A stretch of 64,000 nt of DNA, from the NCBI GenBank assembly GCA_965197895.1, contig OZ240232.1:2389522-2453521 (forward strand), read 5' to 3'. Origin of the DNA: Candidatus Versatilivoraceae bacterium (GTDB taxonomy: Bacteria; Acidobacteriota; Terriglobia; Versatilivoradales; Versatilivoraceae). The notes under the pieces were generated by a model, which worked only from the letters and a program-made list of their open reading frames with translations, did no database searches and was not told where the DNA came from. Below, in pieces: positions 1-64,000 of the stretch (its first letter is position 1; each line of letters starts with the position of its first letter). The position numbers were made by a program, and so were the translations under genes.

Positions 1-396
1 GGCGCTGCATGGCCATCCGGTGCTGGTGGCCGAGACCTTCGTCGACCCCAGCCGCTTTGCCGGCACCTGCTACCGGGCTTCGAACTGGCTGGGACTGGGG
101 AGGACCCGCGGCGATCGACGCCAGTCCGGCGGCAGCCCGCGCTGGCACCCTCACGGTCAACCCAAGGAGATCTTCGTGTACCCCCTGCAACCGGATGCCT
201 GTCAGCAACTGAGTCGACTGGATGACGCCCCCGATTGGTCCAGCCAGGACGACTCGAAGCCACTGGGCGAGGACCGCCTGCGCTCTCTGTTCGAGTACCT
301 GCGCACGGTTCAGGAGTTCCGCAAGCCGCGGGGCATGCGCTACCCGCTGGCCACCCTGCTGGCGATGGCGGTGGCGGCACGCCTCATCGGCTACCG
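1..396 (+). mobile_element. Remnant of DUF4338 + ISAs1-type transposase element, cut by the window edge
   Basis: ETFVDPSRFAGTCYRASNW (DUF4338 C-terminus) followed by FRKPRGMRYPLATLLAMAV (ISAs1 N-terminus); homologous to the copies at 7806-8447 and 9298-9943. Confidence 0.75.
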
Positions 397-1084
397 TTGC
401 CACGGGCAGGAGTGGTCCTTTTCGCCGGAGCTCGAGGGCATGATCCCATTGGCCGATTCGATCGAGATGTTCGAGAGCGCCTCTCTGTTCAGTTCGGGGG
501 ACGGTTTGGGTTGGAGCAAGGTCAGCGATATTGCCGCCGAGGACAACGACGAGACCGACTTCGATTTCGCCCCGGATGGCCGCATCCTGGCAGTGAGCCG
601 CAAGGGCGCTTCCTCCAAGTTGCATCCGGGAGCCAGGCCGGGGAGTCGGCATGCCATCGCATACCTCGGCCATCCCCCCTATCGGAGCTGGCGGCGACTG
701 CCCCTGGATCGAATGATTCAAGCCCCGGCGGTGCGCTGGGCCAGGGATCGATGGATGGTCGCCGGCCGCTATATCGACGGGGAAACCGAACGGGCGCACC
801 CGCACCACCCGGACTTTCCCCACAAGGGACACCGCTACGGGACGCGCCTGTGGACCCTGGACGATCGGACCGGCGCCCTGACACAGGCGGTAACCCTGCC
901 CAGTTGGGGAGACTGTTCCTATCCGGGCATGATCGAGGAGTCCAATGGCGACTTGCTGGTGGTCTACTATTCTCACTCGATCACCACCGACGGCCATCAG
1001 TACATGGGCGGCGGGCTGTGGCCCGGCAAGATGCCTCCCTGCTCGATTTATCTGGCCCGAGTGGTCCGGGAAGAGATGGGTTAG
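397..1084 (+). pseudogene. C-terminal part of a BNR/sialidase-like protein fused in frame to the IS remnant
   Basis: SSGDGLGWS Asp-box-like motif, NDETDF, GDCSYPG...LLVVYYS; no N-terminus of its own. Confidence 0.5.
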
Positions 1085-1121
1085 AAGGCTGCCGTTACGT
1101 CGTCAGAATCGTCTGTTTGTC

Positions 1122-1871
1122 ATGATCCCCGGTGCATCACTGGTTGTTCTGCTGCTGTCCGGCGTGGCTCTCCCGCCCTCGCCGCCGCCGATCCAAGGTC
1201 CGGCGGGGTGTTTCGAGGCCCCCGAAACCGAGGGAATAACGGTCTTCGGACCCATGCGGGAGAAGGCTCTTGGCTGGGATCGCCTTTTGCTGGGGACCCT
1301 GGTCCGCGGGAGTGCCGGTGAGCAACTGGAACAGTATCGGAAAGAGGAGGGAATCCCGCTTGAGTTCATACTGGGTCAGGAAGGCAGCGGCGCACTCCAA
1401 TCGAATGGCTGGCAGCGGCTGAAACAGGCTGAAACGGCTGGCAGCCTTCAGCCCCATCCCTGCGGAACGTCCGTCCAGGCCTTTGTCAAGGATCTTGGGA
1501 GCCACGACCTGTCCGAATGGCTGCAGCCGGACTGGGTGTTGGAATACAACAGGAAAGGCAAGGTCCTCGCCCGCTGAGATGTCCCCTTGAATGCGCCGGT
1601 TCGGGCGGTCCAGGGGGATTCGGTCTGGGCGAGCTGGGACCCCCAGCCGCTCTGTTCCGATCAGAGCCTGGAACTGAAGATCTATCTGGTGATCGGGACC
1701 GATGGAAGTCTCAGGGCCGCCTCTCGCCCCGGGCTCATCTCGGAGGGACGCAAGATCAAATGCCCCAGGAGCCCCGATATCCCGCATTCGGAGTTCCTGA
1801 TCTGCGAGTCCATGCGAGACCTCAAAACCCGCAAAACCCGCAGATTGGCCTACCAGTTGCCCTGCGACTGA
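1122..1871 (+). pseudogene. Exported hypothetical protein with one in-frame TGA (1575-1577)
   Basis: Signal-peptide-like start MIPGASLVVLLLSG; the ORFs ending at 1577 and starting at 1587 are in the same frame. Confidence 0.45.
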
Positions 1872-1987
1872 AACCCGCCTCAGTCGAAGACAGCTCCCCG
1901 GCGATCCTTCGAACGGCCCCGCAAAGAAGTTGGCTTTCCGCAGCATTCCGGCCGGCGGAGGGTACCATCGAACGGTAAGGAATCGCC

Positions 1988-2452
1988 GTGAGCCATCCGG
2001 ATTTGTCCACTGCCGACCCTTTCATGGAGATGGCCTTGCGCCTGGCCCGAAAGGCCTTCTCGCTGGAGGAGGTTCCGGTGGGGGCTGTAGTGGTGGTGGA
2101 GGGCAAAGTGGTGGGCCGGGGCTACAACCAGAGCCTCACCCGATCGGATCCGACGGCCCACGCCGAGATCCTGGCCCTGCGGCAGGCTGCCAAAAGGGTG
2201 GGGAATTACCGTTTGACTTCGGCAACGATTTATTGCACCTTGGAACCCTGTGCCATGTGTGCCGGCAGCCTGGTCTGGGCTCGCGTCCAACGTCTGGTCT
2301 ATGGCGCCAAAGACCCCAAGGCCGGCGCCGTCGACTCCCATCTCAGGCTGTTTGAATCGGAATCGGTCAACCACCGGGTAGAGGTGGTGTCGGGGGTCGG
2401 GGAAGCCCAGGCGGTGAAGCTGCTGCAGGAGTTCTTTCGGCTTCGGCGCTAG
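1988..2452 (+). CDS. tadA: tRNA-specific adenosine deaminase
   Basis: [22 protein letters not shown] motifs; adjacent to tRNA-Ser. Confidence 0.95.
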
Positions 2453-2489
2453 CCCCGTCCTCGAAATCGGGGACACTGGCCGAACACGC

Positions 2490-2583
2490 GGAGAGGTACC
2501 GAAGTGGTCATAACGGGGCCGCCTCGAAAGCGGTTAGGGGGTTAGTCGCTCCCACGCGGGTTCGAATCCCGCCCTCTCCGCCA
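2490..2583 (+). tRNA. tRNA-Ser(CGA)
   Basis: GGAGAGG/CCTCTCC acceptor stem, anticodon arm GCCGC-CTCGAAA-GCGGT, long variable arm, GGTTCGAATCC T-arm, CCA end. Confidence 0.95.
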
Positions 2584-2884
2584 CGCACTTTTATAAGCTA
2601 TTGATTGTTAAGGGAGTTATAGGAAGACAGGGAAAGCGGTTATCAATTTAGAGCCTACTTGCTGACATCAGCCCTCCGAATCCATCGATCTCGTCAGCGC
2701 CGCAGTCTTCCCTGGCTTCATGGATCTTTAAAGATGCCCCACAACTGCCCCTAAACTCGCCTCCTCCGGGGCACATAGTGGGTTAGGGGGGAAGGTTCGA
2801 TGCAACATTCCGTTTTTGTGTGAACCGACCGACAAAACTCATGGCACTAAAGAATGTTCCCTGCACAACCTGAGACCACGGTTT

Positions 2885-3679
2885 TCAATCAGTCGATATC
2901 AAATCGCCAAGATCCAGAGTCTGAAAGAACTTTCTCTTCATGCCAATAAACGGTGCAGCGGTTGTTCGCGAGGTGATTGCTCGAATATCTCTGGCCGCCC
3001 GCTGAAGGTCTCTTCGCGAAACACCTGCTTCTTGCGCTTCAAACATTTTCCACGCAATTGTTCGCAACGGCCTGAGAGCTTCCCATCTTTCCTTCGCCAG
3101 GCTGGGTCTATTCAGACCGACAAGCTTGACGGTCTTCATTCCTCGTTCTGCATTCTCTCCTACGCCGTAAATCAACACGCTCCCAGCCTCGGCAATCCAA
3201 TCGAAACCAATAGTCCCCTCAATGTGGTCTTCGGCTGGATCCAATAGGCAAGCATCCTCTTCATCCAAGCTATCATCGGGGCTTGTTGCCCGACTACCGC
3301 GTACTGGAAAATGTGTCTTCTTGTGCCCTTCGTTGCACGTCTTGCAAGCGAAGAACAAGTTAGCCCACACGTAGGCCAGCCACCAGTAGCCTGGACTAGG
3401 TGGCGATTTTTCAGCTACTTTTGTCTTGGGTCGAAAATGCTCGATGTCGGATTCTCGACCGGCATCCCTAAGGCGCTCACAGTAACAACACCGCCCATTG
3501 TGCATTTTCGAGAGTTTCTTCCTGACATCTGGTTTGGACCAAAGAGGCCTAAAGTCTGTCGAACGTGGCGGGTCTCCAGCCGCGACTTTTGACGCTACAA
3601 AATCTTCCGCGTTTCGCCGCTGTGTAGACTCCGGATGCAGAATACTCGGAACGTTATCTTCTCTAATCAGACGAAGCAT
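2885..3679 (-). CDS. HNH endonuclease, Septu PtuB / retron-effector (TIGR02646-like) type
   Basis: CCYCE...DIEHFRPK...YWWLAYVWANLFFACKTCN; the start MLRLIRE overlaps the ATPase stop. Confidence 0.85.
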   Translation of the reverse strand: MLRLIREDNVPSILHPESTQRRNAEDFVASKVAAGDPPRSTDFRPLWSKPDVRKKLSKMHNGRCCYCERLRDAGRESDIEHFRPKTKVAEKSPPSPGYWWLAYVWANLFFACKTCNEGHKKTHFPVRGSRATSPDDSLDEEDACLLDPAEDHIEGTIGFDWIAEAGSVLIYGVGENAERGMKTVKLVGLNRPSLAKERWEALRPLRTIAWKMFEAQEAGVSRRDLQRAARDIRAITSRTTAAPFIGMKRKFFQTLDLGDLISTD

Positions 3680-4898
3680 CGGGCTTCTCGCGCTGTCCAA
3701 TTAACTCATTTAGTTTGGCATCAAGTTCTCTAGCGATGCGTGTCTCATTGGCGGATGCTGCGTGCATGGGAGACACTTCGCGAAGGTGCTCCATGGCTCG
3801 TTTGAACTTGGGAGACCTCCTTGAACGAGGACCGGAATAGGCAGCCTCAACAGCATTTAGCGTTTTCTCCAGAGTCACAGGTCTGGGAGGAGTGTCAAAG
3901 GCAGACGATTCAAGAATTTGATCGTATGTCGAGCCAGAAATTACGGGCAGTTCCTCATTAACGACGCGACGTGTTGAGCTCATACGCAGTACATGCACCT
4001 TGCCGATCCTGATACCTCGGGACTTCTCCTCATAAATGCCCGCCGCAGGCAGTGCTGAGTGGGAGGTTGCAATAAACTGAATTCGGGGAAAGTGCTTCGA
4101 AAGCAGGCTTAGCACTTGCCGCTGCCAAGTCGGATGCAAATGATTCTCAATTTCGTCGAGGAGGACGATCCCGCTAGGCTCTTTCCGACCACGCAAAAGG
4201 GTCCAACCGATCAGATCCAACATCCAATTCAAGGTTGACCGATGACCATCTGCCAAAGCTCCAAATGTGCCCTCGTCTTCTCTACCATAGCGTACTCTGA
4301 GGCCACTTCTCGACAATCTTACTGCGGTGGGGTTCATCATCAATAGTTCCGACAGGTGTCGCAGTAGCCTCTTCTCTTCTTGCGGATTTCCCATCACCCT
4401 TCGACGCACGACCAACTCTGGGTTTTGCAGTTCCCCACTGTAGTTGAATAGTGAATAGACAGCATCCACTGCAGCATATTCGCTATAGTCGTTAGTTCCG
4501 TGCATTACGCGGGTTGGGCCGTAACCGCACACGAATACGTCACCCCACGGGAAGTCGCTAGACGGCTCTTTATTGAGCCACTCCAGGCTAGGATTATCAG
4601 GCGACTGTTTAACAATCGTTTGTGTCTGAAATTTTTTCTTGCCACTACTCAAATCAATCTCAATTGAGCCTTCAGAATGACCATCCTTGATGAGAGTGCC
4701 GTACATATCTGTAACCAGACCCGAAGCACCTACGCGATCACAAAGGCCGATGGCGATACTCTTAAGAACTGTCGACTTGCCAACTGCGTTGTTTCCGAGT
4801 AATAGCAACGAATCATTGGTTGCGGCACGAGACCCGAGACTGATCTCCAAATCATCAATACAGCGTATATTCTTCAATCGAATGCGTGAGATGTACAT
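3663..4898 (-). CDS. ABC/AAA ATPase, Septu PtuA-like
   Basis: MYISRIRLKNIRCI start, Walker A GNNAVGKS, signature-like LADG, Walker B LLDEIENHLHPTWQ, H-loop ATSHS. Confidence 0.85.
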   Translation of the reverse strand: MYISRIRLKNIRCIDDLEISLGSRAATNDSLLLLGNNAVGKSTVLKSIAIGLCDRVGASGLVTDMYGTLIKDGHSEGSIEIDLSSGKKKFQTQTIVKQSPDNPSLEWLNKEPSSDFPWGDVFVCGYGPTRVMHGTNDYSEYAAVDAVYSLFNYSGELQNPELVVRRRVMGNPQEEKRLLRHLSELLMMNPTAVRLSRSGLRVRYGREDEGTFGALADGHRSTLNWMLDLIGWTLLRGRKEPSGIVLLDEIENHLHPTWQRQVLSLLSKHFPRIQFIATSHSALPAAGIYEEKSRGIRIGKVHVLRMSSTRRVVNEELPVISGSTYDQILESSAFDTPPRPVTLEKTLNAVEAAYSGPRSRRSPKFKRAMEHLREVSPMHAASANETRIARELDAKLNELIGQREKPDASSD

Positions 4899-4909
4899 TG
4901 CTTGCTAGG

Positions 4910-6319
4910 CTAGGGCTCGGGGTTTCGCGACATACCAACGGAAATCGTGATTGCGTCCTCTGTATTCATCACGCTACTGTCCAGATTTCGTGAACCGTGC
5001 TGCGGGTAGGATCCTACATTTGTCTCCTTGAGCGGACGACGAAGGGCGTCGCAGTCAATTCCCCCTCGGAGTGCTGCCAGGATACCGGCGGCCTCGTAGT
5101 AGTTATTGACTCGGTGAAACTGCCCCTTCCCCCAAGGCAGAGCTTCGAGGTCATTGGACATCAAGTTCTTGTTCGCAACGGCGATAACGTGAATGCCTTG
5201 GTGCAGGGCAGCCAGCGTCGGAATCCCTAGACAGCCATCCGGAATGACCAGACACGAGACATCGGAAGCCGTGAAGACATCAGGTGCATTCAATGCCTCA
5301 GAATCTGCGATGATCTGTGGGCTTCTCTGCAATCCCTTCAATGTGCATTGCAGAAACGTTGTTGACACCGCCTCAGCCGCCATCCGTGGATCGACAATTC
5401 CTGGATTCTTGTTTGCGATCTCCCTCGATTCAAGCATCGGAGAATGGGCGGTTGGTACGTCGAACATACTTGACAATGCGTGTGTAAGCATTGCTTCAAC
5501 GCCACCCCAAGGATTGACCATTTCTCCCGCAGAATCGAAATATCCTTGGTGGTATTCAGTCGGGACAGTTACGACTGACGAAAGAGCTACCGCGTCGTAC
5601 TCACCAGCGCGATCTTCAAGGAGTGCGCAAAGCTCCTCCAAATTGTCGATTCGGCCAGCGGCTCGACCCGATGGAGTGTATTCGCTAACAAGGCTTACAG
5701 GAGATTCGAGACACACAATCTCCGAGCAAGACAGTCCGTAGCTGGCCCTGGCACTGTTTACAGAGTTTACAGCTGCATTCACAAAGAACTCATCTTGATG
5801 TGCGTCGATCACAACGAGCACGCGATTCATTCGTACCCGAGATAACCCTACAGTTCCCATAAGGAGTCGCGCCACGACGCTTCCTTCAACGTACCAGGCA
5901 TTGGCCGGCATCTCGTTCAAATCGGATGCGTTAACTACGTTGGGGTGCAAGACCAGTGTGTCCGACACTTCGGCCAACAAGCGAGCTACCGGACCAGCAT
6001 CGCCCGCGTGCCCTCCAAGTTCGGCACCGATACCAGTGGGGATAATGAGAACGACGTTGAACTGCGCAGTAGAAGCCACGCGCCGCCGTCGGAACTCGAA
6101 GATCGAGTTTGAGGGCACATGAGACCCAGCACTCCTGACACTTAGTGTTGCGAATTCACAGTGATAGGCACCAGAATTGGCCGAAGTTACGACGAATCGA
6201 ATCGGAATCCAATCTGGACCGATATGTACACGAAAGTATCGTCGAAAGTGTGCCAGAAGGTTGCTATGGCCGGGTAGAATTGGAATATCGCATTGCTGCT
6301 CCAATACCGACTTCACCAT
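4910..6319 (-). CDS. DUF3326 family protein with N-terminal extension
   Basis: IIPTGIGAELGGHAGDA, LVLHPNVVNAS, YVEG, GGVEAMLTH, AHSP, DPRMAAE motifs; AGGA-like RBS upstream of ATG 6319. Confidence 0.8.
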   Translation of the reverse strand: MVKSVLEQQCDIPILPGHSNLLAHFRRYFRVHIGPDWIPIRFVVTSANSGAYHCEFATLSVRSAGSHVPSNSIFEFRRRRVASTAQFNVVLIIPTGIGAELGGHAGDAGPVARLLAEVSDTLVLHPNVVNASDLNEMPANAWYVEGSVVARLLMGTVGLSRVRMNRVLVVIDAHQDEFFVNAAVNSVNSARASYGLSCSEIVCLESPVSLVSEYTPSGRAAGRIDNLEELCALLEDRAGEYDAVALSSVVTVPTEYHQGYFDSAGEMVNPWGGVEAMLTHALSSMFDVPTAHSPMLESREIANKNPGIVDPRMAAEAVSTTFLQCTLKGLQRSPQIIADSEALNAPDVFTASDVSCLVIPDGCLGIPTLAALHQGIHVIAVANKNLMSNDLEALPWGKGQFHRVNNYYEAAGILAALRGGIDCDALRRPLKETNVGSYPQHGSRNLDSSVMNTEDAITISVGMSRNPEP

Positions 6320-6360
6320 AGTAGGTGTCTTTTCCTTCCTGTTTCCATTGAAACTATCGC

Positions 6361-6741
6361 CTAGTGTCTTACGACAACGGTCGCGTTCCAGTCGCGAGCC
6401 TTGAACCACTTCGCAGTGAAATCGGCAGCTTCGTTAGTATCGAATTTCTTGCATGAGAAGATGTTGACGTACGCCGCTTTCAACAAATCCAAAGTATGGA
6501 TTACTACGGTGCTTGTAAGGATAAATTGGACTGCGCTGGTTCCTTTTGTCTTCGGATGCACCTGTTGATCGGCCTCCGGGATACCAACGTCATCCCAAAA
6601 GTGAAGGTCACAGCGCTCCATGTCAATCAACACGCAGAGACCCTCAAGGTATTCTTGTATGTTATGGCGTGTGAACAGTGACGAATCACAGTCGCGAAGG
6701 TCGAGGATCAACTCCTGCCCGTAGCTCTCAGTGCGCTCCAT
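6361..6741 (-). CDS. S-adenosylmethionine decarboxylase (SpeD class 1b)-like proenzyme
   Basis: YGQELILDLRDC...GTSAVQFILTSTVVIHT...YVNIFSCKKFD; 126 aa; alternative start at 6798. Confidence 0.8.
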   Translation of the reverse strand: MERTESYGQELILDLRDCDSSLFTRHNIQEYLEGLCVLIDMERCDLHFWDDVGIPEADQQVHPKTKGTSAVQFILTSTVVIHTLDLLKAAYVNIFSCKKFDTNEAADFTAKWFKARDWNATVVVRH

Positions 6742-7055
6742 GTTCGTTATCCGCTGCAAAGTATACCAGTTGATTCTCAAACTTTCATCGTCGACCATGG
6801 TGCTGGTCCCGGCAGACCATGGTGCATGCCCCGCTTTGCAGTAGCCGCCACGTGTCATCCGAAGGGGTTGCCAAAGATCTCCTCCCCATGCTGCGAAGGT
6901 TCTTGGTACTCGACAAACAGTTTGCTGGCAACTCACGCGCTGCACACTGAGACGGTGGCTGAGGCGGCTGGACCCGCTGCAGGGCGTGAGCGCATCATCT
7001 ACAGACAAAGGGCGCGCACCACCAGTGCTCAAAGGCCTTCCCGGAAGGATCATTT

Positions 7056-7154
7056 TGGACGGGAGCGACCCCCCGTGGGGGCGGGGCGGCGCTGTTACCA
7101 TAGCGACGGCCCGCGCCCGAACCAGGGCCTCAAACAGGGGGGCGCTCCCGTCCA
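7056..7154. other. Long imperfect stem-loop of about 100 nt
   Basis: TGGACGGGAGCGACCCCCC...GGGGGGCGCTCCCGTCCA outer arms enclosing an inner hairpin. Confidence 0.6.
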
Positions 7155-7325
7155 CCGCCTAGATGCCCCGATCGGCACGGCAGGTGCACCGACAAGCTCG
7201 CAACCGTAGCGAAGCCAGCAGGATAGAGATGAGCCGCCTTGTTACTGAAAAGACCTTTGTTGTGCACACACTCTCCTTTGTCGTTGTGCGCGTCCCGTTT
7301 GGGCACGCAACCTCCTGATCCACGC

Positions 7326-7805
7326 TCAAAATCCCCCTCCGGCAATTCGTGTCGACCCCCAAGTGGCAAAGCCCTCGATCATCGTCTTGTGGCTGCGCTT
7401 CAGAGAGAGCTGTTCCAAATCGACGGCTCGTTTCAGCACCGCTTGCACACCGCCGTACTCCTCCAGCACCGGGATATTCCCTGTCAGGATGGCCTGCTCG
7501 ATTCGGGCAAACTCCTCTCCAGCCAAGGGGTCGTCGTCGCGATCTGCAAGCTCGAAGGTGTCCGCCCATTAGCCCAACACCTTTTCAGCTCGCCGCAGGG
7601 ACCGGTGCTCCCGGGCGACGATCACCACCTCGACCCTTCGGTCCCGCTCCCTCAAGGCTCGCCAGAGGCCACGGTGAGCGGCGCCCCAGGAGCGCAACGC
7701 CGCGGCGGTCTCGTATCCCGGATCGGCGTAGACGAGGACAGCCCGGTCCGGTTCCAATGCGATCGGCAGCTTGAGCCGGAAGTGGTGCCGGGTCTCTCCC
7801 ACTGC
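7326..7805 (-). pseudogene. C-terminal piece of a split mobile-element hypothetical gene
   Basis: AVGETRHHFRLKLPIALEPDRAVLVYADPG... continues the 10226-10322 piece; internal stop at 7569-7571. Confidence 0.65.
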
Positions 7806-8447
7806 CAGGACGATTTTTTGTTGTGTGGTAGCTGTTTCATCTGATTGGAAGATTATTGAGGCTGAACAAATCGTTTCTGATGTGCGATGATCGGTGCCAT
7901 ATTGAGCCTGCGGCGTTTGTCGAGCGACATGCGCCAGCTTCATTGCCACCCGGTGCTGGTGGCCGAGACCTTCGTGGACCCGAGCCGCTTTGGGGGCACC
8001 TGTTACCGGGCTTCGAACTGGCTCTGGCTGGGAAGAACGCGGGGCTACCGGCGCCAGCCCGGCGGCAGCGCCCGCTGGTGCCATCACGGTCAACCCAAGG
8101 AGATCTTCGTGTACCCTCTGCAATCGGATGCCTGCCAGCAACTGAGCCGACTTGACGACGCCCCCGATTGGCAAAGTGAGGGAGAAGGCAAACCGCTCAG
8201 CAGCGACCGGCTGCGCTCTCTGTTCGAGTGCCTGCGCAGGGTGGCAGAGTTCCGCAAGCCGCGGGGCAAGCGCTACCCGCTGGCCACCCTGCTGGCGATG
8301 GCGGTGGCGGCGCATCTGGCTATCGCGGGGTGACCGCCTTTGCCGAGTTCGCCTCCCACCTCACCCAGAAACAGTTGGCCGCCTTACGCGCCTACTACAG
8401 CGGGAAACTGAACCGCTACACGGCCCCGACCGTCACCACCTTCCATT

Positions 8448-8607
8448 GAAAGAACTCCGCGAAACAACGCCCCAGGCGTTGCACCACTTCACCCAAGCCG
8501 ATCAAGTGAACCAGCTTGTCGGGGGCAGCGAAGCGGACCCCGATCTCGGCTTCATGGCGCGGCTGCTGGCGCTGTGCAGCCTGCCCCGCACCAACCCCGG
8601 CAACCAC
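8448..8607 (+). pseudogene. Plasmid RepA (RepA_C / pBBR1-IncW-like) N-terminal fragment
   Basis: HFTQADQVNQLV...DLGFMARLLALCSLPRTNPGN. Confidence 0.55.
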
Positions 8608-8645
8608 TGTACCACCCCTGATTTCCTGGACCGATAAGACACCAC

Positions 8646-9056
8646 CTATTGCTCCGTGGACTGACGTTCCACGTAGCTGAGCGCTGCGCGAGCGAGCAGA
8701 CCAGACCGTGTTTCCCCTTCTCGGGCCGCGGCCTCGTCCACGATCGCCAGAACGCGCGCAGGCACCGTGATGTTGATCCGCTTGGTCTTGCTCGACAGCT
8801 TGGAGATATCGATATTCACGAGGGCCCAAATCCCAGCCTTGTAATCCTCGCTCGCTTGGTGTGTTTCAAGCGATTCCTTCGCAGGTATGGGTTCTCCATC
8901 CATGAGGAGTCCCTCCAGATGGCAGGCGATGGCCTCCTGCGCAGACTCGACGGCTTCCTCAAGCGTATCGCCGGCCGAAAAGCAGCCAGGCAGGTCCGGT
9001 ACGGTAACCCCGTAAACGCTCTCGACATCTTTGTGGATCACAACCGGGTATCGCAT
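8646..9056 (-). CDS. hicB: HicB family antitoxin
   Basis: YGVTVPDLPGCFSAGDTLEEA; C-terminal RHH KRINITVP. Confidence 0.9.
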   Translation of the reverse strand: MRYPVVIHKDVESVYGVTVPDLPGCFSAGDTLEEAVESAQEAIACHLEGLLMDGEPIPAKESLETHQASEDYKAGIWALVNIDISKLSSKTKRINITVPARVLAIVDEAAAREGETRSGLLARAALSYVERQSTEQ

Positions 9057-9057
9057 A

Positions 9058-9252
9058 TCAGCGGTCCTCCCATTTCCAGTTGGCTTGTCGGTAGATGTTG
9101 CGCAGAGTACCGATGGGAATATCCTTGCTTGGGTGCTTCACTGTGACCCGTCCGGTCTTTTCAGAGTGGACGAATTGGTGGTGGCTCCCGCGCACGTTCC
9201 GGAACACCCAACCGTCCCGTTTCAGTCTCCGAATAACATCCGCGCTTCTCAT
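9058..9252 (-). CDS. hicA: HicA family toxin
   Basis: RGSHHQFVH...VTVKHPSKDIPIGTLRNI, directly upstream of hicB. Confidence 0.9.
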   Translation of the reverse strand: MRSADVIRRLKRDGWVFRNVRGSHHQFVHSEKTGRVTVKHPSKDIPIGTLRNIYRQANWKWEDR

Positions 9253-10225
9253 TGTACTTATTATACACACAATCTCACTCTGAGAGCCTCGCCGAGCCAG
9301 GAGGACTTTTTGTTGTGTGGTAGCTGTTTCATCTGATTGGAAGATTATTGAGGCTGAACAAACCGTTTCTGATGTGCGATGATCGGTGCCATATTGAGCC
9401 TGCGGCGTTTGTCGAGCGACATGCGCCAGCTTCATGGCCACCCGGTGCTGGTGTCCGAGACCTTCGTGGATCCGAGCCGCTTTGGGAGCACCTGTTACCG
9501 GGCTTCGAACTGGCTCTGGCTGGGAAGAACGCGGGGCTACCGGCGCCAGCCCGGCGGCAGCGCCCGCTGGCGCCATCACGGTCAACCCAAGGAGATCTTC
9601 GTGTACCCTCTGCAATCGGATGCCTGCCAGCAACTGAGCCGACTTGACGACGCCCCCGATTGGCAAAGTGAGGGAGAAGGCAAACCCTTCAGCAGCGACC
9701 GGCTGCGCTCTCTGTTCGAGTGCCTGCGCACGGTTCGGGAGTTCCGCAAGCTGCGGGGCAAGCGCTACCCGCTGGCCACCCTGCTGGCGATGGCGGTGGC
9801 GGCGCGGCTGGCCGGCTATCGCGGGGTGACCGCCTTTGCCGAGTTCGCCTCCCACCTCACCCAGAAGCAGTTGGCCGCCTTGCGCGCCTACTACAGCCAG
9901 AAACTGAACCGCTACACGGCCCCGACCGTCACCACCTTCCATTCAACAACACACCGCCCTGCGCGCGGTCCTCAACCCCCTGAAGGCCTGAGTCCACACC
10001 CCACCGGCCGGCAAACACCCTGCCCTCGCCACGGGCGCCTTCCCTCCTGCCCGCTCCCTGCCGATCGTCTCGAAATCGCCTCGACAACCCTCCATTCCAC
10101 CCCATCGCCTCCGGCTCAGTGGTGAAAATCCCTGCTGATCGCTCTCCAACCGCCCATCCCAACCTTACAATACGACGGCCCCGTTCAGTTTTGGCCTAGC
10201 AAGCGCCAAACAAAAAATCGCCTTG

Positions 10226-10322
10226 CCCCCACTGCTCCCCGGTACACCCGCAAGCGCAGGTGCCGTCGTTCGATCCCGAGCGCCTCGAAGGCTAGGACCT
10301 TCTCCATCTCGGTCGGGAGCCA
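10226..10322 (-). pseudogene. Middle piece of the split hypothetical gene
   Basis: Minus strand translates WLPTEMEKVLAFEALGIERRHLRLRVYRGAVG and joins the 7326-7805 piece across the target duplication. Confidence 0.65.
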
Positions 10323-10334
10323 GGAGAGAAAACA

Positions 10335-10544
10335 GGGACGTTGTTGAATTACTGGAAATACCGGGCGGGGCGATTCTGAAATGCCTTGGACACGGCCGGA
10401 AGGGCTCGATACCGCGTCGTGTGACGGAACGTGCTGCGAACCAGGGCCGTTGAGCCGGGCTTAACGGAACGTCTACCACTCGTTATCTGTCAACCAAAAC
10501 TCAGAAGCCGGAACAAAGTTTTTCCAGTAATTCAACAACGTCCC
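10335..10544. mobile_element. 210-bp MITE, copy 1
   Basis: 24-bp terminal inverted repeats GGGACGTTGTTGAATTACTGGAAA; apparently identical copy at 13812-14021. Confidence 0.8.
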
Positions 10545-10550
10545 CTTACT

Positions 10551-11186
10551 TGCGCTATGAGCGGCGCAGGGAAGCCATCATCCGGGAGGCGCAACTGGAT
10601 GGGTTCTAAATGCTCCGGACCAGCGAACCGGCCGATCGCCTGCCAACAGCCGCGGTGGTGCGCCGCTACAAGGACCTGACCCGGGGCGAGCGGGCCTTTC
10701 GCTCCCTGAAGACCGTCGACCTGCAAATCCGTCCCATCCGCCATCGGGTGGAGAGTCGGGTCCGGGCTCATCTGTTCCTGTGCCTGCTGGCCTATTACGT
10801 CCAGTGGCATCTGCGGCAGGCCTTGGCCCCGTTGCTGTTCGATGACGAGGAACTGGAAGCGGAACGAGCCCGGCGAGACCCGGTCGTGGCGGCCCAACCG
10901 TCGGCATCAGCCAAACGGAAGAAGGGGAGAGGCCGCACTGAGGAGGGGTTACCGCTGCATAGCCTGGAGACGCTGATGGCGCACCTGGGGACGCGGGCCC
11001 GCCACCAGTGCCACTTGCCCTCGGAGCCGGACGGACCCCGAGTCCAGCGACTGACTGAGCCGACCCCGCTGCAGCAACCGGCCTTCGAGCTGGTCAGGAT
11101 GTTCCCAGGCAGAAACACTCAAGAATCCTGATTTCTCATTGACAATAAAGGGGTTACCTTGTCGGTGCGTCAGGAACTTCGGTTTA
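10551..11186 (+). mobile_element. IS1634-family transposase 3' fragment
   Basis: EAQLDG*...YKDLTRGERAFRSLKTVDLQIRPIRHR...RAHLFLCLLAY. Confidence 0.8.
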
Positions 11187-11243
11187 AATGCAGCGACCCC
11201 AACTGCATCTCATGTGAGCCTTGCTCCTGTCGCACAACCACAG

Positions 11244-11666
11244 CTACGACTCCTCAGCGGAATCTACCTGCAGAACCTTCGTCTGGCTAACCGGATCGGC
11301 ATCCACACGCTCTGTAGTCACGGCATGCACAAGATGCGCGAGTACCGGGCTTGCTTTACCCTTTCGGTCGCACAGAAAGTACGTATGGCCGACCGGCGGA
11401 TCGATGTTGTTGTCGCAGTCCACGGCATAGACGTTCTTCGCAACTCTCGACAGGTCCTCGGGCCCCGTGTGGCCGAGACGGCGAGACACGATCTTATGCC
11501 TCAGATTCGTCACCTTGCTTGTACGAAGGGCCAAGTCGTCGTTCGCGTAATACACCGTCACGTTGCGTGCAGCGTCGGACAGGCATCGACCGCTCCTGTC
11601 GGCTTCCAGCATTTTATTGACAATGTCCGCTGCTGCCAGAAAGATGCGGCAATAATCACGCGCCAT
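11244..11666 (-). pseudogene. DUF900-type alpha/beta hydrolase C-terminal fragment
   Basis: IFLAAADI...VTVYYANDDLALRTS...RRLG...GHTYF; nucleophile-elbow region missing. Confidence 0.6.
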
Positions 11667-11703
11667 CCGCCGTGCGACGGATTACGCGCCCACCGGGTGC
11701 GGT

Positions 11704-13122
11704 TCATGGCCGGAGTCCCGGAGGGCATCGACAGCTGGCACCACCGCCGAATCTCGAAGCCAACGCTTCTAGTCTGTCGCAAGCCACATTGATTTCCTGG
11801 TGTCTCGCCTTGATTTGCTCAGGCGTGGACGAGCTGCCCGTAGCAATCGCACACTGCGCCCCGGCTGCCTGGAGCGCAAATGAACGAACCTGTAGGGTAA
11901 CGCTCGCTGGACACCATGAAAAACCCAAGTTCGCCACACCACCGGGCGGATTCGGATAACCCGGAACCTGGCACGGTCCCCCGCCAGCCGTGCCGCGCGT
12001 GTTGCCACCTGCGGAATTAGGTACAGGTGGTTGGCCGGTTATCACGCTTTCAGACGTCTGCGCTGTCGTTCGACCACGCTCACTCACTCCTTTCGCATTC
12101 TTGCCCTCATCACCCAACCAGATCGTACTGTCGAAAAAGAATGAATGTAACCTTTGTAAGTAACAATTGGCCATCATCATCGATCCAGCGATGAACGGAG
12201 ACATTCCGTAGAGTTCTTGGCGTTGTCGCTTTAGTTTCTCACCAGCATAATAGCCAATATACATTTGAAGAGGCAGCGAAGCCTGGGGTTTACTTGGGCT
12301 AAAAAACTCTTTTAAGTTCTCATCTACTTCCGCCTTCGACAGAAAAGGAATAGTCCCAGGAGTCAGACCAACGACTGGTTCTGCATTAGAGGAAAAAATA
12401 TTCTGCAGTATCCTGTTTAGTCCTTTATTGAAGGCTGCTTCTAAATCAGGGTTTTCATCCAGAAAAGCAGTAATATCTCTACATAACTTGGTGTTGTATC
12501 TGACATTCTCGGTCTTTCTGTCGCCTTCGGGAGTTTCCCGTAATAGCACATCAACCGACCGCGTGGGTACGCATTGACCATTCATCATTTCGAACTCGGT
12601 TCTCGTTGCAATATACGCAAAAAAGCGATCATTAATTATTGGCGACAGATTCAAAGTCTTCCATGCTGGCGATGCCGCCCGCATAGCCTCGATCTCTTCT
12701 TCCAATAAGTTTTGATCTTCAATAATTTCCGAAATGTTCCCGTATATATTCCTCCTAATGATCACTTTCGCGGTTCGGGGTGTTTTAGTCCCCAAGTGGC
12801 CGGATATCAGCTCCTCCCAAGGCGGCGACTTATAGTAGATGACTGTCTCTACTCCATTTTCGTTAAGTCGGGTTTCTTTCGAAAGAACATCATCATCAAC
12901 TTCAATTGATCCATCCTTTCGGAGGCTGAATGGAATGCGGCGAAGGCCATTCTTAACGAACGGGCCGGATCGTCTCAAACGATATCTCGAATTCGCTTCG
13001 CCTTCTTCGGATGGAGGATTGTTAATGAACTCCGCACACTTTGAGTAATCTACTGCTCCAGCGGCAAGCCCTTCCGCTGAAAGGCACAGCGATAGAACGA
13101 GGGCGATCAGGACACCGTACAT
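11704..13122 (-). CDS. Secreted hypothetical protein with Cys-rich C-terminal domain
   Basis: RBS GAGGTAGGA, signal peptide MYGVLIALVLSLCLSAEGLA, 472-aa open frame. Confidence 0.7.
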   Translation of the reverse strand: MYGVLIALVLSLCLSAEGLAAGAVDYSKCAEFINNPPSEEGEANSRYRLRRSGPFVKNGLRRIPFSLRKDGSIEVDDDVLSKETRLNENGVETVIYYKSPPWEELISGHLGTKTPRTAKVIIRRNIYGNISEIIEDQNLLEEEIEAMRAASPAWKTLNLSPIINDRFFAYIATRTEFEMMNGQCVPTRSVDVLLRETPEGDRKTENVRYNTKLCRDITAFLDENPDLEAAFNKGLNRILQNIFSSNAEPVVGLTPGTIPFLSKAEVDENLKEFFSPSKPQASLPLQMYIGYYAGEKLKRQRQELYGMSPFIAGSMMMANCYLQRLHSFFFDSTIWLGDEGKNAKGVSERGRTTAQTSESVITGQPPVPNSAGGNTRGTAGGGPCQVPGYPNPPGGVANLGFSWCPASVTLQVRSFALQAAGAQCAIATGSSSTPEQIKARHQEINVACDRLEALASRFGGGASCRCPPGLRP

Positions 13123-13613
13123 TTTCCTACCTCGTTTCGTGATGGTTCTCATCGAGCTGTTCGCAACGGGCCTTGCGCGAGGCGCGAACCTGATTCTGTG
13201 GTGCATGGTGCATATTACAACGCACGCTTAAACCTGCGCAAGCATCAGGACCATGACCGTGCCCCTCGACCTTCGGTCTGCCCACGGAACCGTCAGAGCG
13301 TGGGATAGTCCTCCCGCGACGGACCAATACGGCGGGATGGACTGAGGGCGTCTTCGTCGAATCGGCGCTGTGCGGAACGGATCAACCGTGCGGTCAGGTC
13401 ACCTTAACCCGTTGTTCCGCTACGTTTTATTGCCGGACTTGACTAAGATAGAATATGTCTTTTGGCCCGGGTCAGGCCACTTCGCCGGAGGTTCTCGGAA
13501 CGGCTCCCACAAGATTGCCCGATATCCTTCGCGAGGGTGAGCGCGTTCCCCGCCGGATAGGGTTCAGATCGCCGCCGCGGCCGCCGCAGACTCACCTGTA
13601 AGCTCAATCAACG

Positions 13614-13799
13614 ATGATTCAAATTCAGCACGTTTCGAAATCTTATGGCCAGGGTCGGACCTATGCCGTTCACCGGGTCGATTTAAAGGTTGCAGCGGGA
13701 GAGCTGTTGGTCCTGCTGGGTGAATCGGGTTGCGGCAAGACGACCCTGCTCAAGATGATCAACCGCCTGGTGGACCCCAGCGGAGGCCGGATTCTGGTG
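13614..13799 (+). pseudogene. ABC transporter ATP-binding subunit (ProV/OpuCA-like), 5' fragment cut at the MITE repeat
   Basis: Walker [18 protein letters not shown] followed by an abrupt break. Confidence 0.75.
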
Positions 13800-13811
13800 G
13801 GAGAGAAAACA

Positions 13812-14021
13812 GGGACGTTGTTGAATTACTGGAAATACCGGGCGGGGCGATTCTGAAATGCCTTGGACACGGCCGGAAGGGCTCGATACCGCGTCGTGTG
13901 ACGGAACGTGCTGCGAACCAGGGCCGTTGAGCCGGGCTTAACGGAACGTCTACCACTCGTTATCTGTCAACCAAAACTCAGAAGCCGGAACAAAGTTTTT
14001 CCAGTAATTCAACAACGTCCC
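13812..14021. mobile_element. 210-bp MITE, copy 2
   Basis: Same sequence, orientation and short flanks as 10335-10544. Confidence 0.8.
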
Positions 14022-14027
14022 CTTACT

Positions 14028-14288
14028 CAAAGCTTGGAAGATCGGCCGGCTGAAGATCCGGCACACTTTCCGGTCCTGCAGGCTGTCTTCGGCGGCAAAC
14101 CCGTTGGCGACCAGGGCTCGGATGAATCGAAAGGCCTGCCAGCGGTTCATCCGGATCTGGAAGCAGAGTTGTGCCCGGGTGACGAGTCCGCCGCCGTGTA
14201 GACAGGCCGGGGCAACCCATTCGGCTTTTCGTCCCGTCCAGCCGAAGGGTTCCAGGGAGTTCTCGCGTCCCCGGAGATGCTCAATCGT
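14028..14288 (-). pseudogene. N-terminal piece of the split hypothetical gene
   Basis: (ACG)IEHLRGRENSLEPFGWTGRKAEW...CRIFSRPIFQAL; start codon appears mutated to ACG. Confidence 0.55.
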
Positions 14289-14726
14289 GCGGTGACCTCG
14301 ACCTGACCGCCACCGAGGCATCTACTTCCGTCTTGATCCAGCCGCCGTCCTACTGGCCCGCGCCGGCTTTTCGGCTCGCCTGGGTGGCAACCTGGGAGCC
14401 GACATTGGCCAAGGTGGAATGCCCACTCGACCATCGGCACGATAATCCCAACTGTTGTTTCAAGTATTCCCTCAGACTGTTGATTCGGTATGCTTTCAGG
14501 TGGCGGTTCCTCCATTTTGAAAGTGCCCAACCCGATTCTACGGAGTCGGGCGGATGAACGGCCATCTGAGTTGCCATCACTCAGAACGAGGCAGCTTCAC
14601 ACAGGAACCGGCTGACGTAGCCGATTGAAGCAGTGATAAACTACAGCAGAGGTGTGTGGTTCCTCCTGACATTGAATGCTGTTGGGTTCGGTGTGCTCAG
14701 GATTAATAAGGAAACTCTTTGATCAG

Positions 14727-16706
14727 ATGACCAGCAGTGATCTTCACTGGATTGCCAACTATATTTGGGGCATCGCCGACGATGTCCTCCGCGACCTTTA
14801 CGTCCGTGGCAAGTACCGTGACGTCATCCTTCCTATGACTGTCCTGCGGCGGCTGGATGCGGTGCTGGAAGACAGCAAGCAAGCCGTACTGGACATGAAA
14901 GCCTCGCTGGACAGGGTCGGAGTGATCGAACAGGATCCCGCCCTCCGCCAGGCATCGGGACAGGCCTTCTACAACACCTCCAGGTTCACTCTGCGTGACC
15001 TGAAGGCCCGCGCCAGCCGCCAGCAGCTTACCGCCGATTTCGAGGCCTACCTGGAGGGGTTCTCGCCCAACGTGCAGGATATCCTTCAGAACTTCGAGTT
15101 CCGTAACCAGATTCCAAGGCTCTCCAGGGCCGACGCCCTGGGCACCTTGATCGAGAAGCTGACGTCGCCCGACATCAATCTGAGCCCCTACCCGGTGAAA
15201 ACCGCCGACGGTTCCGTCCGGCATCCCGGCCTCGACAACCATGGCATGGGCTCGATCTTCGAGGAACTGGTCCGACGTTTCAACGAGGAGAACAACGAGG
15301 AGGCTGGAGAGCACTGGACTCCCCGGGATGCCGTGAGGCTCATGGCGAAACTTGTCTTTCTCCCCATTGCCGGCAAGATCACATCGGGAACCTATCTCCT
15401 TTATGACGGCGCCTGCGGGACCGGAGGGATATTGACCGTGGCCGAGGAGACCCTGCAGCAATTCGCCTCCGACAACGGCAAGGACGTTTCCACCCACCTC
15501 TACGGTCAGGAGATCAACGCCGAAACCTATGCCATCTGCAAGGCCGATCTGCTGCTGAAAGGAGGGGGTGACGCCGCCGACAACATCGTGGGCGGCCCGG
15601 AACACTCCACACTCTCCAATGACGCTTTCCGGTCGCGGGAGTTCGACTTCATGCTCTCCAATCCCCCTTACGGCAAAAGTTGGAAGGGGGATCTGGAACG
15701 AATGGGCGGCAGGAAGGACATGCGGGATTCTCGTTTCGTCATCGAACATGCGGGCGATCCTGACTATTCACTGGTCACCCGCTCAAGCGACGGGCAGATG
15801 CTCTTCCTCGCCAACAAGCTCTCCAAGATGAAGCAGGCCACCCCGCTCGGCAGCCGCATCGCCGAGGTCCACAACGGAAGCTCCCTCTTCACCGGAGATG
15901 CCGGGCAGGGCGAGAGCAACATCCGCCGCTGGATCATAGAGAACGACTGGCTGGAGGCCATCGTCGCTCTACCGCTCAACATGTTCTACAACACCGGCAT
16001 CGCCACCTATGTCTGGGTGCTCACCAACCGCAAGCCGGAGCATCGCAGGGGCAAGGTTCAACTGATCGACGCCACCCAATGGCACCAACCGCTCCGCAAG
16101 AACCTGGGCAAGAAGAATTGCGAGCTGTCGGAGACGGACCTCACCCGGATCTGCAACACGTTCCTTGAGTTCAAGGAGACGGAGCAGAGCAGGATTTTCG
16201 ACAACGCCGCCTTTGGCTACTGGAGGGTGACGGTCGAGCGGCCGCTGCGGCTCGAAGGCGCCGACCCCGATCGGGCCTACAAGGCTGCCGAGATCAAGCA
16301 GTTGAAGGAGAGCGGCCAGCGAAGCGATACTGCACCGCCGGTCATCAGGAAGATTCACAAACAGGGTACGGAAGCCGACCCGCTGAGAGGTCTGTTCGAG
16401 GTCACCGTCAAGGGCAAGCTCGTGGTGGTGGAATACGAGTCGGACACCGATCTGCGCGACACCGAGCAGATCCCTTTGCAGGAGGAGGGTGGCGTCGAGG
16501 CCTTCCTGCGCCGCGAAGTCCTGCCCTATGCCCCGGACGACTGGTACCAGCCGGACACTGTGAAGGTGGGTTACGAGATCAGCTTCACCCGTTACTTCTA
16601 CAAGCCCCAGCCGATGCGGACGTTGGAGGAGATTCGGGGCGATATTTTGGCGTTGGAAAGGGAGACCGAGGGCCTCATGGATGAGATTCTTGGGAAAAGA
16701 AAATAG
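14727..16706 (+). CDS. hsdM: Type I R-M methyltransferase subunit
   Basis: IWGIADDVLRD, GEHWTPR, YDGACGTGG, NPPY. Confidence 0.95.
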   Translation: MTSSDLHWIANYIWGIADDVLRDLYVRGKYRDVILPMTVLRRLDAVLEDSKQAVLDMKASLDRVGVIEQDPALRQASGQAFYNTSRFTLRDLKARASRQQLTADFEAYLEGFSPNVQDILQNFEFRNQIPRLSRADALGTLIEKLTSPDINLSPYPVKTADGSVRHPGLDNHGMGSIFEELVRRFNEENNEEAGEHWTPRDAVRLMAKLVFLPIAGKITSGTYLLYDGACGTGGILTVAEETLQQFASDNGKDVSTHLYGQEINAETYAICKADLLLKGGGDAADNIVGGPEHSTLSNDAFRSREFDFMLSNPPYGKSWKGDLERMGGRKDMRDSRFVIEHAGDPDYSLVTRSSDGQMLFLANKLSKMKQATPLGSRIAEVHNGSSLFTGDAGQGESNIRRWIIENDWLEAIVALPLNMFYNTGIATYVWVLTNRKPEHRRGKVQLIDATQWHQPLRKNLGKKNCELSETDLTRICNTFLEFKETEQSRIFDNAAFGYWRVTVERPLRLEGADPDRAYKAAEIKQLKESGQRSDTAPPVIRKIHKQGTEADPLRGLFEVTVKGKLVVVEYESDTDLRDTEQIPLQEEGGVEAFLRREVLPYAPDDWYQPDTVKVGYEISFTRYFYKPQPMRTLEEIRGDILALERETEGLMDEILGKRK

Positions 16707-18170
16707 ATGATCACTGATCTCAAGCCCTACCCCAGGATGAAAGACTCCGGCGTACCGTGGTTGGGGAAGGTGCCGGAACATTGGGAGTTCCCACGACTTG
16801 GGGTCCTACTGCGTGAAAGAGGGGAGCTGAATAGTGAGGGGAAGATCAGTGAGGTGCTTTCGGTACTACGACACCGAGGCGTTATTCCATATGCGGAAAA
16901 AGGAAAGATCGGCAATAAAAAATCCGAAGACATCTCAAGATACAAAATCGTGAGGCCTGACGACATTGTGGTCAACTCTATGAATGTCATCATTGGCTCA
17001 GTAGGACTATCACTTTACACTGGATGTCTCAGTCCAGTGTATTACGTCCTCAGTAGGCGCTCAAATGACGATCACCCTCGATATCTGAACGCTTACTTTC
17101 AGACGAAAGCTTTTCAGGAAAGCCTTGTCCGTCTCGGAAATGGGATCCTCGCTCACAGGATGAGAATTCCAATGGAACTCTTAAAGTGCGAGCCCTTTCC
17201 AAGACCACCCCTATCCGAACAAACCGCCATCGTTCGATTCCTCGACCACGCCGACCGGCGCATCCGGCGCTACATCCAGGCCAAGCAGAAGCTGATCGCT
17301 CTGCTGGAGGAGCAGAAGCAGGTCATCATCCATCGCGCCGTTACCGGCCAGATCGATGTCCGAACCGGCCATCCCTACTCAGCCTATAAGGACTCCGGCA
17401 TGGAGTGGTTGGGAAAAGTGCCAGTGCATTGGGGAGTGATGCGTCTTGGAAGACTCATCACCTTGACAACGGGTTTCCCATTCAAGAGCGAAGGCTTCAC
17501 GCAATCTGAAGAAGATTTTCGGCTTCTTCGTGGCGTTAACATTGCCCCTGGGCGACTACGCTGGGAAGAGGTTGTTCGATGGCCAGTAGCCGACGCAGAA
17601 AACTTTACCGAGTATCAACTTGAGTTAGGCGATATCGTACTAGGCATGGATCGTCCGATTATCCAAGATGGAATTCGTGTCGCAGAAGTGGGTCAATCTG
17701 ATTTACCTTCGCTACTCTTGCAACGGGTAGCTCGGATCCGTCCTAGTGAAGAGTTAGACGGAGACTTTGCACTCCTACTCCTAAATGACAAGAATTTCTA
17801 CAATTATTTAGCCCCGATCTTTACAGGGATCAGCGTCCCTCATCTCAGTCCTGAGCAGATCAGGGCATTTAGGTTTACACTTCCTCCTATCTTCGAACAA
17901 ACTGCTATCGTCCGCTTGCTCGACCATGCAGCCACCAAGATTGCCACCGCCATAACCCGTGCCCGACGTGAGATTGATTTACTTCACGAATACCGCACTC
18001 GCCTGATCGCCGATGTCGTCACCGGCAAGCTGGATGTGCGCAAGGCGGTAGCGCGTCTCTCTGGCGAAACCGAGACATCTCAAGCGAGGGACAGGCCAGA
18101 CGCCCCACCCGCTCTCGACAAGAACCTGATAGCTAGCCTCGACTCGGTCACTGAAAGCGACAAACCATGA
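16707..18170 (+). CDS. hsdS: Type I R-M specificity subunit
   Basis: Two KDSGxxWLGKVPxHW conserved repeats, EQTAIVR linkers, two variable TRDs. Confidence 0.95.
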   Translation: MITDLKPYPRMKDSGVPWLGKVPEHWEFPRLGVLLRERGELNSEGKISEVLSVLRHRGVIPYAEKGKIGNKKSEDISRYKIVRPDDIVVNSMNVIIGSVGLSLYTGCLSPVYYVLSRRSNDDHPRYLNAYFQTKAFQESLVRLGNGILAHRMRIPMELLKCEPFPRPPLSEQTAIVRFLDHADRRIRRYIQAKQKLIALLEEQKQVIIHRAVTGQIDVRTGHPYSAYKDSGMEWLGKVPVHWGVMRLGRLITLTTGFPFKSEGFTQSEEDFRLLRGVNIAPGRLRWEEVVRWPVADAENFTEYQLELGDIVLGMDRPIIQDGIRVAEVGQSDLPSLLLQRVARIRPSEELDGDFALLLLNDKNFYNYLAPIFTGISVPHLSPEQIRAFRFTLPPIFEQTAIVRLLDHAATKIATAITRARREIDLLHEYRTRLIADVVTGKLDVRKAVARLSGETETSQARDRPDAPPALDKNLIASLDSVTESDKP

Positions 18171-18498
18171 CGAACCACTAGCGCTAAAAATTTGCCTGAT
18201 GCCGCATAAGCTGTTGAATAAAAGGATGTTTTTGAAGTGATGGGTCATTGATTAAAGGGGAGGGAAGTGGCTGTGGTGGCTGGGCAAGTTGTTGATTTCA
18301 TCGAAAATATGCCAATTGACGGGTAATTGACAGGAAACCCTCTCTCCAATGCCCACCGACAGTAGCGAATGCGGCCTGGAACTGTAAGTTGGGCGACACA
18401 CGATGAAACCAAGGGAAATCGTCTTTGAAGTGACCGAAACCGAAGCACCGGAACTGCTTGACGAGGCCGATGACCTTGTGGGGTAAGGTAGACAAATT

Positions 18499-21060
18499 AT
18501 GAGAAACAAGCTTCATGCCATAACCCTTAAGGGATTCAAGACCATTCAAGAGCTGGATGACTTCAAGCCTGGCCCCTTAACGGTACTCATTGGTCCCAAT
18601 GGCGCGGGAAAGTCCAACTTCATCTCTTTCTTTCGTATGATGAGTTGGATGCTGGCAGACCCAGACAATCTTCAATTTCACGTGGCGCAACATGGTGGAG
18701 CCAGCAAACTTTTACACGACGGTTCGGACAGGACCCATGAGATTGAAGCCGAGTTAACGATTCGGACCGATGCCGGCGAGAACCAATATGCGTTCCGGCT
18801 GTTTTATGCAGCCGGGGATAGGTTGATTTTCGCTGATGAGCGTTACCGTTTTTCTCGCGATGATTACGACGGCATTGCACCTTGGCGAGAAACGGGCGCC
18901 GGGCACCGCGCTCCGCAACTTCTTGACAAGGCATCCGAAGACGATACTGCTCGCTTCATTCGAAACGTCCTGAGGAAGATCGTCTTATACCAATTTCACA
19001 ACACGTCGGCCACAGCCCGCATCCGGAGCAAGTGGAGCGTCAACGACAACCGTTACCTGAAGGAAGATGCGGCCAATGTCGCTCCGGTCCTGCTTCGCCT
19101 GAGGGAGGAAGACGGCAGATGTTACCAGAGGATTGTAGATACCGTCCGCCTGATCCTACCCTTCTTCTCGGATTTTGAACTGGAACCTGAGAACGGTCAT
19201 CTGCTGCTTGCCTGGCGTGAACGAGGCAGTGACCAAGTGTTCGATGTTTCGCAGGCGTCGGACGGCATGTTGCGGGTCATAGCCCTCGAGCCTTTTGCAA
19301 AATTCGGAATCGGGCATGACATTGGGCTGGCAAAGGTGATGTTCCGCTGGTGACTACCCGACAGTAAAGACACTTCTGAACGGAAATACCTGGATCTGAT
19401 GGCCAGATCGCCAGCGGTCGCCGGGCGCGGGCACAGCTTGCCCTCTGCCTGCCCTACGGCGGGCAAACCTGCTGCCTGTTCGGGGTGGCGGCCGAGTCTT
19501 CAGAGCGTCAGACGCATCAACTGTTCCACCGTCAGCGCGAGAATGCCGAACATCAGGTGGCACATCACCTTGCCAGGGCCGCGAACCCTCACATGCCGCC
19601 CGCCAAATTCGTCCTTGAGCCGCCCGTTCACCCGCTCCACGGTCGAGCGTTGGCGGTAGCGTTGCGCCTCAGGAGACACGTGACCGATACAGCGCTGCGC
19701 CAGCGCCTCCCGCTTCCGCTCGGCTTTCACCTCCGGTCGCCTGCGGGGGTTGACGTCAATGATCGGCACATGGCCCAGCGTCTCACTGAAGGCCCGGATC
19801 TCGGGCGCGTCATAGGCGCTGTCCATCAAGTCGTAGAGGCTGTCGACCCGGCTCGCCGTCAGCCTCGCCAGCGGGATGGCCGCCTGACTGTCATGCACCG
19901 ACGCCGAGGTGAGCAGGCAACTGACCGGAATCCCGCCGTCGATCGCGTCCAGGTGCAGTTTGTAGCCGGTCCAGCTCTCCTGATGCCCCTTGGCGTTGCG
20001 CTTGACACCGATGTCGCAGACCTTCGGCAGGTCCTTCAGCATCTCCTGCAGCGTCATCGACGCCTGCCGCTCCAGGCGGCGCGGCTCCTTCGGCCGTTGC
20101 TCGCCCTTCCGCGGCCGGCCCCGCCTTCGCTTCCGCTTACCCGTCGGGGCGCGCTTGGGCGCCGGCGACTCGCGTCCCGGGATGGCGGTGGAGTCCCTCG
20201 ACACGTGGCCCGCCAGATGGCCCTCCAGCGTTCGGTCCAGCAGCGCCTCGTGCAGGCGCCCCGGCAGGTCGCTCTCAGCGAATGCCGCAAACGCGCGAGA
20301 GAAGGTCGCCTCGCTCGGCACCGCCCGCGCCCCCTCCCAGCCGCACAGCCGGCGCAGCAGGCCTTCCGTCCTCAGCCGCTCCACCAGCGCCCGCGTGGTA
20401 GGCATGTCCAGCACCGCCTTCGCCAGAAAGGCCCGCGCCAGCGCCGCCCGATCCTCCAGCGGACGACCCCGCCAGCCCCGGCTGTAGGGCAGCGACTCCT
20501 CCACCCGCACCAACTCCAACACCCGGACCAGCCGCTCGTAGCGCTCGCCCAAGGGGCCCAGAGCCTCCTCCAGCCAGGGGAACAGCTCCCGTTGAAAGGT
20601 GAACCAGTGTCGTGATAGGGTTTGTTTAAGGGACAAGTTCTACCTCCGTTCATCATGTGGACTACGCACCTCCATGATACAACAGAGTGTGGACTTGTCC
20701 CTCGATTCACCTATCCCCTTACCCCTCCCGGCAAAAAAATCTCGCTACCTGCGGAATTTTGCAAAAGGCTCCCTCGTCATGCTTCTCCTTCAACCCGAAG
20801 AGAACTTGCCGGACGTTTTGATTCTGGACGAGCCGGAGCTTGGACTCCATCCCTACGCCATTACCGTGGTTAGCGGACTGATACGGGCCGTGTCCACGAA
20901 GGTCCAGGTCGTTGTTGCCACTCAGTCCACAGCATTTGTCGATTGCTTCGAGCCTGAGGACATCGTTGTGGTCGAGCGTGAAGGCCGAAAATCCATATTC
21001 CGACGGCTGGGTACCGAGGTTCTGGCAGAGTGGCTTGGTAAATTGGAGCATCTCGCGTAG
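18499..21060 (+). pseudogene. COG4637-type ABC ATPase interrupted by an IS
   Basis: GPNGAGKSN, ASDGMLR | LILDEPELGLHP; removing the IS restores the frame I-A-L-V-M. Confidence 0.85.
19288..20771 (-). mobile_element. Complete IS5/IS1182-type insertion sequence (transposase 19500-20636)
   Basis: Perfect 18-bp TIR GAGCCTTTTGCAAAATTC, 4-bp TSD CCTC, DDE motifs SRDST / MDSAYD / VERVN. Confidence 0.9.
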
Positions 21061-21194
21061 CGATTGCAAGCTTGCGTGAAAGAGACTGAAGTGGCCACTG
21101 ACATCAGCGAATGTGACTTGGCTTGGCGCGGCTGATCTGCACAACCCCGACCGGCTTGGTATGCAAAGTGATCGGGAGAATTGGACGATTGACC

Positions 21195-21293
21195 ATGCCG
21201 GCACCCGCTGAACCGAAGATTTACCACGTCCTTCAGGTAGACCGTCTGCCCTCTATTGTTACGGACAACATCAGGCGAGAGTGGTATTACTGA
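21195..21293 (+). pseudogene. darT: DarT (DUF4433) toxin reduced to its N- and C-termini
   Basis: MPAPAEPKIYHVLQVDRLPSIVTD + NIRREWYY*, immediately upstream of a macrodomain gene. Confidence 0.65.
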
Positions 21294-21310
21294 CGAAGGA
21301 GGAGAAGGCC

Positions 21311-21847
21311 ATGATCGAGTACAAGACTGGTGACATCCTCAAGGAAGAAGCCGAAGCTTTGGTCAACACCGTCAACTGCGTCGGGGTCATGGGGCGCGGC
21401 ATCGCCCTTCAGTTCAAACGCGCCTTTCCCGGCAACTTCAAGGCCTATGTTGCCCGATGCAAGCGCAATGCCATACAACCGGGGCGCGTGTTCGTCTTCG
21501 AGACCGGCCAACTCATCAATCCCCGCTTTATCATCAACTTCCCGACCAAGCGGCATTGGCGGGGTAATAGCCGCATAGAGGACATCGAATCCGGTTTAGC
21601 GTCGCTCGCAGAGGAAGTCCGGTCACGGGACATCCGCTCGATCGCCATCCCTCCACTCGGCAGCGGGCTGGGTGGCTTGAACTGGCCGGAGGTGCGTGTC
21701 CGTTTGGAGGCGGCTCTGAAAGAATTCGAGGACGTCAAGGTCGTCATCTTCAAGCCGGGCGGGGGGCCGGCCGACGAGCGGGCCAATCGTTCGAGTGACG
21801 TTCCCAGGATGACGGCTGGGGGCGCCGCGTTGGTGGGGCTCATGTGA
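21311..21847 (+). CDS. darG: DarG macrodomain antitoxin, C-terminally deleted
   Basis: LVNTVNCVGVMGRGIALQFK, NFPTKRHW, PPLGSGLGG; residual tail AWNERKRQF...KGWI follows out of frame. Confidence 0.85.
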   Translation: MIEYKTGDILKEEAEALVNTVNCVGVMGRGIALQFKRAFPGNFKAYVARCKRNAIQPGRVFVFETGQLINPRFIINFPTKRHWRGNSRIEDIESGLASLAEEVRSRDIRSIAIPPLGSGLGGLNWPEVRVRLEAALKEFEDVKVVIFKPGGGPADERANRSSDVPRMTAGGAALVGLM

Positions 21848-21976
21848 CGATGCGGTAAGGCGCACCTACGCCTGGAATGAGAGAAAGAGACAGTTTTCGC
21901 GGCGTCAGATCAAGATCGCATTCGATGTCTTATCGGAGAAGGGCTGGATTGAGCATCCCGACATGCCGGATTCCTT

Positions 21977-24900
21977 ATGACCACCGACACCTCGGAACGC
22001 GGCCTGGAACGGCTGATCTGCCGGGCGCTGACCGGCCATCCCTGTGATTCAGCTCCGGCAAACAGGTTGGGCGAGCCATCTGCCGGCTATGGCGGTGTGG
22101 GGTGGATGTGCGGTAACCCTCAGGACTATGACCGTGAGTACTGCATCGACTTGGCTCAACTCGCAGCTTTCCTGCGTTCCACCCAACCCGGGGCCGCCGA
22201 ATCGCTGAGGCTGTCTGAGGACGGCCCGACACGGCGCAGGTTGCTGGCCCGGCTGCAGGGAGAGATCTCCAAGCGCGGCACCATCGAGGTGCTGCGACAT
22301 GGCATCAAGCATGGCGCCCATGACCTCGATCTTTTCTACGGCACGCCTTCGGCCGAGAACGAGAAGGCGAAGCAACGCTTCACACGGAACCGCTTCACCG
22401 TCACACGGCAGCTTCGCTACAGCCGAGACGAGACCCAGCGGGTGCTGGACGTGGGGCTCTTCATCAATGGCCTGCCGGTCTTCACCTTTGAACTGAAAAA
22501 CAACCTCACCAAGCAGACGGTGGACGATGCGGTGTGGCAGTACAGGAAAGACCGCAACCCCCGCGAGAAGCTGTTTGAATTCGGGCGCTGCGTGGCCCAC
22601 TTCGCCTTGGACGAGAACGAGGTGCAGTTCTGCACACACCTCAAGGCGAAGGCCTCCTGGTTCCTGCCCTTCAACCGTGGCTGGAACGACGGCGCGGGCA
22701 ATCCGCCCAACCCAAGCGGGATCAAGGCGGACTATCTGTGGCGTGAGGTTCTGACCCTGACAAGCCTGACCAACATCCTGGAGAACTATGCCCAGGTGGT
22801 GGAGAGTAAGGAGGAGAAGACGGGCAGGAAAAAGAAGACCCAGATTTGGCCCCGCTATCACCAACTGGATGTGGTCCGCCGGCTGCTGGCCGACGCTACT
22901 GCTCACGGAGCGGGCAAGCGCTACCTGATTCAGCACTCGGCGGGCAGCGGCAAGAGCAACTCCATCGCCTGGCTGGCCCACCAGTTGATTGGACTTACCA
23001 AGGATAGCGCTCCGGTATTCGACTCCATCATCGTGGTCACCGACCGGGTCATCCTCGACCGGCAGATCCACGACACCATCAAGCAGTACGCCCAGGTCGG
23101 CGCCACGGTCGGGCATGCGGATCGTTCGGGGGATCTTCTCCGGTTCATCGAATCCGGCAAGAAGATCATCATCTCGACGGTCCAGAAGTTCCCCTTCATC
23201 CTTGACGAGATCGGCAACCAGCAGCGGGGGCGGCATTTCGCCATCATCATAGACGAAGCCCACTCCAGCCAGGGTGGAAAGACCAGCACGGCCATGGCGA
23301 CGGCTCTCTCCAAGGCCGGTCAGGAGGGTGAGGATGAGACCTATGAGGACCAGATCAACCGTCTGATGGAGTCACGCAAACTGCTGCCCAACGCCAGCTA
23401 CTTCGCCTTCACGGCAACGCCCAAGAACAAGACGCTGGAGATCTTCGGCGACCCGGACCCCCAGGCCGATGGCACGGTCAAGCATCACGCCTTCCACAGC
23501 TACACCATGAAGCAGGCCATTCAGGAAAGGTTCATCCTGGACGTGCTGGCACACTACACACCGGTGAAAAGCTACTACAAGCTCGCCAAGACGGTGGAAG
23601 ACGATCCGGAGTTCGACGTCAAGAAAGCCCGCAAGAGGCTCCGGCGGTTCGTCGAGGGGCACGACCATGCGATTCGTCTCAAGGCGGAGATCATGGTGGA
23701 TCACTTTCACGACCAGGTGCTCGCCCAAGGCAGGATCGGTGGAGAAGCACGGGCAATGGTGGTGACTAACGGCATCGAGCGTGCCCTCCAGTACTTCCAA
23801 GCCATCCGCGAATACCTGAAGGCGCGCAAGAGCCGGTTTCAGCCAATTGTGGCTTTCTCCGGGGATTTCGAGTTCGGTGGGGCGAAGGTCAACGAGGCCT
23901 CGCTGAATGGCTTCCCATCCAACAAGATCGCCGAGAGAATCCGGGAAGATCCCTACCGCTTCCTGGTCTGTGCGAACAAATTCCAGACCGGTTATGACGA
24001 GCCCCTGCTGCACACGATGTACGTGGACAAGACCCTCTCGGGCATCCAGGCGGTGCAGGCCCTGTCTCGCCTCAACCGCGCTCACCCCAAGAAGCATGAC
24101 GTCTTCGTGCTGGATTTTCTGAACGACACCGACACGATCCGCGATTCCTTCGCCAGCTTCTACCGGACCACCATTCTGGCCGATGAGACCGACCCCAACA
24201 AGCTGCATGACCTTCAGGCGGACCTGGATGGTGCCCAGATCTATTCCACGGGTCAGGTTGAAGACTTCGTGAAGCGCTACCTGTCCGGGGCCGACCGCGA
24301 CCGGTTGGACCCGATCCTGGATGCCTGCGTGGCTGTCTATCTGAGGGAGAAGGACGAAGACGGGCAAGTGGAGTTCAAGGGCAAGGCCAAGGGTTTCGTA
24401 CGGACCTACGGATTTCTGTCCTCGGTTCTCCCCTATGTCAATGCTGAATGGGAGAAGCGATCGATCTTCCTGAACTTCCTGATCCCAAAGCTGCCCGCTC
24501 CCCAAGAGCCTGACCTGTCCAAGGGCATCCTCGACGCCATCGATATGGACAGCTACCGGGTTGAGAAAAGAAAGATGGAGGAGATTGTTCTGGCCGATGA
24601 GGACGCCGAGATTGATCCTGTGCCGACAACCGAGGGAGGCCACCGACCCGAACCTGAGATGGATCGGCTCTCGAAAATCGTCAGGGAATTCAACGACCTC
24701 TTCGGAAATATCGACTGGGAAGACGATGACCGTGTGAGGCGCCTCATTACCGAGACCATTCCTGCCCGGGTGGCGGCTGACACCGCCTTTCGAAATGCTC
24801 GACAGAATTCGGACAGGCAGAACGCCCGCATCGAGCACGACAAGGCCCTGCTGAGAGTCATGACTTCCTTGATGAAGGACGATACCACGCTGTTCAAGCA

Positions 24901-24982
24901 CTTCATGGACAACGACAGCTTCAAACGCTGGCTGACCGATCGGTCGTTTGGAATCGCCTACGGGATGGTGGAAGCGCAGTGA
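21977..24982 (+). CDS. hsdR: Type I R-M restriction subunit
   Basis: NGLPVFTFELKN, QHSAGSGKS, DEAH, FTATP, FQTGYDEP. Confidence 0.95.
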   Translation: MTTDTSERGLERLICRALTGHPCDSAPANRLGEPSAGYGGVGWMCGNPQDYDREYCIDLAQLAAFLRSTQPGAAESLRLSEDGPTRRRLLARLQGEISKRGTIEVLRHGIKHGAHDLDLFYGTPSAENEKAKQRFTRNRFTVTRQLRYSRDETQRVLDVGLFINGLPVFTFELKNNLTKQTVDDAVWQYRKDRNPREKLFEFGRCVAHFALDENEVQFCTHLKAKASWFLPFNRGWNDGAGNPPNPSGIKADYLWREVLTLTSLTNILENYAQVVESKEEKTGRKKKTQIWPRYHQLDVVRRLLADATAHGAGKRYLIQHSAGSGKSNSIAWLAHQLIGLTKDSAPVFDSIIVVTDRVILDRQIHDTIKQYAQVGATVGHADRSGDLLRFIESGKKIIISTVQKFPFILDEIGNQQRGRHFAIIIDEAHSSQGGKTSTAMATALSKAGQEGEDETYEDQINRLMESRKLLPNASYFAFTATPKNKTLEIFGDPDPQADGTVKHHAFHSYTMKQAIQERFILDVLAHYTPVKSYYKLAKTVEDDPEFDVKKARKRLRRFVEGHDHAIRLKAEIMVDHFHDQVLAQGRIGGEARAMVVTNGIERALQYFQAIREYLKARKSRFQPIVAFSGDFEFGGAKVNEASLNGFPSNKIAERIREDPYRFLVCANKFQTGYDEPLLHTMYVDKTLSGIQAVQALSRLNRAHPKKHDVFVLDFLNDTDTIRDSFASFYRTTILADETDPNKLHDLQADLDGAQIYSTGQVEDFVKRYLSGADRDRLDPILDACVAVYLREKDEDGQVEFKGKAKGFVRTYGFLSSVLPYVNAEWEKRSIFLNFLIPKLPAPQEPDLSKGILDAIDMDSYRVEKRKMEEIVLADEDAEIDPVPTTEGGHRPEPEMDRLSKIVREFNDLFGNIDWEDDDRVRRLITETIPARVAADTAFRNARQNSDRQNARIEHDKALLRVMTSLMKDDTTLFKHFMDNDSFKRWLTDRSFGIAYGMVEAQ

Positions 24983-25127
24983 GTTGCATCGAGAGGCAGC
25001 ACAGGCCCAATCCGGAGCCCGTTTTCACCCCTCTGAGCGATTGTGGGGGGGGGGGGGGGGGGGCCACGACCACTCTTCCACGACTCAACCATCGCGGGAA
25101 ATCGGGGCAGCTTCCTGACCGGGCTAA

Positions 25128-27211
25128 CCCATCTTTAACACAGGAACGGGCGATTGGGGGGATTTTATCCCCATTTTGGCCCAAAACCACCTGTAAGTTG
25201 TTGATTCTTCGTAGGAGAAGCTGAAGTAGTGCCATAATCGTATGGGAGGGGCTTGACCCCCTCGCCCCCCTCTGTTAGGGTCCCTCCCATGTTCATCCGC
25301 CGCACCCAGACCCGCTCCACTCCCTCCGGTCAGACCTACTTCACCCACCGCCTCGTCCGCTCCCATCGCCTCTCAGGCAAGGTCCGCCAGCAGACCCTGC
25401 TCAACCTCGGTCGCCACTTCTCCATCCCCCGCCATGACTGGCCCCTGCTGTGCCGCCGTCTCGACCAGATCCTCAGCGGTCAGTTGCCCTTGATCCAGGA
25501 GGGTTCGGCCCCGTTGGAGGAGGAAGCCCAACGCATGGCCGAGCGCTTGCTCGAGGGGGAAGCCGACGTGACCGGCACCGCTGGGGAGGCCTCTTCAGAA
25601 GACCTGCAGACGGTGGCGGTGGATTCGGTGGAGTTGACCCGTCCGCGCAGCGTCGGGGTGGAGCAGGTGGGCCGGTGGGCGCTGGAGCAGTTGGGGTTGG
25701 TGGAGTTGCTGGCCGAGTTGGGTCTGAATGGACCGATGCGGGCGGCGGCGGTGGGGGCGATTGTGGGCCGTCTGGCCCGTCCCGGCTCGGAACGGGCCAC
25801 CTGGGGCTGGCTCGGCCGGCGCAGCGGTTTGGGCGAGTTGCTGGACTTTGACTTCCAGACACTGAGCCTGATGCAGATGTATCGCGCCTCAGACGCTTTG
25901 ATGAGACACCGCCAAGCCATCGAGGCCCACCTGTTCACCCGGGCCATGGGTCTGTTCGATCTCGAGCCGACCGTCACCCTGTTCGATCTGACCAACACTT
26001 TCTTCGAAGGGGCGGCCCGCCGTCAACCCAAGGCCCAGCGGGGGCACTCGAAGGAGAAGCGCAGTGACTGTCCCCTGCTGACCCTGGGGTTGGTGCTGGA
26101 CGGGGCCGGCTTTGTGCGCCGCTCGCAGGTCTTTGCCGGCCGGGTGGATGAGCACCGCACCCTGGCCGGGATGCTGGGGGCGCTCGAGGCGCCCCGGGGG
26201 GCCCTGGTGGTGATGGATCGGGGGGTGGCGACCGAGGATCGCATCGGGTGGTTGAGGGAGGAAGGGTACCGCTATGTGGTGGCCAGCCGCCAAGGCTCCC
26301 GGCAGTTCGACCCCGAACTGGCCCTGACCTTGGAGACCGCTTCCAAGGCCAGGTTACAGCTCCACAAGGAGGTCTCAGAGGACGGGGGGGAAGTGCGTCT
26401 CTACTGCCGTTCCGAGGAGCGGGCTCACAAGGAACGGGGCATTGTCGAGCGTTTCAGCCGGCGCTTCGAGCAGGGGCTCGCCCGAATCTCCGAGGGGCTG
26501 TCACGGCCGCGGGCTCACAAGGGCATCGAGAAGGTCCGGGAACGGATCGGGCGGCTGAAGGAGCAGAGTCGCGGCGTGGCTCAACACTACACCATCGAGG
26601 TCCTCACCGACGAGAGCGGCCGCAAGGCGACGGCCCTGACCTGGAAGCGTCAGCCCCGCCAGGGCTCGATGGTCACTCATCCGGGGGTCTACTGCCTGCG
26701 CAGCAACCAGACCGACTGGGACGAGGAAAGCCTGTGGCGCACCTACACCACTCTCACCGACGTGGAAGCGGTGTTTCGCTCCCTGAAGTCCGAGCTGGGC
26801 CTGCGCCCCATCTATCATCACAAGCCGGTGCGCTCGGAAGGCCACCTGTTCCTGACCGTCATCGCCTATCAACTGGTGCAGGTCATCCGCAAACGCCTCA
26901 AGCAGCGGGGCGACTCCTCCAGTTGGACCACGCTGCGGCGCATCCTGGAAGGACAGCAGCGGGTCACGGTGACCTTCCGGCGTGGGGACGGGCGGACCTT
27001 GCACGTGCGCAAGGCCACGCGGGCAGAAACTGATCAGAAGGCCATCTACGACGCCCTGGGCATCGATCCCGCTCCCGGAGGGGTCCGCAAGATGATCGTC
27101 TGATCCCCCCCATATCGCCGGTTTCAACGCGTTTGTAGTGCCACTTGCGCGATTCTGTCTTCGTAACCTGTTGATAATAAGCGTGTACTCGGAAGCCGCG
27201 TTAAAGATGGG
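25128..27211 (+). mobile_element. Complete IS1634-family element (transposase 25289-27103)
   Basis: TIR CCCATCTTTAAC / GTTAAAGATGGG, CTAA on both flanks; FDLTN, MDRG, VEAVFRSLKSELGLRPIYH. Confidence 0.9.
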
Positions 27212-27290
27212 CTAAAATCCCACCCAACAGAATCAGCCACTTACTGCTTCGATAGGGGAGCCGGGCTATCATCGCCAGTGGCGTGTTAGT

Positions 27291-27542
27291 ATGAAGACGA
27301 CACGGTACTTCGAGGAGCGGATTCTTCACAAGCGTCCCTACATCGATCCGGGGCGGTGCGTCGAGATCATTGCCGCTCCACTCCATCGCTAGGAGCAGCC
27401 TGATGGCCGCGTGCGCTTCTGGGGCGAGGTGAGGCTCCCTGGCGAAGCAGCTCCCCGCATTCTCCGCGTGGTGACGCTGTCCGATGGGGAGACGATCCAT
27501 AACGCTTTTTTTGATCGGAGATTTCGAAAGGGCCAGCCATGA
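27291..27542 (+). pseudogene. Small toxin-like gene (partner of DUF2283) with in-frame TAG at 27390
   Basis: MKTTRYFEE...*EQPDGRVRFWG...LRVVTLSDGETIHNAFFDRRF; ATGA overlap with the DUF2283 gene. Confidence 0.65.
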
Positions 27543-27754
27543 AGCTTCATTACTATCCCGAGACGGACAGCCTCTATGTCGAACTCAAGGCCGGTCCGAG
27601 TGCGGAGACACGCGAGGTTTCAGAAGGGCTAAACGTCGATCTCGATGCGGCCGGCAACGTGCTCGGTTTTGACATCGATCATGCGTCAAAGCGATTGGAT
27701 CTATCGGTGCTGGAGACCGAGTCGCTACCCGTGCGCTCAACCAAGGTCAGTTGA
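27539..27754 (+). CDS. DUF2283 putative antitoxin
   Basis: MKLHYYPETDSLYVEL...VDLDAAGNVLGFDI. Confidence 0.85.
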   Translation: MKLHYYPETDSLYVELKAGPSAETREVSEGLNVDLDAAGNVLGFDIDHASKRLDLSVLETESLPVRSTKVS

Positions 27755-27919
27755 CCTGTCTTGCCTGCCACCCCGAGGTGTTATCACGCCACTCCCATTG
27801 GCACGGAATCCGCGTACCCATCGTGTTGCGATCGGGCTGGCGAGCGGCGTTGTTCCTTCGCCTCCCTGACCAGGGGTGCTCCCCCTGCTCCCCAACCAGC
27901 TGTCCCCACACCAACAACG

Positions 27920-28074
27920 AGACCGATATCGGTCTGACACTCGCGGACGGCGATTCCGAGGCCGGCACTGAAGTCGATCTTCTTCTTTGATTGCACCTTC
28001 CAGCCGGCCTGTTCCAACATCGCGTTGATCTTGTCTCTTGCCGCCTGTTCGGGTGTCTGATTGGCACTCCGCAT
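27920..28074 (-). pseudogene. N-terminal fragment of a second type I HsdR-like gene
   Basis: TPEQAARDKINAMLEQAGWKVQ...GIAVRE.QTDIG; boundaries approximate. Confidence 0.6.
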
Positions 28075-28267
28075 CCCGCTCATCCGCTATGCCCTTGGTC
28101 CGCGCCGCATGGGGTTGGTGTTGGCACACCTGGCTTCAAGTGCCGCCAAAGGACGCTCGGACCGGTCGCAGAGGACGTAGTCGGACTGTGTGCCGTCCGG
28201 CAGTCCGCATTCGAAACGGACGCTCACCCCGTCAGTAAGGTTCCAGCTGGCAACCCTCAGTAAGGCG

Positions 28268-28726
28268 TCAATCTGACACGGGAGAACGCTTTGGTCGTTC
28301 CGCTATTGCGCCGTTCCACGGGTCGATAATTGCGATTCCCATGTCCTCGAAGTCCCGAACGTTTCGCGTCGCCACCGCCATGCCGCGCGCCCGAGCAATC
28401 GCCGCGATCTGGCAGACCGTGGGTGCGACGGCACGCCCCGCGAATCGGCGCTTGGCGGCGATGACCGCATAGGCGCGTGCCGCCCTACTGTCGAACGGCA
28501 ATATGCGATTCTCGAAGGCGGCGTGCAGCATCGTCTCGATATCCGAAACGAGCGTCTCACGGCGTCGGCCGGTCGGCATGATCGCGGCTCCATAGCGCAG
28601 TTCGGCTTCACCAACCGCCGAGAAAAACAGGTCCTCGACGGGATGACCGGCAACCCACGCCTCCACTGCGGGGTCCGGCGACGTGCGCATCAACTCGGAA
28701 ACGACGTTGGTGTCGAGGAGGATCAT
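28268..28726 (-). CDS. vapC: VapC/FitB PIN-domain toxin
   Basis: MILLDTNVVSELMR...AELRYG...ATRNVRDF. Confidence 0.9.
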   Translation of the reverse strand: MILLDTNVVSELMRTSPDPAVEAWVAGHPVEDLFFSAVGEAELRYGAAIMPTGRRRETLVSDIETMLHAAFENRILPFDSRAARAYAVIAAKRRFAGRAVAPTVCQIAAIARARGMAVATRNVRDFEDMGIAIIDPWNGAIAERPKRSPVSD

Positions 28727-28736
28727 GGACGCTCCC

Positions 28737-28979
28737 TCAATCAAAAGACGGTGGCTCGCGGCCTGCATCGCGTGATGGCAACTCCAGATCCACCCCCTTG
28801 GAGGGCCCGAAGTGCGCGCGGATGATGTTCGCGAGATTATTGGAACTCGGCCTGCGTCCGACCGCATCCCGGAGGATCAAGCGCACCTCCTCTTCCATGG
28901 AACGGCCATTACCCGCCGCACGTATGCGTAGCCGGGACTTCACATCGTCGTCGAGATTGCGGATGGTGATGCTCGCCAT
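28737..28979 (-). CDS. FitA/StbC-like RHH antitoxin
   Basis: MASITIRNLDDDVKSRLRIRAAGNGRSMEEEVR. Confidence 0.9.
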   Translation of the reverse strand: MASITIRNLDDDVKSRLRIRAAGNGRSMEEEVRLILRDAVGRRPSSNNLANIIRAHFGPSKGVDLELPSRDAGREPPSFD

Positions 28980-29666
28980 TGTCGCACCTCCCTGTCTGAA
29001 ACAAGCTTATAGGACGATTGCGTTGCAATCAAGGCCGTCTCCTGTGCATCCATGCCGGAACGTGGGGATAGGCTGGCAACTCGGACGCCATTTGGCCGTA
29101 AAGGCTACGTAGAGTCTGCGGTGTCTGTCTAAGCCGATGCTGCTGGCTCTACGGGGCTTGATCCTGCTACAGGTTCGAAGTGCGGTGATGCGAGAAGGCA
29201 ATAATCAAGGAAACTCAGCAAGTGCGGTTGGTAGGACGACGGCGGTTGTCACGCCTTGCCAGACTCAAATTTCTTCTCTACGGCTGAGAGTCATTAGTTG
29301 ATGACTCGGAACGCTCGCCTTCGTGCTCCAATACCCGGGGGAATTGGCGGGGCGTGCCGTTCCATGTAATTCTGAATTGCCGGACGAGGCGTCCCACGGC
29401 GATCTTCAGGCACGTTTCGTTGACTTCTTCTGACCGTGGAACAACTCAATCCGAGTTTCACATTCAGTCCGGGCGTAAACGCGTGAACAAGCCGGTCGTT
29501 CTCATCATCTTCGGCGACCGCTTCCTTGATAGCGATGTACTCCGCCCGGCCGTAGCTTTCTTCCGGGCCGCTCCACATGGTCCTGGGCGCCCACTCTGCC
29601 ATTTCAACCTCTTGGTGCTGGTGCCTTTCGACCCTCTTTTTCTCACCTTCTTCGCCGCAGCTCTAC

Positions 29667-30092
29667 TTACCTCCCGAAGGGATTGGTGATAGTCACTCCT
29701 TCGATTCCCTGTGCATGCTGCAGGTCTTCGCTGTAGAGGGTTTTACAGCCCGCCTCGAGCGCTGCCGCAACGATCAGGCTGTCATGGAAGCTGAGTCTGT
29801 AGCGGGCCTGGAGATCGAGGCCAGGTTGGTAAAGCGTCTGGGTTGGGTTGACCCACCAAAGTGGTATCAAGATGCGGTCCAATTTCTGGCGAGCCTGCTC
29901 CGGCGTTGCCTTGAGTTTTCCGGTGATGACGTTCATCGTCTCCTGGACAACCTGATAACTGATGCAACCGGAATCGTTGTCCAAGTCCCTTTGAACCAAA
30001 CGTTCAGCTCTCTCGCGTTTGAAGTCATCGGTTTCATCAAACAAGTAGACAAAGACATTGGTGTCGAGGAAGTATTCAACGCTCATATACAC
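29667..30092 (-). CDS. PIN-domain protein
   Basis: FLDTNVFVY...QVVQE...FHDSLIVAAA...LYSEDL. Confidence 0.9.
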   Translation of the reverse strand: MYMSVEYFLDTNVFVYLFDETDDFKRERAERLVQRDLDNDSGCISYQVVQETMNVITGKLKATPEQARQKLDRILIPLWWVNPTQTLYQPGLDLQARYRLSFHDSLIVAAALEAGCKTLYSEDLQHAQGIEGVTITNPFGR

Positions 30093-30372
30093 CTATTTCT
30101 CCTGCGTCAGCAGTTCCCTCAGCTTCTCGTAGACATCACGTCGGGGCCCGATGTAAACGACCGTCACCCCCTGGGATTCAGGTCGGTAGACAATTCGGTG
30201 CCGTGCGACTGGGAAAGACCACAGGCCGGCGAGTTCCGCAGTCAGAGGTTTTCCCTGAAACGGATGTTTTCGAAGATCATCCAACGCGGAGCGGATGGCT
30301 TTCTTCGGCGTCGGATGAAGTTGGCGCAAAACCTCTTGTGCGGCTCGGGAAACAAAAACTAAGGAAGGTCAC
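30093..30372 (-). pseudogene. RelE/ParE toxin with an apparent frameshift near the start
   Basis: GKPLTAELAGLWSFPVARHRIVY...IGPRRDVY; the GTG near the antitoxin 3' end is out of frame. Confidence 0.65.
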
Positions 30373-30637
30373 AATCCTCGAAGGCCTCTTCCAGGCTCAC
30401 AACCCGCCCGGCGGTGACGTCGTTCAGACCCTCTCGGATCCCCTCAACCATCGCCGGATCGGCAAGTATGTCGATGGTCTCCCGCAGGCCTTCGAAATCC
30501 TGGTAGGGGAGCAAAACCGCCTTTGGCACACCATTCTTCGTGATGACCACCTTGGAGTGCTGCTCTTCGATGCGGCGGAGAACATCGAGGAGATGTGACT
30601 TCGCCGTCGATACGGGGATGTATTCGTCAACAGACAT
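30359..30637 (-). CDS. Phd/YefM antitoxin
   Basis: STAKSHLLDVL...VVITKNGVPKAVLL...LRETIDIL. Confidence 0.9.
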   Translation of the reverse strand: MSVDEYIPVSTAKSHLLDVLRRIEEQHSKVVITKNGVPKAVLLPYQDFEGLRETIDILADPAMVEGIREGLNDVTAGRVVSLEEAFEDCDLP

Positions 30638-30887
30638 GGTAGAAATTATGGCTGGGATTGTGACCATTGTCAACGGGCGATCGGCGGTCACGAGCCTGAC
30701 CGGAACACCTCTGCGGTCCTGTCCGCAATTCTGTCGCGGTAGTTGGCCAGTGCCCGGTGACTGACGGTATTCCTCTCTCGGAGGACCTGTACTTTTTGGA
30801 GGAGCGAAACCACGCAGACAGTGCCGGGGTGGGTATGCCTCTCCTTGGGGGGTATTCGACCGCGCCGAGGGCAGGGGAGTAGGCTCC

Positions 30888-31172
30888 TCAGCCGGGGCTC
30901 TCTTCATCCTTCTCCTGGATCTGCTTTAGGAAGGATTGCCCCCGGTCCTGCAGCTTCTTCTCCAGCCGTTCAGTGCATTCACAGGCGGTACAACCCCAGG
31001 GCTCCTCGCCGTTCAGGTCCCGGCAGCGGTTGCGGTCGTGGGCGTCCTGCACCCGGTCCAGGTCGAAATACTCCTCCCAGTAGGGCCGTTCCTCCTGCAG
31101 GGGAGTCGGGCAGAAGCAGACTTCGACCCAGCGTAGCCGACCGTCAGCCATCCTGCGGGCCTGCTTTATGTA
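30888..31172 (-). pseudogene. 5'-truncated paralog of the Cys-rich protein at 35805-36203
   Basis: WVEVCFCPTPLQEER...RCRDLNGEEPW shared with the intact copy. Confidence 0.7.
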
Positions 31173-31663
31173 CTTGGTTGATAGTCGTTCTGAGATCCTT
31201 ACTTGAGGATCCTATTCCCGAGCCGGCAGATAGGCTCCGTCGTCGCTTCGTTCCAAGCGAGCCCCGCCGTCGTTGATCACTCCGTAAGTCGGGAACGGAT
31301 TGTTGCCGGAGATCTTCTCGACCCGCACATACCCCTGCGTAGTTCCCCTGCCGTACTTGGCCAGGATGCCGCCGGTCAGCAGCGCCCACACGGCAAGATT
31401 GGCGGGAGCTTCAAGGATCAGCAATGGGCGCCAGCACTCATCGGCCCGTGCTTCAATCCGGCCCAACGTTTCGACGACCTCTTCAGGTGCGTCTTTCTTG
31501 AGATATGCCATTCACCGCCTCCGTGCGCAAGGGGCTGCTGACCACCGACCGTGATGACAAGTGCCAACGCCGTCACCATGACGACCATCATGATGATGAT
31601 CGTCATCATCGCGTCCCGACGCCGTGCCACCCGCGGTTCACGAAGACGACGCTGGAAGCCCGC

Positions 31664-33232
31664 TCAGGAGCGGCGGCCTGATGCCGGAACCACCGGCGCA
31701 GACTGACCCCGTAAGCCGGCCTCAACCAGCGCGCCCAGGAACGCGGCAAAGGGACGTATATCCTGTTTCACGCTGGCTGATTCCAGCGCGCCCATGTAAT
31801 CGTCGCGTCGCTCCAACGGAATGATCGTCCAGGGATAGCCTCCTGATGCGAGCATGACGTTCATCAGGAAGCGCCCCATCCGCCCGTTGCCATCCATGTA
31901 GGGATGGGTATAGACGAAGGTGAAGTGCCCGAGCACCACGCGCACGGCCGGCTCCGCCTCGCCTTCCAGAAGATCAAACAAAGCTGGCATGCCATCGCGC
32001 ACCGCCTCGCGCGGCGGCGGCACATGCATAGACCGGCGAATATAGACCGGGCCGCTTCTGTAGCCGGCCAGATCCACGGCACGGATGACTCCCGCCGTGA
32101 CGCTCGGTCCGAACAGACGCCGGTGCCATTCGGCGTGGTCCTCGCGGCCAACACTGCCTGCGTTGCTGCCACCAAGCACCGTTTCAACGCTCCTCCTAAC
32201 GCTGATGAACGCATCGTAATAGCCGCGCGCAGCCAGTGCGTTCCGGTTTTCGCGGTCTTCTACGTTCTGATCAGGGTTCCATGCGCCGTTGCGCACCCGC
32301 TCGATGAGTTCGGGACTGACCCGGTACCCTTCGATCGACAGGGAGTGGTAGGCGTCGCTGACATAGATGTCCTCGACGGCCTTCAGATACGGACCCGGCT
32401 CGCCGGGGCGCCCGGGCGGGGCGGGGAAGGCTTCCAGCACGCGCTCTCGCATGGCCTCCCACATGAGCCGGATGCGGTTGACGTAGGGTGAGGCGCCGTG
32501 CGTGGCCAGCACGATGTCCGGCCTGTCCTCAAACGGATCGCTCTCGCGCACTGTGTAGCCGGCGGTTTCCATCGTCTTGACGATCTCGTCGGCAAGGCGT
32601 GCGCGTCCGGCATTCCTGAACGCACCGGCCAGCCGCCCGGCAATCGTGCTGTGACCTCCCACGAGCAGCAGCGCCAGCACATCCGATGCATCCTTGATTG
32701 TGGCCATCGCCGCGCGCACATCCGTTGACGCTCGCCGGAAGAACTGTTCCGATACGGCCACCAGCGCCGCGGCCACGGAGTACAGACGCAGGCCGTCGCA
32801 TTTGGCGACTTCGTTTTCGACCGGCATGGCGTTGCGCACATCAAAGACCGCTGTCCCGTGCAGCAGCGGTGTTGGCTTGTTCCCGCCCCTCGGCGTCCGG
32901 ACCGGCAGTTGGGCCGGCACCGTACGGTTGCCCGCATGGAGCGACAGCGACTGTTCAGGCGACAGGCACCACTCTTTGCCAAACCGCTCGCCGAGATAGG
33001 CCGCGCAGAAGTCCCAGAAGGAGGCATACCAAGCCGTACTGTCTCCCGGCGCCTCATCCGGGCTCGCCGCGATGTACCAGCCCTTGATGACATCCTTCAG
33101 GAAGCCGCTTTTAAGGAGGCGCTCCCGATGGGTGCGGCTCAGGTCACGCGAGCGGATCACCGCGAAGCCACCTCCCCGAAGGGCCTTCAGAGCCTCAAGG
33201 GATTCGGCCAGTTTGTCCTCAGGACTTGCCAT
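31664..33232 (-). CDS. Fic family protein
   Basis: HPYMDGNGRMGR Fic motif; YHSLSIEG. Confidence 0.9.
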   Translation of the reverse strand: MASPEDKLAESLEALKALRGGGFAVIRSRDLSRTHRERLLKSGFLKDVIKGWYIAASPDEAPGDSTAWYASFWDFCAAYLGERFGKEWCLSPEQSLSLHAGNRTVPAQLPVRTPRGGNKPTPLLHGTAVFDVRNAMPVENEVAKCDGLRLYSVAAALVAVSEQFFRRASTDVRAAMATIKDASDVLALLLVGGHSTIAGRLAGAFRNAGRARLADEIVKTMETAGYTVRESDPFEDRPDIVLATHGASPYVNRIRLMWEAMRERVLEAFPAPPGRPGEPGPYLKAVEDIYVSDAYHSLSIEGYRVSPELIERVRNGAWNPDQNVEDRENRNALAARGYYDAFISVRRSVETVLGGSNAGSVGREDHAEWHRRLFGPSVTAGVIRAVDLAGYRSGPVYIRRSMHVPPPREAVRDGMPALFDLLEGEAEPAVRVVLGHFTFVYTHPYMDGNGRMGRFLMNVMLASGGYPWTIIPLERRDDYMGALESASVKQDIRPFAAFLGALVEAGLRGQSAPVVPASGRRS

Positions 33233-33394
33233 ATCGCTCGTTTCTTAACCCGGCTGGTGCAGCACGATTTCCGGAGTTTCGCACTGCGCGGTTAATAGGT
33301 AATTCAGTTGTATCATTTATAGGTTATTGTGTCGATTTAGAAATAGGTTCTGCGCTGCACTCGTCAAGGCTGAAACAGTTCCAGAACCTGTCCT

Positions 33395-33929
33395 AACAGC
33401 GCCTCGACCTCGGCCTCCATCTTGGCGATGAAGGCCGTCGCGAAGGCGTTTTTTTTCTTCGCCATTGGACCCGTTGTCCCCCTCTGCCAGTCGCGCCTGG
33501 CAGAGCTGCTCGCTGAGGTCGACCAACTCCGCCGCCAAGGCGCGGAAGCGCTTGTGCTCGGCGATCTGTTCCCGCATGCGCTCCACCGCAGCCGCTGGAA
33601 TCGAGCGTGTCACGGTTTTCCCCTGGACCTTGAAGGTCAGGGACCAATAGGGGCCGTGGCCGGTCGCGCCTTCGGCTTTGCAGCGGCAACCCGGCTTGCC
33701 GCACTGCTGGAGGCGGCGAGTCAGAGAGCCGGGGGCAAGTCGCCGAGGGAGGCGAATTCCTGTTGGATCCGGTCACGCCGGAGGGTGAGAGAATCAAGGG
33801 TATGGGGGATAGGCATGAAGGCCTCCTTTCCTCCCGTATATATAACTGTAGGAATGGAGGCAACAACTCCCGTGCCGTCAATGAAGCGCCGACCATCAAT
33901 CCTTGATATCAAAAACAAGTCGTACACCC
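33395..33929 (-). mobile_element. ISKra4-like left end with a frameshifted DUF6788-type orf
   Basis: Terminal GGGTGTACGAC; CGKPGCRC...HGPYWSLT...GKTVTR. Confidence 0.6.
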
Positions 33930-34045
33930 GTATGGTTTCAAAGAGTGGCAGGGGCGATTCCTTTTTGGTACCTTGGGTGGATCCATAGCTCGATCACTCC
34001 GAGATTTCGGAGATCGAAATCAGCAGCCTCGTTCAACCCCATCAG

Positions 34046-35542
34046 ATGGACGATCCTACATCAACCGCTCAGTGGTCACTCGCCATCCATCGCGTCAGCC
34101 AGACTTCCGTCCAAGTTTGGGCAGGCACCCTGTTTCCCGCCTTGAAAATGCCTGAACGGGCCCGAGTCCGACTCTTGCGGGGAGGTCGAGTATTGAGATC
34201 GAATGCCATCCGCAAACAGGACTGGCAGCGTCCCTTCACCGGCATGGAGCGGCGTTTCTTCGCGGTGGTGGAGTTTCAAGGACTCCAGCCGTGGAACGAT
34301 TACCGCCTGAAGTTCGAGCGCTTCATCGAGGCCGATTCGCGCACCGGAATCTCCCCTCGATGGCAGCGGCTCTGCTCCGGCAGGTTTCGCACGCTGCCTT
34401 CCCGACTGCCCGAGAAGGGCCGGGACGCCTTCACCATCGGGCTGGCCAGTTGCTTCTACAGCCACCGGGACGGGGGGCGGGCGGGCGCCTCCTACAAGGC
34501 GCTCTACGAGCGCGGAGACGGGCGGGTCCGCCCCGACATCACCGTCCTTTCGGGAGATCAGGTCTATCTGGACATCGGGTTCGATTCCCTGTCCCTGATA
34601 CCGCATGAGATCCGAGAGCGCATTGCCGACGACTACGCCCTCCACTGGCAGGCGCTGGGCAGCATACTGACCCGAGGCGGCACCTGGATGTTGCCCGACG
34701 ACCACGAATATTGGAACGACTATCCCTTTACCGACTTCCCGGTCCCAACGCTGCTCAGCCTCAGACTCCCGCAGGTGCGAAAAAGCTGGACTCGCGCCGC
34801 CCAAGACGCCGTGAAAAACATCCAACGCTCCCCACGGGTGGAGTCCTTCAGTCTCGGAAACGATCTGTCGGTCTGTTTCGCCGACTTGCGCTCCTATCGT
34901 TCCGAGCAGGGGTTCCTTCCCGATCGGGACTTCCGGACACTGCTGGACTGGGCCCGCCGGCGTTCCTGCCCCGGCGTGCTGGTCCTGCCTCAGCCGCTGA
35001 TCGTGAAACGAAACCGTCTGGAGAGAAACCTGCGCAGTTATCGAGCCCAGTATGCTAGTTTGCTGGACGCCCTGAGCTCCGTTTCCCACGACGTGGTCCT
35101 CCTTAGCGGAGACGTGCACTTCGGACGGATCGCCAGCGTCCCCATCGGAAACCGGGGGACACGACTGGTCGAGATCATCTCGTCGCCCCTGTCCAACCTG
35201 ACCGGTCTCAATGGAATCGCCACCAGCACGGCCACCGATAGACCCAGGAACTTCCCTCACGATGCTGCCGCCAGAGAGCTGGGTTGGAAGCCCCGAAAGG
35301 TCAACTACTACAAGAATGGAGGGTCCAGGGGTCGCTTCTTCGTCCGGACTCGGAAAAGACACCTGCTGGGCGGGTACCCCAAGGCCCGGACCCGAGAACA
35401 TTTCATGACGGCGAGTTTCTGCCGCCGCCCCGATGCAGGCGGCATCGAATTGACGGCGAATGCCTGGCTGGTGCGTGAGACCGGGTCTGGGAATTTACCC
35501 GCCAAGAGCTTCAGAAGGCCCTTTCGTATCACCTTGAGGTGA
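34046..35542 (+). CDS. PhoD-like (alkaline phosphatase D) metallophosphoesterase
   Basis: ASCF, GDQVYLD, DDHEYWND, SGDVH. Confidence 0.8.
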   Translation: MDDPTSTAQWSLAIHRVSQTSVQVWAGTLFPALKMPERARVRLLRGGRVLRSNAIRKQDWQRPFTGMERRFFAVVEFQGLQPWNDYRLKFERFIEADSRTGISPRWQRLCSGRFRTLPSRLPEKGRDAFTIGLASCFYSHRDGGRAGASYKALYERGDGRVRPDITVLSGDQVYLDIGFDSLSLIPHEIRERIADDYALHWQALGSILTRGGTWMLPDDHEYWNDYPFTDFPVPTLLSLRLPQVRKSWTRAAQDAVKNIQRSPRVESFSLGNDLSVCFADLRSYRSEQGFLPDRDFRTLLDWARRRSCPGVLVLPQPLIVKRNRLERNLRSYRAQYASLLDALSSVSHDVVLLSGDVHFGRIASVPIGNRGTRLVEIISSPLSNLTGLNGIATSTATDRPRNFPHDAAARELGWKPRKVNYYKNGGSRGRFFVRTRKRHLLGGYPKARTREHFMTASFCRRPDAGGIELTANAWLVRETGSGNLPAKSFRRPFRITLR

Positions 35543-35804
35543 TTGGAACCTGCACCGGGTCCGCACGAGTCCGAGCCAACACGGCGCTGGTGAAGTGCGC
35601 CGCGATTTCCTCTGATCGCCCCAATGTCCGGACACCAGATCCTATGTACCCCGACGGGACTGAACCCGGTATTTGGGGCGGAGATTCGCGCGAGGCCTCG
35701 GCAGTCCGGCTTACGATCCCATCGGCGGCGAGCCTGCCTCTCAAGTCTTCAAGCCTGCCTGGCAGACTGTCCTCCATCGCAGCTCAGAAAAACAGGGGTA
35801 TGCC

Positions 35805-36203
35805 TCAGGACGGCTCATCTTCGTCCCGGCACATCAACGGTTTTAAGAAAGGTCGACCCCGACTTTTTAATTTCTCCTCCAAACGGGAAGTGCAGTCACA
35901 AGAGCAACAAGCCCAGGGCTCCTCTCCGTTCAGATCACGACAGCGGCGCCGGTCGTGAGCGTCGTGCACGCGCTCCAGGTTGAAATACTCTTCCCAGTAG
36001 GATCGTTCCTCCTGCAGGGGGGTAGGACAAAAGCAGACCTCGACCCAGCGAACCCGACCGTCCGGGAGCTGATGGGCCTGCTTCATGTTGCGAAGGTACT
36101 CGCCCCCGGCTACCGATCCCTGCCCCAGGGTTCGATCCTTGACAGCCTCAAGTAGAGGGCGCTCCCTTTTTGGTTTGAGTCGAGCGGTGACGAGGTATTT
36201 CAT
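35805..36203 (-). CDS. Cys-rich hypothetical protein, putative metal binding
   Basis: CFC...RC...CCSCDC; paralogous copy at about 31 kb. Confidence 0.75.
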   Translation of the reverse strand: MKYLVTARLKPKRERPLLEAVKDRTLGQGSVAGGEYLRNMKQAHQLPDGRVRWVEVCFCPTPLQEERSYWEEYFNLERVHDAHDRRRCRDLNGEEPWACCSCDCTSRLEEKLKSRGRPFLKPLMCRDEDEPS

Positions 36204-36468
36204 GGCCAGATTTCTGAGGTAGGTTCAGGCAAACGTCCCGGCATGGCATCGCTCTCGGGTTTCAGAGCTTCGAAAGCAATTAACCCCCATGTTACAGAGT
36301 TTTGCGGAATTGGCAAGATCCGCCAATACAGGACTTTCCCCATTTTTGGGACTTTCCATTTCACTTTTCGATTCTCCTGACGGATCTGTTTCCAATGATT
36401 TGCGTCGATTGCGGCTGGTCTTTTGGTGAAGCGCCGGCTCAACCTGTGGCTGTGGTGGCTGGACTTAG

Positions 36469-36578
36469 AAGCTAGCACAGGCATTCCTGCCTGTGAATCC
36501 AGCTAGCACAGGCATTCTTGCCGGTGAATCGAGGCCCGTGAATCAAATCCAACCACGGACAAGAATGTCCGTGCCACC
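36469..36578. repeat. REP-like palindrome cluster
   Basis: Two tandem AGCTAGCACAGGCATTC(C/T)TGCC(T/G)GTGAATC units and an inverted CACGGACAAGAATGTCCGTG. Confidence 0.6.
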
Positions 36579-36689
36579 ATGGAGAGGCTGTCAACCCATT
36601 CCATCTGGCAAATCTATTTAACCTCTGGTTTTCAATCACTTGAGACGATTTAGGGTCGTTTTTTGGGAAAAGTCCTGGAGCAAATAGGT

Positions 36690-36870
36690 AGGAAAAGCCG
36701 GATCATGCTGCTGGCCCCACAGAAAGAGAAAATGCGAGGACAACGCCAGATCGAACGCGCCGTCGTCAAAGGGCAGATCGGGGAATGACGCATCCGCATA
36801 GCCTCCTTCGGCCTTGCCCTGGGGGCAATCTTCCAGGAACCGGAGCATAGCCCCCATTCGTCGCCGGCAC
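36690..36870 (-). pseudogene. SAM-dependent methyltransferase fragment
   Basis: PDLPFDDGAFDLALSSHFLF; boundaries approximate. Confidence 0.55.
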
Positions 36871-37248
36871 GGTTCCGGAATGGACGGCACATGGGTGCGG
36901 CGGCTGCCGGCAAACTCGGCAGCCATCGAATGCCCCAAAAGATTGTAAGAGATGGCTCCGGCGGCACCCAACGCGAAACGGCCGCGGGCCAGCGCAGGAC
37001 CCTCTCGGCTGAGGCAGCCCCTTTCCCACAAACAAAGGCACGCCCAATTGACCCGCAATCGACACTGCCGTTATAGTGGACAGCCCGTTCAGACCAGCCG
37101 GGCAGACAGATTCTGTCGCAATTTCTGGTCTCATGTGAACTCGAATCGACTTGGAAACATCCTGGCCGAGTCCTCACCGGGATGCTTACAAATGCTCGGC
37201 TTGTGTCCCGGCCAATAGAGAACTCCGACCGGGGGAGGTGTTCATCGC

Positions 37249-38466
37249 ATGGCCTTGGCTGACCAGGAAAGACGGAACCAGATTCGGCGATCCCTGCGGG
37301 ATGGGCAGCTGGACGCCCTGGTGTTGCTGCATCCGGACGACATCCTGATGGCCACCGGAATGCTGCCGGGGAGCACCCACGTGGTTGCCCTGGCGGACGC
37401 CGACGGTGGAGTCACCGTTCTGACCCCCTGGTGGCGTCAACCCTTTGTGGCCGAGGAGAGTTGGGCCGATGAAATCGACTGCTTCGACTGGTGTAAGCGT
37501 GGGAGCAAGATTGATCCTGACCAGGCCGTCATCGGTTGGCTGGAGAGCCAACGTTCGCGGCGGGGGATCGAAAGGGTTGGGGCCCATCTTCGAGTGCACC
37601 ATTACGGCCCCAACAAGATGCCCTCGGAGTGTTTTACCTACGATCGGATCAGAGCGGCGCTGCCTTCCGTCTTTCCTGACCTGGAGGATGCCGGCGATCG
37701 CATCAACCAACTCAAGGCGGTCAAGACCTCCCGGGAAATCGGCATGCTCAGGCTGGCTCATGAGGTGATGAGGGCGGGAGTCCGGGCTTTCTACCAGGAG
37801 TTGAGAGCCGGGATTCGAGAAATCGACCTGGCCACCGAGGTTCATTGCGCCATCCTGAAAGAAGCTGCCTCCAAGGAAATTGCTTATATTTTCTGCGAGA
37901 TGCCCCAGATTACCTCCGGTCCCGAGCGGACCGTGATTGCCGACACCCTTTCCAACCATCCCACTTCAAGGAGACTTCGAGAGGGCGACCCGGTGCTGCT
38001 GGAACTCGGCGCCCATGCCGACGGGTACTGGGCGGACATCACCCGAGCGGCAGTGATCGGTGAGCCGACCGAATTGCAGCGAAGCCTGCACCAAGCCGTT
38101 TTGGCTGCTCAGGCAGCGGCAATCGCTGCTTACGTTCCGGGACAAAGTACGGGTGAGGAACTGTGCCAAGCCTCATGGCAGGCAATGGGCGAGGCCGGAT
38201 TCGAGCAGGGAATCACCCACTTCCTGGGTCACGGCCTGGGTTTTGCCTACCATGAAGACCGTCCGACCCTGGGTCCTGGCGAGCAGCGAGCGGTGGTGCC
38301 GGGCCAAGTGACTTCGATAGAGCCCGGGCTCTACTGGCGGGCGGAGGGCGTCCCGGTGGGCGGCATCCGGGTGGAAGAAAACGTGGTGTGGGGTGCCCGG
38401 GCCGGGGAGGTGGAAATCCTGTCGAACTTTTATCGTGGCCTGGATCAACCGGCGGGTGAAATCTGA
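37249..38466 (+). CDS. Xaa-Pro peptidase (M24 family)
   Basis: GYWADITR, HFLGHGLG...HE, SIEPGLY, GIRVEE. Confidence 0.9.
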   Translation: MALADQERRNQIRRSLRDGQLDALVLLHPDDILMATGMLPGSTHVVALADADGGVTVLTPWWRQPFVAEESWADEIDCFDWCKRGSKIDPDQAVIGWLESQRSRRGIERVGAHLRVHHYGPNKMPSECFTYDRIRAALPSVFPDLEDAGDRINQLKAVKTSREIGMLRLAHEVMRAGVRAFYQELRAGIREIDLATEVHCAILKEAASKEIAYIFCEMPQITSGPERTVIADTLSNHPTSRRLREGDPVLLELGAHADGYWADITRAAVIGEPTELQRSLHQAVLAAQAAAIAAYVPGQSTGEELCQASWQAMGEAGFEQGITHFLGHGLGFAYHEDRPTLGPGEQRAVVPGQVTSIEPGLYWRAEGVPVGGIRVEENVVWGARAGEVEILSNFYRGLDQPAGEI

Positions 38467-38624
38467 AGTCCTGATCAGGCCGGGGCGGGGAAGGACCCGT
38501 CCATTCGGTCCGGAATGGAAGCCGGAGCTTGAGACATAAGGCTTTAACGGCAGAATGGCTCCCGTGTATAATAGCGCCCCTGTGTTGAGGCTGATGAATC
38601 GCTGTGGAACCACGAGGTGGTCCG

Positions 38625-40580
<1,956 letters not shown>

Positions 40581-40691
40581 GACGGACTTCGACCTCGGGA
40601 GTCCAACGGGTGGGGAGCTGCCCGGCTGGTCCGGGAATTCAAGGCTCAAAAACACGGAAGCGACGCTATCAACCCAAGGAGGTAACAGACA

Positions 40692-41210
40692 ATGCCGCAG
40701 GAACGAGCCGGAGCCGCCACATTTCTAGGGAATCCATTGACGCTGAACGGGCCTGAACTGAAGGCGGGAGATCAAGCCCCCGATTTCACCTTAACCTCCA
40801 ACGATCTCAAGCCGGTCCGGCTGGACGATAGTGGCGGCAAGGTACGTCTCATCAGTGTGGTCCCGTCGCTGGATACTCCGGTCTGTGACCAGCAGACCCG
40901 GAAATTCAACCAGTCGGCCGCCGGTCTGGGTGACGGGGTGGTGGTTCTGACCGTCTCCGCGGATCTGCCTTTCGCCCAAAAACGCTGGTGTGGAGCCGCG
41001 GGTGTCGATCAGGTCCAGACACTGTCGGATCATCAGGAAATGTCCTTCGGAGCCAGCTATGGCACCCTGGTCAAGGAGCTTCGCCTGGAGAGTCGGGCCA
41101 TTTTCGTGGTGGACGCCGCCGGCCGGATTCGCTACGTGGAGTATGTCAAGGAGATCGCCTCTCATCCCGACTACGAGGCGGCGCTGGCTGCCGCCAAGGA
41201 CGCCGTCTAG
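40692..41210 (+). CDS. tpx: Thiol peroxidase
   Basis: PSLDTPVC, SADLPFAQKRWC. Confidence 0.95.
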   Translation: MPQERAGAATFLGNPLTLNGPELKAGDQAPDFTLTSNDLKPVRLDDSGGKVRLISVVPSLDTPVCDQQTRKFNQSAAGLGDGVVVLTVSADLPFAQKRWCGAAGVDQVQTLSDHQEMSFGASYGTLVKELRLESRAIFVVDAAGRIRYVEYVKEIASHPDYEAALAAAKDAV

Positions 41211-41522
41211 GCCCGCGACTTGAACCTTGGACCGTCCCGGGCAACGGGTGGAGGCCATTCTTGGCTCGGTATTGCCAACTCGTTGCTTGGGGACAATCCA
41301 CACCCTCCGGCACCCCCCAATCCAAGGATTTGAGGGGAGTGCTGGTGGTGGGGGATGTCCGATTCCGGTGAATTCGGAGAGCCCCCGGATATCAATCGGG
41401 ACCACCGGCGCCGGCTGTGCCACCCGGCTTTTTGCGCTCCGGGAGCCGGAGACCCACGGGCCGTTCCCATTTACCCTGCCAAACTTTTTCCCTGATTTGC
41501 AGATACCGGATTCCAACTTTAC

Positions 41523-42992
41523 ATGGAGGTGTTTGGTTTGTCGTGTGTGAGAGTCCGTTTTGCACCTTCTCCCAGCGGGGCCCTGCATGTGGGTGGAGCG
41601 CGTACGGCCCTGTTCAACTGGCTTTTTGCCAAAGGCCATGGGGGCCGGTTTATTCTGAGAATCGAAGACACCGATCGCCAGCGCTCCAGTAGGGAGATGG
41701 TGGAAGATATTGTGAGTGCCCTGGGCTGGCTGGGTCTGGATTGGGACGAGGGCCCTTTTTTCCAATCGGAGCGGCTGGATCGCTACCGCCAGGCCGCTGA
41801 GCAGCTATTGAACCAGGCCATGGCCTATCGCTGCTTTTGCCCTGCAGCCTCCTTGGCGGCCAAACGCCAAGCCGCAGCCAGCTCCGGCAAGGCATGGAAA
41901 TATGATGAGACGTGTCGAGACCTGCCGCTCGATGTCGTTAGCGAGAGGCGAGCCCGGGGAGTCCCCAGTGTGGTTCGCTTCAAGTCGCCACGGAGTGGAG
42001 AGGTTGCTTTCCACGATCGGATCTTCGGGCGGATCAGCCACCGGATGGAACAGATCGACGACTTTGTCCTGGTTCGTTCCGACGGCATGCCGACCTACCA
42101 CCTGGGTGTGGTGCTGGATGACGCCGACATGAGCATTACCCATGTGATTCGCGGCGCCGACCATATTTCGAACACTCCCAAGCAGATTCTAATCTACCGG
42201 TCGCTCGGCCATCCGCTCCCCACTTTCGGACATCTGCCCCTGATCCTGGGTCCGGACAAGTCTCGTCTGAGTAAACGTCATGGCGCCACCGCGGTGACCA
42301 GCTACCGCGATCAAGGCTATCTTGCCGCCCCGTTTTGCAACTTTCTGGCCCTGCTGGGCTGGTCGCCGGGGAGTGAGGCGGAGTGCCTGTCCAGCGATGA
42401 GTTGATCCGGCAGTTCTCCCTGGAAGGCGTCAATAGGAGTAACGCGGTCTTCAACCTGGAAAAACTGGTATGGTTCAACAGCCAATATCTGCGCCGTTCG
42501 TCCGCCGAGACGCTGCTCCCTCGGGTGAAGGCCGAGTTGGAGAAAGAAGATCTGTGGCGGCCGGAATACGATTCATGCAGCGAGGCCTGGTTGCTGAAAG
42601 TTGTCGATTTGCTCAAGGCCCGGGCTCGCAGGGTGTCCGACTTCGTCGACCAGGGGAGGGCCTTCTTCAGCGACGACTTCGAGATAGAGGCCGGGGCTCG
42701 ACGGAAATTCCTCAAGGATGAATCGTTGAAGGTCCTGATGCCGGAGCTGGCCGCACGTCTGAAAGCCCTTCCGGTGTTCGGACTGGAGGATGCGGAATCG
42801 GCGCTGCGGGCTTTTGCTGCTGAACAGGGAGTCAAAGCGGGCTTGCTCATCAACGCAGCCCGGGTGCTGCTGACCGGAAAGGCGGTGGCTCCGGGAATTT
42901 TCGAGGTGATGGTCGCTCTGGGGCAGGATCGTACGGCAGACCGGCTGGCCGAGAGATCACAATTTGCCGTCGATCGAGAGGCCGGAGCCTGA
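41523..42992 (+). CDS. gltX: Glutamate-tRNA ligase
   Basis: RFAPSPSGALHVG, LRIEDTD, LSKRHG; exact start uncertain. Confidence 0.95.
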   Translation: MEVFGLSCVRVRFAPSPSGALHVGGARTALFNWLFAKGHGGRFILRIEDTDRQRSSREMVEDIVSALGWLGLDWDEGPFFQSERLDRYRQAAEQLLNQAMAYRCFCPAASLAAKRQAAASSGKAWKYDETCRDLPLDVVSERRARGVPSVVRFKSPRSGEVAFHDRIFGRISHRMEQIDDFVLVRSDGMPTYHLGVVLDDADMSITHVIRGADHISNTPKQILIYRSLGHPLPTFGHLPLILGPDKSRLSKRHGATAVTSYRDQGYLAAPFCNFLALLGWSPGSEAECLSSDELIRQFSLEGVNRSNAVFNLEKLVWFNSQYLRRSSAETLLPRVKAELEKEDLWRPEYDSCSEAWLLKVVDLLKARARRVSDFVDQGRAFFSDDFEIEAGARRKFLKDESLKVLMPELAARLKALPVFGLEDAESALRAFAAEQGVKAGLLINAARVLLTGKAVAPGIFEVMVALGQDRTADRLAERSQFAVDREAGA

Positions 42993-43065
42993 AATCGATG
43001 AGCGGGTGGATTGGGGAGAAGCAACGGCAGGGTTGACTCCCGATTGTCTCTTCGAGCAGAGGCAC

Positions 43066-43200
43066 CACCCACCCCTGAATCCCCTCCCAAGAGGGGACTT
43101 GCCGGAAATCCCTTCTCCGGAGGGGCGCAGGGGATTCTACGAACTCCGACACCGTGGATTTTCATGAATCCCTCCTGCGGAGGGGTGCAGGGGTGGGTTC
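43066..43200. repeat. REP-like cluster
   Basis: ACCCACCCCTG...CCCCTCCCAAGAGGGG followed by inverted variants ending CAGGGGTGGGT. Confidence 0.5.
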
Positions 43201-43276
43201 TCTGCCAAAAGCTGATCGGTACAATAGCCCGCTTCGGGATCCAGGTTCAGGGTGAACTGCTGCCGAGGGTTCAAGA

Positions 43277-44506
43277 ATGGTTCGTTTAAAACTATCCACC
43301 ATGATGTTCCTCCAGTACTTCGTCTGGGGAGCCTGGTACGTGACGCTGGTCACCTATCTGAGCCAGAGTCTTCATTTCAATGACAGCCAGATCGGTTGGG
43401 CCTATGCCACCACGGCCATCGCAGCCATGATCTCCCCCTTCTTCATCGGCCTGGTTGCCGATCGCTTCTATGCTTCGGAGAAGGTGCTTTCGGTCTTGCA
43501 CCTAATGGGGGGCTGCCTGCTCTATGGGGTTTCGAGTGTGGAGACCTTTGGGGGACTGTTCCCCATTCTTTTGGCCTACACCTTGTGTTACATGCCGACC
43601 CTGGCCCTCACCAACTCCCTTTCCTTTCACCATATGGAGAGTCCTGAACGGGAATTTCCCAGGGTGAGAGTGCTGGGCACGATCGGGTGGATCGCGGCCG
43701 GCCTGGTGGTGGGCACCTTCCACCTGGAGGCCACGGCCGTACCCCTCCGGATTGCAGCCGCAGCCTCCATCCTGATGGGGCTCTACTGCTTGCTGCTTCC
43801 CCATACCCCTCCCCAGGGCGGTGGCCAACCTCTCAGTCTCAGAGGTCTTTTGGGCTTGGATTCCCTGAGCCTGATGAGAGAGCGATCCTTTTCAATTTTC
43901 GTGGTGGGCTCCTTCTTGCTCTGTATTCCCCTTCAGTTCTACTACACCTTCACCAACCTGTTTCTCAACGAGGTCGGTGTCAGCGAGGCGGCCAGTCAAA
44001 TGACCCTGGGCCAGGGGTCTGAAATCCTTTTCATGCTGGCGATGCCGTTCTTCTTAACTCGGGTTGGACTCAAAGGGACGCTGCTGATTGGCATGGCCGC
44101 CTGGGTGGCCCGCTATCTGCTCTTCGGCTGGGGCAACAGTGGCGATCTCATGTGGATGTTGCTGGGAGGCATCGTCCTCCACGGCATCTGCTACGATTTC
44201 TTTTTTGTGGCCGGGCAGGTCTATGTCGACCAAAAAGCCTCCATCCGGATCCGGGCCGCGGCGCAAGGTTTCATTGCCTTTGTCACCCTGGGGCTGGGGA
44301 TGTTCGTCGGAGCCAGGGTCTCGGGGCTCGTGGTTCAACATTACAGCTTTGTCGCATTGGACGGTGCTGTCCAGCACGATTGGGGTCAGATATGGCTGGT
44401 CCCCGCCGGGGCGGCGGCGGTTGTCTTGGTGCTGTTTGCTCTGCTTTTTCGGCCCGGGCCGGCGACCGTGAAAGTCGCGGCACAACGCCCGCAAGGTCCC
44501 CGGTAG
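43277..44506 (+). CDS. Nucleoside:H+ symporter (NupG/YegT family MFS)
   Basis: [31 protein letters not shown]. Confidence 0.92.
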
Positions 44507-44515
44507 CCCACGCCT

Positions 44516-44701
44516 GTGGTTAAGCCTCCTGTAATGGAAACGGCAATCAACGTCCTGCTGGTCGTGCTCATACTGGGTGGGAGTGCCGCCATTACCCACT
44601 GGTTTACCCACGTCATGTACATCCGCTGCCGAGAATGCGGCACCCTGAATGCCAAGCGGAGAAGCCATTGCCGGGGATGCTCCCACCGTCTGGAAAGATG
44701 A
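44516..44701 (+). CDS. Small membrane protein with zinc ribbon
   Basis: Hydrophobic helix then CREC...CRGC. Confidence 0.55.
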   Translation: MVKPPVMETAINVLLVVLILGGSAAITHWFTHVMYIRCRECGTLNAKRRSHCRGCSHRLER

Positions 44702-44812
44702 CCCCAAAGGCGCATCAAGCCGATCATTCCTGCTCCCGGCCGCCGGATCTGCCTGGGGTGCACGTCGGCTTTCTGAGAAGTCGCCCGCCAGGCACCCCCC
44801 ACGGCATCGCCT

Positions 44813-45012
44813 GGGAGCGCGGGCGTCCCGCCCGCATCCTGTCCCTTTGGCCGCGGCTGAGCTTCAGTGCGATGCTGCAGGCAGCCACCCTGTCGGCGGG
44901 AACAGCATCGGCCAGACCGAAGGAGAGCCATGGCGCCATTCCCGGTTGATCCAAGTGGGGGAGATGGCCCGGGCTGTGACAGGCTTTGTGCGGGCGGGAC
45001 GCCCGCGCTCCC
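44813..45012. repeat. REPIN/MITE-like 200-bp element
   Basis: GGGAGCGCGGGCGTCCCGCCCGCA...TGCGGGCGGGACGCCCGCGCTCCC; inverted copy at 50558-50745. Confidence 0.75.
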
Positions 45013-45168
45013 GGGAAGCCGTCATCCCATGACATCACTTTTCTGACCTACACCCTTCCCCAAACCGTCAAGGGGCGGAACAGGGGTTGGTGGAACTCGC
45101 GAAAAGTATGTTAATCTGGGGATTGTCGGCGGTTGTGGGTATCTGCCGGCTCAAGTTTGAGAATCTCC

Positions 45169-46326
45169 GTGTTCTGGAAGTACTTATCCTTCGCACTCAA
45201 GAATTCTCTCCGCAACAAGCGTAGAACGTTGCTGACGGTTGCCAGCATCAGTATTTCGCTGTTTCTCCTGGGGATGCTCATCTCGGTCTATCACGCCTTT
45301 TACTATCAGGAAGGCGCGCCGGACCAGGCCTTGCGGCTGGTGACTCGCAATCGCGTCTCTCTCACCTTTTCCTTGCCGGAGCATTACGAACAGCAAATCC
45401 GCGAAGTTCCTGGTGTGCGCCAGTTGGTACCCACCTCCTGGTTTGGCGGTATCTATCTCGACAACCGTCCGGAAAACTTCTTCCCGCGCTTTGCGACCGA
45501 CCCCCAAAGAATCTTTGAGGTTTACCGGGAATACAAAGTTCTTCCCGAACAGCTCAAGGCCTTTCAATCGGAACGGACGGCTGCCGCCATCGGAAAGAGC
45601 CTGGCCGAAAGGCTGAATTTGAAGCTGGGCCAAAGAGTCACCCTGCAGGGTGATATCTACCCGCTGGATCTGGAATTGACCATTCGAGCGATCTTTGAAG
45701 CCGATATCGCCGGGCAGGACTTTGTGATGTATTTCCATCGTAGTTACCTGGAAGAAGGCTTGCCTGAAGCTCGCCGTGGAACGGTGGGAACATTCGGCCT
45801 CCTGGCGGAGTCTGCCGAGGCCGTGCCGCGTGTCCCTCGGCAAATCGACGATCTCTTTCGCAATTCGGATCGACAGACCAAGACGGAGACCGAACGGGCT
45901 TTCCAGCTAGGCTTTGTCTCGATGTTGGGCAACGTCAAGCTGTTCCTGCTGAGCATCTGCGGCGCGGTGGTGTTTACGATCCTGCTGGTGGCCGCCAACA
46001 CCATGGCCATGTCGGTGCGGGAGCGCATTACGGAAATCGGCGTGCTCAAGACGCTGGGATTCACCACCGGCAAGGTCTTGAGCATGATCATGGCCGAGTC
46101 CATCATCATATCCCTGGTGGGCGGGCTTTTAGGTTGCGGCTTGGCCTTTGCGGCCTCGATGGCCCTGGGACAAGTTCCAATGATGTTTGCCGGCTTGTCG
46201 TTGCCCCCGGTGGTGGTGCTGATCAGTATGTCTGTGGCGCTGGCCATTGGCATCCTGAGTTCCCTGGTTCCCGCCTTGGGAGCCACGCGGCTGCCCATCA
46301 CCGAGGCCTTGCGACATGTGGGTTAG
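45169..46326 (+). CDS. ABC exporter permease (MacB/FtsX family)
   Basis: RNKRRTLLT, SVRERITEIGVLKTLGF. Confidence 0.9.
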   Translation: MFWKYLSFALKNSLRNKRRTLLTVASISISLFLLGMLISVYHAFYYQEGAPDQALRLVTRNRVSLTFSLPEHYEQQIREVPGVRQLVPTSWFGGIYLDNRPENFFPRFATDPQRIFEVYREYKVLPEQLKAFQSERTAAAIGKSLAERLNLKLGQRVTLQGDIYPLDLELTIRAIFEADIAGQDFVMYFHRSYLEEGLPEARRGTVGTFGLLAESAEAVPRVPRQIDDLFRNSDRQTKTETERAFQLGFVSMLGNVKLFLLSICGAVVFTILLVAANTMAMSVRERITEIGVLKTLGFTTGKVLSMIMAESIIISLVGGLLGCGLAFAASMALGQVPMMFAGLSLPPVVVLISMSVALAIGILSSLVPALGATRLPITEALRHVG

Positions 46327-46421
46327 TCGTCCCCTGTGAACCCGGACGGCTGTTTCCGAGTGTTGCAGTCACACCGCTGGACGTTGGTTGGCGGGGTTCA
46401 CAGCCCTCGAAATCTCTCGAC

Positions 46422-47582
46422 ATGCCTTTGCCGCTCTCTTACAACCTGAAGAACCTCAAGGTCCGCAAGACCACCACCCTGATGACGGCGTTGGGGATTG
46501 GGCTGACGGTTGCGGTGTTGCTGGGGATCATGGCCATGGTCACCGGCCTGGAAGAGGCCCTCCAAGCCACGGGACACCCTCTCCATCTTCTGGTTCTGAG
46601 AAAGAACTCGACGTCTGAGCTGGTCAGTCAGATTGACCGGGAGGCCGTATCCAACATTCGGAATAAGCCGGGGATTCAGCAGCTCGACGGAGAACCCATG
46701 GCCTCGGCGGAAGTGGTGACGGTGATCAATTTGCCCCGAAAAAACAGCCCGGAAGGCGCCAACGTGACCATCCGGGGATTGCCCCCGATCGGAATCCGGA
46801 TGCGCCCGAACGTCAGGATGCTGGAGGGTCGGTGGTTCCGGGCCGGTCAACGGGAAGTGGCCGTGGGGAAGTCGATTGCCAGGCGGTTTGTCCAGGCGAC
46901 CGTGGGTGACCGGCTGCGTTTCGGCCGCGGAGACTGGGATGTTGTCGGTGTTTTTGACGCCGGAAATACCGCCTTTGACAGCGAGATTTGGGTGGATCTG
47001 AATCAACTGGCGGCAGATGACAACCGCTCGGCAATACTCTCTTCAGTCTTGGTGCGAGCCTCCGACTCCACTACCTTGCAGGCCTTGCAGAATGCGGTGG
47101 CTGACGATCAACGGCTGAACCTTGAGGGCAAACGGGAAGTGGACTACTACTCGCAGCAGACTTCATCGGCAGAACCGGTGAAATACCTCGGAATGTTTGT
47201 AGCAGCCATCATGGCCATCGGCAGCAGCTTTGCAGCCATGAACACCATGTATGCCGCCGTTTCCCGGCGCTCACAGGAGATCGGCACCTTGAGGGTTTTG
47301 GGTTTTTCTCGCGGAAGTATTCTCTTCTCCTTTGTCGTCGAGTCCTTGTTGCTTTCCTTACTGGGTGGACTGATCGGGGTGCTGCTGGTGATGCCGTTGC
47401 ATGGTCTGGAGACCGGTATTGGCAATGATCGGACGTTCAGCGAGACCGGCTTTAATCTTCGACTCTCGCCGGCTATCGTGGCGCTGGGAGTGGGATTTGC
47501 CTCGGTCATGGGTCTGCTGGGGGGGCTCCTTCCGGCCCGCGGGGCAGCCAGGCAAAGTATTCTCAACGCGCTGAGGAAGTGA
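46422..47582 (+). CDS. ABC exporter permease (MacB/FtsX family)
   Basis: RRSQEIGTLRVLGF, LPARGAAR. Confidence 0.9.
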   Translation: MPLPLSYNLKNLKVRKTTTLMTALGIGLTVAVLLGIMAMVTGLEEALQATGHPLHLLVLRKNSTSELVSQIDREAVSNIRNKPGIQQLDGEPMASAEVVTVINLPRKNSPEGANVTIRGLPPIGIRMRPNVRMLEGRWFRAGQREVAVGKSIARRFVQATVGDRLRFGRGDWDVVGVFDAGNTAFDSEIWVDLNQLAADDNRSAILSSVLVRASDSTTLQALQNAVADDQRLNLEGKREVDYYSQQTSSAEPVKYLGMFVAAIMAIGSSFAAMNTMYAAVSRRSQEIGTLRVLGFSRGSILFSFVVESLLLSLLGGLIGVLLVMPLHGLETGIGNDRTFSETGFNLRLSPAIVALGVGFASVMGLLGGLLPARGAARQSILNALRK

Positions 47583-47588
47583 TAAGCC

Positions 47589-48977
47589 GTGACCGACCCA
47601 GAGAAGAATCTGGCGCAGGATCTCAAGAATTTGAGAATCCACCGCAGCCGCAGGCGGTCCTCGGATAGGCCGTTCCAATGGTCAGCGCGCTGGATCGTTG
47701 TCGGCCTGGTGCTTGCCGCAGCTCTGGGTGTGGCTGTTACTGCCGTCCGCTTTGCCGGTCACGAGACTGAAGTCGAGGTCCATCGGGTCGTTGCCGGTGG
47801 CCGGGCCGGGTCCGATGGTTCCGGGATCGTTTTGAATGCCGCCGGATACATCGTGGCCCATCACAAGATTCAACTCACGGCCAAAGTAGTCGGGAAAGTC
47901 GCCTGGATCGGGGTGGAAAAGGGTGACCGCGTTCGGGAAGGGCAGGTCCTGGTGAGGTTGGAGGATGCGGAGTATCGAGCCCAGGCCCAACAGGCTGAAG
48001 GCCAGTTGGCCAGCTTACTGGCCCAATTGAGCGAATTGGAAGCGGGGTCTCGTCCGGAAGAGATTGCTCGAGCCAATGCCAACCTGGCCCGAGCCAATGC
48101 CGATCTGAAGAATGCCAAGATCATCCTTGGTCGAGTGCGGAAGCTGTTTGAGGAGGAGGTCCTGCCGCGGCAGGACCTGGATAACGCCCAGGCCCGATAC
48201 GAGGCCGAGGCGGCCCGGGTCGAGTCCCTGGCCAGGGAGGCCGACCTGGTCCGCTTGGGCCCTCGGACCGAGCGGATCGAGGCCATGAAGGGGCGGGTCG
48301 GACAGGCACGAGGTGAGCTGGCACTGCGGAGGACCTACCTGGAATCAACGCTGATTCGGGCCCCCATTTCGGGAACCATCCTGGAGCGTGCGGTTGAGAA
48401 AGGTGAGTTTGTGACCACCAGCTTTGTGGGTGAGCGTGGCGCCAAGGGTTATGTCGTCACCTTGGCCGACCTCAATGATCTTCAGGTGGAGTTGGACATC
48501 AGCCAGGATGATTTCGCCAAGCTCTCCATGAAACAGAAAGCCACCATCACCACCGACGCCTTTCCCGACCGGCCCTACCAGGGCGCCATTGCCGAGATCG
48601 CTCCCGAGGCCAACCGTCAGAAGGCCACCGTGCAGGTCAAAGTCCAGGTGGCCGATCCCGATGCCTATCTGAGGCCTGAAATGAACGCCCGGGTCTCCTT
48701 CCTGGCTGCGGGTGAGGAATTGGCCGAAGAGCAAGCTCCCTCGGGTCCGGGAATCGTTGTGCCTACCGCGGCCGTTCGCGGTCGTCAGGAGCGAAAGACG
48801 GTTTTTGTGGTCCTGGAGGGAAGGGCCAAGGAACGCAGCATCCAGGTGGGGGGTCTTACGGCTGGAGGCATGCAAGTCGCCGAGGGCTTGATTGGCGGAG
48901 AAGAAATCGTCCTGAGTCCCCCCGATAGTTTGGAAGATGGCGACCGGATTCGGGTCAGGCGGGAACCCGCCGACTAG
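47589..48977 (+). CDS. Efflux periplasmic adaptor subunit
   Basis: N-terminal TM helix, VEKGDRVREGQVL, IRAPISG. Confidence 0.9.
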   Translation: MTDPEKNLAQDLKNLRIHRSRRRSSDRPFQWSARWIVVGLVLAAALGVAVTAVRFAGHETEVEVHRVVAGGRAGSDGSGIVLNAAGYIVAHHKIQLTAKVVGKVAWIGVEKGDRVREGQVLVRLEDAEYRAQAQQAEGQLASLLAQLSELEAGSRPEEIARANANLARANADLKNAKIILGRVRKLFEEEVLPRQDLDNAQARYEAEAARVESLAREADLVRLGPRTERIEAMKGRVGQARGELALRRTYLESTLIRAPISGTILERAVEKGEFVTTSFVGERGAKGYVVTLADLNDLQVELDISQDDFAKLSMKQKATITTDAFPDRPYQGAIAEIAPEANRQKATVQVKVQVADPDAYLRPEMNARVSFLAAGEELAEEQAPSGPGIVVPTAAVRGRQERKTVFVVLEGRAKERSIQVGGLTAGGMQVAEGLIGGEEIVLSPPDSLEDGDRIRVRREPAD

Positions 48978-49003
48978 GAATGGTGATCCAATAAGAGGAA
49001 TAA

Positions 49004-49705
49004 ATGGTCAACGATCTGGTAGTCGAAGCCATGGATCTACATAAGGAATTCAAGCGGGATTCCTTTCAAATCATTGCTTTACGGAATGTCCATTTGAGGA
49101 TTCAGCGAGGAGACTTCGTGGCCTTCATGGGTCCTTCCGGATCGGGCAAGTCAACCCTGCTCTACCTCATTGCCGCCATTGATCGGCCCAGCCGGGGCCT
49201 GGTCAAGGTGCTCGGCCAGGATCTCATCCAGCTTAACGAAAGAGCGATGGCCAACTGGCGGAATGAGAATATCGGGTTCATCTTTCAGACCTTCAATCTG
49301 ATCCCGGTCTTGACGGCCCGCGAGAACGTGGAACTTCCCCTGTTGTTGACCCACCTGAGCAAGGAGGAGCGCGCCGAGCACTCCGCGACCGCTCTGAGGC
49401 TGGTCGGGTTGGCGGATCGCATGGATCATTATCCCAGACAGCTTTCGGGCGGCCAGGAGCAGCGGGTGGCCATCGCTCGGGCCATCGTGACCGATCCTTC
49501 CATCATCCTGGCCGACGAGCCCACCGGAGACCTGGACGCTCAGTCGGCACAGGAGATCCTGACCATCCTTTCCAAGCTGAACCGGGAGCAGGAGAAAACC
49601 GTCCTGCTGGTCACCCACGATCCCCATGCCGCCCGTCACGCCAGCAAGATTCGCTATCTGGAAAAGGGAGAGTTGCTGCCTGAGGGAGCACCTCACCCCG
49701 AGTAG
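49004..49705 (+). CDS. ABC transporter ATP-binding protein (LolD/MacB-like)
   Basis: [22 protein letters not shown]. Confidence 0.93.
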
Positions 49706-49807
49706 AGTGTTCTCCGGCTTGTATCGGGAGACTTGGGCGATCCTTGGAGAAGGACGAATCTTCATCGGGCAGGGAGCAACCCGGTGAGAAACGCAGGCCA
49801 ACCGCCC

Positions 49808-50548
49808 ATGTTCGATCTCGGCCGCATTGCCGTCGTACTGGTGGAGACCAGCTCTCCGGGGAACCTGGGTTCGGTGGCTCGTGTCATGAAGAACATGGGC
49901 CTGGATCGACTCATCCTGGTGGACTGCCGGGCCGGCCTGACCGACGAAGCGCGGCAGCGGGCCTGCGGCGCCGAGGAGTTGCTGGAAAAGGCTGTCCGGA
50001 CCAGGAGCCTGGGCTCGGCCCTGGAACCCTTTCACCTGAGCGTGGCGACCAGCTCGCGGCCGGTGAGATGGTTCGATCGGGCCTTGCAGCCTCGGGAGAT
50101 GGCAGCCAGGCTGAAGGCGCTGGCTCCCGGCCAGCGAATCGCCATCGTCTTCGGACCGGAACGAACCGGGCTGACCAATGAACACCTGCAGCACTGCCAG
50201 TGGCAGGTCAAGATTCCCACCGACCCGGAGTTCCCCTCCCTCAATCTGGCCCATGCCGTGGCCATCCTGGCCTACGAACTCTCTCAGGGGCTGTCTGCGC
50301 CCCCGTCCAAAGGGTCTTTGCGGCTGGCGGAACTGGGTCAAATCGAGGCTTTTTGTCAAGACCTGGAAGGATGCCTGAGCGAAATCCAGTTCCTCAAGAA
50401 GCAGAATCCCCGGGAAATCATGATGACCCTGCGTCAAATGCTGGCGCGGGCCTCGCCCGACGACCGCGACGTCCGTATTCTGCGCGGAATCTTGCGGCAG
50501 TGGAAGTGGTACGCCCGGGCCAAGGGCCACCCCGGCCAGCAAAAGTAG
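49808..50548 (+). CDS. TrmJ/LasT family SPOUT RNA methyltransferase
   Basis: PGNLGSVARVMKNMG, FGPERTGL, SLNLAHAV. Confidence 0.9.
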   Translation: MFDLGRIAVVLVETSSPGNLGSVARVMKNMGLDRLILVDCRAGLTDEARQRACGAEELLEKAVRTRSLGSALEPFHLSVATSSRPVRWFDRALQPREMAARLKALAPGQRIAIVFGPERTGLTNEHLQHCQWQVKIPTDPEFPSLNLAHAVAILAYELSQGLSAPPSKGSLRLAELGQIEAFCQDLEGCLSEIQFLKKQNPREIMMTLRQMLARASPDDRDVRILRGILRQWKWYARAKGHPGQQK

Positions 50549-50557
50549 GGGACGTAG

Positions 50558-50745
50558 CCGCCCGCACAAAGCCTGGCACAGCCCGGGCCATCTTCCCCAC
50601 TTGGATCAACCGGGAACGGCGCCATGGCTCTCGTTCGGCCTGGCCGATGCGGTTCCCGGCGACAGAGTGGCTGCCTACAGCATCGCACTGAAACTCAGCG
50701 GTGGCTAAAGGGACAGGATGCGGGCGGGACGCCCGCGCTCCCAGG
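50558..50745. repeat. Second, inverted copy of the 200-bp REPIN/MITE-like element
   Basis: Reverse-complement similarity to 44813-45012; one end degenerate. Confidence 0.7.
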
Positions 50746-51128
50746 CCCCCCAAGACGGGGCGGACCATTCGAGAGTGAAACAGGTTTTGTTGCAAATAAG
50801 CCTATTGAACGCTCTTGCGTTGGCGCCGGCGCCACAGGCTCTGCAATTCGTAAAAACCTTGTATCCCAGCCGTCAGGGGACGGTCGCCGGAAGGGTTGTA
50901 CTTTCCCCTGGGAACTGACTATACTCAGCTTCCGCCGGGCCTGCATTTCTCACCGGGGAGCGTGATACAGAGCGCACCCAGCGCAGTCTGTATCCGCAAG
51001 TCCTCAAAACAGGGCCAATAAGGTACTGAAAATAAACGGTCTTTCGTAATTTATTCAGCGTCTCGGTGAAGAGTGCGAACTATGGCGGCCCGAGCCTGGG
51101 ATAACTGGAATTGACGCGGGGAGGGACT

Positions 51129-52307
51129 ATGAGATTAGCCAAACGCGTGGGGCGCCTTTCGCCCTCACCGACCATGGCGGTTTCGGAAGAGGCCAAACGC
51201 CTCCGTTCCGAAGGTCGAAAAGTGGTGGACTTCAGCATCGGTGAGCCGGACTTCAATACGCCCGACAACATCAAGGGCAGGGGACACCGGGCCATCGACG
51301 AGAACTTCACCCGCTACACCTCGGCGCCGGGTATCCAGGATCTCAGGGAAGCCGTGGTGGAAAAATACCGACATCAATATGGAGTCGACTATTCCGTGCC
51401 GGAGGTGGTGGTGTCCTGCGGCGCCAAGCATACGCTGTTCAATCTGGCCTTCGTCCTGTTCGAGGAAGGAGACGAGGTGCTGCTTCCGGTCCCCTACTGG
51501 GTGACCTTTCCGGAGCAATTCAAGATGGTCGGAGCCGTTCCGGTCGAGGTCATGACCCGGGAGGAGGATGACTTTGTCCTCAAGGCATCGGCGCTGGAGG
51601 CCAAGGTAACCTCGCGCACCCGAGCCATGGTGGTCAACACTCCCAACAATCCTACCGGCGCCGTGATTCCAGCCGAGGAGATGGACCGGATCGTGGATCT
51701 GGCCCTGGACCGGGAACTGATGATCATCTTTGACGAATGCTACGAATTCTTCGTCTTCGACGGGAACAAGCACACCTCGCTGGCTCAGTACGCCGATCGC
51801 GCCAAGCATGTCTCCTTGCTGGTAAACACCGCCTCCAAGACCTATGCCATGACCGGCTGGCGCATCGGATACCTGGTGGCCCCCCGGGAAATCGCCAAGA
51901 GCGTCAGCAACGTCCAGAGCCATAGCGCCAATCCGGCTTCGGTTTCCCAGAAAGCGGCCCTGGAGTCCATCCTCGGTAACCAGGACTCGGTGCCGCAGAT
52001 GATTGCCGAGTACGAGAGGAGGCGGCGCTTCGTGGTCGAGCGGCTCAATGGGATGGCCGGCCTGAGTTGCGCCAATCCGGGGGGAGCCTTCTACGCCTTC
52101 CCCAATATCTCCAGCTATTTTCAGGGAGACGTGCGAGATTCCGTGGAGTTCTCCAAGTGGCTGCTGCGCCAAGCGGGTGTGGCTGTGGTTCCCGGTTCAG
52201 CCTTCGGCATGGAAGGCCACGTCCGCATCTCCTTTGCGACCAGTATGGAGAATCTGGCCAGCGGAATGGATTTAATGGAGAACGCCCTATCCAAGATGTG
52301 GCGGTAA
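51129..52307 (+). CDS. PLP-dependent aminotransferase class I/II (aspartate aminotransferase-like)
   Basis: GEPDF, NNPTG, SKTYAMTGWRIG. Confidence 0.93.
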   Translation: MRLAKRVGRLSPSPTMAVSEEAKRLRSEGRKVVDFSIGEPDFNTPDNIKGRGHRAIDENFTRYTSAPGIQDLREAVVEKYRHQYGVDYSVPEVVVSCGAKHTLFNLAFVLFEEGDEVLLPVPYWVTFPEQFKMVGAVPVEVMTREEDDFVLKASALEAKVTSRTRAMVVNTPNNPTGAVIPAEEMDRIVDLALDRELMIIFDECYEFFVFDGNKHTSLAQYADRAKHVSLLVNTASKTYAMTGWRIGYLVAPREIAKSVSNVQSHSANPASVSQKAALESILGNQDSVPQMIAEYERRRRFVVERLNGMAGLSCANPGGAFYAFPNISSYFQGDVRDSVEFSKWLLRQAGVAVVPGSAFGMEGHVRISFATSMENLASGMDLMENALSKMWR

Positions 52308-52539
52308 AGTCGTCAACAACCCTCCCGGACAACCCACAACCTATCGTCGAAAACTCCCCCTTGACGCCGCAGCGGGACCTCCCTGGATTCCATCGGTGCC
52401 ATGACTGCCGTTCGGGAAAAGCGAAATCCTCCAGATACCAAACGGGCATTGGCCCGGATCGTGCGGAGGGTCGGACGGATCTTTCACCGGTCTCATTGTG
52501 CCGTCTGGTTGGTCGACGGCTCGTCGGGACAGCTTCAAG

Positions 52540-52770
52540 TCGCGGCCTGCAGCGACCGTTGGCAGGCTGTCCACTCAGATCGGCCATGAGATCATGAATC
52601 CTCTGTCGTCCATCAGGATGAACATCGGGATCCTGTCGAAACGGGCAGAGCTGTCCGGCAACGACCAACGCCGGCTGGAAATTGCCAGTTTCGAAATCGA
52701 TCACGCTACGGGGGATCTCTCGGCCCACCCTGCTGCGGAAAATACGAAAATATGGGCTAAAGCCCCAGGA
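52540..52770 (+). pseudogene. Collapsed two-component remnant: HisKA H-box fragment plus Fis-type HTH tail
   Basis: IGHEIMNPLSSI in one frame, GISRPTLLRKIRKYGL in another. Confidence 0.55.
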
Positions 52771-52823
52771 TTGGCCGCCCCACTCATCGGCGGGAAAGGA
52801 AGCTTCTTGCCGTAGAAGGGGCT

Positions 52824-54605
52824 TTATCTCGGAGGAGGCACCCGCCGCCTACTGCCAGCGATGAGGACCAGGGCTGTGGCTGCAATCAGCAGAGCGATGA
52901 GGCTGCCCGCATTCATCCAGCCCAGTCGGCAAAACCACACGAAAGAGTAACCCAAGGCCCCGGCGAGCAAGGCATAGTAGGCGAAGGGAAGCAGGGTCAG
53001 GCGAATGATGGCGCCTTCCTTGCCGACCAGGCCGGCCACCGCCGAAGCCGCCACCACGTTGTGAACACAAATCATGTTGCCGGCGGCGCCCCCCACCGCC
53101 TGCAGTGCCACCATCCAGATAGGATCGGCGCCGATTCGTTCTCCGACACCGAACTGGAACAGGGAGAACATCATGTTGCTGACGGTGTTGCTGCCCGCAA
53201 CAAAGGCGCCCAGACCTCCGATGAAGGGAGCGAAAATCGGCCAGGCGGTCTGGGTCAGGGAGGCAACACCGGCGGCGAGCACGATGGGCATTTTGTCGTA
53301 GCCGGCAGCGCCTCCACCCGAGTTGATGAATACCTGGACCATTGGGACGGTGAAGATGAGTGCTACCGAGGCTGCCGCCGTGGTCTTGGCTGAGCGCAGC
53401 CAGGTGGCGCGGTATTCGGAGAGACTCAGCCGATGAATCCGGCAGGTCAGGACCGAGACCAGCAGGAAAATGGTACCGGGCAGATAGAGAGGCTGAACTC
53501 GTGCCGAGATTTCGGTGTCCAGGATCTGTGGAATGGAGATTGTCCAGCCTGTGACCCAATCCAAAAAGGGAAGGAATTTCAATCGGGTGAGCACAAGCAG
53601 CAGGCCCACCAGCAGGTAGGGAATCCAGGCTTTGAGCAGTCCCATGGGCCGGGCCCGAGCTTGTCCCTCCTCAAGTTGGACGGATCCGGTCCAGTCCCGA
53701 GCCCAGTTCTCCCGGGTGTCAAAATCCCAATGATCGTCGGGTTTCGGCATGAAAATACCTTTTTTGGCGGCAATCATCACCAAGGCCAGGCCGGTAAGAC
53801 CTCCAAGCAACGAGGGAAATTCAGGCCCCAGGAATTTGGCCACAGCCAGATAGGGAACCGTCATGGCAAAGGCGGCCAGGAGGGCGAACGGCCAGACGCG
53901 CAGTCCTTCCGCATAGGATCGGTTTTTGCCAAAAAAATGGGTCATGAGGGCCAGCACGAACAGCGGCACCAAGGTTCCGGCAATGGTATGGAGCAGCGCC
54001 ACCCGGAATCCAATCTCCGAGAGAAAACCGCTCCAGTCGGCAAAACCGGCCTGTAGGGCGAAGGCTCTGGTGGAGGCATCGGCGGAGAGGCCGCTGTTGA
54101 CGCCAATCAGGATCGGTGTTCCGACGGCCCCGAACGAGACGGGTGTGCTCTGGATGATCATTCCGGCCATGACTGCGGCCATGGCCGGAAAACCCAGTCC
54201 AACCAACAAGGGCACGGCGAGGGCTGCGGGAGTTCCGAATCCGGCTGAGCCCTCGATAAAGGAGCCGAATAACCAGGCAATAATCACCACTTGAATCCGG
54301 CGGTCGGGGGTCACGTCGGTGAACCCGCTTCTGATGGCCTGGATGGCTCCACTTTGCTGCAGGGTGTTGAGCAGCAGGATGGCTCCGAAGATGATGTAGA
54401 GCAGGGTTGCAGCCACGACCACGCCGTTGATGGAAGCAGCTGCCACTTGCCGGACCGGTACTTGCCAAACCAGGAGGCACAAGGCCGCAGCCACCAGATA
54501 GGCGATGGGCATCGCTCGGCGCGCCGGCCATCTTAAAACCACCAACAGCAGTGCCACTGCAGCAATGGGTAGGGTGGCCAGAAGAGAAAGGGCAATGGGT
54601 TTCAA
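52824..54605 (-). CDS. L-lactate permease (LctP family)
   Basis: [36 protein letters not shown]. Confidence 0.92.
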
Positions 54606-54914
54606 GGATGCACCTGGCAGGAGCTTGATCCGGGTTGAGCGGACAAGTTCCGGGGGAAGTCTGGCGACGGAGCTGCCGATTCCTTCTGGGGGAAGCCGTG
54701 ATAGGCCTTAGCGCGGATTTTTGTCACAAATTTGACCATCGGTTCCCTGCATCTGAAAACTTTTGTGGCCAAGGGATTGGAACAGATTCCGTGGAAGAAA
54801 CGTATATCGACTTACTCTAACACCAAGCCACCTGAGTTTGAAGGCTTCTCCGTGTTGTGGTCTCCTGTCCCACCGAAGACTCTCCTGGACTATCCTTTCG
54901 CCTGCTCATGTCGG

Positions 54915-55078
54915 CAAGGCGGTTTTTTGTTTGGCGCTTGGTAGGGCAAAACTGAACGGGGAGGTCGTATTGTAACGTCGCGATGGGCGGTTGGAGAGCG
55001 ATCAGCAGGGATTTTCGCCGCTGAGCCGGAGGCGATGGGGTGGATTCGAGGGTTAATACAGAACAAAAAATGGCCTTG
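54915..55078. mobile_element. 164-bp ISAs1-like MITE
   Basis: Ends CAAGGCGGTTTTTTGTT / AACAAAAAATGGCCTTG, exact 10-bp TSD CTCATGTCGG; body matches ~10090-10225 in reverse. Confidence 0.85.
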
Positions 55079-55215
55079 CTCATGTCGGGAGGCTCATTTA
55101 CAAATCGCTGGTGGCGTGCTAATCTCCGTCTCGTCCCATCCCTGGGGCCGGGCCTGTTGCCGGATGCGAAATGGGGCGCCGGGAAAAGCCAACCCCTCAG
55201 CCCCCACCTCATCCA

Positions 55216-55304
55216 GCCGGAGTGGCGGAATTGGCAGACGCACTAGACTCAAAATCTAGCGTGGGTTACCCCACGTGGGGGTTCAAGTCCCCCCTCCGGC
55301 ACCA
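55216..55304 (+). tRNA. tRNA-Leu(CAA)
   Basis: GCCGGAG/CTCCGGC stem, CTAGA-CTCAAAA-TCTAG anticodon arm, long variable arm, GTTCAAGTC, CCA. Confidence 0.95.
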
Positions 55305-55395
55305 TGTTTTCAATACGTTGCAGCATCCGTTCACAAAAATTTGTCGCCATCGGGCCATCCATGCTAAGTTGACTTCCTAAGGGGAGGCGCATCCC

Positions 55396-55731
55396 GTGAG
55401 TATCATGGTCGCTGAAGTCTATAAGGCGCTGATCGAAGCCGGAGCATCCGAGGACAGCGCCCGAGCCGCGGCCAGCGCCATCCCCGTTGCCAAAGACCTG
55501 GGCACCAAGCAGGACATCGCCGAGCAACGTGCCGAGCTGAAGCAGGACATTGCCGAGCTTCGCGCCGAGCTGAAGCAGGACATTGCCGAGCTTCGCGCCG
55601 AGGTGAAGCAGGACATCGCCGAGCTGAAGTCGGACTTGAAAATCCTGAAAGCCATCTATGGTCCGGTGGTGATTGGCCTTCTGTTAGCCATTGCCGGGAT
55701 GGTGTTCAGGCTCGTCTTTTTCTCAGGCTGA
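55396..55731 (+). CDS. DUF1640/CCDC90-like coiled-coil membrane protein
   Basis: EVYKALIEAGASEDSA head, KQDIAELRAEL repeats, C-terminal TM helix. Confidence 0.75.
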   Translation: MSIMVAEVYKALIEAGASEDSARAAASAIPVAKDLGTKQDIAEQRAELKQDIAELRAELKQDIAELRAEVKQDIAELKSDLKILKAIYGPVVIGLLLAIAGMVFRLVFFSG

Positions 55732-56091
55732 CCGCTCTAAACCGCCTCCTCCCAAGGAATCGAACCAGGGGTTCCGAAACGACCTCGATTCATCATCCGG
55801 TCGCTCCCCCTCGCCTTGGGGTCAGACCTTGTTATTTGTTGACAAGGGCGGGGGTAACGGAAGGATCAGCGGCATGGCCGGCCGCGTAGCCACGCCGCTG
55901 ACCTCGGCAGCGCTACGAGAGCTATCGGGTCGGCTGGGTCTGGGACGACCCAAGAAGGTCGGCAACGTGACTGGTTGAGTCGACCGAGAGGTGGCCAAGA
56001 GTCGGAAGCTGCGGGAAGAGGGACGAGGAATCGGGGTAGAATCCTTGAAAAACAAATAACAAGGTCTGACCCCATCTTACGATGTTTCAGT

Positions 56092-56985
56092 TCAGGCGGC
56101 CGGCAGGAAGTCCAACAGTTCAGTGATCAATTTCTCCGGCGCTTCCTCCGGGATGAAATGGCCGCAATCAAGCGCGCGGCCGCGAACATCCTCGGCGCGA
56201 GCCTTCCAGACGCTCAGCATGTTGAGAGCGGAGCCGGTTTGCCAGCCCGGCCGCTTGGGCATATTGCCGGCCCACAGCACCAGGACGGGACACGACAACC
56301 TGGTTCCGCGGTCGGCATCGTCGTGCTCCAGATCGAGCTTGACGCCCCGGTAATCGGCGCAGCTTGCCCTGATAGTCTCGGGATTGGAGAAACAGCGCAG
56401 ATATTCTGCGTAGGCCTCGTCCGTGAAGGCGCCCGGGACCGCACTCCAGCGATCGAGAAAAAAATCGAGAAAGAGCTTGGCGTTGCCGGCGATCACGGTT
56501 TCCGGGAACGGCGCGGGCTGACGCATCAGATGCCAGTGAAACCAGGAGAACGCCAGCGAAGCGTCCATGTTCTCGAAGGCTTCCTGGGACGGGACCACGT
56601 CCAGATTGGTCAGGCTCAGTACCTTGTCCGGATGGTCCAGCGCCAGGCGCAGCCCGACCCGAACGCCGCGGTCGTGCCCGACCAGGTGAAAGGTCTCAAA
56701 GCCCAGCGTCTGCATCACCGCGACCTGGTCGTTGGCGGAGGTCCGCTTGCAGTAGGTCGAAAGGTCGCCGTCCGAGGAAGCTGGCTTGTGGCTGTCGCCA
56801 TAGCCGCGGAGATCCGGGCAGACGACGCTGTAGCGTTCCGCCAGGCGCGGCGCCACCTTATGCCATTCGACGTGGCTCTGCGGATATCCGTGCAGCAGCA
56901 ACAGCGGCGGTCCCGAGCCGCCGTGCCGGACATTGATGCCGCAGCCAGCGGCGTCGATCCGTGATCTTTTGAAATCCTCGAACAT
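56092..56985 (-). CDS. Haloacetate (fluoroacetate) dehalogenase-like alpha/beta hydrolase
   Basis: LLHGYPQ, GHDRG, WFHW, CADYR, GHFIPEE. Confidence 0.85.
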   Translation of the reverse strand: MFEDFKRSRIDAAGCGINVRHGGSGPPLLLLHGYPQSHVEWHKVAPRLAERYSVVCPDLRGYGDSHKPASSDGDLSTYCKRTSANDQVAVMQTLGFETFHLVGHDRGVRVGLRLALDHPDKVLSLTNLDVVPSQEAFENMDASLAFSWFHWHLMRQPAPFPETVIAGNAKLFLDFFLDRWSAVPGAFTDEAYAEYLRCFSNPETIRASCADYRGVKLDLEHDDADRGTRLSCPVLVLWAGNMPKRPGWQTGSALNMLSVWKARAEDVRGRALDCGHFIPEEAPEKLITELLDFLPAA

Positions 56986-57425
56986 GGTTTGCCTCCGTTC
57001 CTTTGCCGCTCTCAGCCGCCGACAACGACCCGGGACTCATTGAGATTTTCGGTCGCCCGGGCGGGGAATGATTCCGCCGCGGCCGCAACGGCCCCTGAAA
57101 GACAAACTCTATTTTACAAGCAGATAGACCGGCTACCGTGCCTATCTCGTGTTATTGGCGACCCGATGCGGCCGTTGGGTGCGCAGCTCCCGCTTCCAGC
57201 CGTCCCGATTTCGGCTCTCGAACCCCCCGACTGGCAGCCTGCAAGCGCCTGCCGAAGATCGCATCCCTCCTGCTTGAAAATCCAAGGGTGAGCCCGCTGG
57301 CTGGAAGCTGAAGCCTTCACTGTCAGAAATCTACGACAGGTCCGAGCTTGGGCGCCAGTTGGTTCTGCTCCCCCTAAGTCCTTTATTACCAAACTGATTC
57401 CAAAATGGACTTCGTGCTCCAACAA

Positions 57426-57441
57426 TGGCACGGCACTTGCA
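57426..57441 (+). promoter_or_regulatory. Putative sigma-54 (-24/-12) promoter
   Basis: TGGCACGGCACTTGCA matches TGGCACG-N4-TTGCA exactly, about 80 bp upstream of ATG 57520. Confidence 0.7.
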
Positions 57442-57519
57442 TGTATGGCTATGTAGCAAGCTTCGGACAACAAGGTTGGCACGGAATTCAAAACGAATGG
57501 AATGGGATCGGAGGGAACC

Positions 57520-58110
57520 ATGACGAATACCAACACAGGTAATGGCAAACAATCGAGAATAGCTAAAACCGTAGCGATGCTGCTGCTATTGGTCCTGTTG
57601 TTTTCGGCCCAGGCGCCGGAGGCGGCGGCCATATGGTGGATCAAGTCGGACTGGTCCAAGGTGCAGGCAGTAACGCCCGGAACACGGACCACGGTGTTGC
57701 TCTATAAGGACCTGGCCCCACGGGGAAAAAGGAAGATCAAGGGCCACTTGCAATCGGTTACAGCCGACGCCGTAACGCTCTTGCTCCCGGATGGGCAAAC
57801 ACGTACGGTGGCGAAGGAGGACGTGCGCAGGGTTCTGGTCCGTCGTCCTTTCAAAAAACGATACCAGGGATGGGTCACTGCGGGGATTGCCACCGCGATA
57901 GCGGCGCCGCTGTTTGTGGCCTGGCCGCCAGCTGCGATCCTCTATATTGCAGGGGCACACGTCGCCCCGGCCACAGCCATAGGTTTCCTGGTTGCCCCGA
58001 AGAAGGGAGGCATTTACAACGTGCCTCGCAATCACTCAAAGAGCAAGACCCAAGCAACCTCCAAGCGCCAGAGGCCTTTTCGCGAGCTTTTCACCAAGTC
58101 GCGGAAATAG
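57520..58110 (+). CDS. Exported/membrane hypothetical protein
   Basis: GGAGG RBS, signal peptide, Sm/SH3-like middle, hydrophobic C-terminal segment. Confidence 0.75.
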   Translation: MTNTNTGNGKQSRIAKTVAMLLLLVLLFSAQAPEAAAIWWIKSDWSKVQAVTPGTRTTVLLYKDLAPRGKRKIKGHLQSVTADAVTLLLPDGQTRTVAKEDVRRVLVRRPFKKRYQGWVTAGIATAIAAPLFVAWPPAAILYIAGAHVAPATAIGFLVAPKKGGIYNVPRNHSKSKTQATSKRQRPFRELFTKSRK

Positions 58111-58232
58111 CGGCCTGGGGAGCCGATCGGGTGTTGCGTTTTTGACTGAGTGGGAGAGCCATTGGGAGCTGGAAACGAAGACGGTGTTCCTGAAAGTCTT
58201 TTTGATCTGGCCAATCGAGATCGGAGGATACC

Positions 58233-58748
58233 ATGACGAACACCAACACAGGCAAAGGGAATCAATCCAGGGTGGCCAAGGCAGCAGGGGTGTTCCTGCT
58301 GCTGGTTTTTGTGAGTTTACCCCTGGGGGCACAGTCTCGCCCTACGGAGCTCCGCTTTCACGTGGGAAGAGCCGGCTTTCTGGAGGATTCCGGGCACGTC
58401 TCGGCCGGGGCTTCCTACCGCCACTACTTCGGCCGGCGCGGCTGGGCCCTTGAACCGGAATACTCATTCATGACCGAAGGAAGCCACCGGGACAACATGC
58501 TGATCCTGAACGTGGTCAAGGACCTCACCAGGCCTTCGAGGCGTGCGGCACTCTACATGATCATGGGAGGTGGGATGAACTTCTCTCGTTCGAGGATGCG
58601 CTCTGCGAAGGGGTTGGGAGGCCTCGGATGGGGAATGGGACTCAAGGAATGGGCCAGTGACCGTTTCTTCGTCTCTCCCCAATTCCGCATCGGGCGCGAG
58701 CCCGCTTTCCGATTCTCCTTCTACCTGGGGTTTACGTCCCGCCGTTAG
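58233..58748 (+). CDS. Small outer-membrane beta-barrel-like protein
   Basis: Signal peptide; alternating aromatic/hydrophobic strands, terminal FSFYLGF. Confidence 0.65.
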   Translation: MTNTNTGKGNQSRVAKAAGVFLLLVFVSLPLGAQSRPTELRFHVGRAGFLEDSGHVSAGASYRHYFGRRGWALEPEYSFMTEGSHRDNMLILNVVKDLTRPSRRAALYMIMGGGMNFSRSRMRSAKGLGGLGWGMGLKEWASDRFFVSPQFRIGREPAFRFSFYLGFTSRR

Positions 58749-58765
58749 ATTTTTGGGAGGCTATC

Positions 58766-59311
58766 ATGTTTCGTGCACAGATCTTCCTGCTTGGCCTGGT
58801 CACCACCTTTATCCTGCTCCAGCAGCCTATCCATGCGCAGCCGCGCAGAGTCGACCTGCGGGCACACTGGGGTCACACCTACGGCTTGGAAGACACGCCA
58901 CCCCAGGCCTGGGTGGGCGGTGGGTCGGTGACGGCCGCCGTCGGTCCGAGGCTGCGGCTTGGCGTGGAGGTGCTGCATGCCAACCTGTTCGGCAAGCACC
59001 ATCAATACAAGCGACGAGCCACACTCGTCACGCCGGTGGCAGAGTACGAGTTTTTGCCCGGCTCGCGCTTCAATCCGTACATGGTGGTCGGACTCGGATA
59101 TACCCGCTATCGCACGCTCGAACCCAACCCGAGGCATTTCTTCGATCCCTCACTACCGGAGTTCTATTGGAGGAAGCAGGGCGGCATCAACCTGAGTGGC
59201 GGGCTGGGTGTCCGGCTGTTCTTGACCAAGCACCTGTTCCTGGCCCCGGAAGTGCGCATCGGCCTGGTTCCGCTGCTACGTTCGACGGTCTCGGCCGGCT
59301 TTGCCTTCTGA
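58766..59311 (+). CDS. Small outer-membrane beta-barrel protein
   Basis: Signal peptide, FNPYMVVGLG, C-terminal AGFAF (terminal Phe). Confidence 0.75.
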   Translation: MFRAQIFLLGLVTTFILLQQPIHAQPRRVDLRAHWGHTYGLEDTPPQAWVGGGSVTAAVGPRLRLGVEVLHANLFGKHHQYKRRATLVTPVAEYEFLPGSRFNPYMVVGLGYTRYRTLEPNPRHFFDPSLPEFYWRKQGGINLSGGLGVRLFLTKHLFLAPEVRIGLVPLLRSTVSAGFAF

Positions 59312-59585
59312 ACCCCTATTGCGCCGGCATTCAAATTCAAGTCCGGACATTGAGCCAGTGGAAGTCTCCGTCGGCGAGGAACATCGTTCCTATCGACGGA
59401 GGGCTTGGAAACCATCTCAGGTGGGAGTAACCAGGGACCCTGGGATGCACCAGAAGATGTATCCCGTATTGAAAACCGTAGCGGTCCGCACCAAGCTCCT
59501 CGTTTGGTATTCCGAGGCGAGCGGCCGAGGAAACCCAACGGTGGGTTGCGCAAATGGTACTTCATTTAGTACTATGTGCGTTGTT

Positions 59586-59840
59586 ATGCGAGCGAAGCAG
59601 CGGCTTACCCTGGAGAGAATGTTCAATAAGCCGACGCCGACAGGGATCCGGTGGGCCGATATCGTCTCCATGTTAGAAGCAGCAGAGGTGGAGGTTTCCC
59701 AGCGTTCGGGGTCACGAGTGCTCCTGAAGAAGGGAGCGGAACGGATGGTGATTCACCGGCCGCACCCGGAGCCAGAGACCGGAAGAGCGACGGTGCGCGA
59801 CATCGCTGTGTTCCTGGAATCCTTAGGAGTCAAGCCATGA
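59586..59840 (+). CDS. hicA: HicA family toxin
   Basis: IRWADIVSML...GSRV...HRPHP. Confidence 0.85.
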   Translation: MRAKQRLTLERMFNKPTPTGIRWADIVSMLEAAEVEVSQRSGSRVLLKKGAERMVIHRPHPEPETGRATVRDIAVFLESLGVKP

Positions 59841-60169
59841 TGGAATACAGGGGATACACCGCTACGGTAGAATTCGACGATTCTGTGGGACGTCTCCACG
59901 GACGGGTCGTCAACAGCGGTGCCTATCCAATCGCCACCTTTGAAGCAACCGACATCCAGGGGATTCAGCGGGAGTTCCACCGCTCCATCGACGAGTACCT
60001 CAAATCCTGCAAGGAAGATGGCGTCGAGCCCCGGAAGCCTTTCTCAGGCAAGCTCAACCTTCGGCTCGGGCCAGACTTGCATCAACGTGTTGCGCGCTTG
60101 GCGGCAGAGAGCGGCGTGAGCCTGAATCGCTGGATCGTGCAAGCGCTGGAAAAAAGCGCGTTGCGATGA
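59837..60169 (+). CDS. hicB: HicB family antitoxin
   Basis: MEYRGY...KPFSGKLNLRL...SLN; ATGA overlap with hicA. Confidence 0.88.
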   Translation: MMEYRGYTATVEFDDSVGRLHGRVVNSGAYPIATFEATDIQGIQREFHRSIDEYLKSCKEDGVEPRKPFSGKLNLRLGPDLHQRVARLAAESGVSLNRWIVQALEKSALR

Positions 60170-60366
60170 TCGAAGTTCCCTACCTGGCAGGTGATGCCAG
60201 GAGTCTGCGCTGTAGAACGCTTCCGGGGCCTTCTCGTGGAATATGATCCCTATTATTGGCGATAAGTCCGCTGGAACAAGCATCTACTACCCTATTCACG
60301 GCAAAATATAGCCCTTTTTATGGAAGGCTGTCCCTGATATTTTTTTCGGCCCAGACTCCCAGGCCT

Positions 60367-61800
60367 TCAGGCGATCACTTCCCCGATTACCCGGCCGTGG
60401 ACGTCGGTCAGGCGGAAGTCCCGGCCGCTGTAGCGGTAGGTCAGCTTCTCGTGGTCCAGGCCCAGGAGGTGCAGGATGGTGGCGTGGAGATCGTGAACGT
60501 CGACTCTGTTCTCGACGGCCTTGAAACCAAAGTCGTCCGTGCTCCCGTAGGTCATTCCGCCGCGCACACCCCCACCCGCCAGCCAGACCGAAAAGCCCCA
60601 GTGGTTGTGATCGCGGCCGTTCTGGACCACGCTGGCGCCACTGGTCTCCACCACCGGGGTTCGGCCGAACTCGCTCCCGCAAATGACGAGGGTATCTTCC
60701 AGTAGTCCCCGTTCCTTCAGGCCTTGAAGCAAGGCTGCCATGGCTGGGTCGGCTTTTCGAGCCAGCCGTTGGTGGGCCATGATGTCGTAGTGGCTGTCCC
60801 AAGGCTGTCCGACTCCGAAATAGACTTGGACCACCCGGACCCCTCGTTCCACCAATCTCAGAGCCATGAGGCAGCCCCGGGCGAAATCTCCCTTTCCGTA
60901 GCGCTCCAGGGTGAGGGGACTTTCCTTGGACAGGTCAAAAACGTCGGGTGCCTCGACCTGCATGCGGTAGGCAATCTCCATGGAATGAATGCTGCCCTCC
61001 AGTTGGGGATCGGCGGGGCGTTCCTTCCGATGCAGCTGGTTCAGCCGATCCAGGAGGTCGAGCTGGCGACGCTGCTGGCGGGGTGTCAGGTTTGGATTGC
61101 GAATATCACGAATGAGGTCGTCCGGGGTTTTCTGATCGTTAGGAATGCGGGTCCCCTGGTAAACCGCAGGCAAAAAGGCCGAGTTCCAGAGGGGAACGCC
61201 TCCGGTAGGGGGACCGCCTGAAGGACAGAGCACCATGAAACCCGGCAGATTCTGGTTCTCGGTGCCGAGGCCATAGGTGATCCAGGACCCCAGCGAGGGA
61301 CGGCGCGGCTGCAGGTGACCGCAATTCATCAAAAACATTCCCGGGGGATGGTTGGGGACGGCCGTGAACATGGATCGAATCACACAAATATCGTCGATAT
61401 GTTCAGCCACTTGGGAAAAGAGTTGGCTGACTTCAATCCCACTCTGTCCGTACCTTTTGAAGTGGAAAGGTGAGCGCATGAGATTGCCGGTCTTGCGCTC
61501 GGTCTTGACGTATCCCCCCGGCATGGATTGGCCGTGATGCCTGGTCAATAGAGGCTTGGGATCGAAGGTGTCGACAGAGGAAAGACCTCCGTTCATGAAG
61601 AGAAAGATGACGCGCTTGGCTCTGGCGGGGAAATGGGTGGGTTTTACGGCCAGTGGCTCAGCCGCGCCAAGCAAGGGAGCGGCGCCTAGCCAGGGGTGCC
61701 CTAACAGGCTGGCGTAGCCGTAGAGTCCGAAGCCGCCGCCAATCATCCGGAGCCAATCGCGGCGGCTCACGGAAGGTTCAGGGGACTTCAAGGTTGACAT
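60367..61800 (-). CDS. DUF1501 family protein
   Basis: Tat-like SRRDWL, AKRVIFLFMNGG, WDSH, SEFGRTP, DLHATILHLLG. Confidence 0.9.
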   Translation of the reverse strand: MSTLKSPEPSVSRRDWLRMIGGGFGLYGYASLLGHPWLGAAPLLGAAEPLAVKPTHFPARAKRVIFLFMNGGLSSVDTFDPKPLLTRHHGQSMPGGYVKTERKTGNLMRSPFHFKRYGQSGIEVSQLFSQVAEHIDDICVIRSMFTAVPNHPPGMFLMNCGHLQPRRPSLGSWITYGLGTENQNLPGFMVLCPSGGPPTGGVPLWNSAFLPAVYQGTRIPNDQKTPDDLIRDIRNPNLTPRQQRRQLDLLDRLNQLHRKERPADPQLEGSIHSMEIAYRMQVEAPDVFDLSKESPLTLERYGKGDFARGCLMALRLVERGVRVVQVYFGVGQPWDSHYDIMAHQRLARKADPAMAALLQGLKERGLLEDTLVICGSEFGRTPVVETSGASVVQNGRDHNHWGFSVWLAGGGVRGGMTYGSTDDFGFKAVENRVDVHDLHATILHLLGLDHEKLTYRYSGRDFRLTDVHGRVIGEVIA

Positions 61801-61826
61801 CTTGTCTACTCCTCAGCGGCCGTCTC

Positions 61827-64000
61827 TCAGTCGACGAACAGAAACTCATTCGAGCTCAGCAGGATCTGCAGATATTGTTGCAGGTCGGTGGATGCCTGGT
61901 CGTCGGGGGCGCCGCCGGCCGCCATAAAGTTCATGGCCAGCTCGCTTTCTTCAGCCGAAGCCTCGCGGCCGAAGATCAGCCGATAGGCTCGGTTGATGGT
62001 CCGGTCATCCACCGGGGTTCCCTGCTTGTTGAGGCGATCAGCCAAAACTCCGGCCTGGTTCCAGACCAGACCGCTGTTGAGAAAGAAGAGCTTCTGCGAA
62101 GGGACGTTGGTGACGGCTCTCTGTTGGCTGCTCAGGCTGGGGTCCGGAAAGTCAAAAAGAGCCAGCATATTGTCCAGCTTGGACCGCTTCACTTGCCCAT
62201 AGACGCTGCGGCGGCTTTCATCCTGGGACAGATCGATGGAGGCTCCGCCAACGCTCGGACTCAACGTCCCCGCAATGGCGAGAATGGAATCGCGCAAAGA
62301 CTCGGCATCCAGACGCCGCCGGTTGGCTCGCCACAGCAGTCGGTTCTCGGGATCTTTAGCGGCATGAACCTCGGAATGTCGACTGCTTTGCCGGTAGGTG
62401 GCCGACAGCAGGATCTCTCGGTGGAGGGCTTTCATGGAGTAGTTGCTCACAATGAAACGGTCGGTCAAATATTCAAGCAGTTGCGGGTGAGTGGGTGGCG
62501 TGCCCAGCCGACCGAAATTGCTGGGCGTTCGGACGATGCCCTGACCGAAATGGTTCTGCCAAATGCGATTGACCATGACCCGAGCTGACAAGGGGTGGCG
62601 GGTGATGGCTTGCGCCAGTTGCAGGCGACCGCTGCCCTGGTTGAAGGGCTGGGGTTCGCCGCGGCTCAGCACTGTCAAGAATCGCCTGGGAATTTTCTCG
62701 CCCAAATTGTAGGGATTGCCTCGTAGGTGGATACGAGAGTCATCGGCACGGGGAGAGTCGCCCATCCCATGGATATAGGCGTATGCCGGCGGGCTGCTTT
62801 TCTTTAGCGCTTCCAGCCGGGTGCGCAAGGTCTTCAGATAAGTATAGCCCCCGCCCCATACGACGGGGCGGATCATTCGAGGAAAAACGGCCCGTCGTTA
62901 ATGAAGATGAACCACGAATGGACACGAAGGAACACGAAGAGACACGAAGACAGATGGATCTCCCTCAACGACAAGCGGCACCAAAATGCTTCTGCAATTT
63001 TGTGCCCTTGGTGTGACTTCGTCTCCTTGGTGGATAGCCCCCTCAATTGGTTTCAGACCTGTGGCTGGATCTCTTGAATGGAAAGAACATTGACAGATGA
63101 GTCAAGTATTGTGCATTTCGGGTCAGTACTGTCCCGTTAGAAGTTGAACAAAAATAACTGGTTAGGGTGAACCCCTTCTGAAATTGTGGTCCTTTCTCTC
63201 GTAAATGCCTGTAAAAAAGGGGTTTTCTCGAAAAGACCAATGCTGAGAATTTGCAGGATTTCACCCATGCTACGGTGGATTTTGAGTTCTTTCTTGGCGA
63301 TGGCTACCAACAGGCACAAAAAGTCAATCAGTTGACAAATAGAGTCTTTCCGGTATTCATCACCATCCTCCTTCCAGTTGGAATGAGGATGACCGAAAGG
63401 TGCTTGAGTTGAAATCGAAAACGATCACACACGACTATAACTTCATGTCTAACTGATACTTACACGATTAGCTCGCATCTTTGACGGGACAGTACTGATT
63501 TCGGGTTGTAGATTATGGGTTGTAGATGTGGATTTGAGGCAAAATCAGTTGTCACCCCCCAATTAACAATTCATCAATCAGTTTCTTGGTGTCCATTCGT
63601 GTCCCTTCGTGGTTCTTCGTGCCCCTTCGTGGATTCCTTTTTTTTGGGCCTTCGTGGATAACCCCTCAATTGGTTTCAGGCAAGTTTTCCACTCACCTTC
63701 GAGGTAGCTTTCCAGCTTTTCGCCCTGAAGTCGAAACAGTCCGAATTCTTCCTTCATGAAGCTGTTGGTCAGGTCCGTAGCCCCAAACAGATCGAGCCAG
63801 AGAATGTATTTCTCGCGGGCGATGGGTTCCAGCGTCAGCTCGCAGACGTAGCAATAGTCATCGGCGCGGAATCCGTTGGGAAGGTAGACGGCCGTTGCGG
63901 GATCGACCTCCGGTTTGTTGGCCTCCAGATGACGTGATTCTTGTCGTCCGCTAACTTCTTCTCAGCGAAGATCTCCAGAGCCAGGGCTTGAAAGTCCCGG
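61827..64000 (-). pseudogene. DUF1553 (PSD1)-domain gene interrupted by a ~0.85-kb insertion; continues past the window
   Basis: ARVMVNRIWQNHFG, PTHPQLLEYL, RRLDAESLRD; the upstream piece ...EGEWKT (~63.7 kb) resumes as TYLKTLR (~62.85 kb). Confidence 0.75.
63124..63497 (-). mobile_element. 374-bp internally deleted IS4-family element
   Basis: TIR CAGTACTGTCCCGT, 9-bp TSD ATTTCGGGT, transposase tail EILQILSIGLFEKTP. Confidence 0.85.

What the first reader, a model, noticed from the sequence alone, without database searches (positions are those of the whole stretch)
2885..6741. Candidate new defence system: AdoMetDC-like + DUF3326 + PtuA-like ATPase + PtuB-like HNH
Seen: four intact co-directional genes with tight spacing (41-bp gap, 11-bp gap, 17-bp overlap), visibly less GC-rich than the flanks, directly after tRNA-Ser and undamaged in an island full of pseudogenes. 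Known: an ATPase+HNH pair forms Septu and is the effector of Ec78-type retrons, where a reverse transcriptase and msDNA restrain it. Here that upstream slot holds a pyruvoyl decarboxylase-like gene and an enzyme-like DUF3326. Inference: a metabolite (dcSAM or a polyamine derivative) or a modification made by the first two genes gates the nuclease or marks self DNA. It might sense SAM loss caused by phage SAM lyases and so guard the neighbouring SAM-dependent type I R-M system. I know of no described system with this composition.
Basis: partly seen in the sequence, partly recalled or inferred. Interest (0 to 1): 0.88.

Follow-up and report, generated by a model that had tools for sequence, protein, structure and literature searches.

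The report
Septu operon carrying polyamine-type enzymes
A known two-gene anti-phage nuclease pair (Septu) sits here, and in about twenty other bacteria, in one tight operon with two enzymes that most likely make a polyamine-like small molecule, which points to an undescribed, metabolite-linked form of this defence.

Summary
Four intact, co-directional minus-strand genes lie at 2885-6741 with exactly the stated spacing, in a low-GC block beside tRNA-Ser. They are an AdoMetDC-like pyruvoyl decarboxylase, a DUF3326 protein, PtuA and PtuB.

The "never co-occur" refutation test fails. PtuA-PtuB plus a decarboxylase plus DUF3326 recurs in 17 of 83 non-viral loci fetched, and in 3 further species genomes, from at least two phyla. 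The usual order there is PtuA-PtuB-decarboxylase-DUF3326. In 5 linked loci the pyruvoyl enzyme is replaced by an NspC-like PLP decarboxylase.

The linked PtuAs form one clade. The linked DUF3326 proteins keep the family's conserved residues.

A decarboxylase lies beside DUF3326 in 112 of 117 loci, mostly without Septu. Other contexts are glutathionylspermidine-synthase-like genes and phage packaging modules. A 2026 preprint ties a DUF3326 protein plus a decarboxylase to a triamine intermediate.

Best reading: a new Septu subtype coupled to a polyamine-type biosynthetic pair. How the product acts on PtuAB is inferred, not shown. The SAM-sensing and R-M-guard idea is not supported. The pair matches no PADLOC 2.0 model and the linkage appears in no paper found.

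The parts
6361..6741 (-). Gene A: AdoMetDC-like pyruvoyl-type decarboxylase, 126 aa. Substrate unknown, probably not SAM.
   Evidence: PF02675 at E 8.7e-14. TIGR03330 scores only 26.9 bits against a 75.65 cut-off. In a 19-row alignment, invariant S77, H82 and C97 align to the SES, IHT and FTCG motifs of T. maritima AdoMetDC (1vr7/1tlu, E 1.4e-4; the 1tmi entry has A at the Ser position). It is the only PF02675 match in the 5.77-Mb genome.
4910..6319 (-). Gene B: DUF3326 enzyme, 469 aa. A small N-terminal domain is followed by two alpha/beta domains. Proposed amine-condensing or reducing enzyme of a polyamine-type pathway.
   Evidence: PF11805 at E 4.6e-91, the sole copy in the genome. 5195 homologues at E<=1e-5 among 8000 scored candidates. 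AF2 model: pLDDT 76.2, pTM 0.79. No clear solved-fold match. A decarboxylase lies beside it in 112 of 117 loci. A fusion with a PF00278 decarboxylase domain exists, P0122.
3663..4898 (-). Gene C: PtuA, the ABC-type ATPase of Septu, 411 aa.
   Evidence: PADLOC PtuA at 7.9e-50. AAA_21 and AAA_15. G35, G40, K41, T43, D248, E251 and H280 are invariant in 12 linked PtuAs. It falls in the clade of DUF3326-linked PtuAs, SH-like support 99.
2885..3679 (-). Gene D: PtuB, the HNH nuclease of Septu, 264 aa. Overlaps ptuA by 17 bp.
   Evidence: PADLOC PtuB at 1.1e-54, profile positions 1-256 of 261. TIGR02646 at 3.4e-12. C64, C67, H81, N107, C112, C115 and N116 are invariant in 12 linked PtuBs.
6760..6788 (-). 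Promoter-like site about 19 bp upstream of gene A's ATG. Weak evidence.
   Evidence: It is the only sigma-70-like match in 2500-7400 (9 of 12 positions, TG-extended -10). The count is not above the shuffles, which average 2.8.
2558..7139 (.). Low-GC block that carries the four genes. Probably acquired as one piece.
   Evidence: GC is 0.48-0.54 against 0.61-0.67 in the flanks. One run's contig equals exactly this span. No tRNA-derived direct repeat was found at the far end.
2490..2583 (+). tRNA-Ser(CGA) at the edge of the block (context only).
   Evidence: ARAGORN. Rfam tRNA, 55.6 bits.

Best explanation
The locus is a four-gene operon. It joins a Septu effector pair (PtuA ABC-ATPase and PtuB HNH nuclease) to a two-enzyme small-molecule module: a self-processing pyruvoyl decarboxylase of the AdoMetDC fold, and DUF3326.

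Elsewhere the decarboxylase-DUF3326 pair is a widespread, self-standing module. It most likely builds a polyamine-type amine, a triamine or a related secondary amine. DUF3326 would do the condensing or reducing step, and the decarboxylase would remove a carboxylate before or after it.

In one lineage of Septu this module has become a fixed part of the system. I think the enzymes' product most likely acts on PtuAB or on its nucleic-acid targets as a restraint or cue. Infection would then change the product's level through host shut-off, phage polyamine-handling enzymes, or consumption during DNA packaging, and so release the nuclease.

Shown: gene identities, operon structure, recurrence in two phyla, replacement of the decarboxylase by a non-homologous one, a dedicated PtuA clade, and conserved enzyme residues.

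Inferred: the chemistry (by analogy and context), the defence role (from family membership and island context), and the whole link from product to nuclease.
For: (1) Recurrence.
- PtuA and/or PtuB lie directly upstream of the decarboxylase-DUF3326 pair, on the same strand, in 17 of 83 non-viral loci. Among loci with at least 2.5 kb upstream the figure is 12 of 43.
- In the loci where the decarboxylase ORF was called, PtuB ends from an overlap up to about 58 bp before it.
- The same arrangement occurs in G399 and G318, from a 401-genome sample of the window's phylum.
- It also occurs in G868 and G402, from a 401-genome Planctomycetota sample.
- About 19 distinct loci remain after removing the identical pairs L006/L007 and L066/L069.

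(2) Two gene orders exist. The window has DC-DUF3326-PtuA-PtuB and the others have PtuA-PtuB-DC-DUF3326. Two unrelated decarboxylase folds fill the same slot, in 14 distinct pyruvoyl loci and 5 PLP loci.

(3) Nineteen linked PtuAs plus one stand-alone PtuA (G101) form a clade with SH-like support 99. The clade excludes 17 other PtuA-like ATPases from the same phylum sample.

(4) Of 57 DUF3326 columns that are at least 97% conserved in 100 non-Septu rows, 52 are kept in all 20 Septu-linked rows. The other 5 show single substitutions in 1-5 rows. The decarboxylase keeps the Ser, His and Cys that align to the pyruvoyl-site motifs of solved AdoMetDC. PtuA and PtuB motifs are intact.

(5) Chemistry.
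- A decarboxylase lies beside DUF3326 in 112 of 117 loci, and within 400 bp in 108 of those 112.
- The PLP partners are closest to carboxynorspermidine decarboxylase.
- A DUF3326-decarboxylase fusion exists (P0122).
- Thirteen loci read DUF350-DUF1190-glutathionylspermidine-synthase-like-AdoMetDC-like-DUF3326.
- In the pavettamine preprint (10.64898/2026.06.12.731819, section 7 read), the candidate triamine intermediate N-(5-aminopentyl)pentane-1,5-diamine was detected with pavABC or pavAB but not without pavA or pavB. PavA carries a Lys/Orn-decarboxylase-like domain and PavB is a DUF3326 protein.

(6) Context.
- The window block lies in an island with HicA, type I R-M, an HEC-01A-like ATPase and a transposase.
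- G399's copy lies beside GmrSD, HsdR and a Schlafen-AlbA2 protein.
- L016 has an integrase, and L008 an SNF2/PLD helicase.
- All four window genes share the same atypical GC.

(7) Precedent. Retron Ec78 shows that PtuAB can be restrained by an added module (PMC12819146, abstract and passages). The same paper's passages say that stand-alone PtuAB nicking falls with rising ATP, so regulation by a small molecule has a precedent.
Against: - Most decarboxylase-DUF3326 pairs have no Septu beside them: 31 of 43 loci with enough upstream sequence, and 0 of 34 viral loci. The pair works on its own.
- Septu is known to work as two genes.
- One member of the linked PtuA clade (G101) has no decarboxylase or DUF3326 nearby.
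- The metagenome loci are the 80 most similar of 523, so the frequencies are biased towards relatives of the window's protein.
- The DUF3326 and PtuA trees do not look congruent. The modules may be exchanged rather than co-evolve.
- The outgroup for the PtuA clade is only 17 distant hits from one phylum sample.
- No structure, ligand or activity is known for DUF3326. Fold searches gave only generic alpha/beta matches.
- No expression data were found.
- Nothing here shows anti-phage activity, or any effect of a product on PtuAB.
- The host has its own polyamine-type genes elsewhere: SpeE-like, a PLP Orn/Arg-decarboxylase-like and a deoxyhypusine-synthase-like gene. That fits an accessory role but does not prove one.
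Confidence: 0.6

Rival explanations
1. Two autonomous modules share a transcript without mechanistic coupling. Septu works as usual. The decarboxylase-DUF3326 pair is metabolic cargo, or a separate 'chemical' defence that changes the polyamine pool, and it travels with Septu on mobile islands.
For: - The pair occurs mostly without Septu, in 31 of 43 evaluable loci.
- It also occurs in plainly metabolic settings: with glutathionylspermidine-synthase-like genes, tRNA synthetases and a K+ channel.
- Septu is self-sufficient in the literature (PMC8565338 passages).
- G101 keeps the same PtuAB clade without the pair.
Against: - The slot directly after PtuB is kept in about 18 distinct loci, with overlapping or short junctions.
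- The linkage survives a swap of decarboxylase fold and a reversal of module order.
- The linked PtuAs are one clade.
- Chance island neighbours would not keep strand, order and spacing across two phyla.
Confidence: 0.2
2. The enzymes are protein-level partners of PtuAB and not suppliers of a ligand. PtuAB would guard them, or be held by them, and fire when a phage factor inhibits or binds the polyamine enzymes. This is a guard or decoy arrangement like retron RT-msDNA holding PtuAB.
For: - The retron-Septu precedent of a physical restraint (PMC12819146 passages).
- Translational coupling of PtuB and the decarboxylase in several loci, for example L004, L016 and L018.
- Phages encode their own copies of the pair. 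The pathway therefore matters to phages and could be a target.
Against: - The catalytic residues of both enzymes are fully kept in the linked copies. A pure scaffold would not need that, though a guardee would.
- Two unrelated decarboxylase folds fill the same slot. That fits a shared chemistry more easily than a shared protein interface.
Confidence: 0.1
3. First reader's version. Gene A is a true SAM decarboxylase. The system senses SAM loss caused by phage SAM lyases, or uses dcSAM, and so guards the neighbouring type I R-M.
For: - Gene A is in Pfam AdoMet_dc and keeps the pyruvoyl-site residues.
- It is the genome's only AdoMet_dc homologue, while a SpeE-like gene exists elsewhere.
- Type I R-M lies 8 kb away, and also near the closest relative's copy, L126.
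Against: - NspC-like PLP decarboxylases replace gene A in 5 linked loci and in 31 of 117 loci overall.
- Gene A is far below the SAM-decarboxylase equivalog cut-off.
- AdoMetDC homologues often act on ornithine or arginine (PMC10407285).
- No aminopropyltransferase gene lies in any linked operon seen.
- R-M lies near only 1 of 20 other linked loci.
Confidence: 0.05
4. The product is attached to nucleic acid as a self-marking or protective modification of DNA or tRNA, and PtuB cuts only unmodified molecules.
For: - Septu and retron-Septu act on DNA and tRNA-Tyr (PMC12819146 passages; PMC13096335 listing abstract).
- In three linked loci an LPG_synthase_C-like aminoacyl-transferase-type gene and a 4-HFC-P-synthase-like gene precede PtuA. 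That hints at a more elaborate product.
Against: - No transferase, glycosylase or base-modifying gene is a constant part of the operon.
- The pair's other contexts are ordinary polyamine metabolism.
Confidence: 0.05

Closest known systems
Septu type I (PtuA ABC-ATPase + PtuB HNH nuclease)
   Same: Genes C and D match PADLOC PtuA and PtuB models at 8e-50 and 1e-54. They overlap as an operon pair and keep the ATPase and HNH motifs. They lie in a defence island.
   Different: Two enzyme genes sit in the same operon, and this is conserved in about 19 loci. The linked PtuAs form their own clade. Described Septu has no small-molecule module.
Retron type I-A / Septu type II (Ec78/Eco7: RT + ncRNA/msDNA + PtuAB)
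   Same: PtuAB is joined to an extra upstream module, which in Ec78 restrains the effector until infection (PMC12819146, PMC8565338 passages). The window has the same layout, with the module ahead of ptuA-ptuB.
   Different: There is no reverse transcriptase in the block, and no retron RNA in 1-12000. The nearest RVT_1 match lies outside the window start and belongs to a multi-copy type. NCBIfam retron PtuA and PtuB equivalogs score 89.7 of 500 and 49.6 of 150 bits. The extra module here is two metabolic enzymes.
PavA/PavB of pavettamine biosynthesis (bioRxiv 10.64898/2026.06.12.731819)
   Same: A DUF3326 protein works with a decarboxylase-type partner. Both were needed for a triamine intermediate (section 7 read). 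This matches the decarboxylase-DUF3326 pairing seen in 112 of 117 loci.
   Different: PavA is a 1119-aa Rieske + PLP-fold fusion and a JmjC hydroxylase follows. Here the partner is a 126-aa pyruvoyl enzyme with no hydroxylase, and the pair is tied to a nuclease system.
Carboxy(nor)spermidine dehydrogenase/decarboxylase (CASDH/CASDC) and SpeD-derived ODC/ADC + homospermidine synthase clusters
   Same: These are two-gene routes to a triamine: a condensing or reducing enzyme plus a decarboxylase. The PLP partners of DUF3326 are NspC-like. AdoMetDC homologues that decarboxylate ornithine or arginine cluster with HSS, SpeY or CASDH/CASDC (PMC10407285 passages). Phage clusters of HSS with glutathionylspermidine synthetase are described (PMC9992855 figure legend).
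   Different: DUF3326 is unrelated in sequence to CASDH, HSS or SpeY. The match to saccharopine reductase is only Z 5.7, which is generic. The NspC-like partners fall below the equivalog cut-off, at 256-305 of 409 bits.
HEC-07 (Hma-embedded candidate defence protein)
   Same: [quoted passage not shown]
   Different: It is a single protein with thioredoxin-like and RelE-like RNase domains. It has no DUF3326 and no PtuAB, and the likeness was reported at fold level only.

Membership tests
Septu (PtuAB) | PtuA: ABC/SMC-type ATPase with Walker A, Walker B and H-loop | tested here: met
   PADLOC PtuA at 7.9e-50. AAA_21, AAA_15 and SMC_N. G35, G40, K41, T43, D248, E251 and H280 are invariant in 12 linked PtuAs.
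Septu (PtuAB) | PtuB: HNH nuclease with Cys pairs and catalytic His/Asn | tested here: met
   PADLOC PtuB at 1.1e-54 over the whole length. C64, C67, H81, N107, C112, C115 and N116 are invariant.
Septu (PtuAB) | ptuA directly followed by ptuB in one operon | tested here: met
   17-bp overlap, same strand.
Septu (PtuAB) | Protects against phage; PtuA-PtuB complex with nuclease activity | not testable with these tools
   Needs cloning, phage challenge and biochemistry.
Retron type I-A (Septu type II) | Reverse transcriptase gene and msr/msd ncRNA next to ptuAB | tested here: not met
   The two upstream genes are AdoMet_dc and DUF3326, with no RVT domain. Only the tRNA matched Rfam above noise in 1-12000. 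The nearest RVT_1 hit lies outside the window, across the tRNA.
Retron type I-A (Septu type II) | PtuA and PtuB reach the NCBIfam retron-Ec78 equivalog cut-offs | tested here: not met
   NF041760 scores 89.7 of 500 bits and NF041761 scores 49.6 of 150 bits.
AdoMetDC (SpeD/SpeH) pyruvoyl decarboxylases | Pfam AdoMet_dc fold match above the gathering score | tested here: met
   52.2 bits against 25. A profile of 19 relatives finds T. maritima and other AdoMetDC structures at E 1.4e-4 to 2.3e-3.
AdoMetDC (SpeD/SpeH) pyruvoyl decarboxylases | Self-cleavage Ser (pyruvoyl precursor) with the following His and the catalytic Cys | tested here: met
   Invariant S77, H82 and C97 align to SES, IHT and FTCG of 1vr7/1tlu. 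The residue before the Ser is Thr, not Glu. The residue roles are recalled. Processing itself was not tested.
AdoMetDC (SpeD/SpeH) pyruvoyl decarboxylases | True SAM decarboxylase (equivalog score; aminopropyltransferase partner) | tested here: not met
   TIGR03330 scores 26.9 of 75.65 bits. No SpeE-type gene lies in the operon or in any linked locus seen. The slot is filled by NspC-like PLP enzymes in 31 of 117 loci. Substrate was not assayed.
DUF3326 (PF11805) / PavB-like | Full-length Pfam match | tested here: met
   E 4.6e-91, profile positions 2-337 of 337.
DUF3326 (PF11805) / PavB-like | Works with a decarboxylase to make a triamine | tested here: inconclusive
   Adjacency in 112 of 117 loci and one fusion protein. 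The only experimental support is the preprint's PavAB result.
CASDH/CASDC-type carboxy-polyamine route | Decarboxylase is a carboxy(nor)spermidine decarboxylase; condensing enzyme is a saccharopine-dehydrogenase-fold CASDH | tested here: inconclusive
   PLP partners score 256-305 bits on TIGR01047, below the 409 cut-off. DUF3326 against saccharopine reductase gives only Z 5.7, among generic Rossmann-like matches.

The most novel reading that the evidence does not exclude
This would be a metabolite-gated Septu. The decarboxylase-DUF3326 pair, in some relatives extended by 4-HFC-P-synthase-like and aminoacyl-transferase-like genes, makes a dedicated polyamine-like molecule. That molecule holds the PtuAB ATPase-nuclease in check, or arms it. 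Infection shifts its level and releases the nuclease. The homologous enzyme pairs that many phages carry next to terminase and portal genes supply the same class of molecule for packaging. They could also act as a counter-defence by keeping PtuAB silent. It would be the first defence system whose sensor or restraint is a polyamine-type metabolite made by its own operon.
Probability: 0.25. Interest if true: 0.9.

Novelty: new variant of a known kind. Interest (0 to 1): 0.72.

Why it matters
- Septu is one of the most widespread defence systems, and how stand-alone PtuAB is kept silent and then triggered is still debated. A conserved subtype that carries its own small-molecule enzymes gives a direct experimental handle: add or remove the product and watch the nuclease.
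- It would extend the known ways of adding a control module to PtuAB beyond the retron.
- The survey also gives the large DUF3326 family a concrete working function, as the partner of a decarboxylase in a polyamine-type pathway. The family has 5195 scored homologues and no described function in Pfam.
- The survey shows that many uncultured phages carry the pair inside their head and packaging gene block. That bears on how phages obtain polyamines for DNA packaging.

Tried and rejected
- Complex prediction of PtuA (alignment A2) with DUF3326 (alignment A1) gave no verdict: score 0.11 against a mark of 0.32, and the controls were not run. It counts neither way.
- Fold of DUF3326. Foldseek against PDB gave only domain-level lumazine-synthase-like hits and meaningless whole-chain hits. 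VIA wide gave a best Z of 7.1 (lumazine synthase) and a spread of Rossmann-like or GT-B-like rows at Z 5-6, including saccharopine reductase at Z 5.7. No fold family can be named.
- A sequence profile of DUF3326 against PDB found nothing below E 0.5. The single sequence of gene A found nothing.
- The ESM Atlas had no usable hit outside PF11805.
- tblastn against INPHARED phages found no match. The phage copies are known only from IMG/VR contigs.
- Expression: no RNA holder was listed. Only assembled contigs could be laid, so co-transcription is untested.
- Island ends. No second copy of the tRNA 3' end was found in the window with up to 3 mismatches. No direct repeat longer than 9 bp links the two block edges.
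- The 611-aa homologue P0007 is an internal duplication and not a fusion.
- No 4-HFC-P-synthase-like or glutathionylspermidine-synthase-like gene lies in the window.
- Literature searches for Septu with polyamine or decarboxylase, polyamine with anti-phage defence, and AdoMetDC with defence islands and HNH found no report of this linkage. Subscription-only papers are not in the library. The preprint's Figures S4 and S5 and Table S1 of the HEC preprint could bear on the PavB claim and on embedded gene families.
- The maximum-likelihood tree with the default method did not finish in 300 s. I used FastTree instead, so supports are SH-like only.
- One search turned out to sample the same phylum. 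It added no loci and showed only that the window's phylum is that of L003's genome (Acidobacteriota by that record's title).

Full report
**What is there.**
The minus strand of 2885-6741 carries four intact genes:
- A, 6361-6741, 126 aa.
- B, 4910-6319, 469 aa.
- C, 3663-4898, 411 aa.
- D, 2885-3679, 264 aa.

- A is a Pfam AdoMet_dc member (E 8.7e-14) and B a full-length DUF3326 (E 4.6e-91).
- C and D match PADLOC PtuA (7.9e-50) and PtuB (1.1e-54).
- Neither A nor B matches any of the 5027 PADLOC models.

tRNA-Ser(CGA) lies at 2490-2583. GC falls from 0.61-0.67 in both flanks to 0.48-0.54 across all four genes. One public-run contig equals window 2558-7139 exactly, so the block looks like one acquired piece.

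The surroundings hold HicA, a type I R-M (HsdM 14676-16706, HsdS 16707-18170, HsdR 21977-24982), an HEC-01A-like ATPase between HsdS and HsdR, and a DDE transposase. This is a defence island.

A and B are the only AdoMet_dc and DUF3326 homologues in the 5.77-Mb genome.

**Do the four genes belong together?**
I collected 117 loci that encode a relative of B:
- 3 from species genomes;
- the best 80 of 523 from metagenomes;
- 34 from IMG/VR.

tblastn with the window's proteins, and with two PLP decarboxylases found beside DUF3326, gave these counts:
- PtuA and/or PtuB occur in 17 of 83 non-viral loci and in 0 of 34 viral loci.
- Among non-viral loci with at least 2.5 kb upstream of the enzyme pair, 12 of 43 have PtuAB and 31 do not.

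In all 17 loci the order is PtuA-PtuB-decarboxylase-DUF3326 on one strand. Where the decarboxylase ORF was called, PtuB ends from an overlap up to about 58 bp before it. The window has the two modules the other way round.

Two pairs of loci are identical copies (L006/L007 and L066/L069).

Independent samples of species genomes add more:
- In 401 genomes of the window's phylum, DUF3326 relatives occur in 6. G399 and G318 have PtuA-PtuB-AdoMetDC-like-DUF3326.
- In 401 Planctomycetota genomes they occur in 9. G868 has PtuA-PtuB-PLP decarboxylase-DUF3326.
- G402 (locus L004) has PtuB cut by the contig end. A PtuA lies at the end of another contig of the same assembly.

That makes about 19 distinct linked loci from at least Acidobacteriota and Planctomycetota.

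**The decarboxylase slot.**
In 5 linked loci (L004/G402, L018, L021, L027, G868) the 126-aa pyruvoyl enzyme is replaced by a roughly 390-aa PLP enzyme of the Orn/DAP/Arg-decarboxylase fold. Its best NCBIfam match is carboxynorspermidine decarboxylase, at 256-305 bits, below the 409 cut-off. Replacement by an unrelated enzyme in the same position argues that a decarboxylation step, and so a chemistry, is what the system needs.

**A dedicated PtuA lineage.**
Searching the window's PtuA in the 401-genome phylum sample gave:
- three strong hits: G399 at 7e-56, G101 at 2e-55 and G318 at 2e-51;
- fourteen genomes with only weak hits, at 1e-18 or worse.

In a FastTree of 37 rows, the 19 linked PtuAs plus G101 form one clade with SH-like support 99, apart from the 17 weak hits. 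I left out L006 and L069 as duplicates, and L004 because it has no PtuA on its contig.

G101 has PtuAB without the enzyme pair, beside CHAT and DUF7379 genes, so the link can be lost. The DUF3326 tree places the linked rows in several clades on a poorly resolved backbone. It does not look congruent with the PtuA tree, so the modules may be exchanged among such systems.

**Are the parts functional?**
- Of 57 DUF3326 columns at least 97% conserved in 100 non-Septu rows (phage rows included), 52 are kept in all 20 linked rows. The other 5 show single substitutions in 1-5 rows, none of them the window.
- In gene A's family, S77, H82 and C97 are invariant. They align to the Ser (Ala in the 1tmi entry), His and Cys of the SES, IHT and FTCG motifs of T. 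maritima AdoMetDC. The residue before the Ser is Thr rather than Glu.
- PtuA keeps its Walker and H-loop residues, and PtuB its Cys pairs, His and Asn.

**What the enzyme pair does.**
- A decarboxylase gene lies beside DUF3326 in 112 of 117 loci: 81 AdoMetDC-like and 31 NspC-like. It is within 400 bp in 108 of the 112. The 5 exceptions are three cut or short loci and two viral ones.
- A fusion of DUF3326 with a PF00278 decarboxylase domain exists (P0122). So do a fusion behind an adenylation domain and a carrier domain (P0123), and one with a methyltransferase and a SET domain (P0121).
- Thirteen loci read DUF350-DUF1190-glutathionylspermidine-synthase-like-AdoMetDC-like-DUF3326. Others sit with LysRS, SerRS and a polysaccharide-deacetylase-like gene, or with a K+ channel.
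- The only experimental lead is a 2026 preprint on pavettamine (section 7 read). The candidate intermediate N-(5-aminopentyl)pentane-1,5-diamine was detected with pavABC or pavAB, but not without pavA or pavB. PavA has Rieske, alanine-racemase-like and Lys/Orn-decarboxylase-like domains. PavB is a DUF3326 protein.
- AdoMetDC homologues that decarboxylate ornithine or arginine, and that cluster with homospermidine synthase, SpeY or CASDH/CASDC, are documented (PMC10407285, abstract and passages).

Together these make a polyamine-type product the best guess. DUF3326 would be the condensing or reducing enzyme.

Its AF2 model has pLDDT 76.2. It shows a small beta-alpha-beta-beta N-terminal domain and two alpha/beta domains, but fold searches name no family.

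The host has a SpeE-like, a PLP Orn/Arg-decarboxylase-like and a deoxyhypusine-synthase-like gene elsewhere, so the island pair looks accessory.

**Phage copies.**
Twenty-eight of the 34 IMG/VR rows form one clade with 96 SH-like support. Their DUF3326 matches start near residue 87 of the window protein, so they lack the N-terminal domain. AdoMetDC-like hits lie in 32 of the 34 viral loci.

PHROGs shows that these are phages and that the pair sits in the head and packaging block:
- L099 reads terminase large subunit, AdoMetDC-like, DUF3326, portal.
- L095 reads portal, AdoMetDC-like, DUF3326.

That polyamines are packed with phage DNA is recalled knowledge and comes from no call. It would fit this position.

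**How it may work.**
Known Septu variants are PtuAB alone and PtuAB with a retron reverse transcriptase (PMC8565338 passages).
- In retron Ec78 the RT-msDNA module restrains PtuAB until infection.
- The same paper says nicking by stand-alone PtuAB falls with rising ATP (PMC12819146, abstract and passages).

There is no RT gene or retron RNA in the block here.

By analogy I propose that the product of genes A and B restrains or cues PtuAB, or protects its nucleic-acid targets. Every step from product to nuclease is inference. The rivals are listed separately: mere co-transcription of two autonomous modules, protein-level guarding, SAM sensing, and nucleic-acid marking.

The SAM-sensing and R-M-guard idea is weakened in three ways:
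- the PLP replacements;
- the low SAM-decarboxylase equivalog score, 26.9 of 75.65 bits;
- R-M genes lying near only 1 of 20 other linked loci.

That one locus, L126, is the closest relative. It lies among GmrSD, HsdR, YgjP-like and Schlafen-AlbA2 genes.

**Extra genes in some relatives.**
- A 4-HFC-P-synthase-like gene (PF04476, 9e-38) directly precedes PtuA in 8 rows, which are 6 distinct loci.
- In L030, L066 and L069 an LPG_synthase_C-like gene precedes that.
- In G318 a phosphoglycerate-mutase-like metalloenzyme gene and an ATP-cone/AAA_18 gene lie upstream of PtuA.
- None matches PADLOC, and the window has none of them.

They hint that the product may be more elaborate than a simple polyamine in some systems.

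**Verdict.**
The composition is real, recurrent and under selection. It fits a new subtype of a known system (Septu) joined to a polyamine-type enzyme pair whose own function is only now emerging. I found no description of this linkage. The mechanism is open and directly testable.

Noticed in passing
L086-L119 (IMG/VR), e.g. L099:2660-7028, L095:4401-7820, L108, L114: Many uncultured phages carry an AdoMetDC-like gene plus a short DUF3326 that lacks the first ~86 residues. The pair sits inside the head and packaging block, between or beside terminase and portal genes. None of these loci has PtuAB.
   Followed up: partly
L020, L037, L045, L047, L048, L054, L055, L060, L065, L071, L074, L075, L079: A recurrent cluster reads DUF350-DUF1190-glutathionylspermidine-synthase-like (PF03738)-AdoMetDC-like-DUF3326. 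This is a polyamine-metabolism context for the enzyme pair.
   Followed up: partly
L006-L008, L011, L030, L066, L069, L072 (upstream of PtuA); L030/L066/L069 also one gene further up: A 4-HFC-P-synthase-like gene (PF04476) directly precedes PtuA in 8 linked rows. In three of them an LPG_synthase_C-like (PF09924) gene precedes that. Neither matches PADLOC.
   Followed up: partly
L127:11863-14254 (G318): Upstream of PtuA lie a phosphoglycerate-mutase-like metalloenzyme gene and an ATP-cone + AAA_18 gene. They may be further small-molecule enzymes of that system.
   Followed up: no
P0121, P0122, P0123: Fused forms of DUF3326 exist: with a PF00278 decarboxylase domain (831 aa), behind AMP-binding + PP-binding domains (1106 aa), and with a methyltransferase + SET domain (873 aa).
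   Followed up: no
window 18499-20615: An HEC-01A-like ABC ATPase (PADLOC 2.1e-78; 284 aa against a 363-position profile, so perhaps truncated) and a 376-aa ORF without matches lie between HsdS and HsdR. This looks like a system embedded in the type I R-M.
   Followed up: partly
window 8442-8708: Summed contig depth in four public runs is 10 to 100 times that of neighbouring bins (7,800-36,000), with many loose ends at 8446-8605. This is a highly repeated or widely shared element.
   Followed up: no
genome G000:C1:2388419-2389039 (about 0.5 kb before the window start) and 13 other places: The genome has 14 RVT_1 matches. Nine are near-identical 456-aa frames, a multi-copy retroelement that I take (recalled likeness, not tested) to be group II intron-like. 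A shorter copy lies just outside the window, across the tRNA from the operon.
   Followed up: no
window 9058-9942 (-): A HicA toxin domain occupies only residues 234-288 of a 294-aa ORF, so the real hicA gene is probably much shorter. I did not look for a HicB partner.
   Followed up: no
L126 (G399) 3463-15671: The closest relative's operon lies in a defence island with GmrSD, HsdR, a YgjP-like metallopeptidase and a Schlafen-AlbA2 protein directly upstream of PtuA.
   Followed up: partly
L173-L177 (Planctomycetota genomes G989, G1196, G1069, G1114, G935): Distant DUF3326 homologues (33-37% identity, mostly aligned from about residue 86) have no decarboxylase hit nearby. Three matches span an in-frame stop in the search output. 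They are probably a different, housekeeping subfamily.
   Followed up: no
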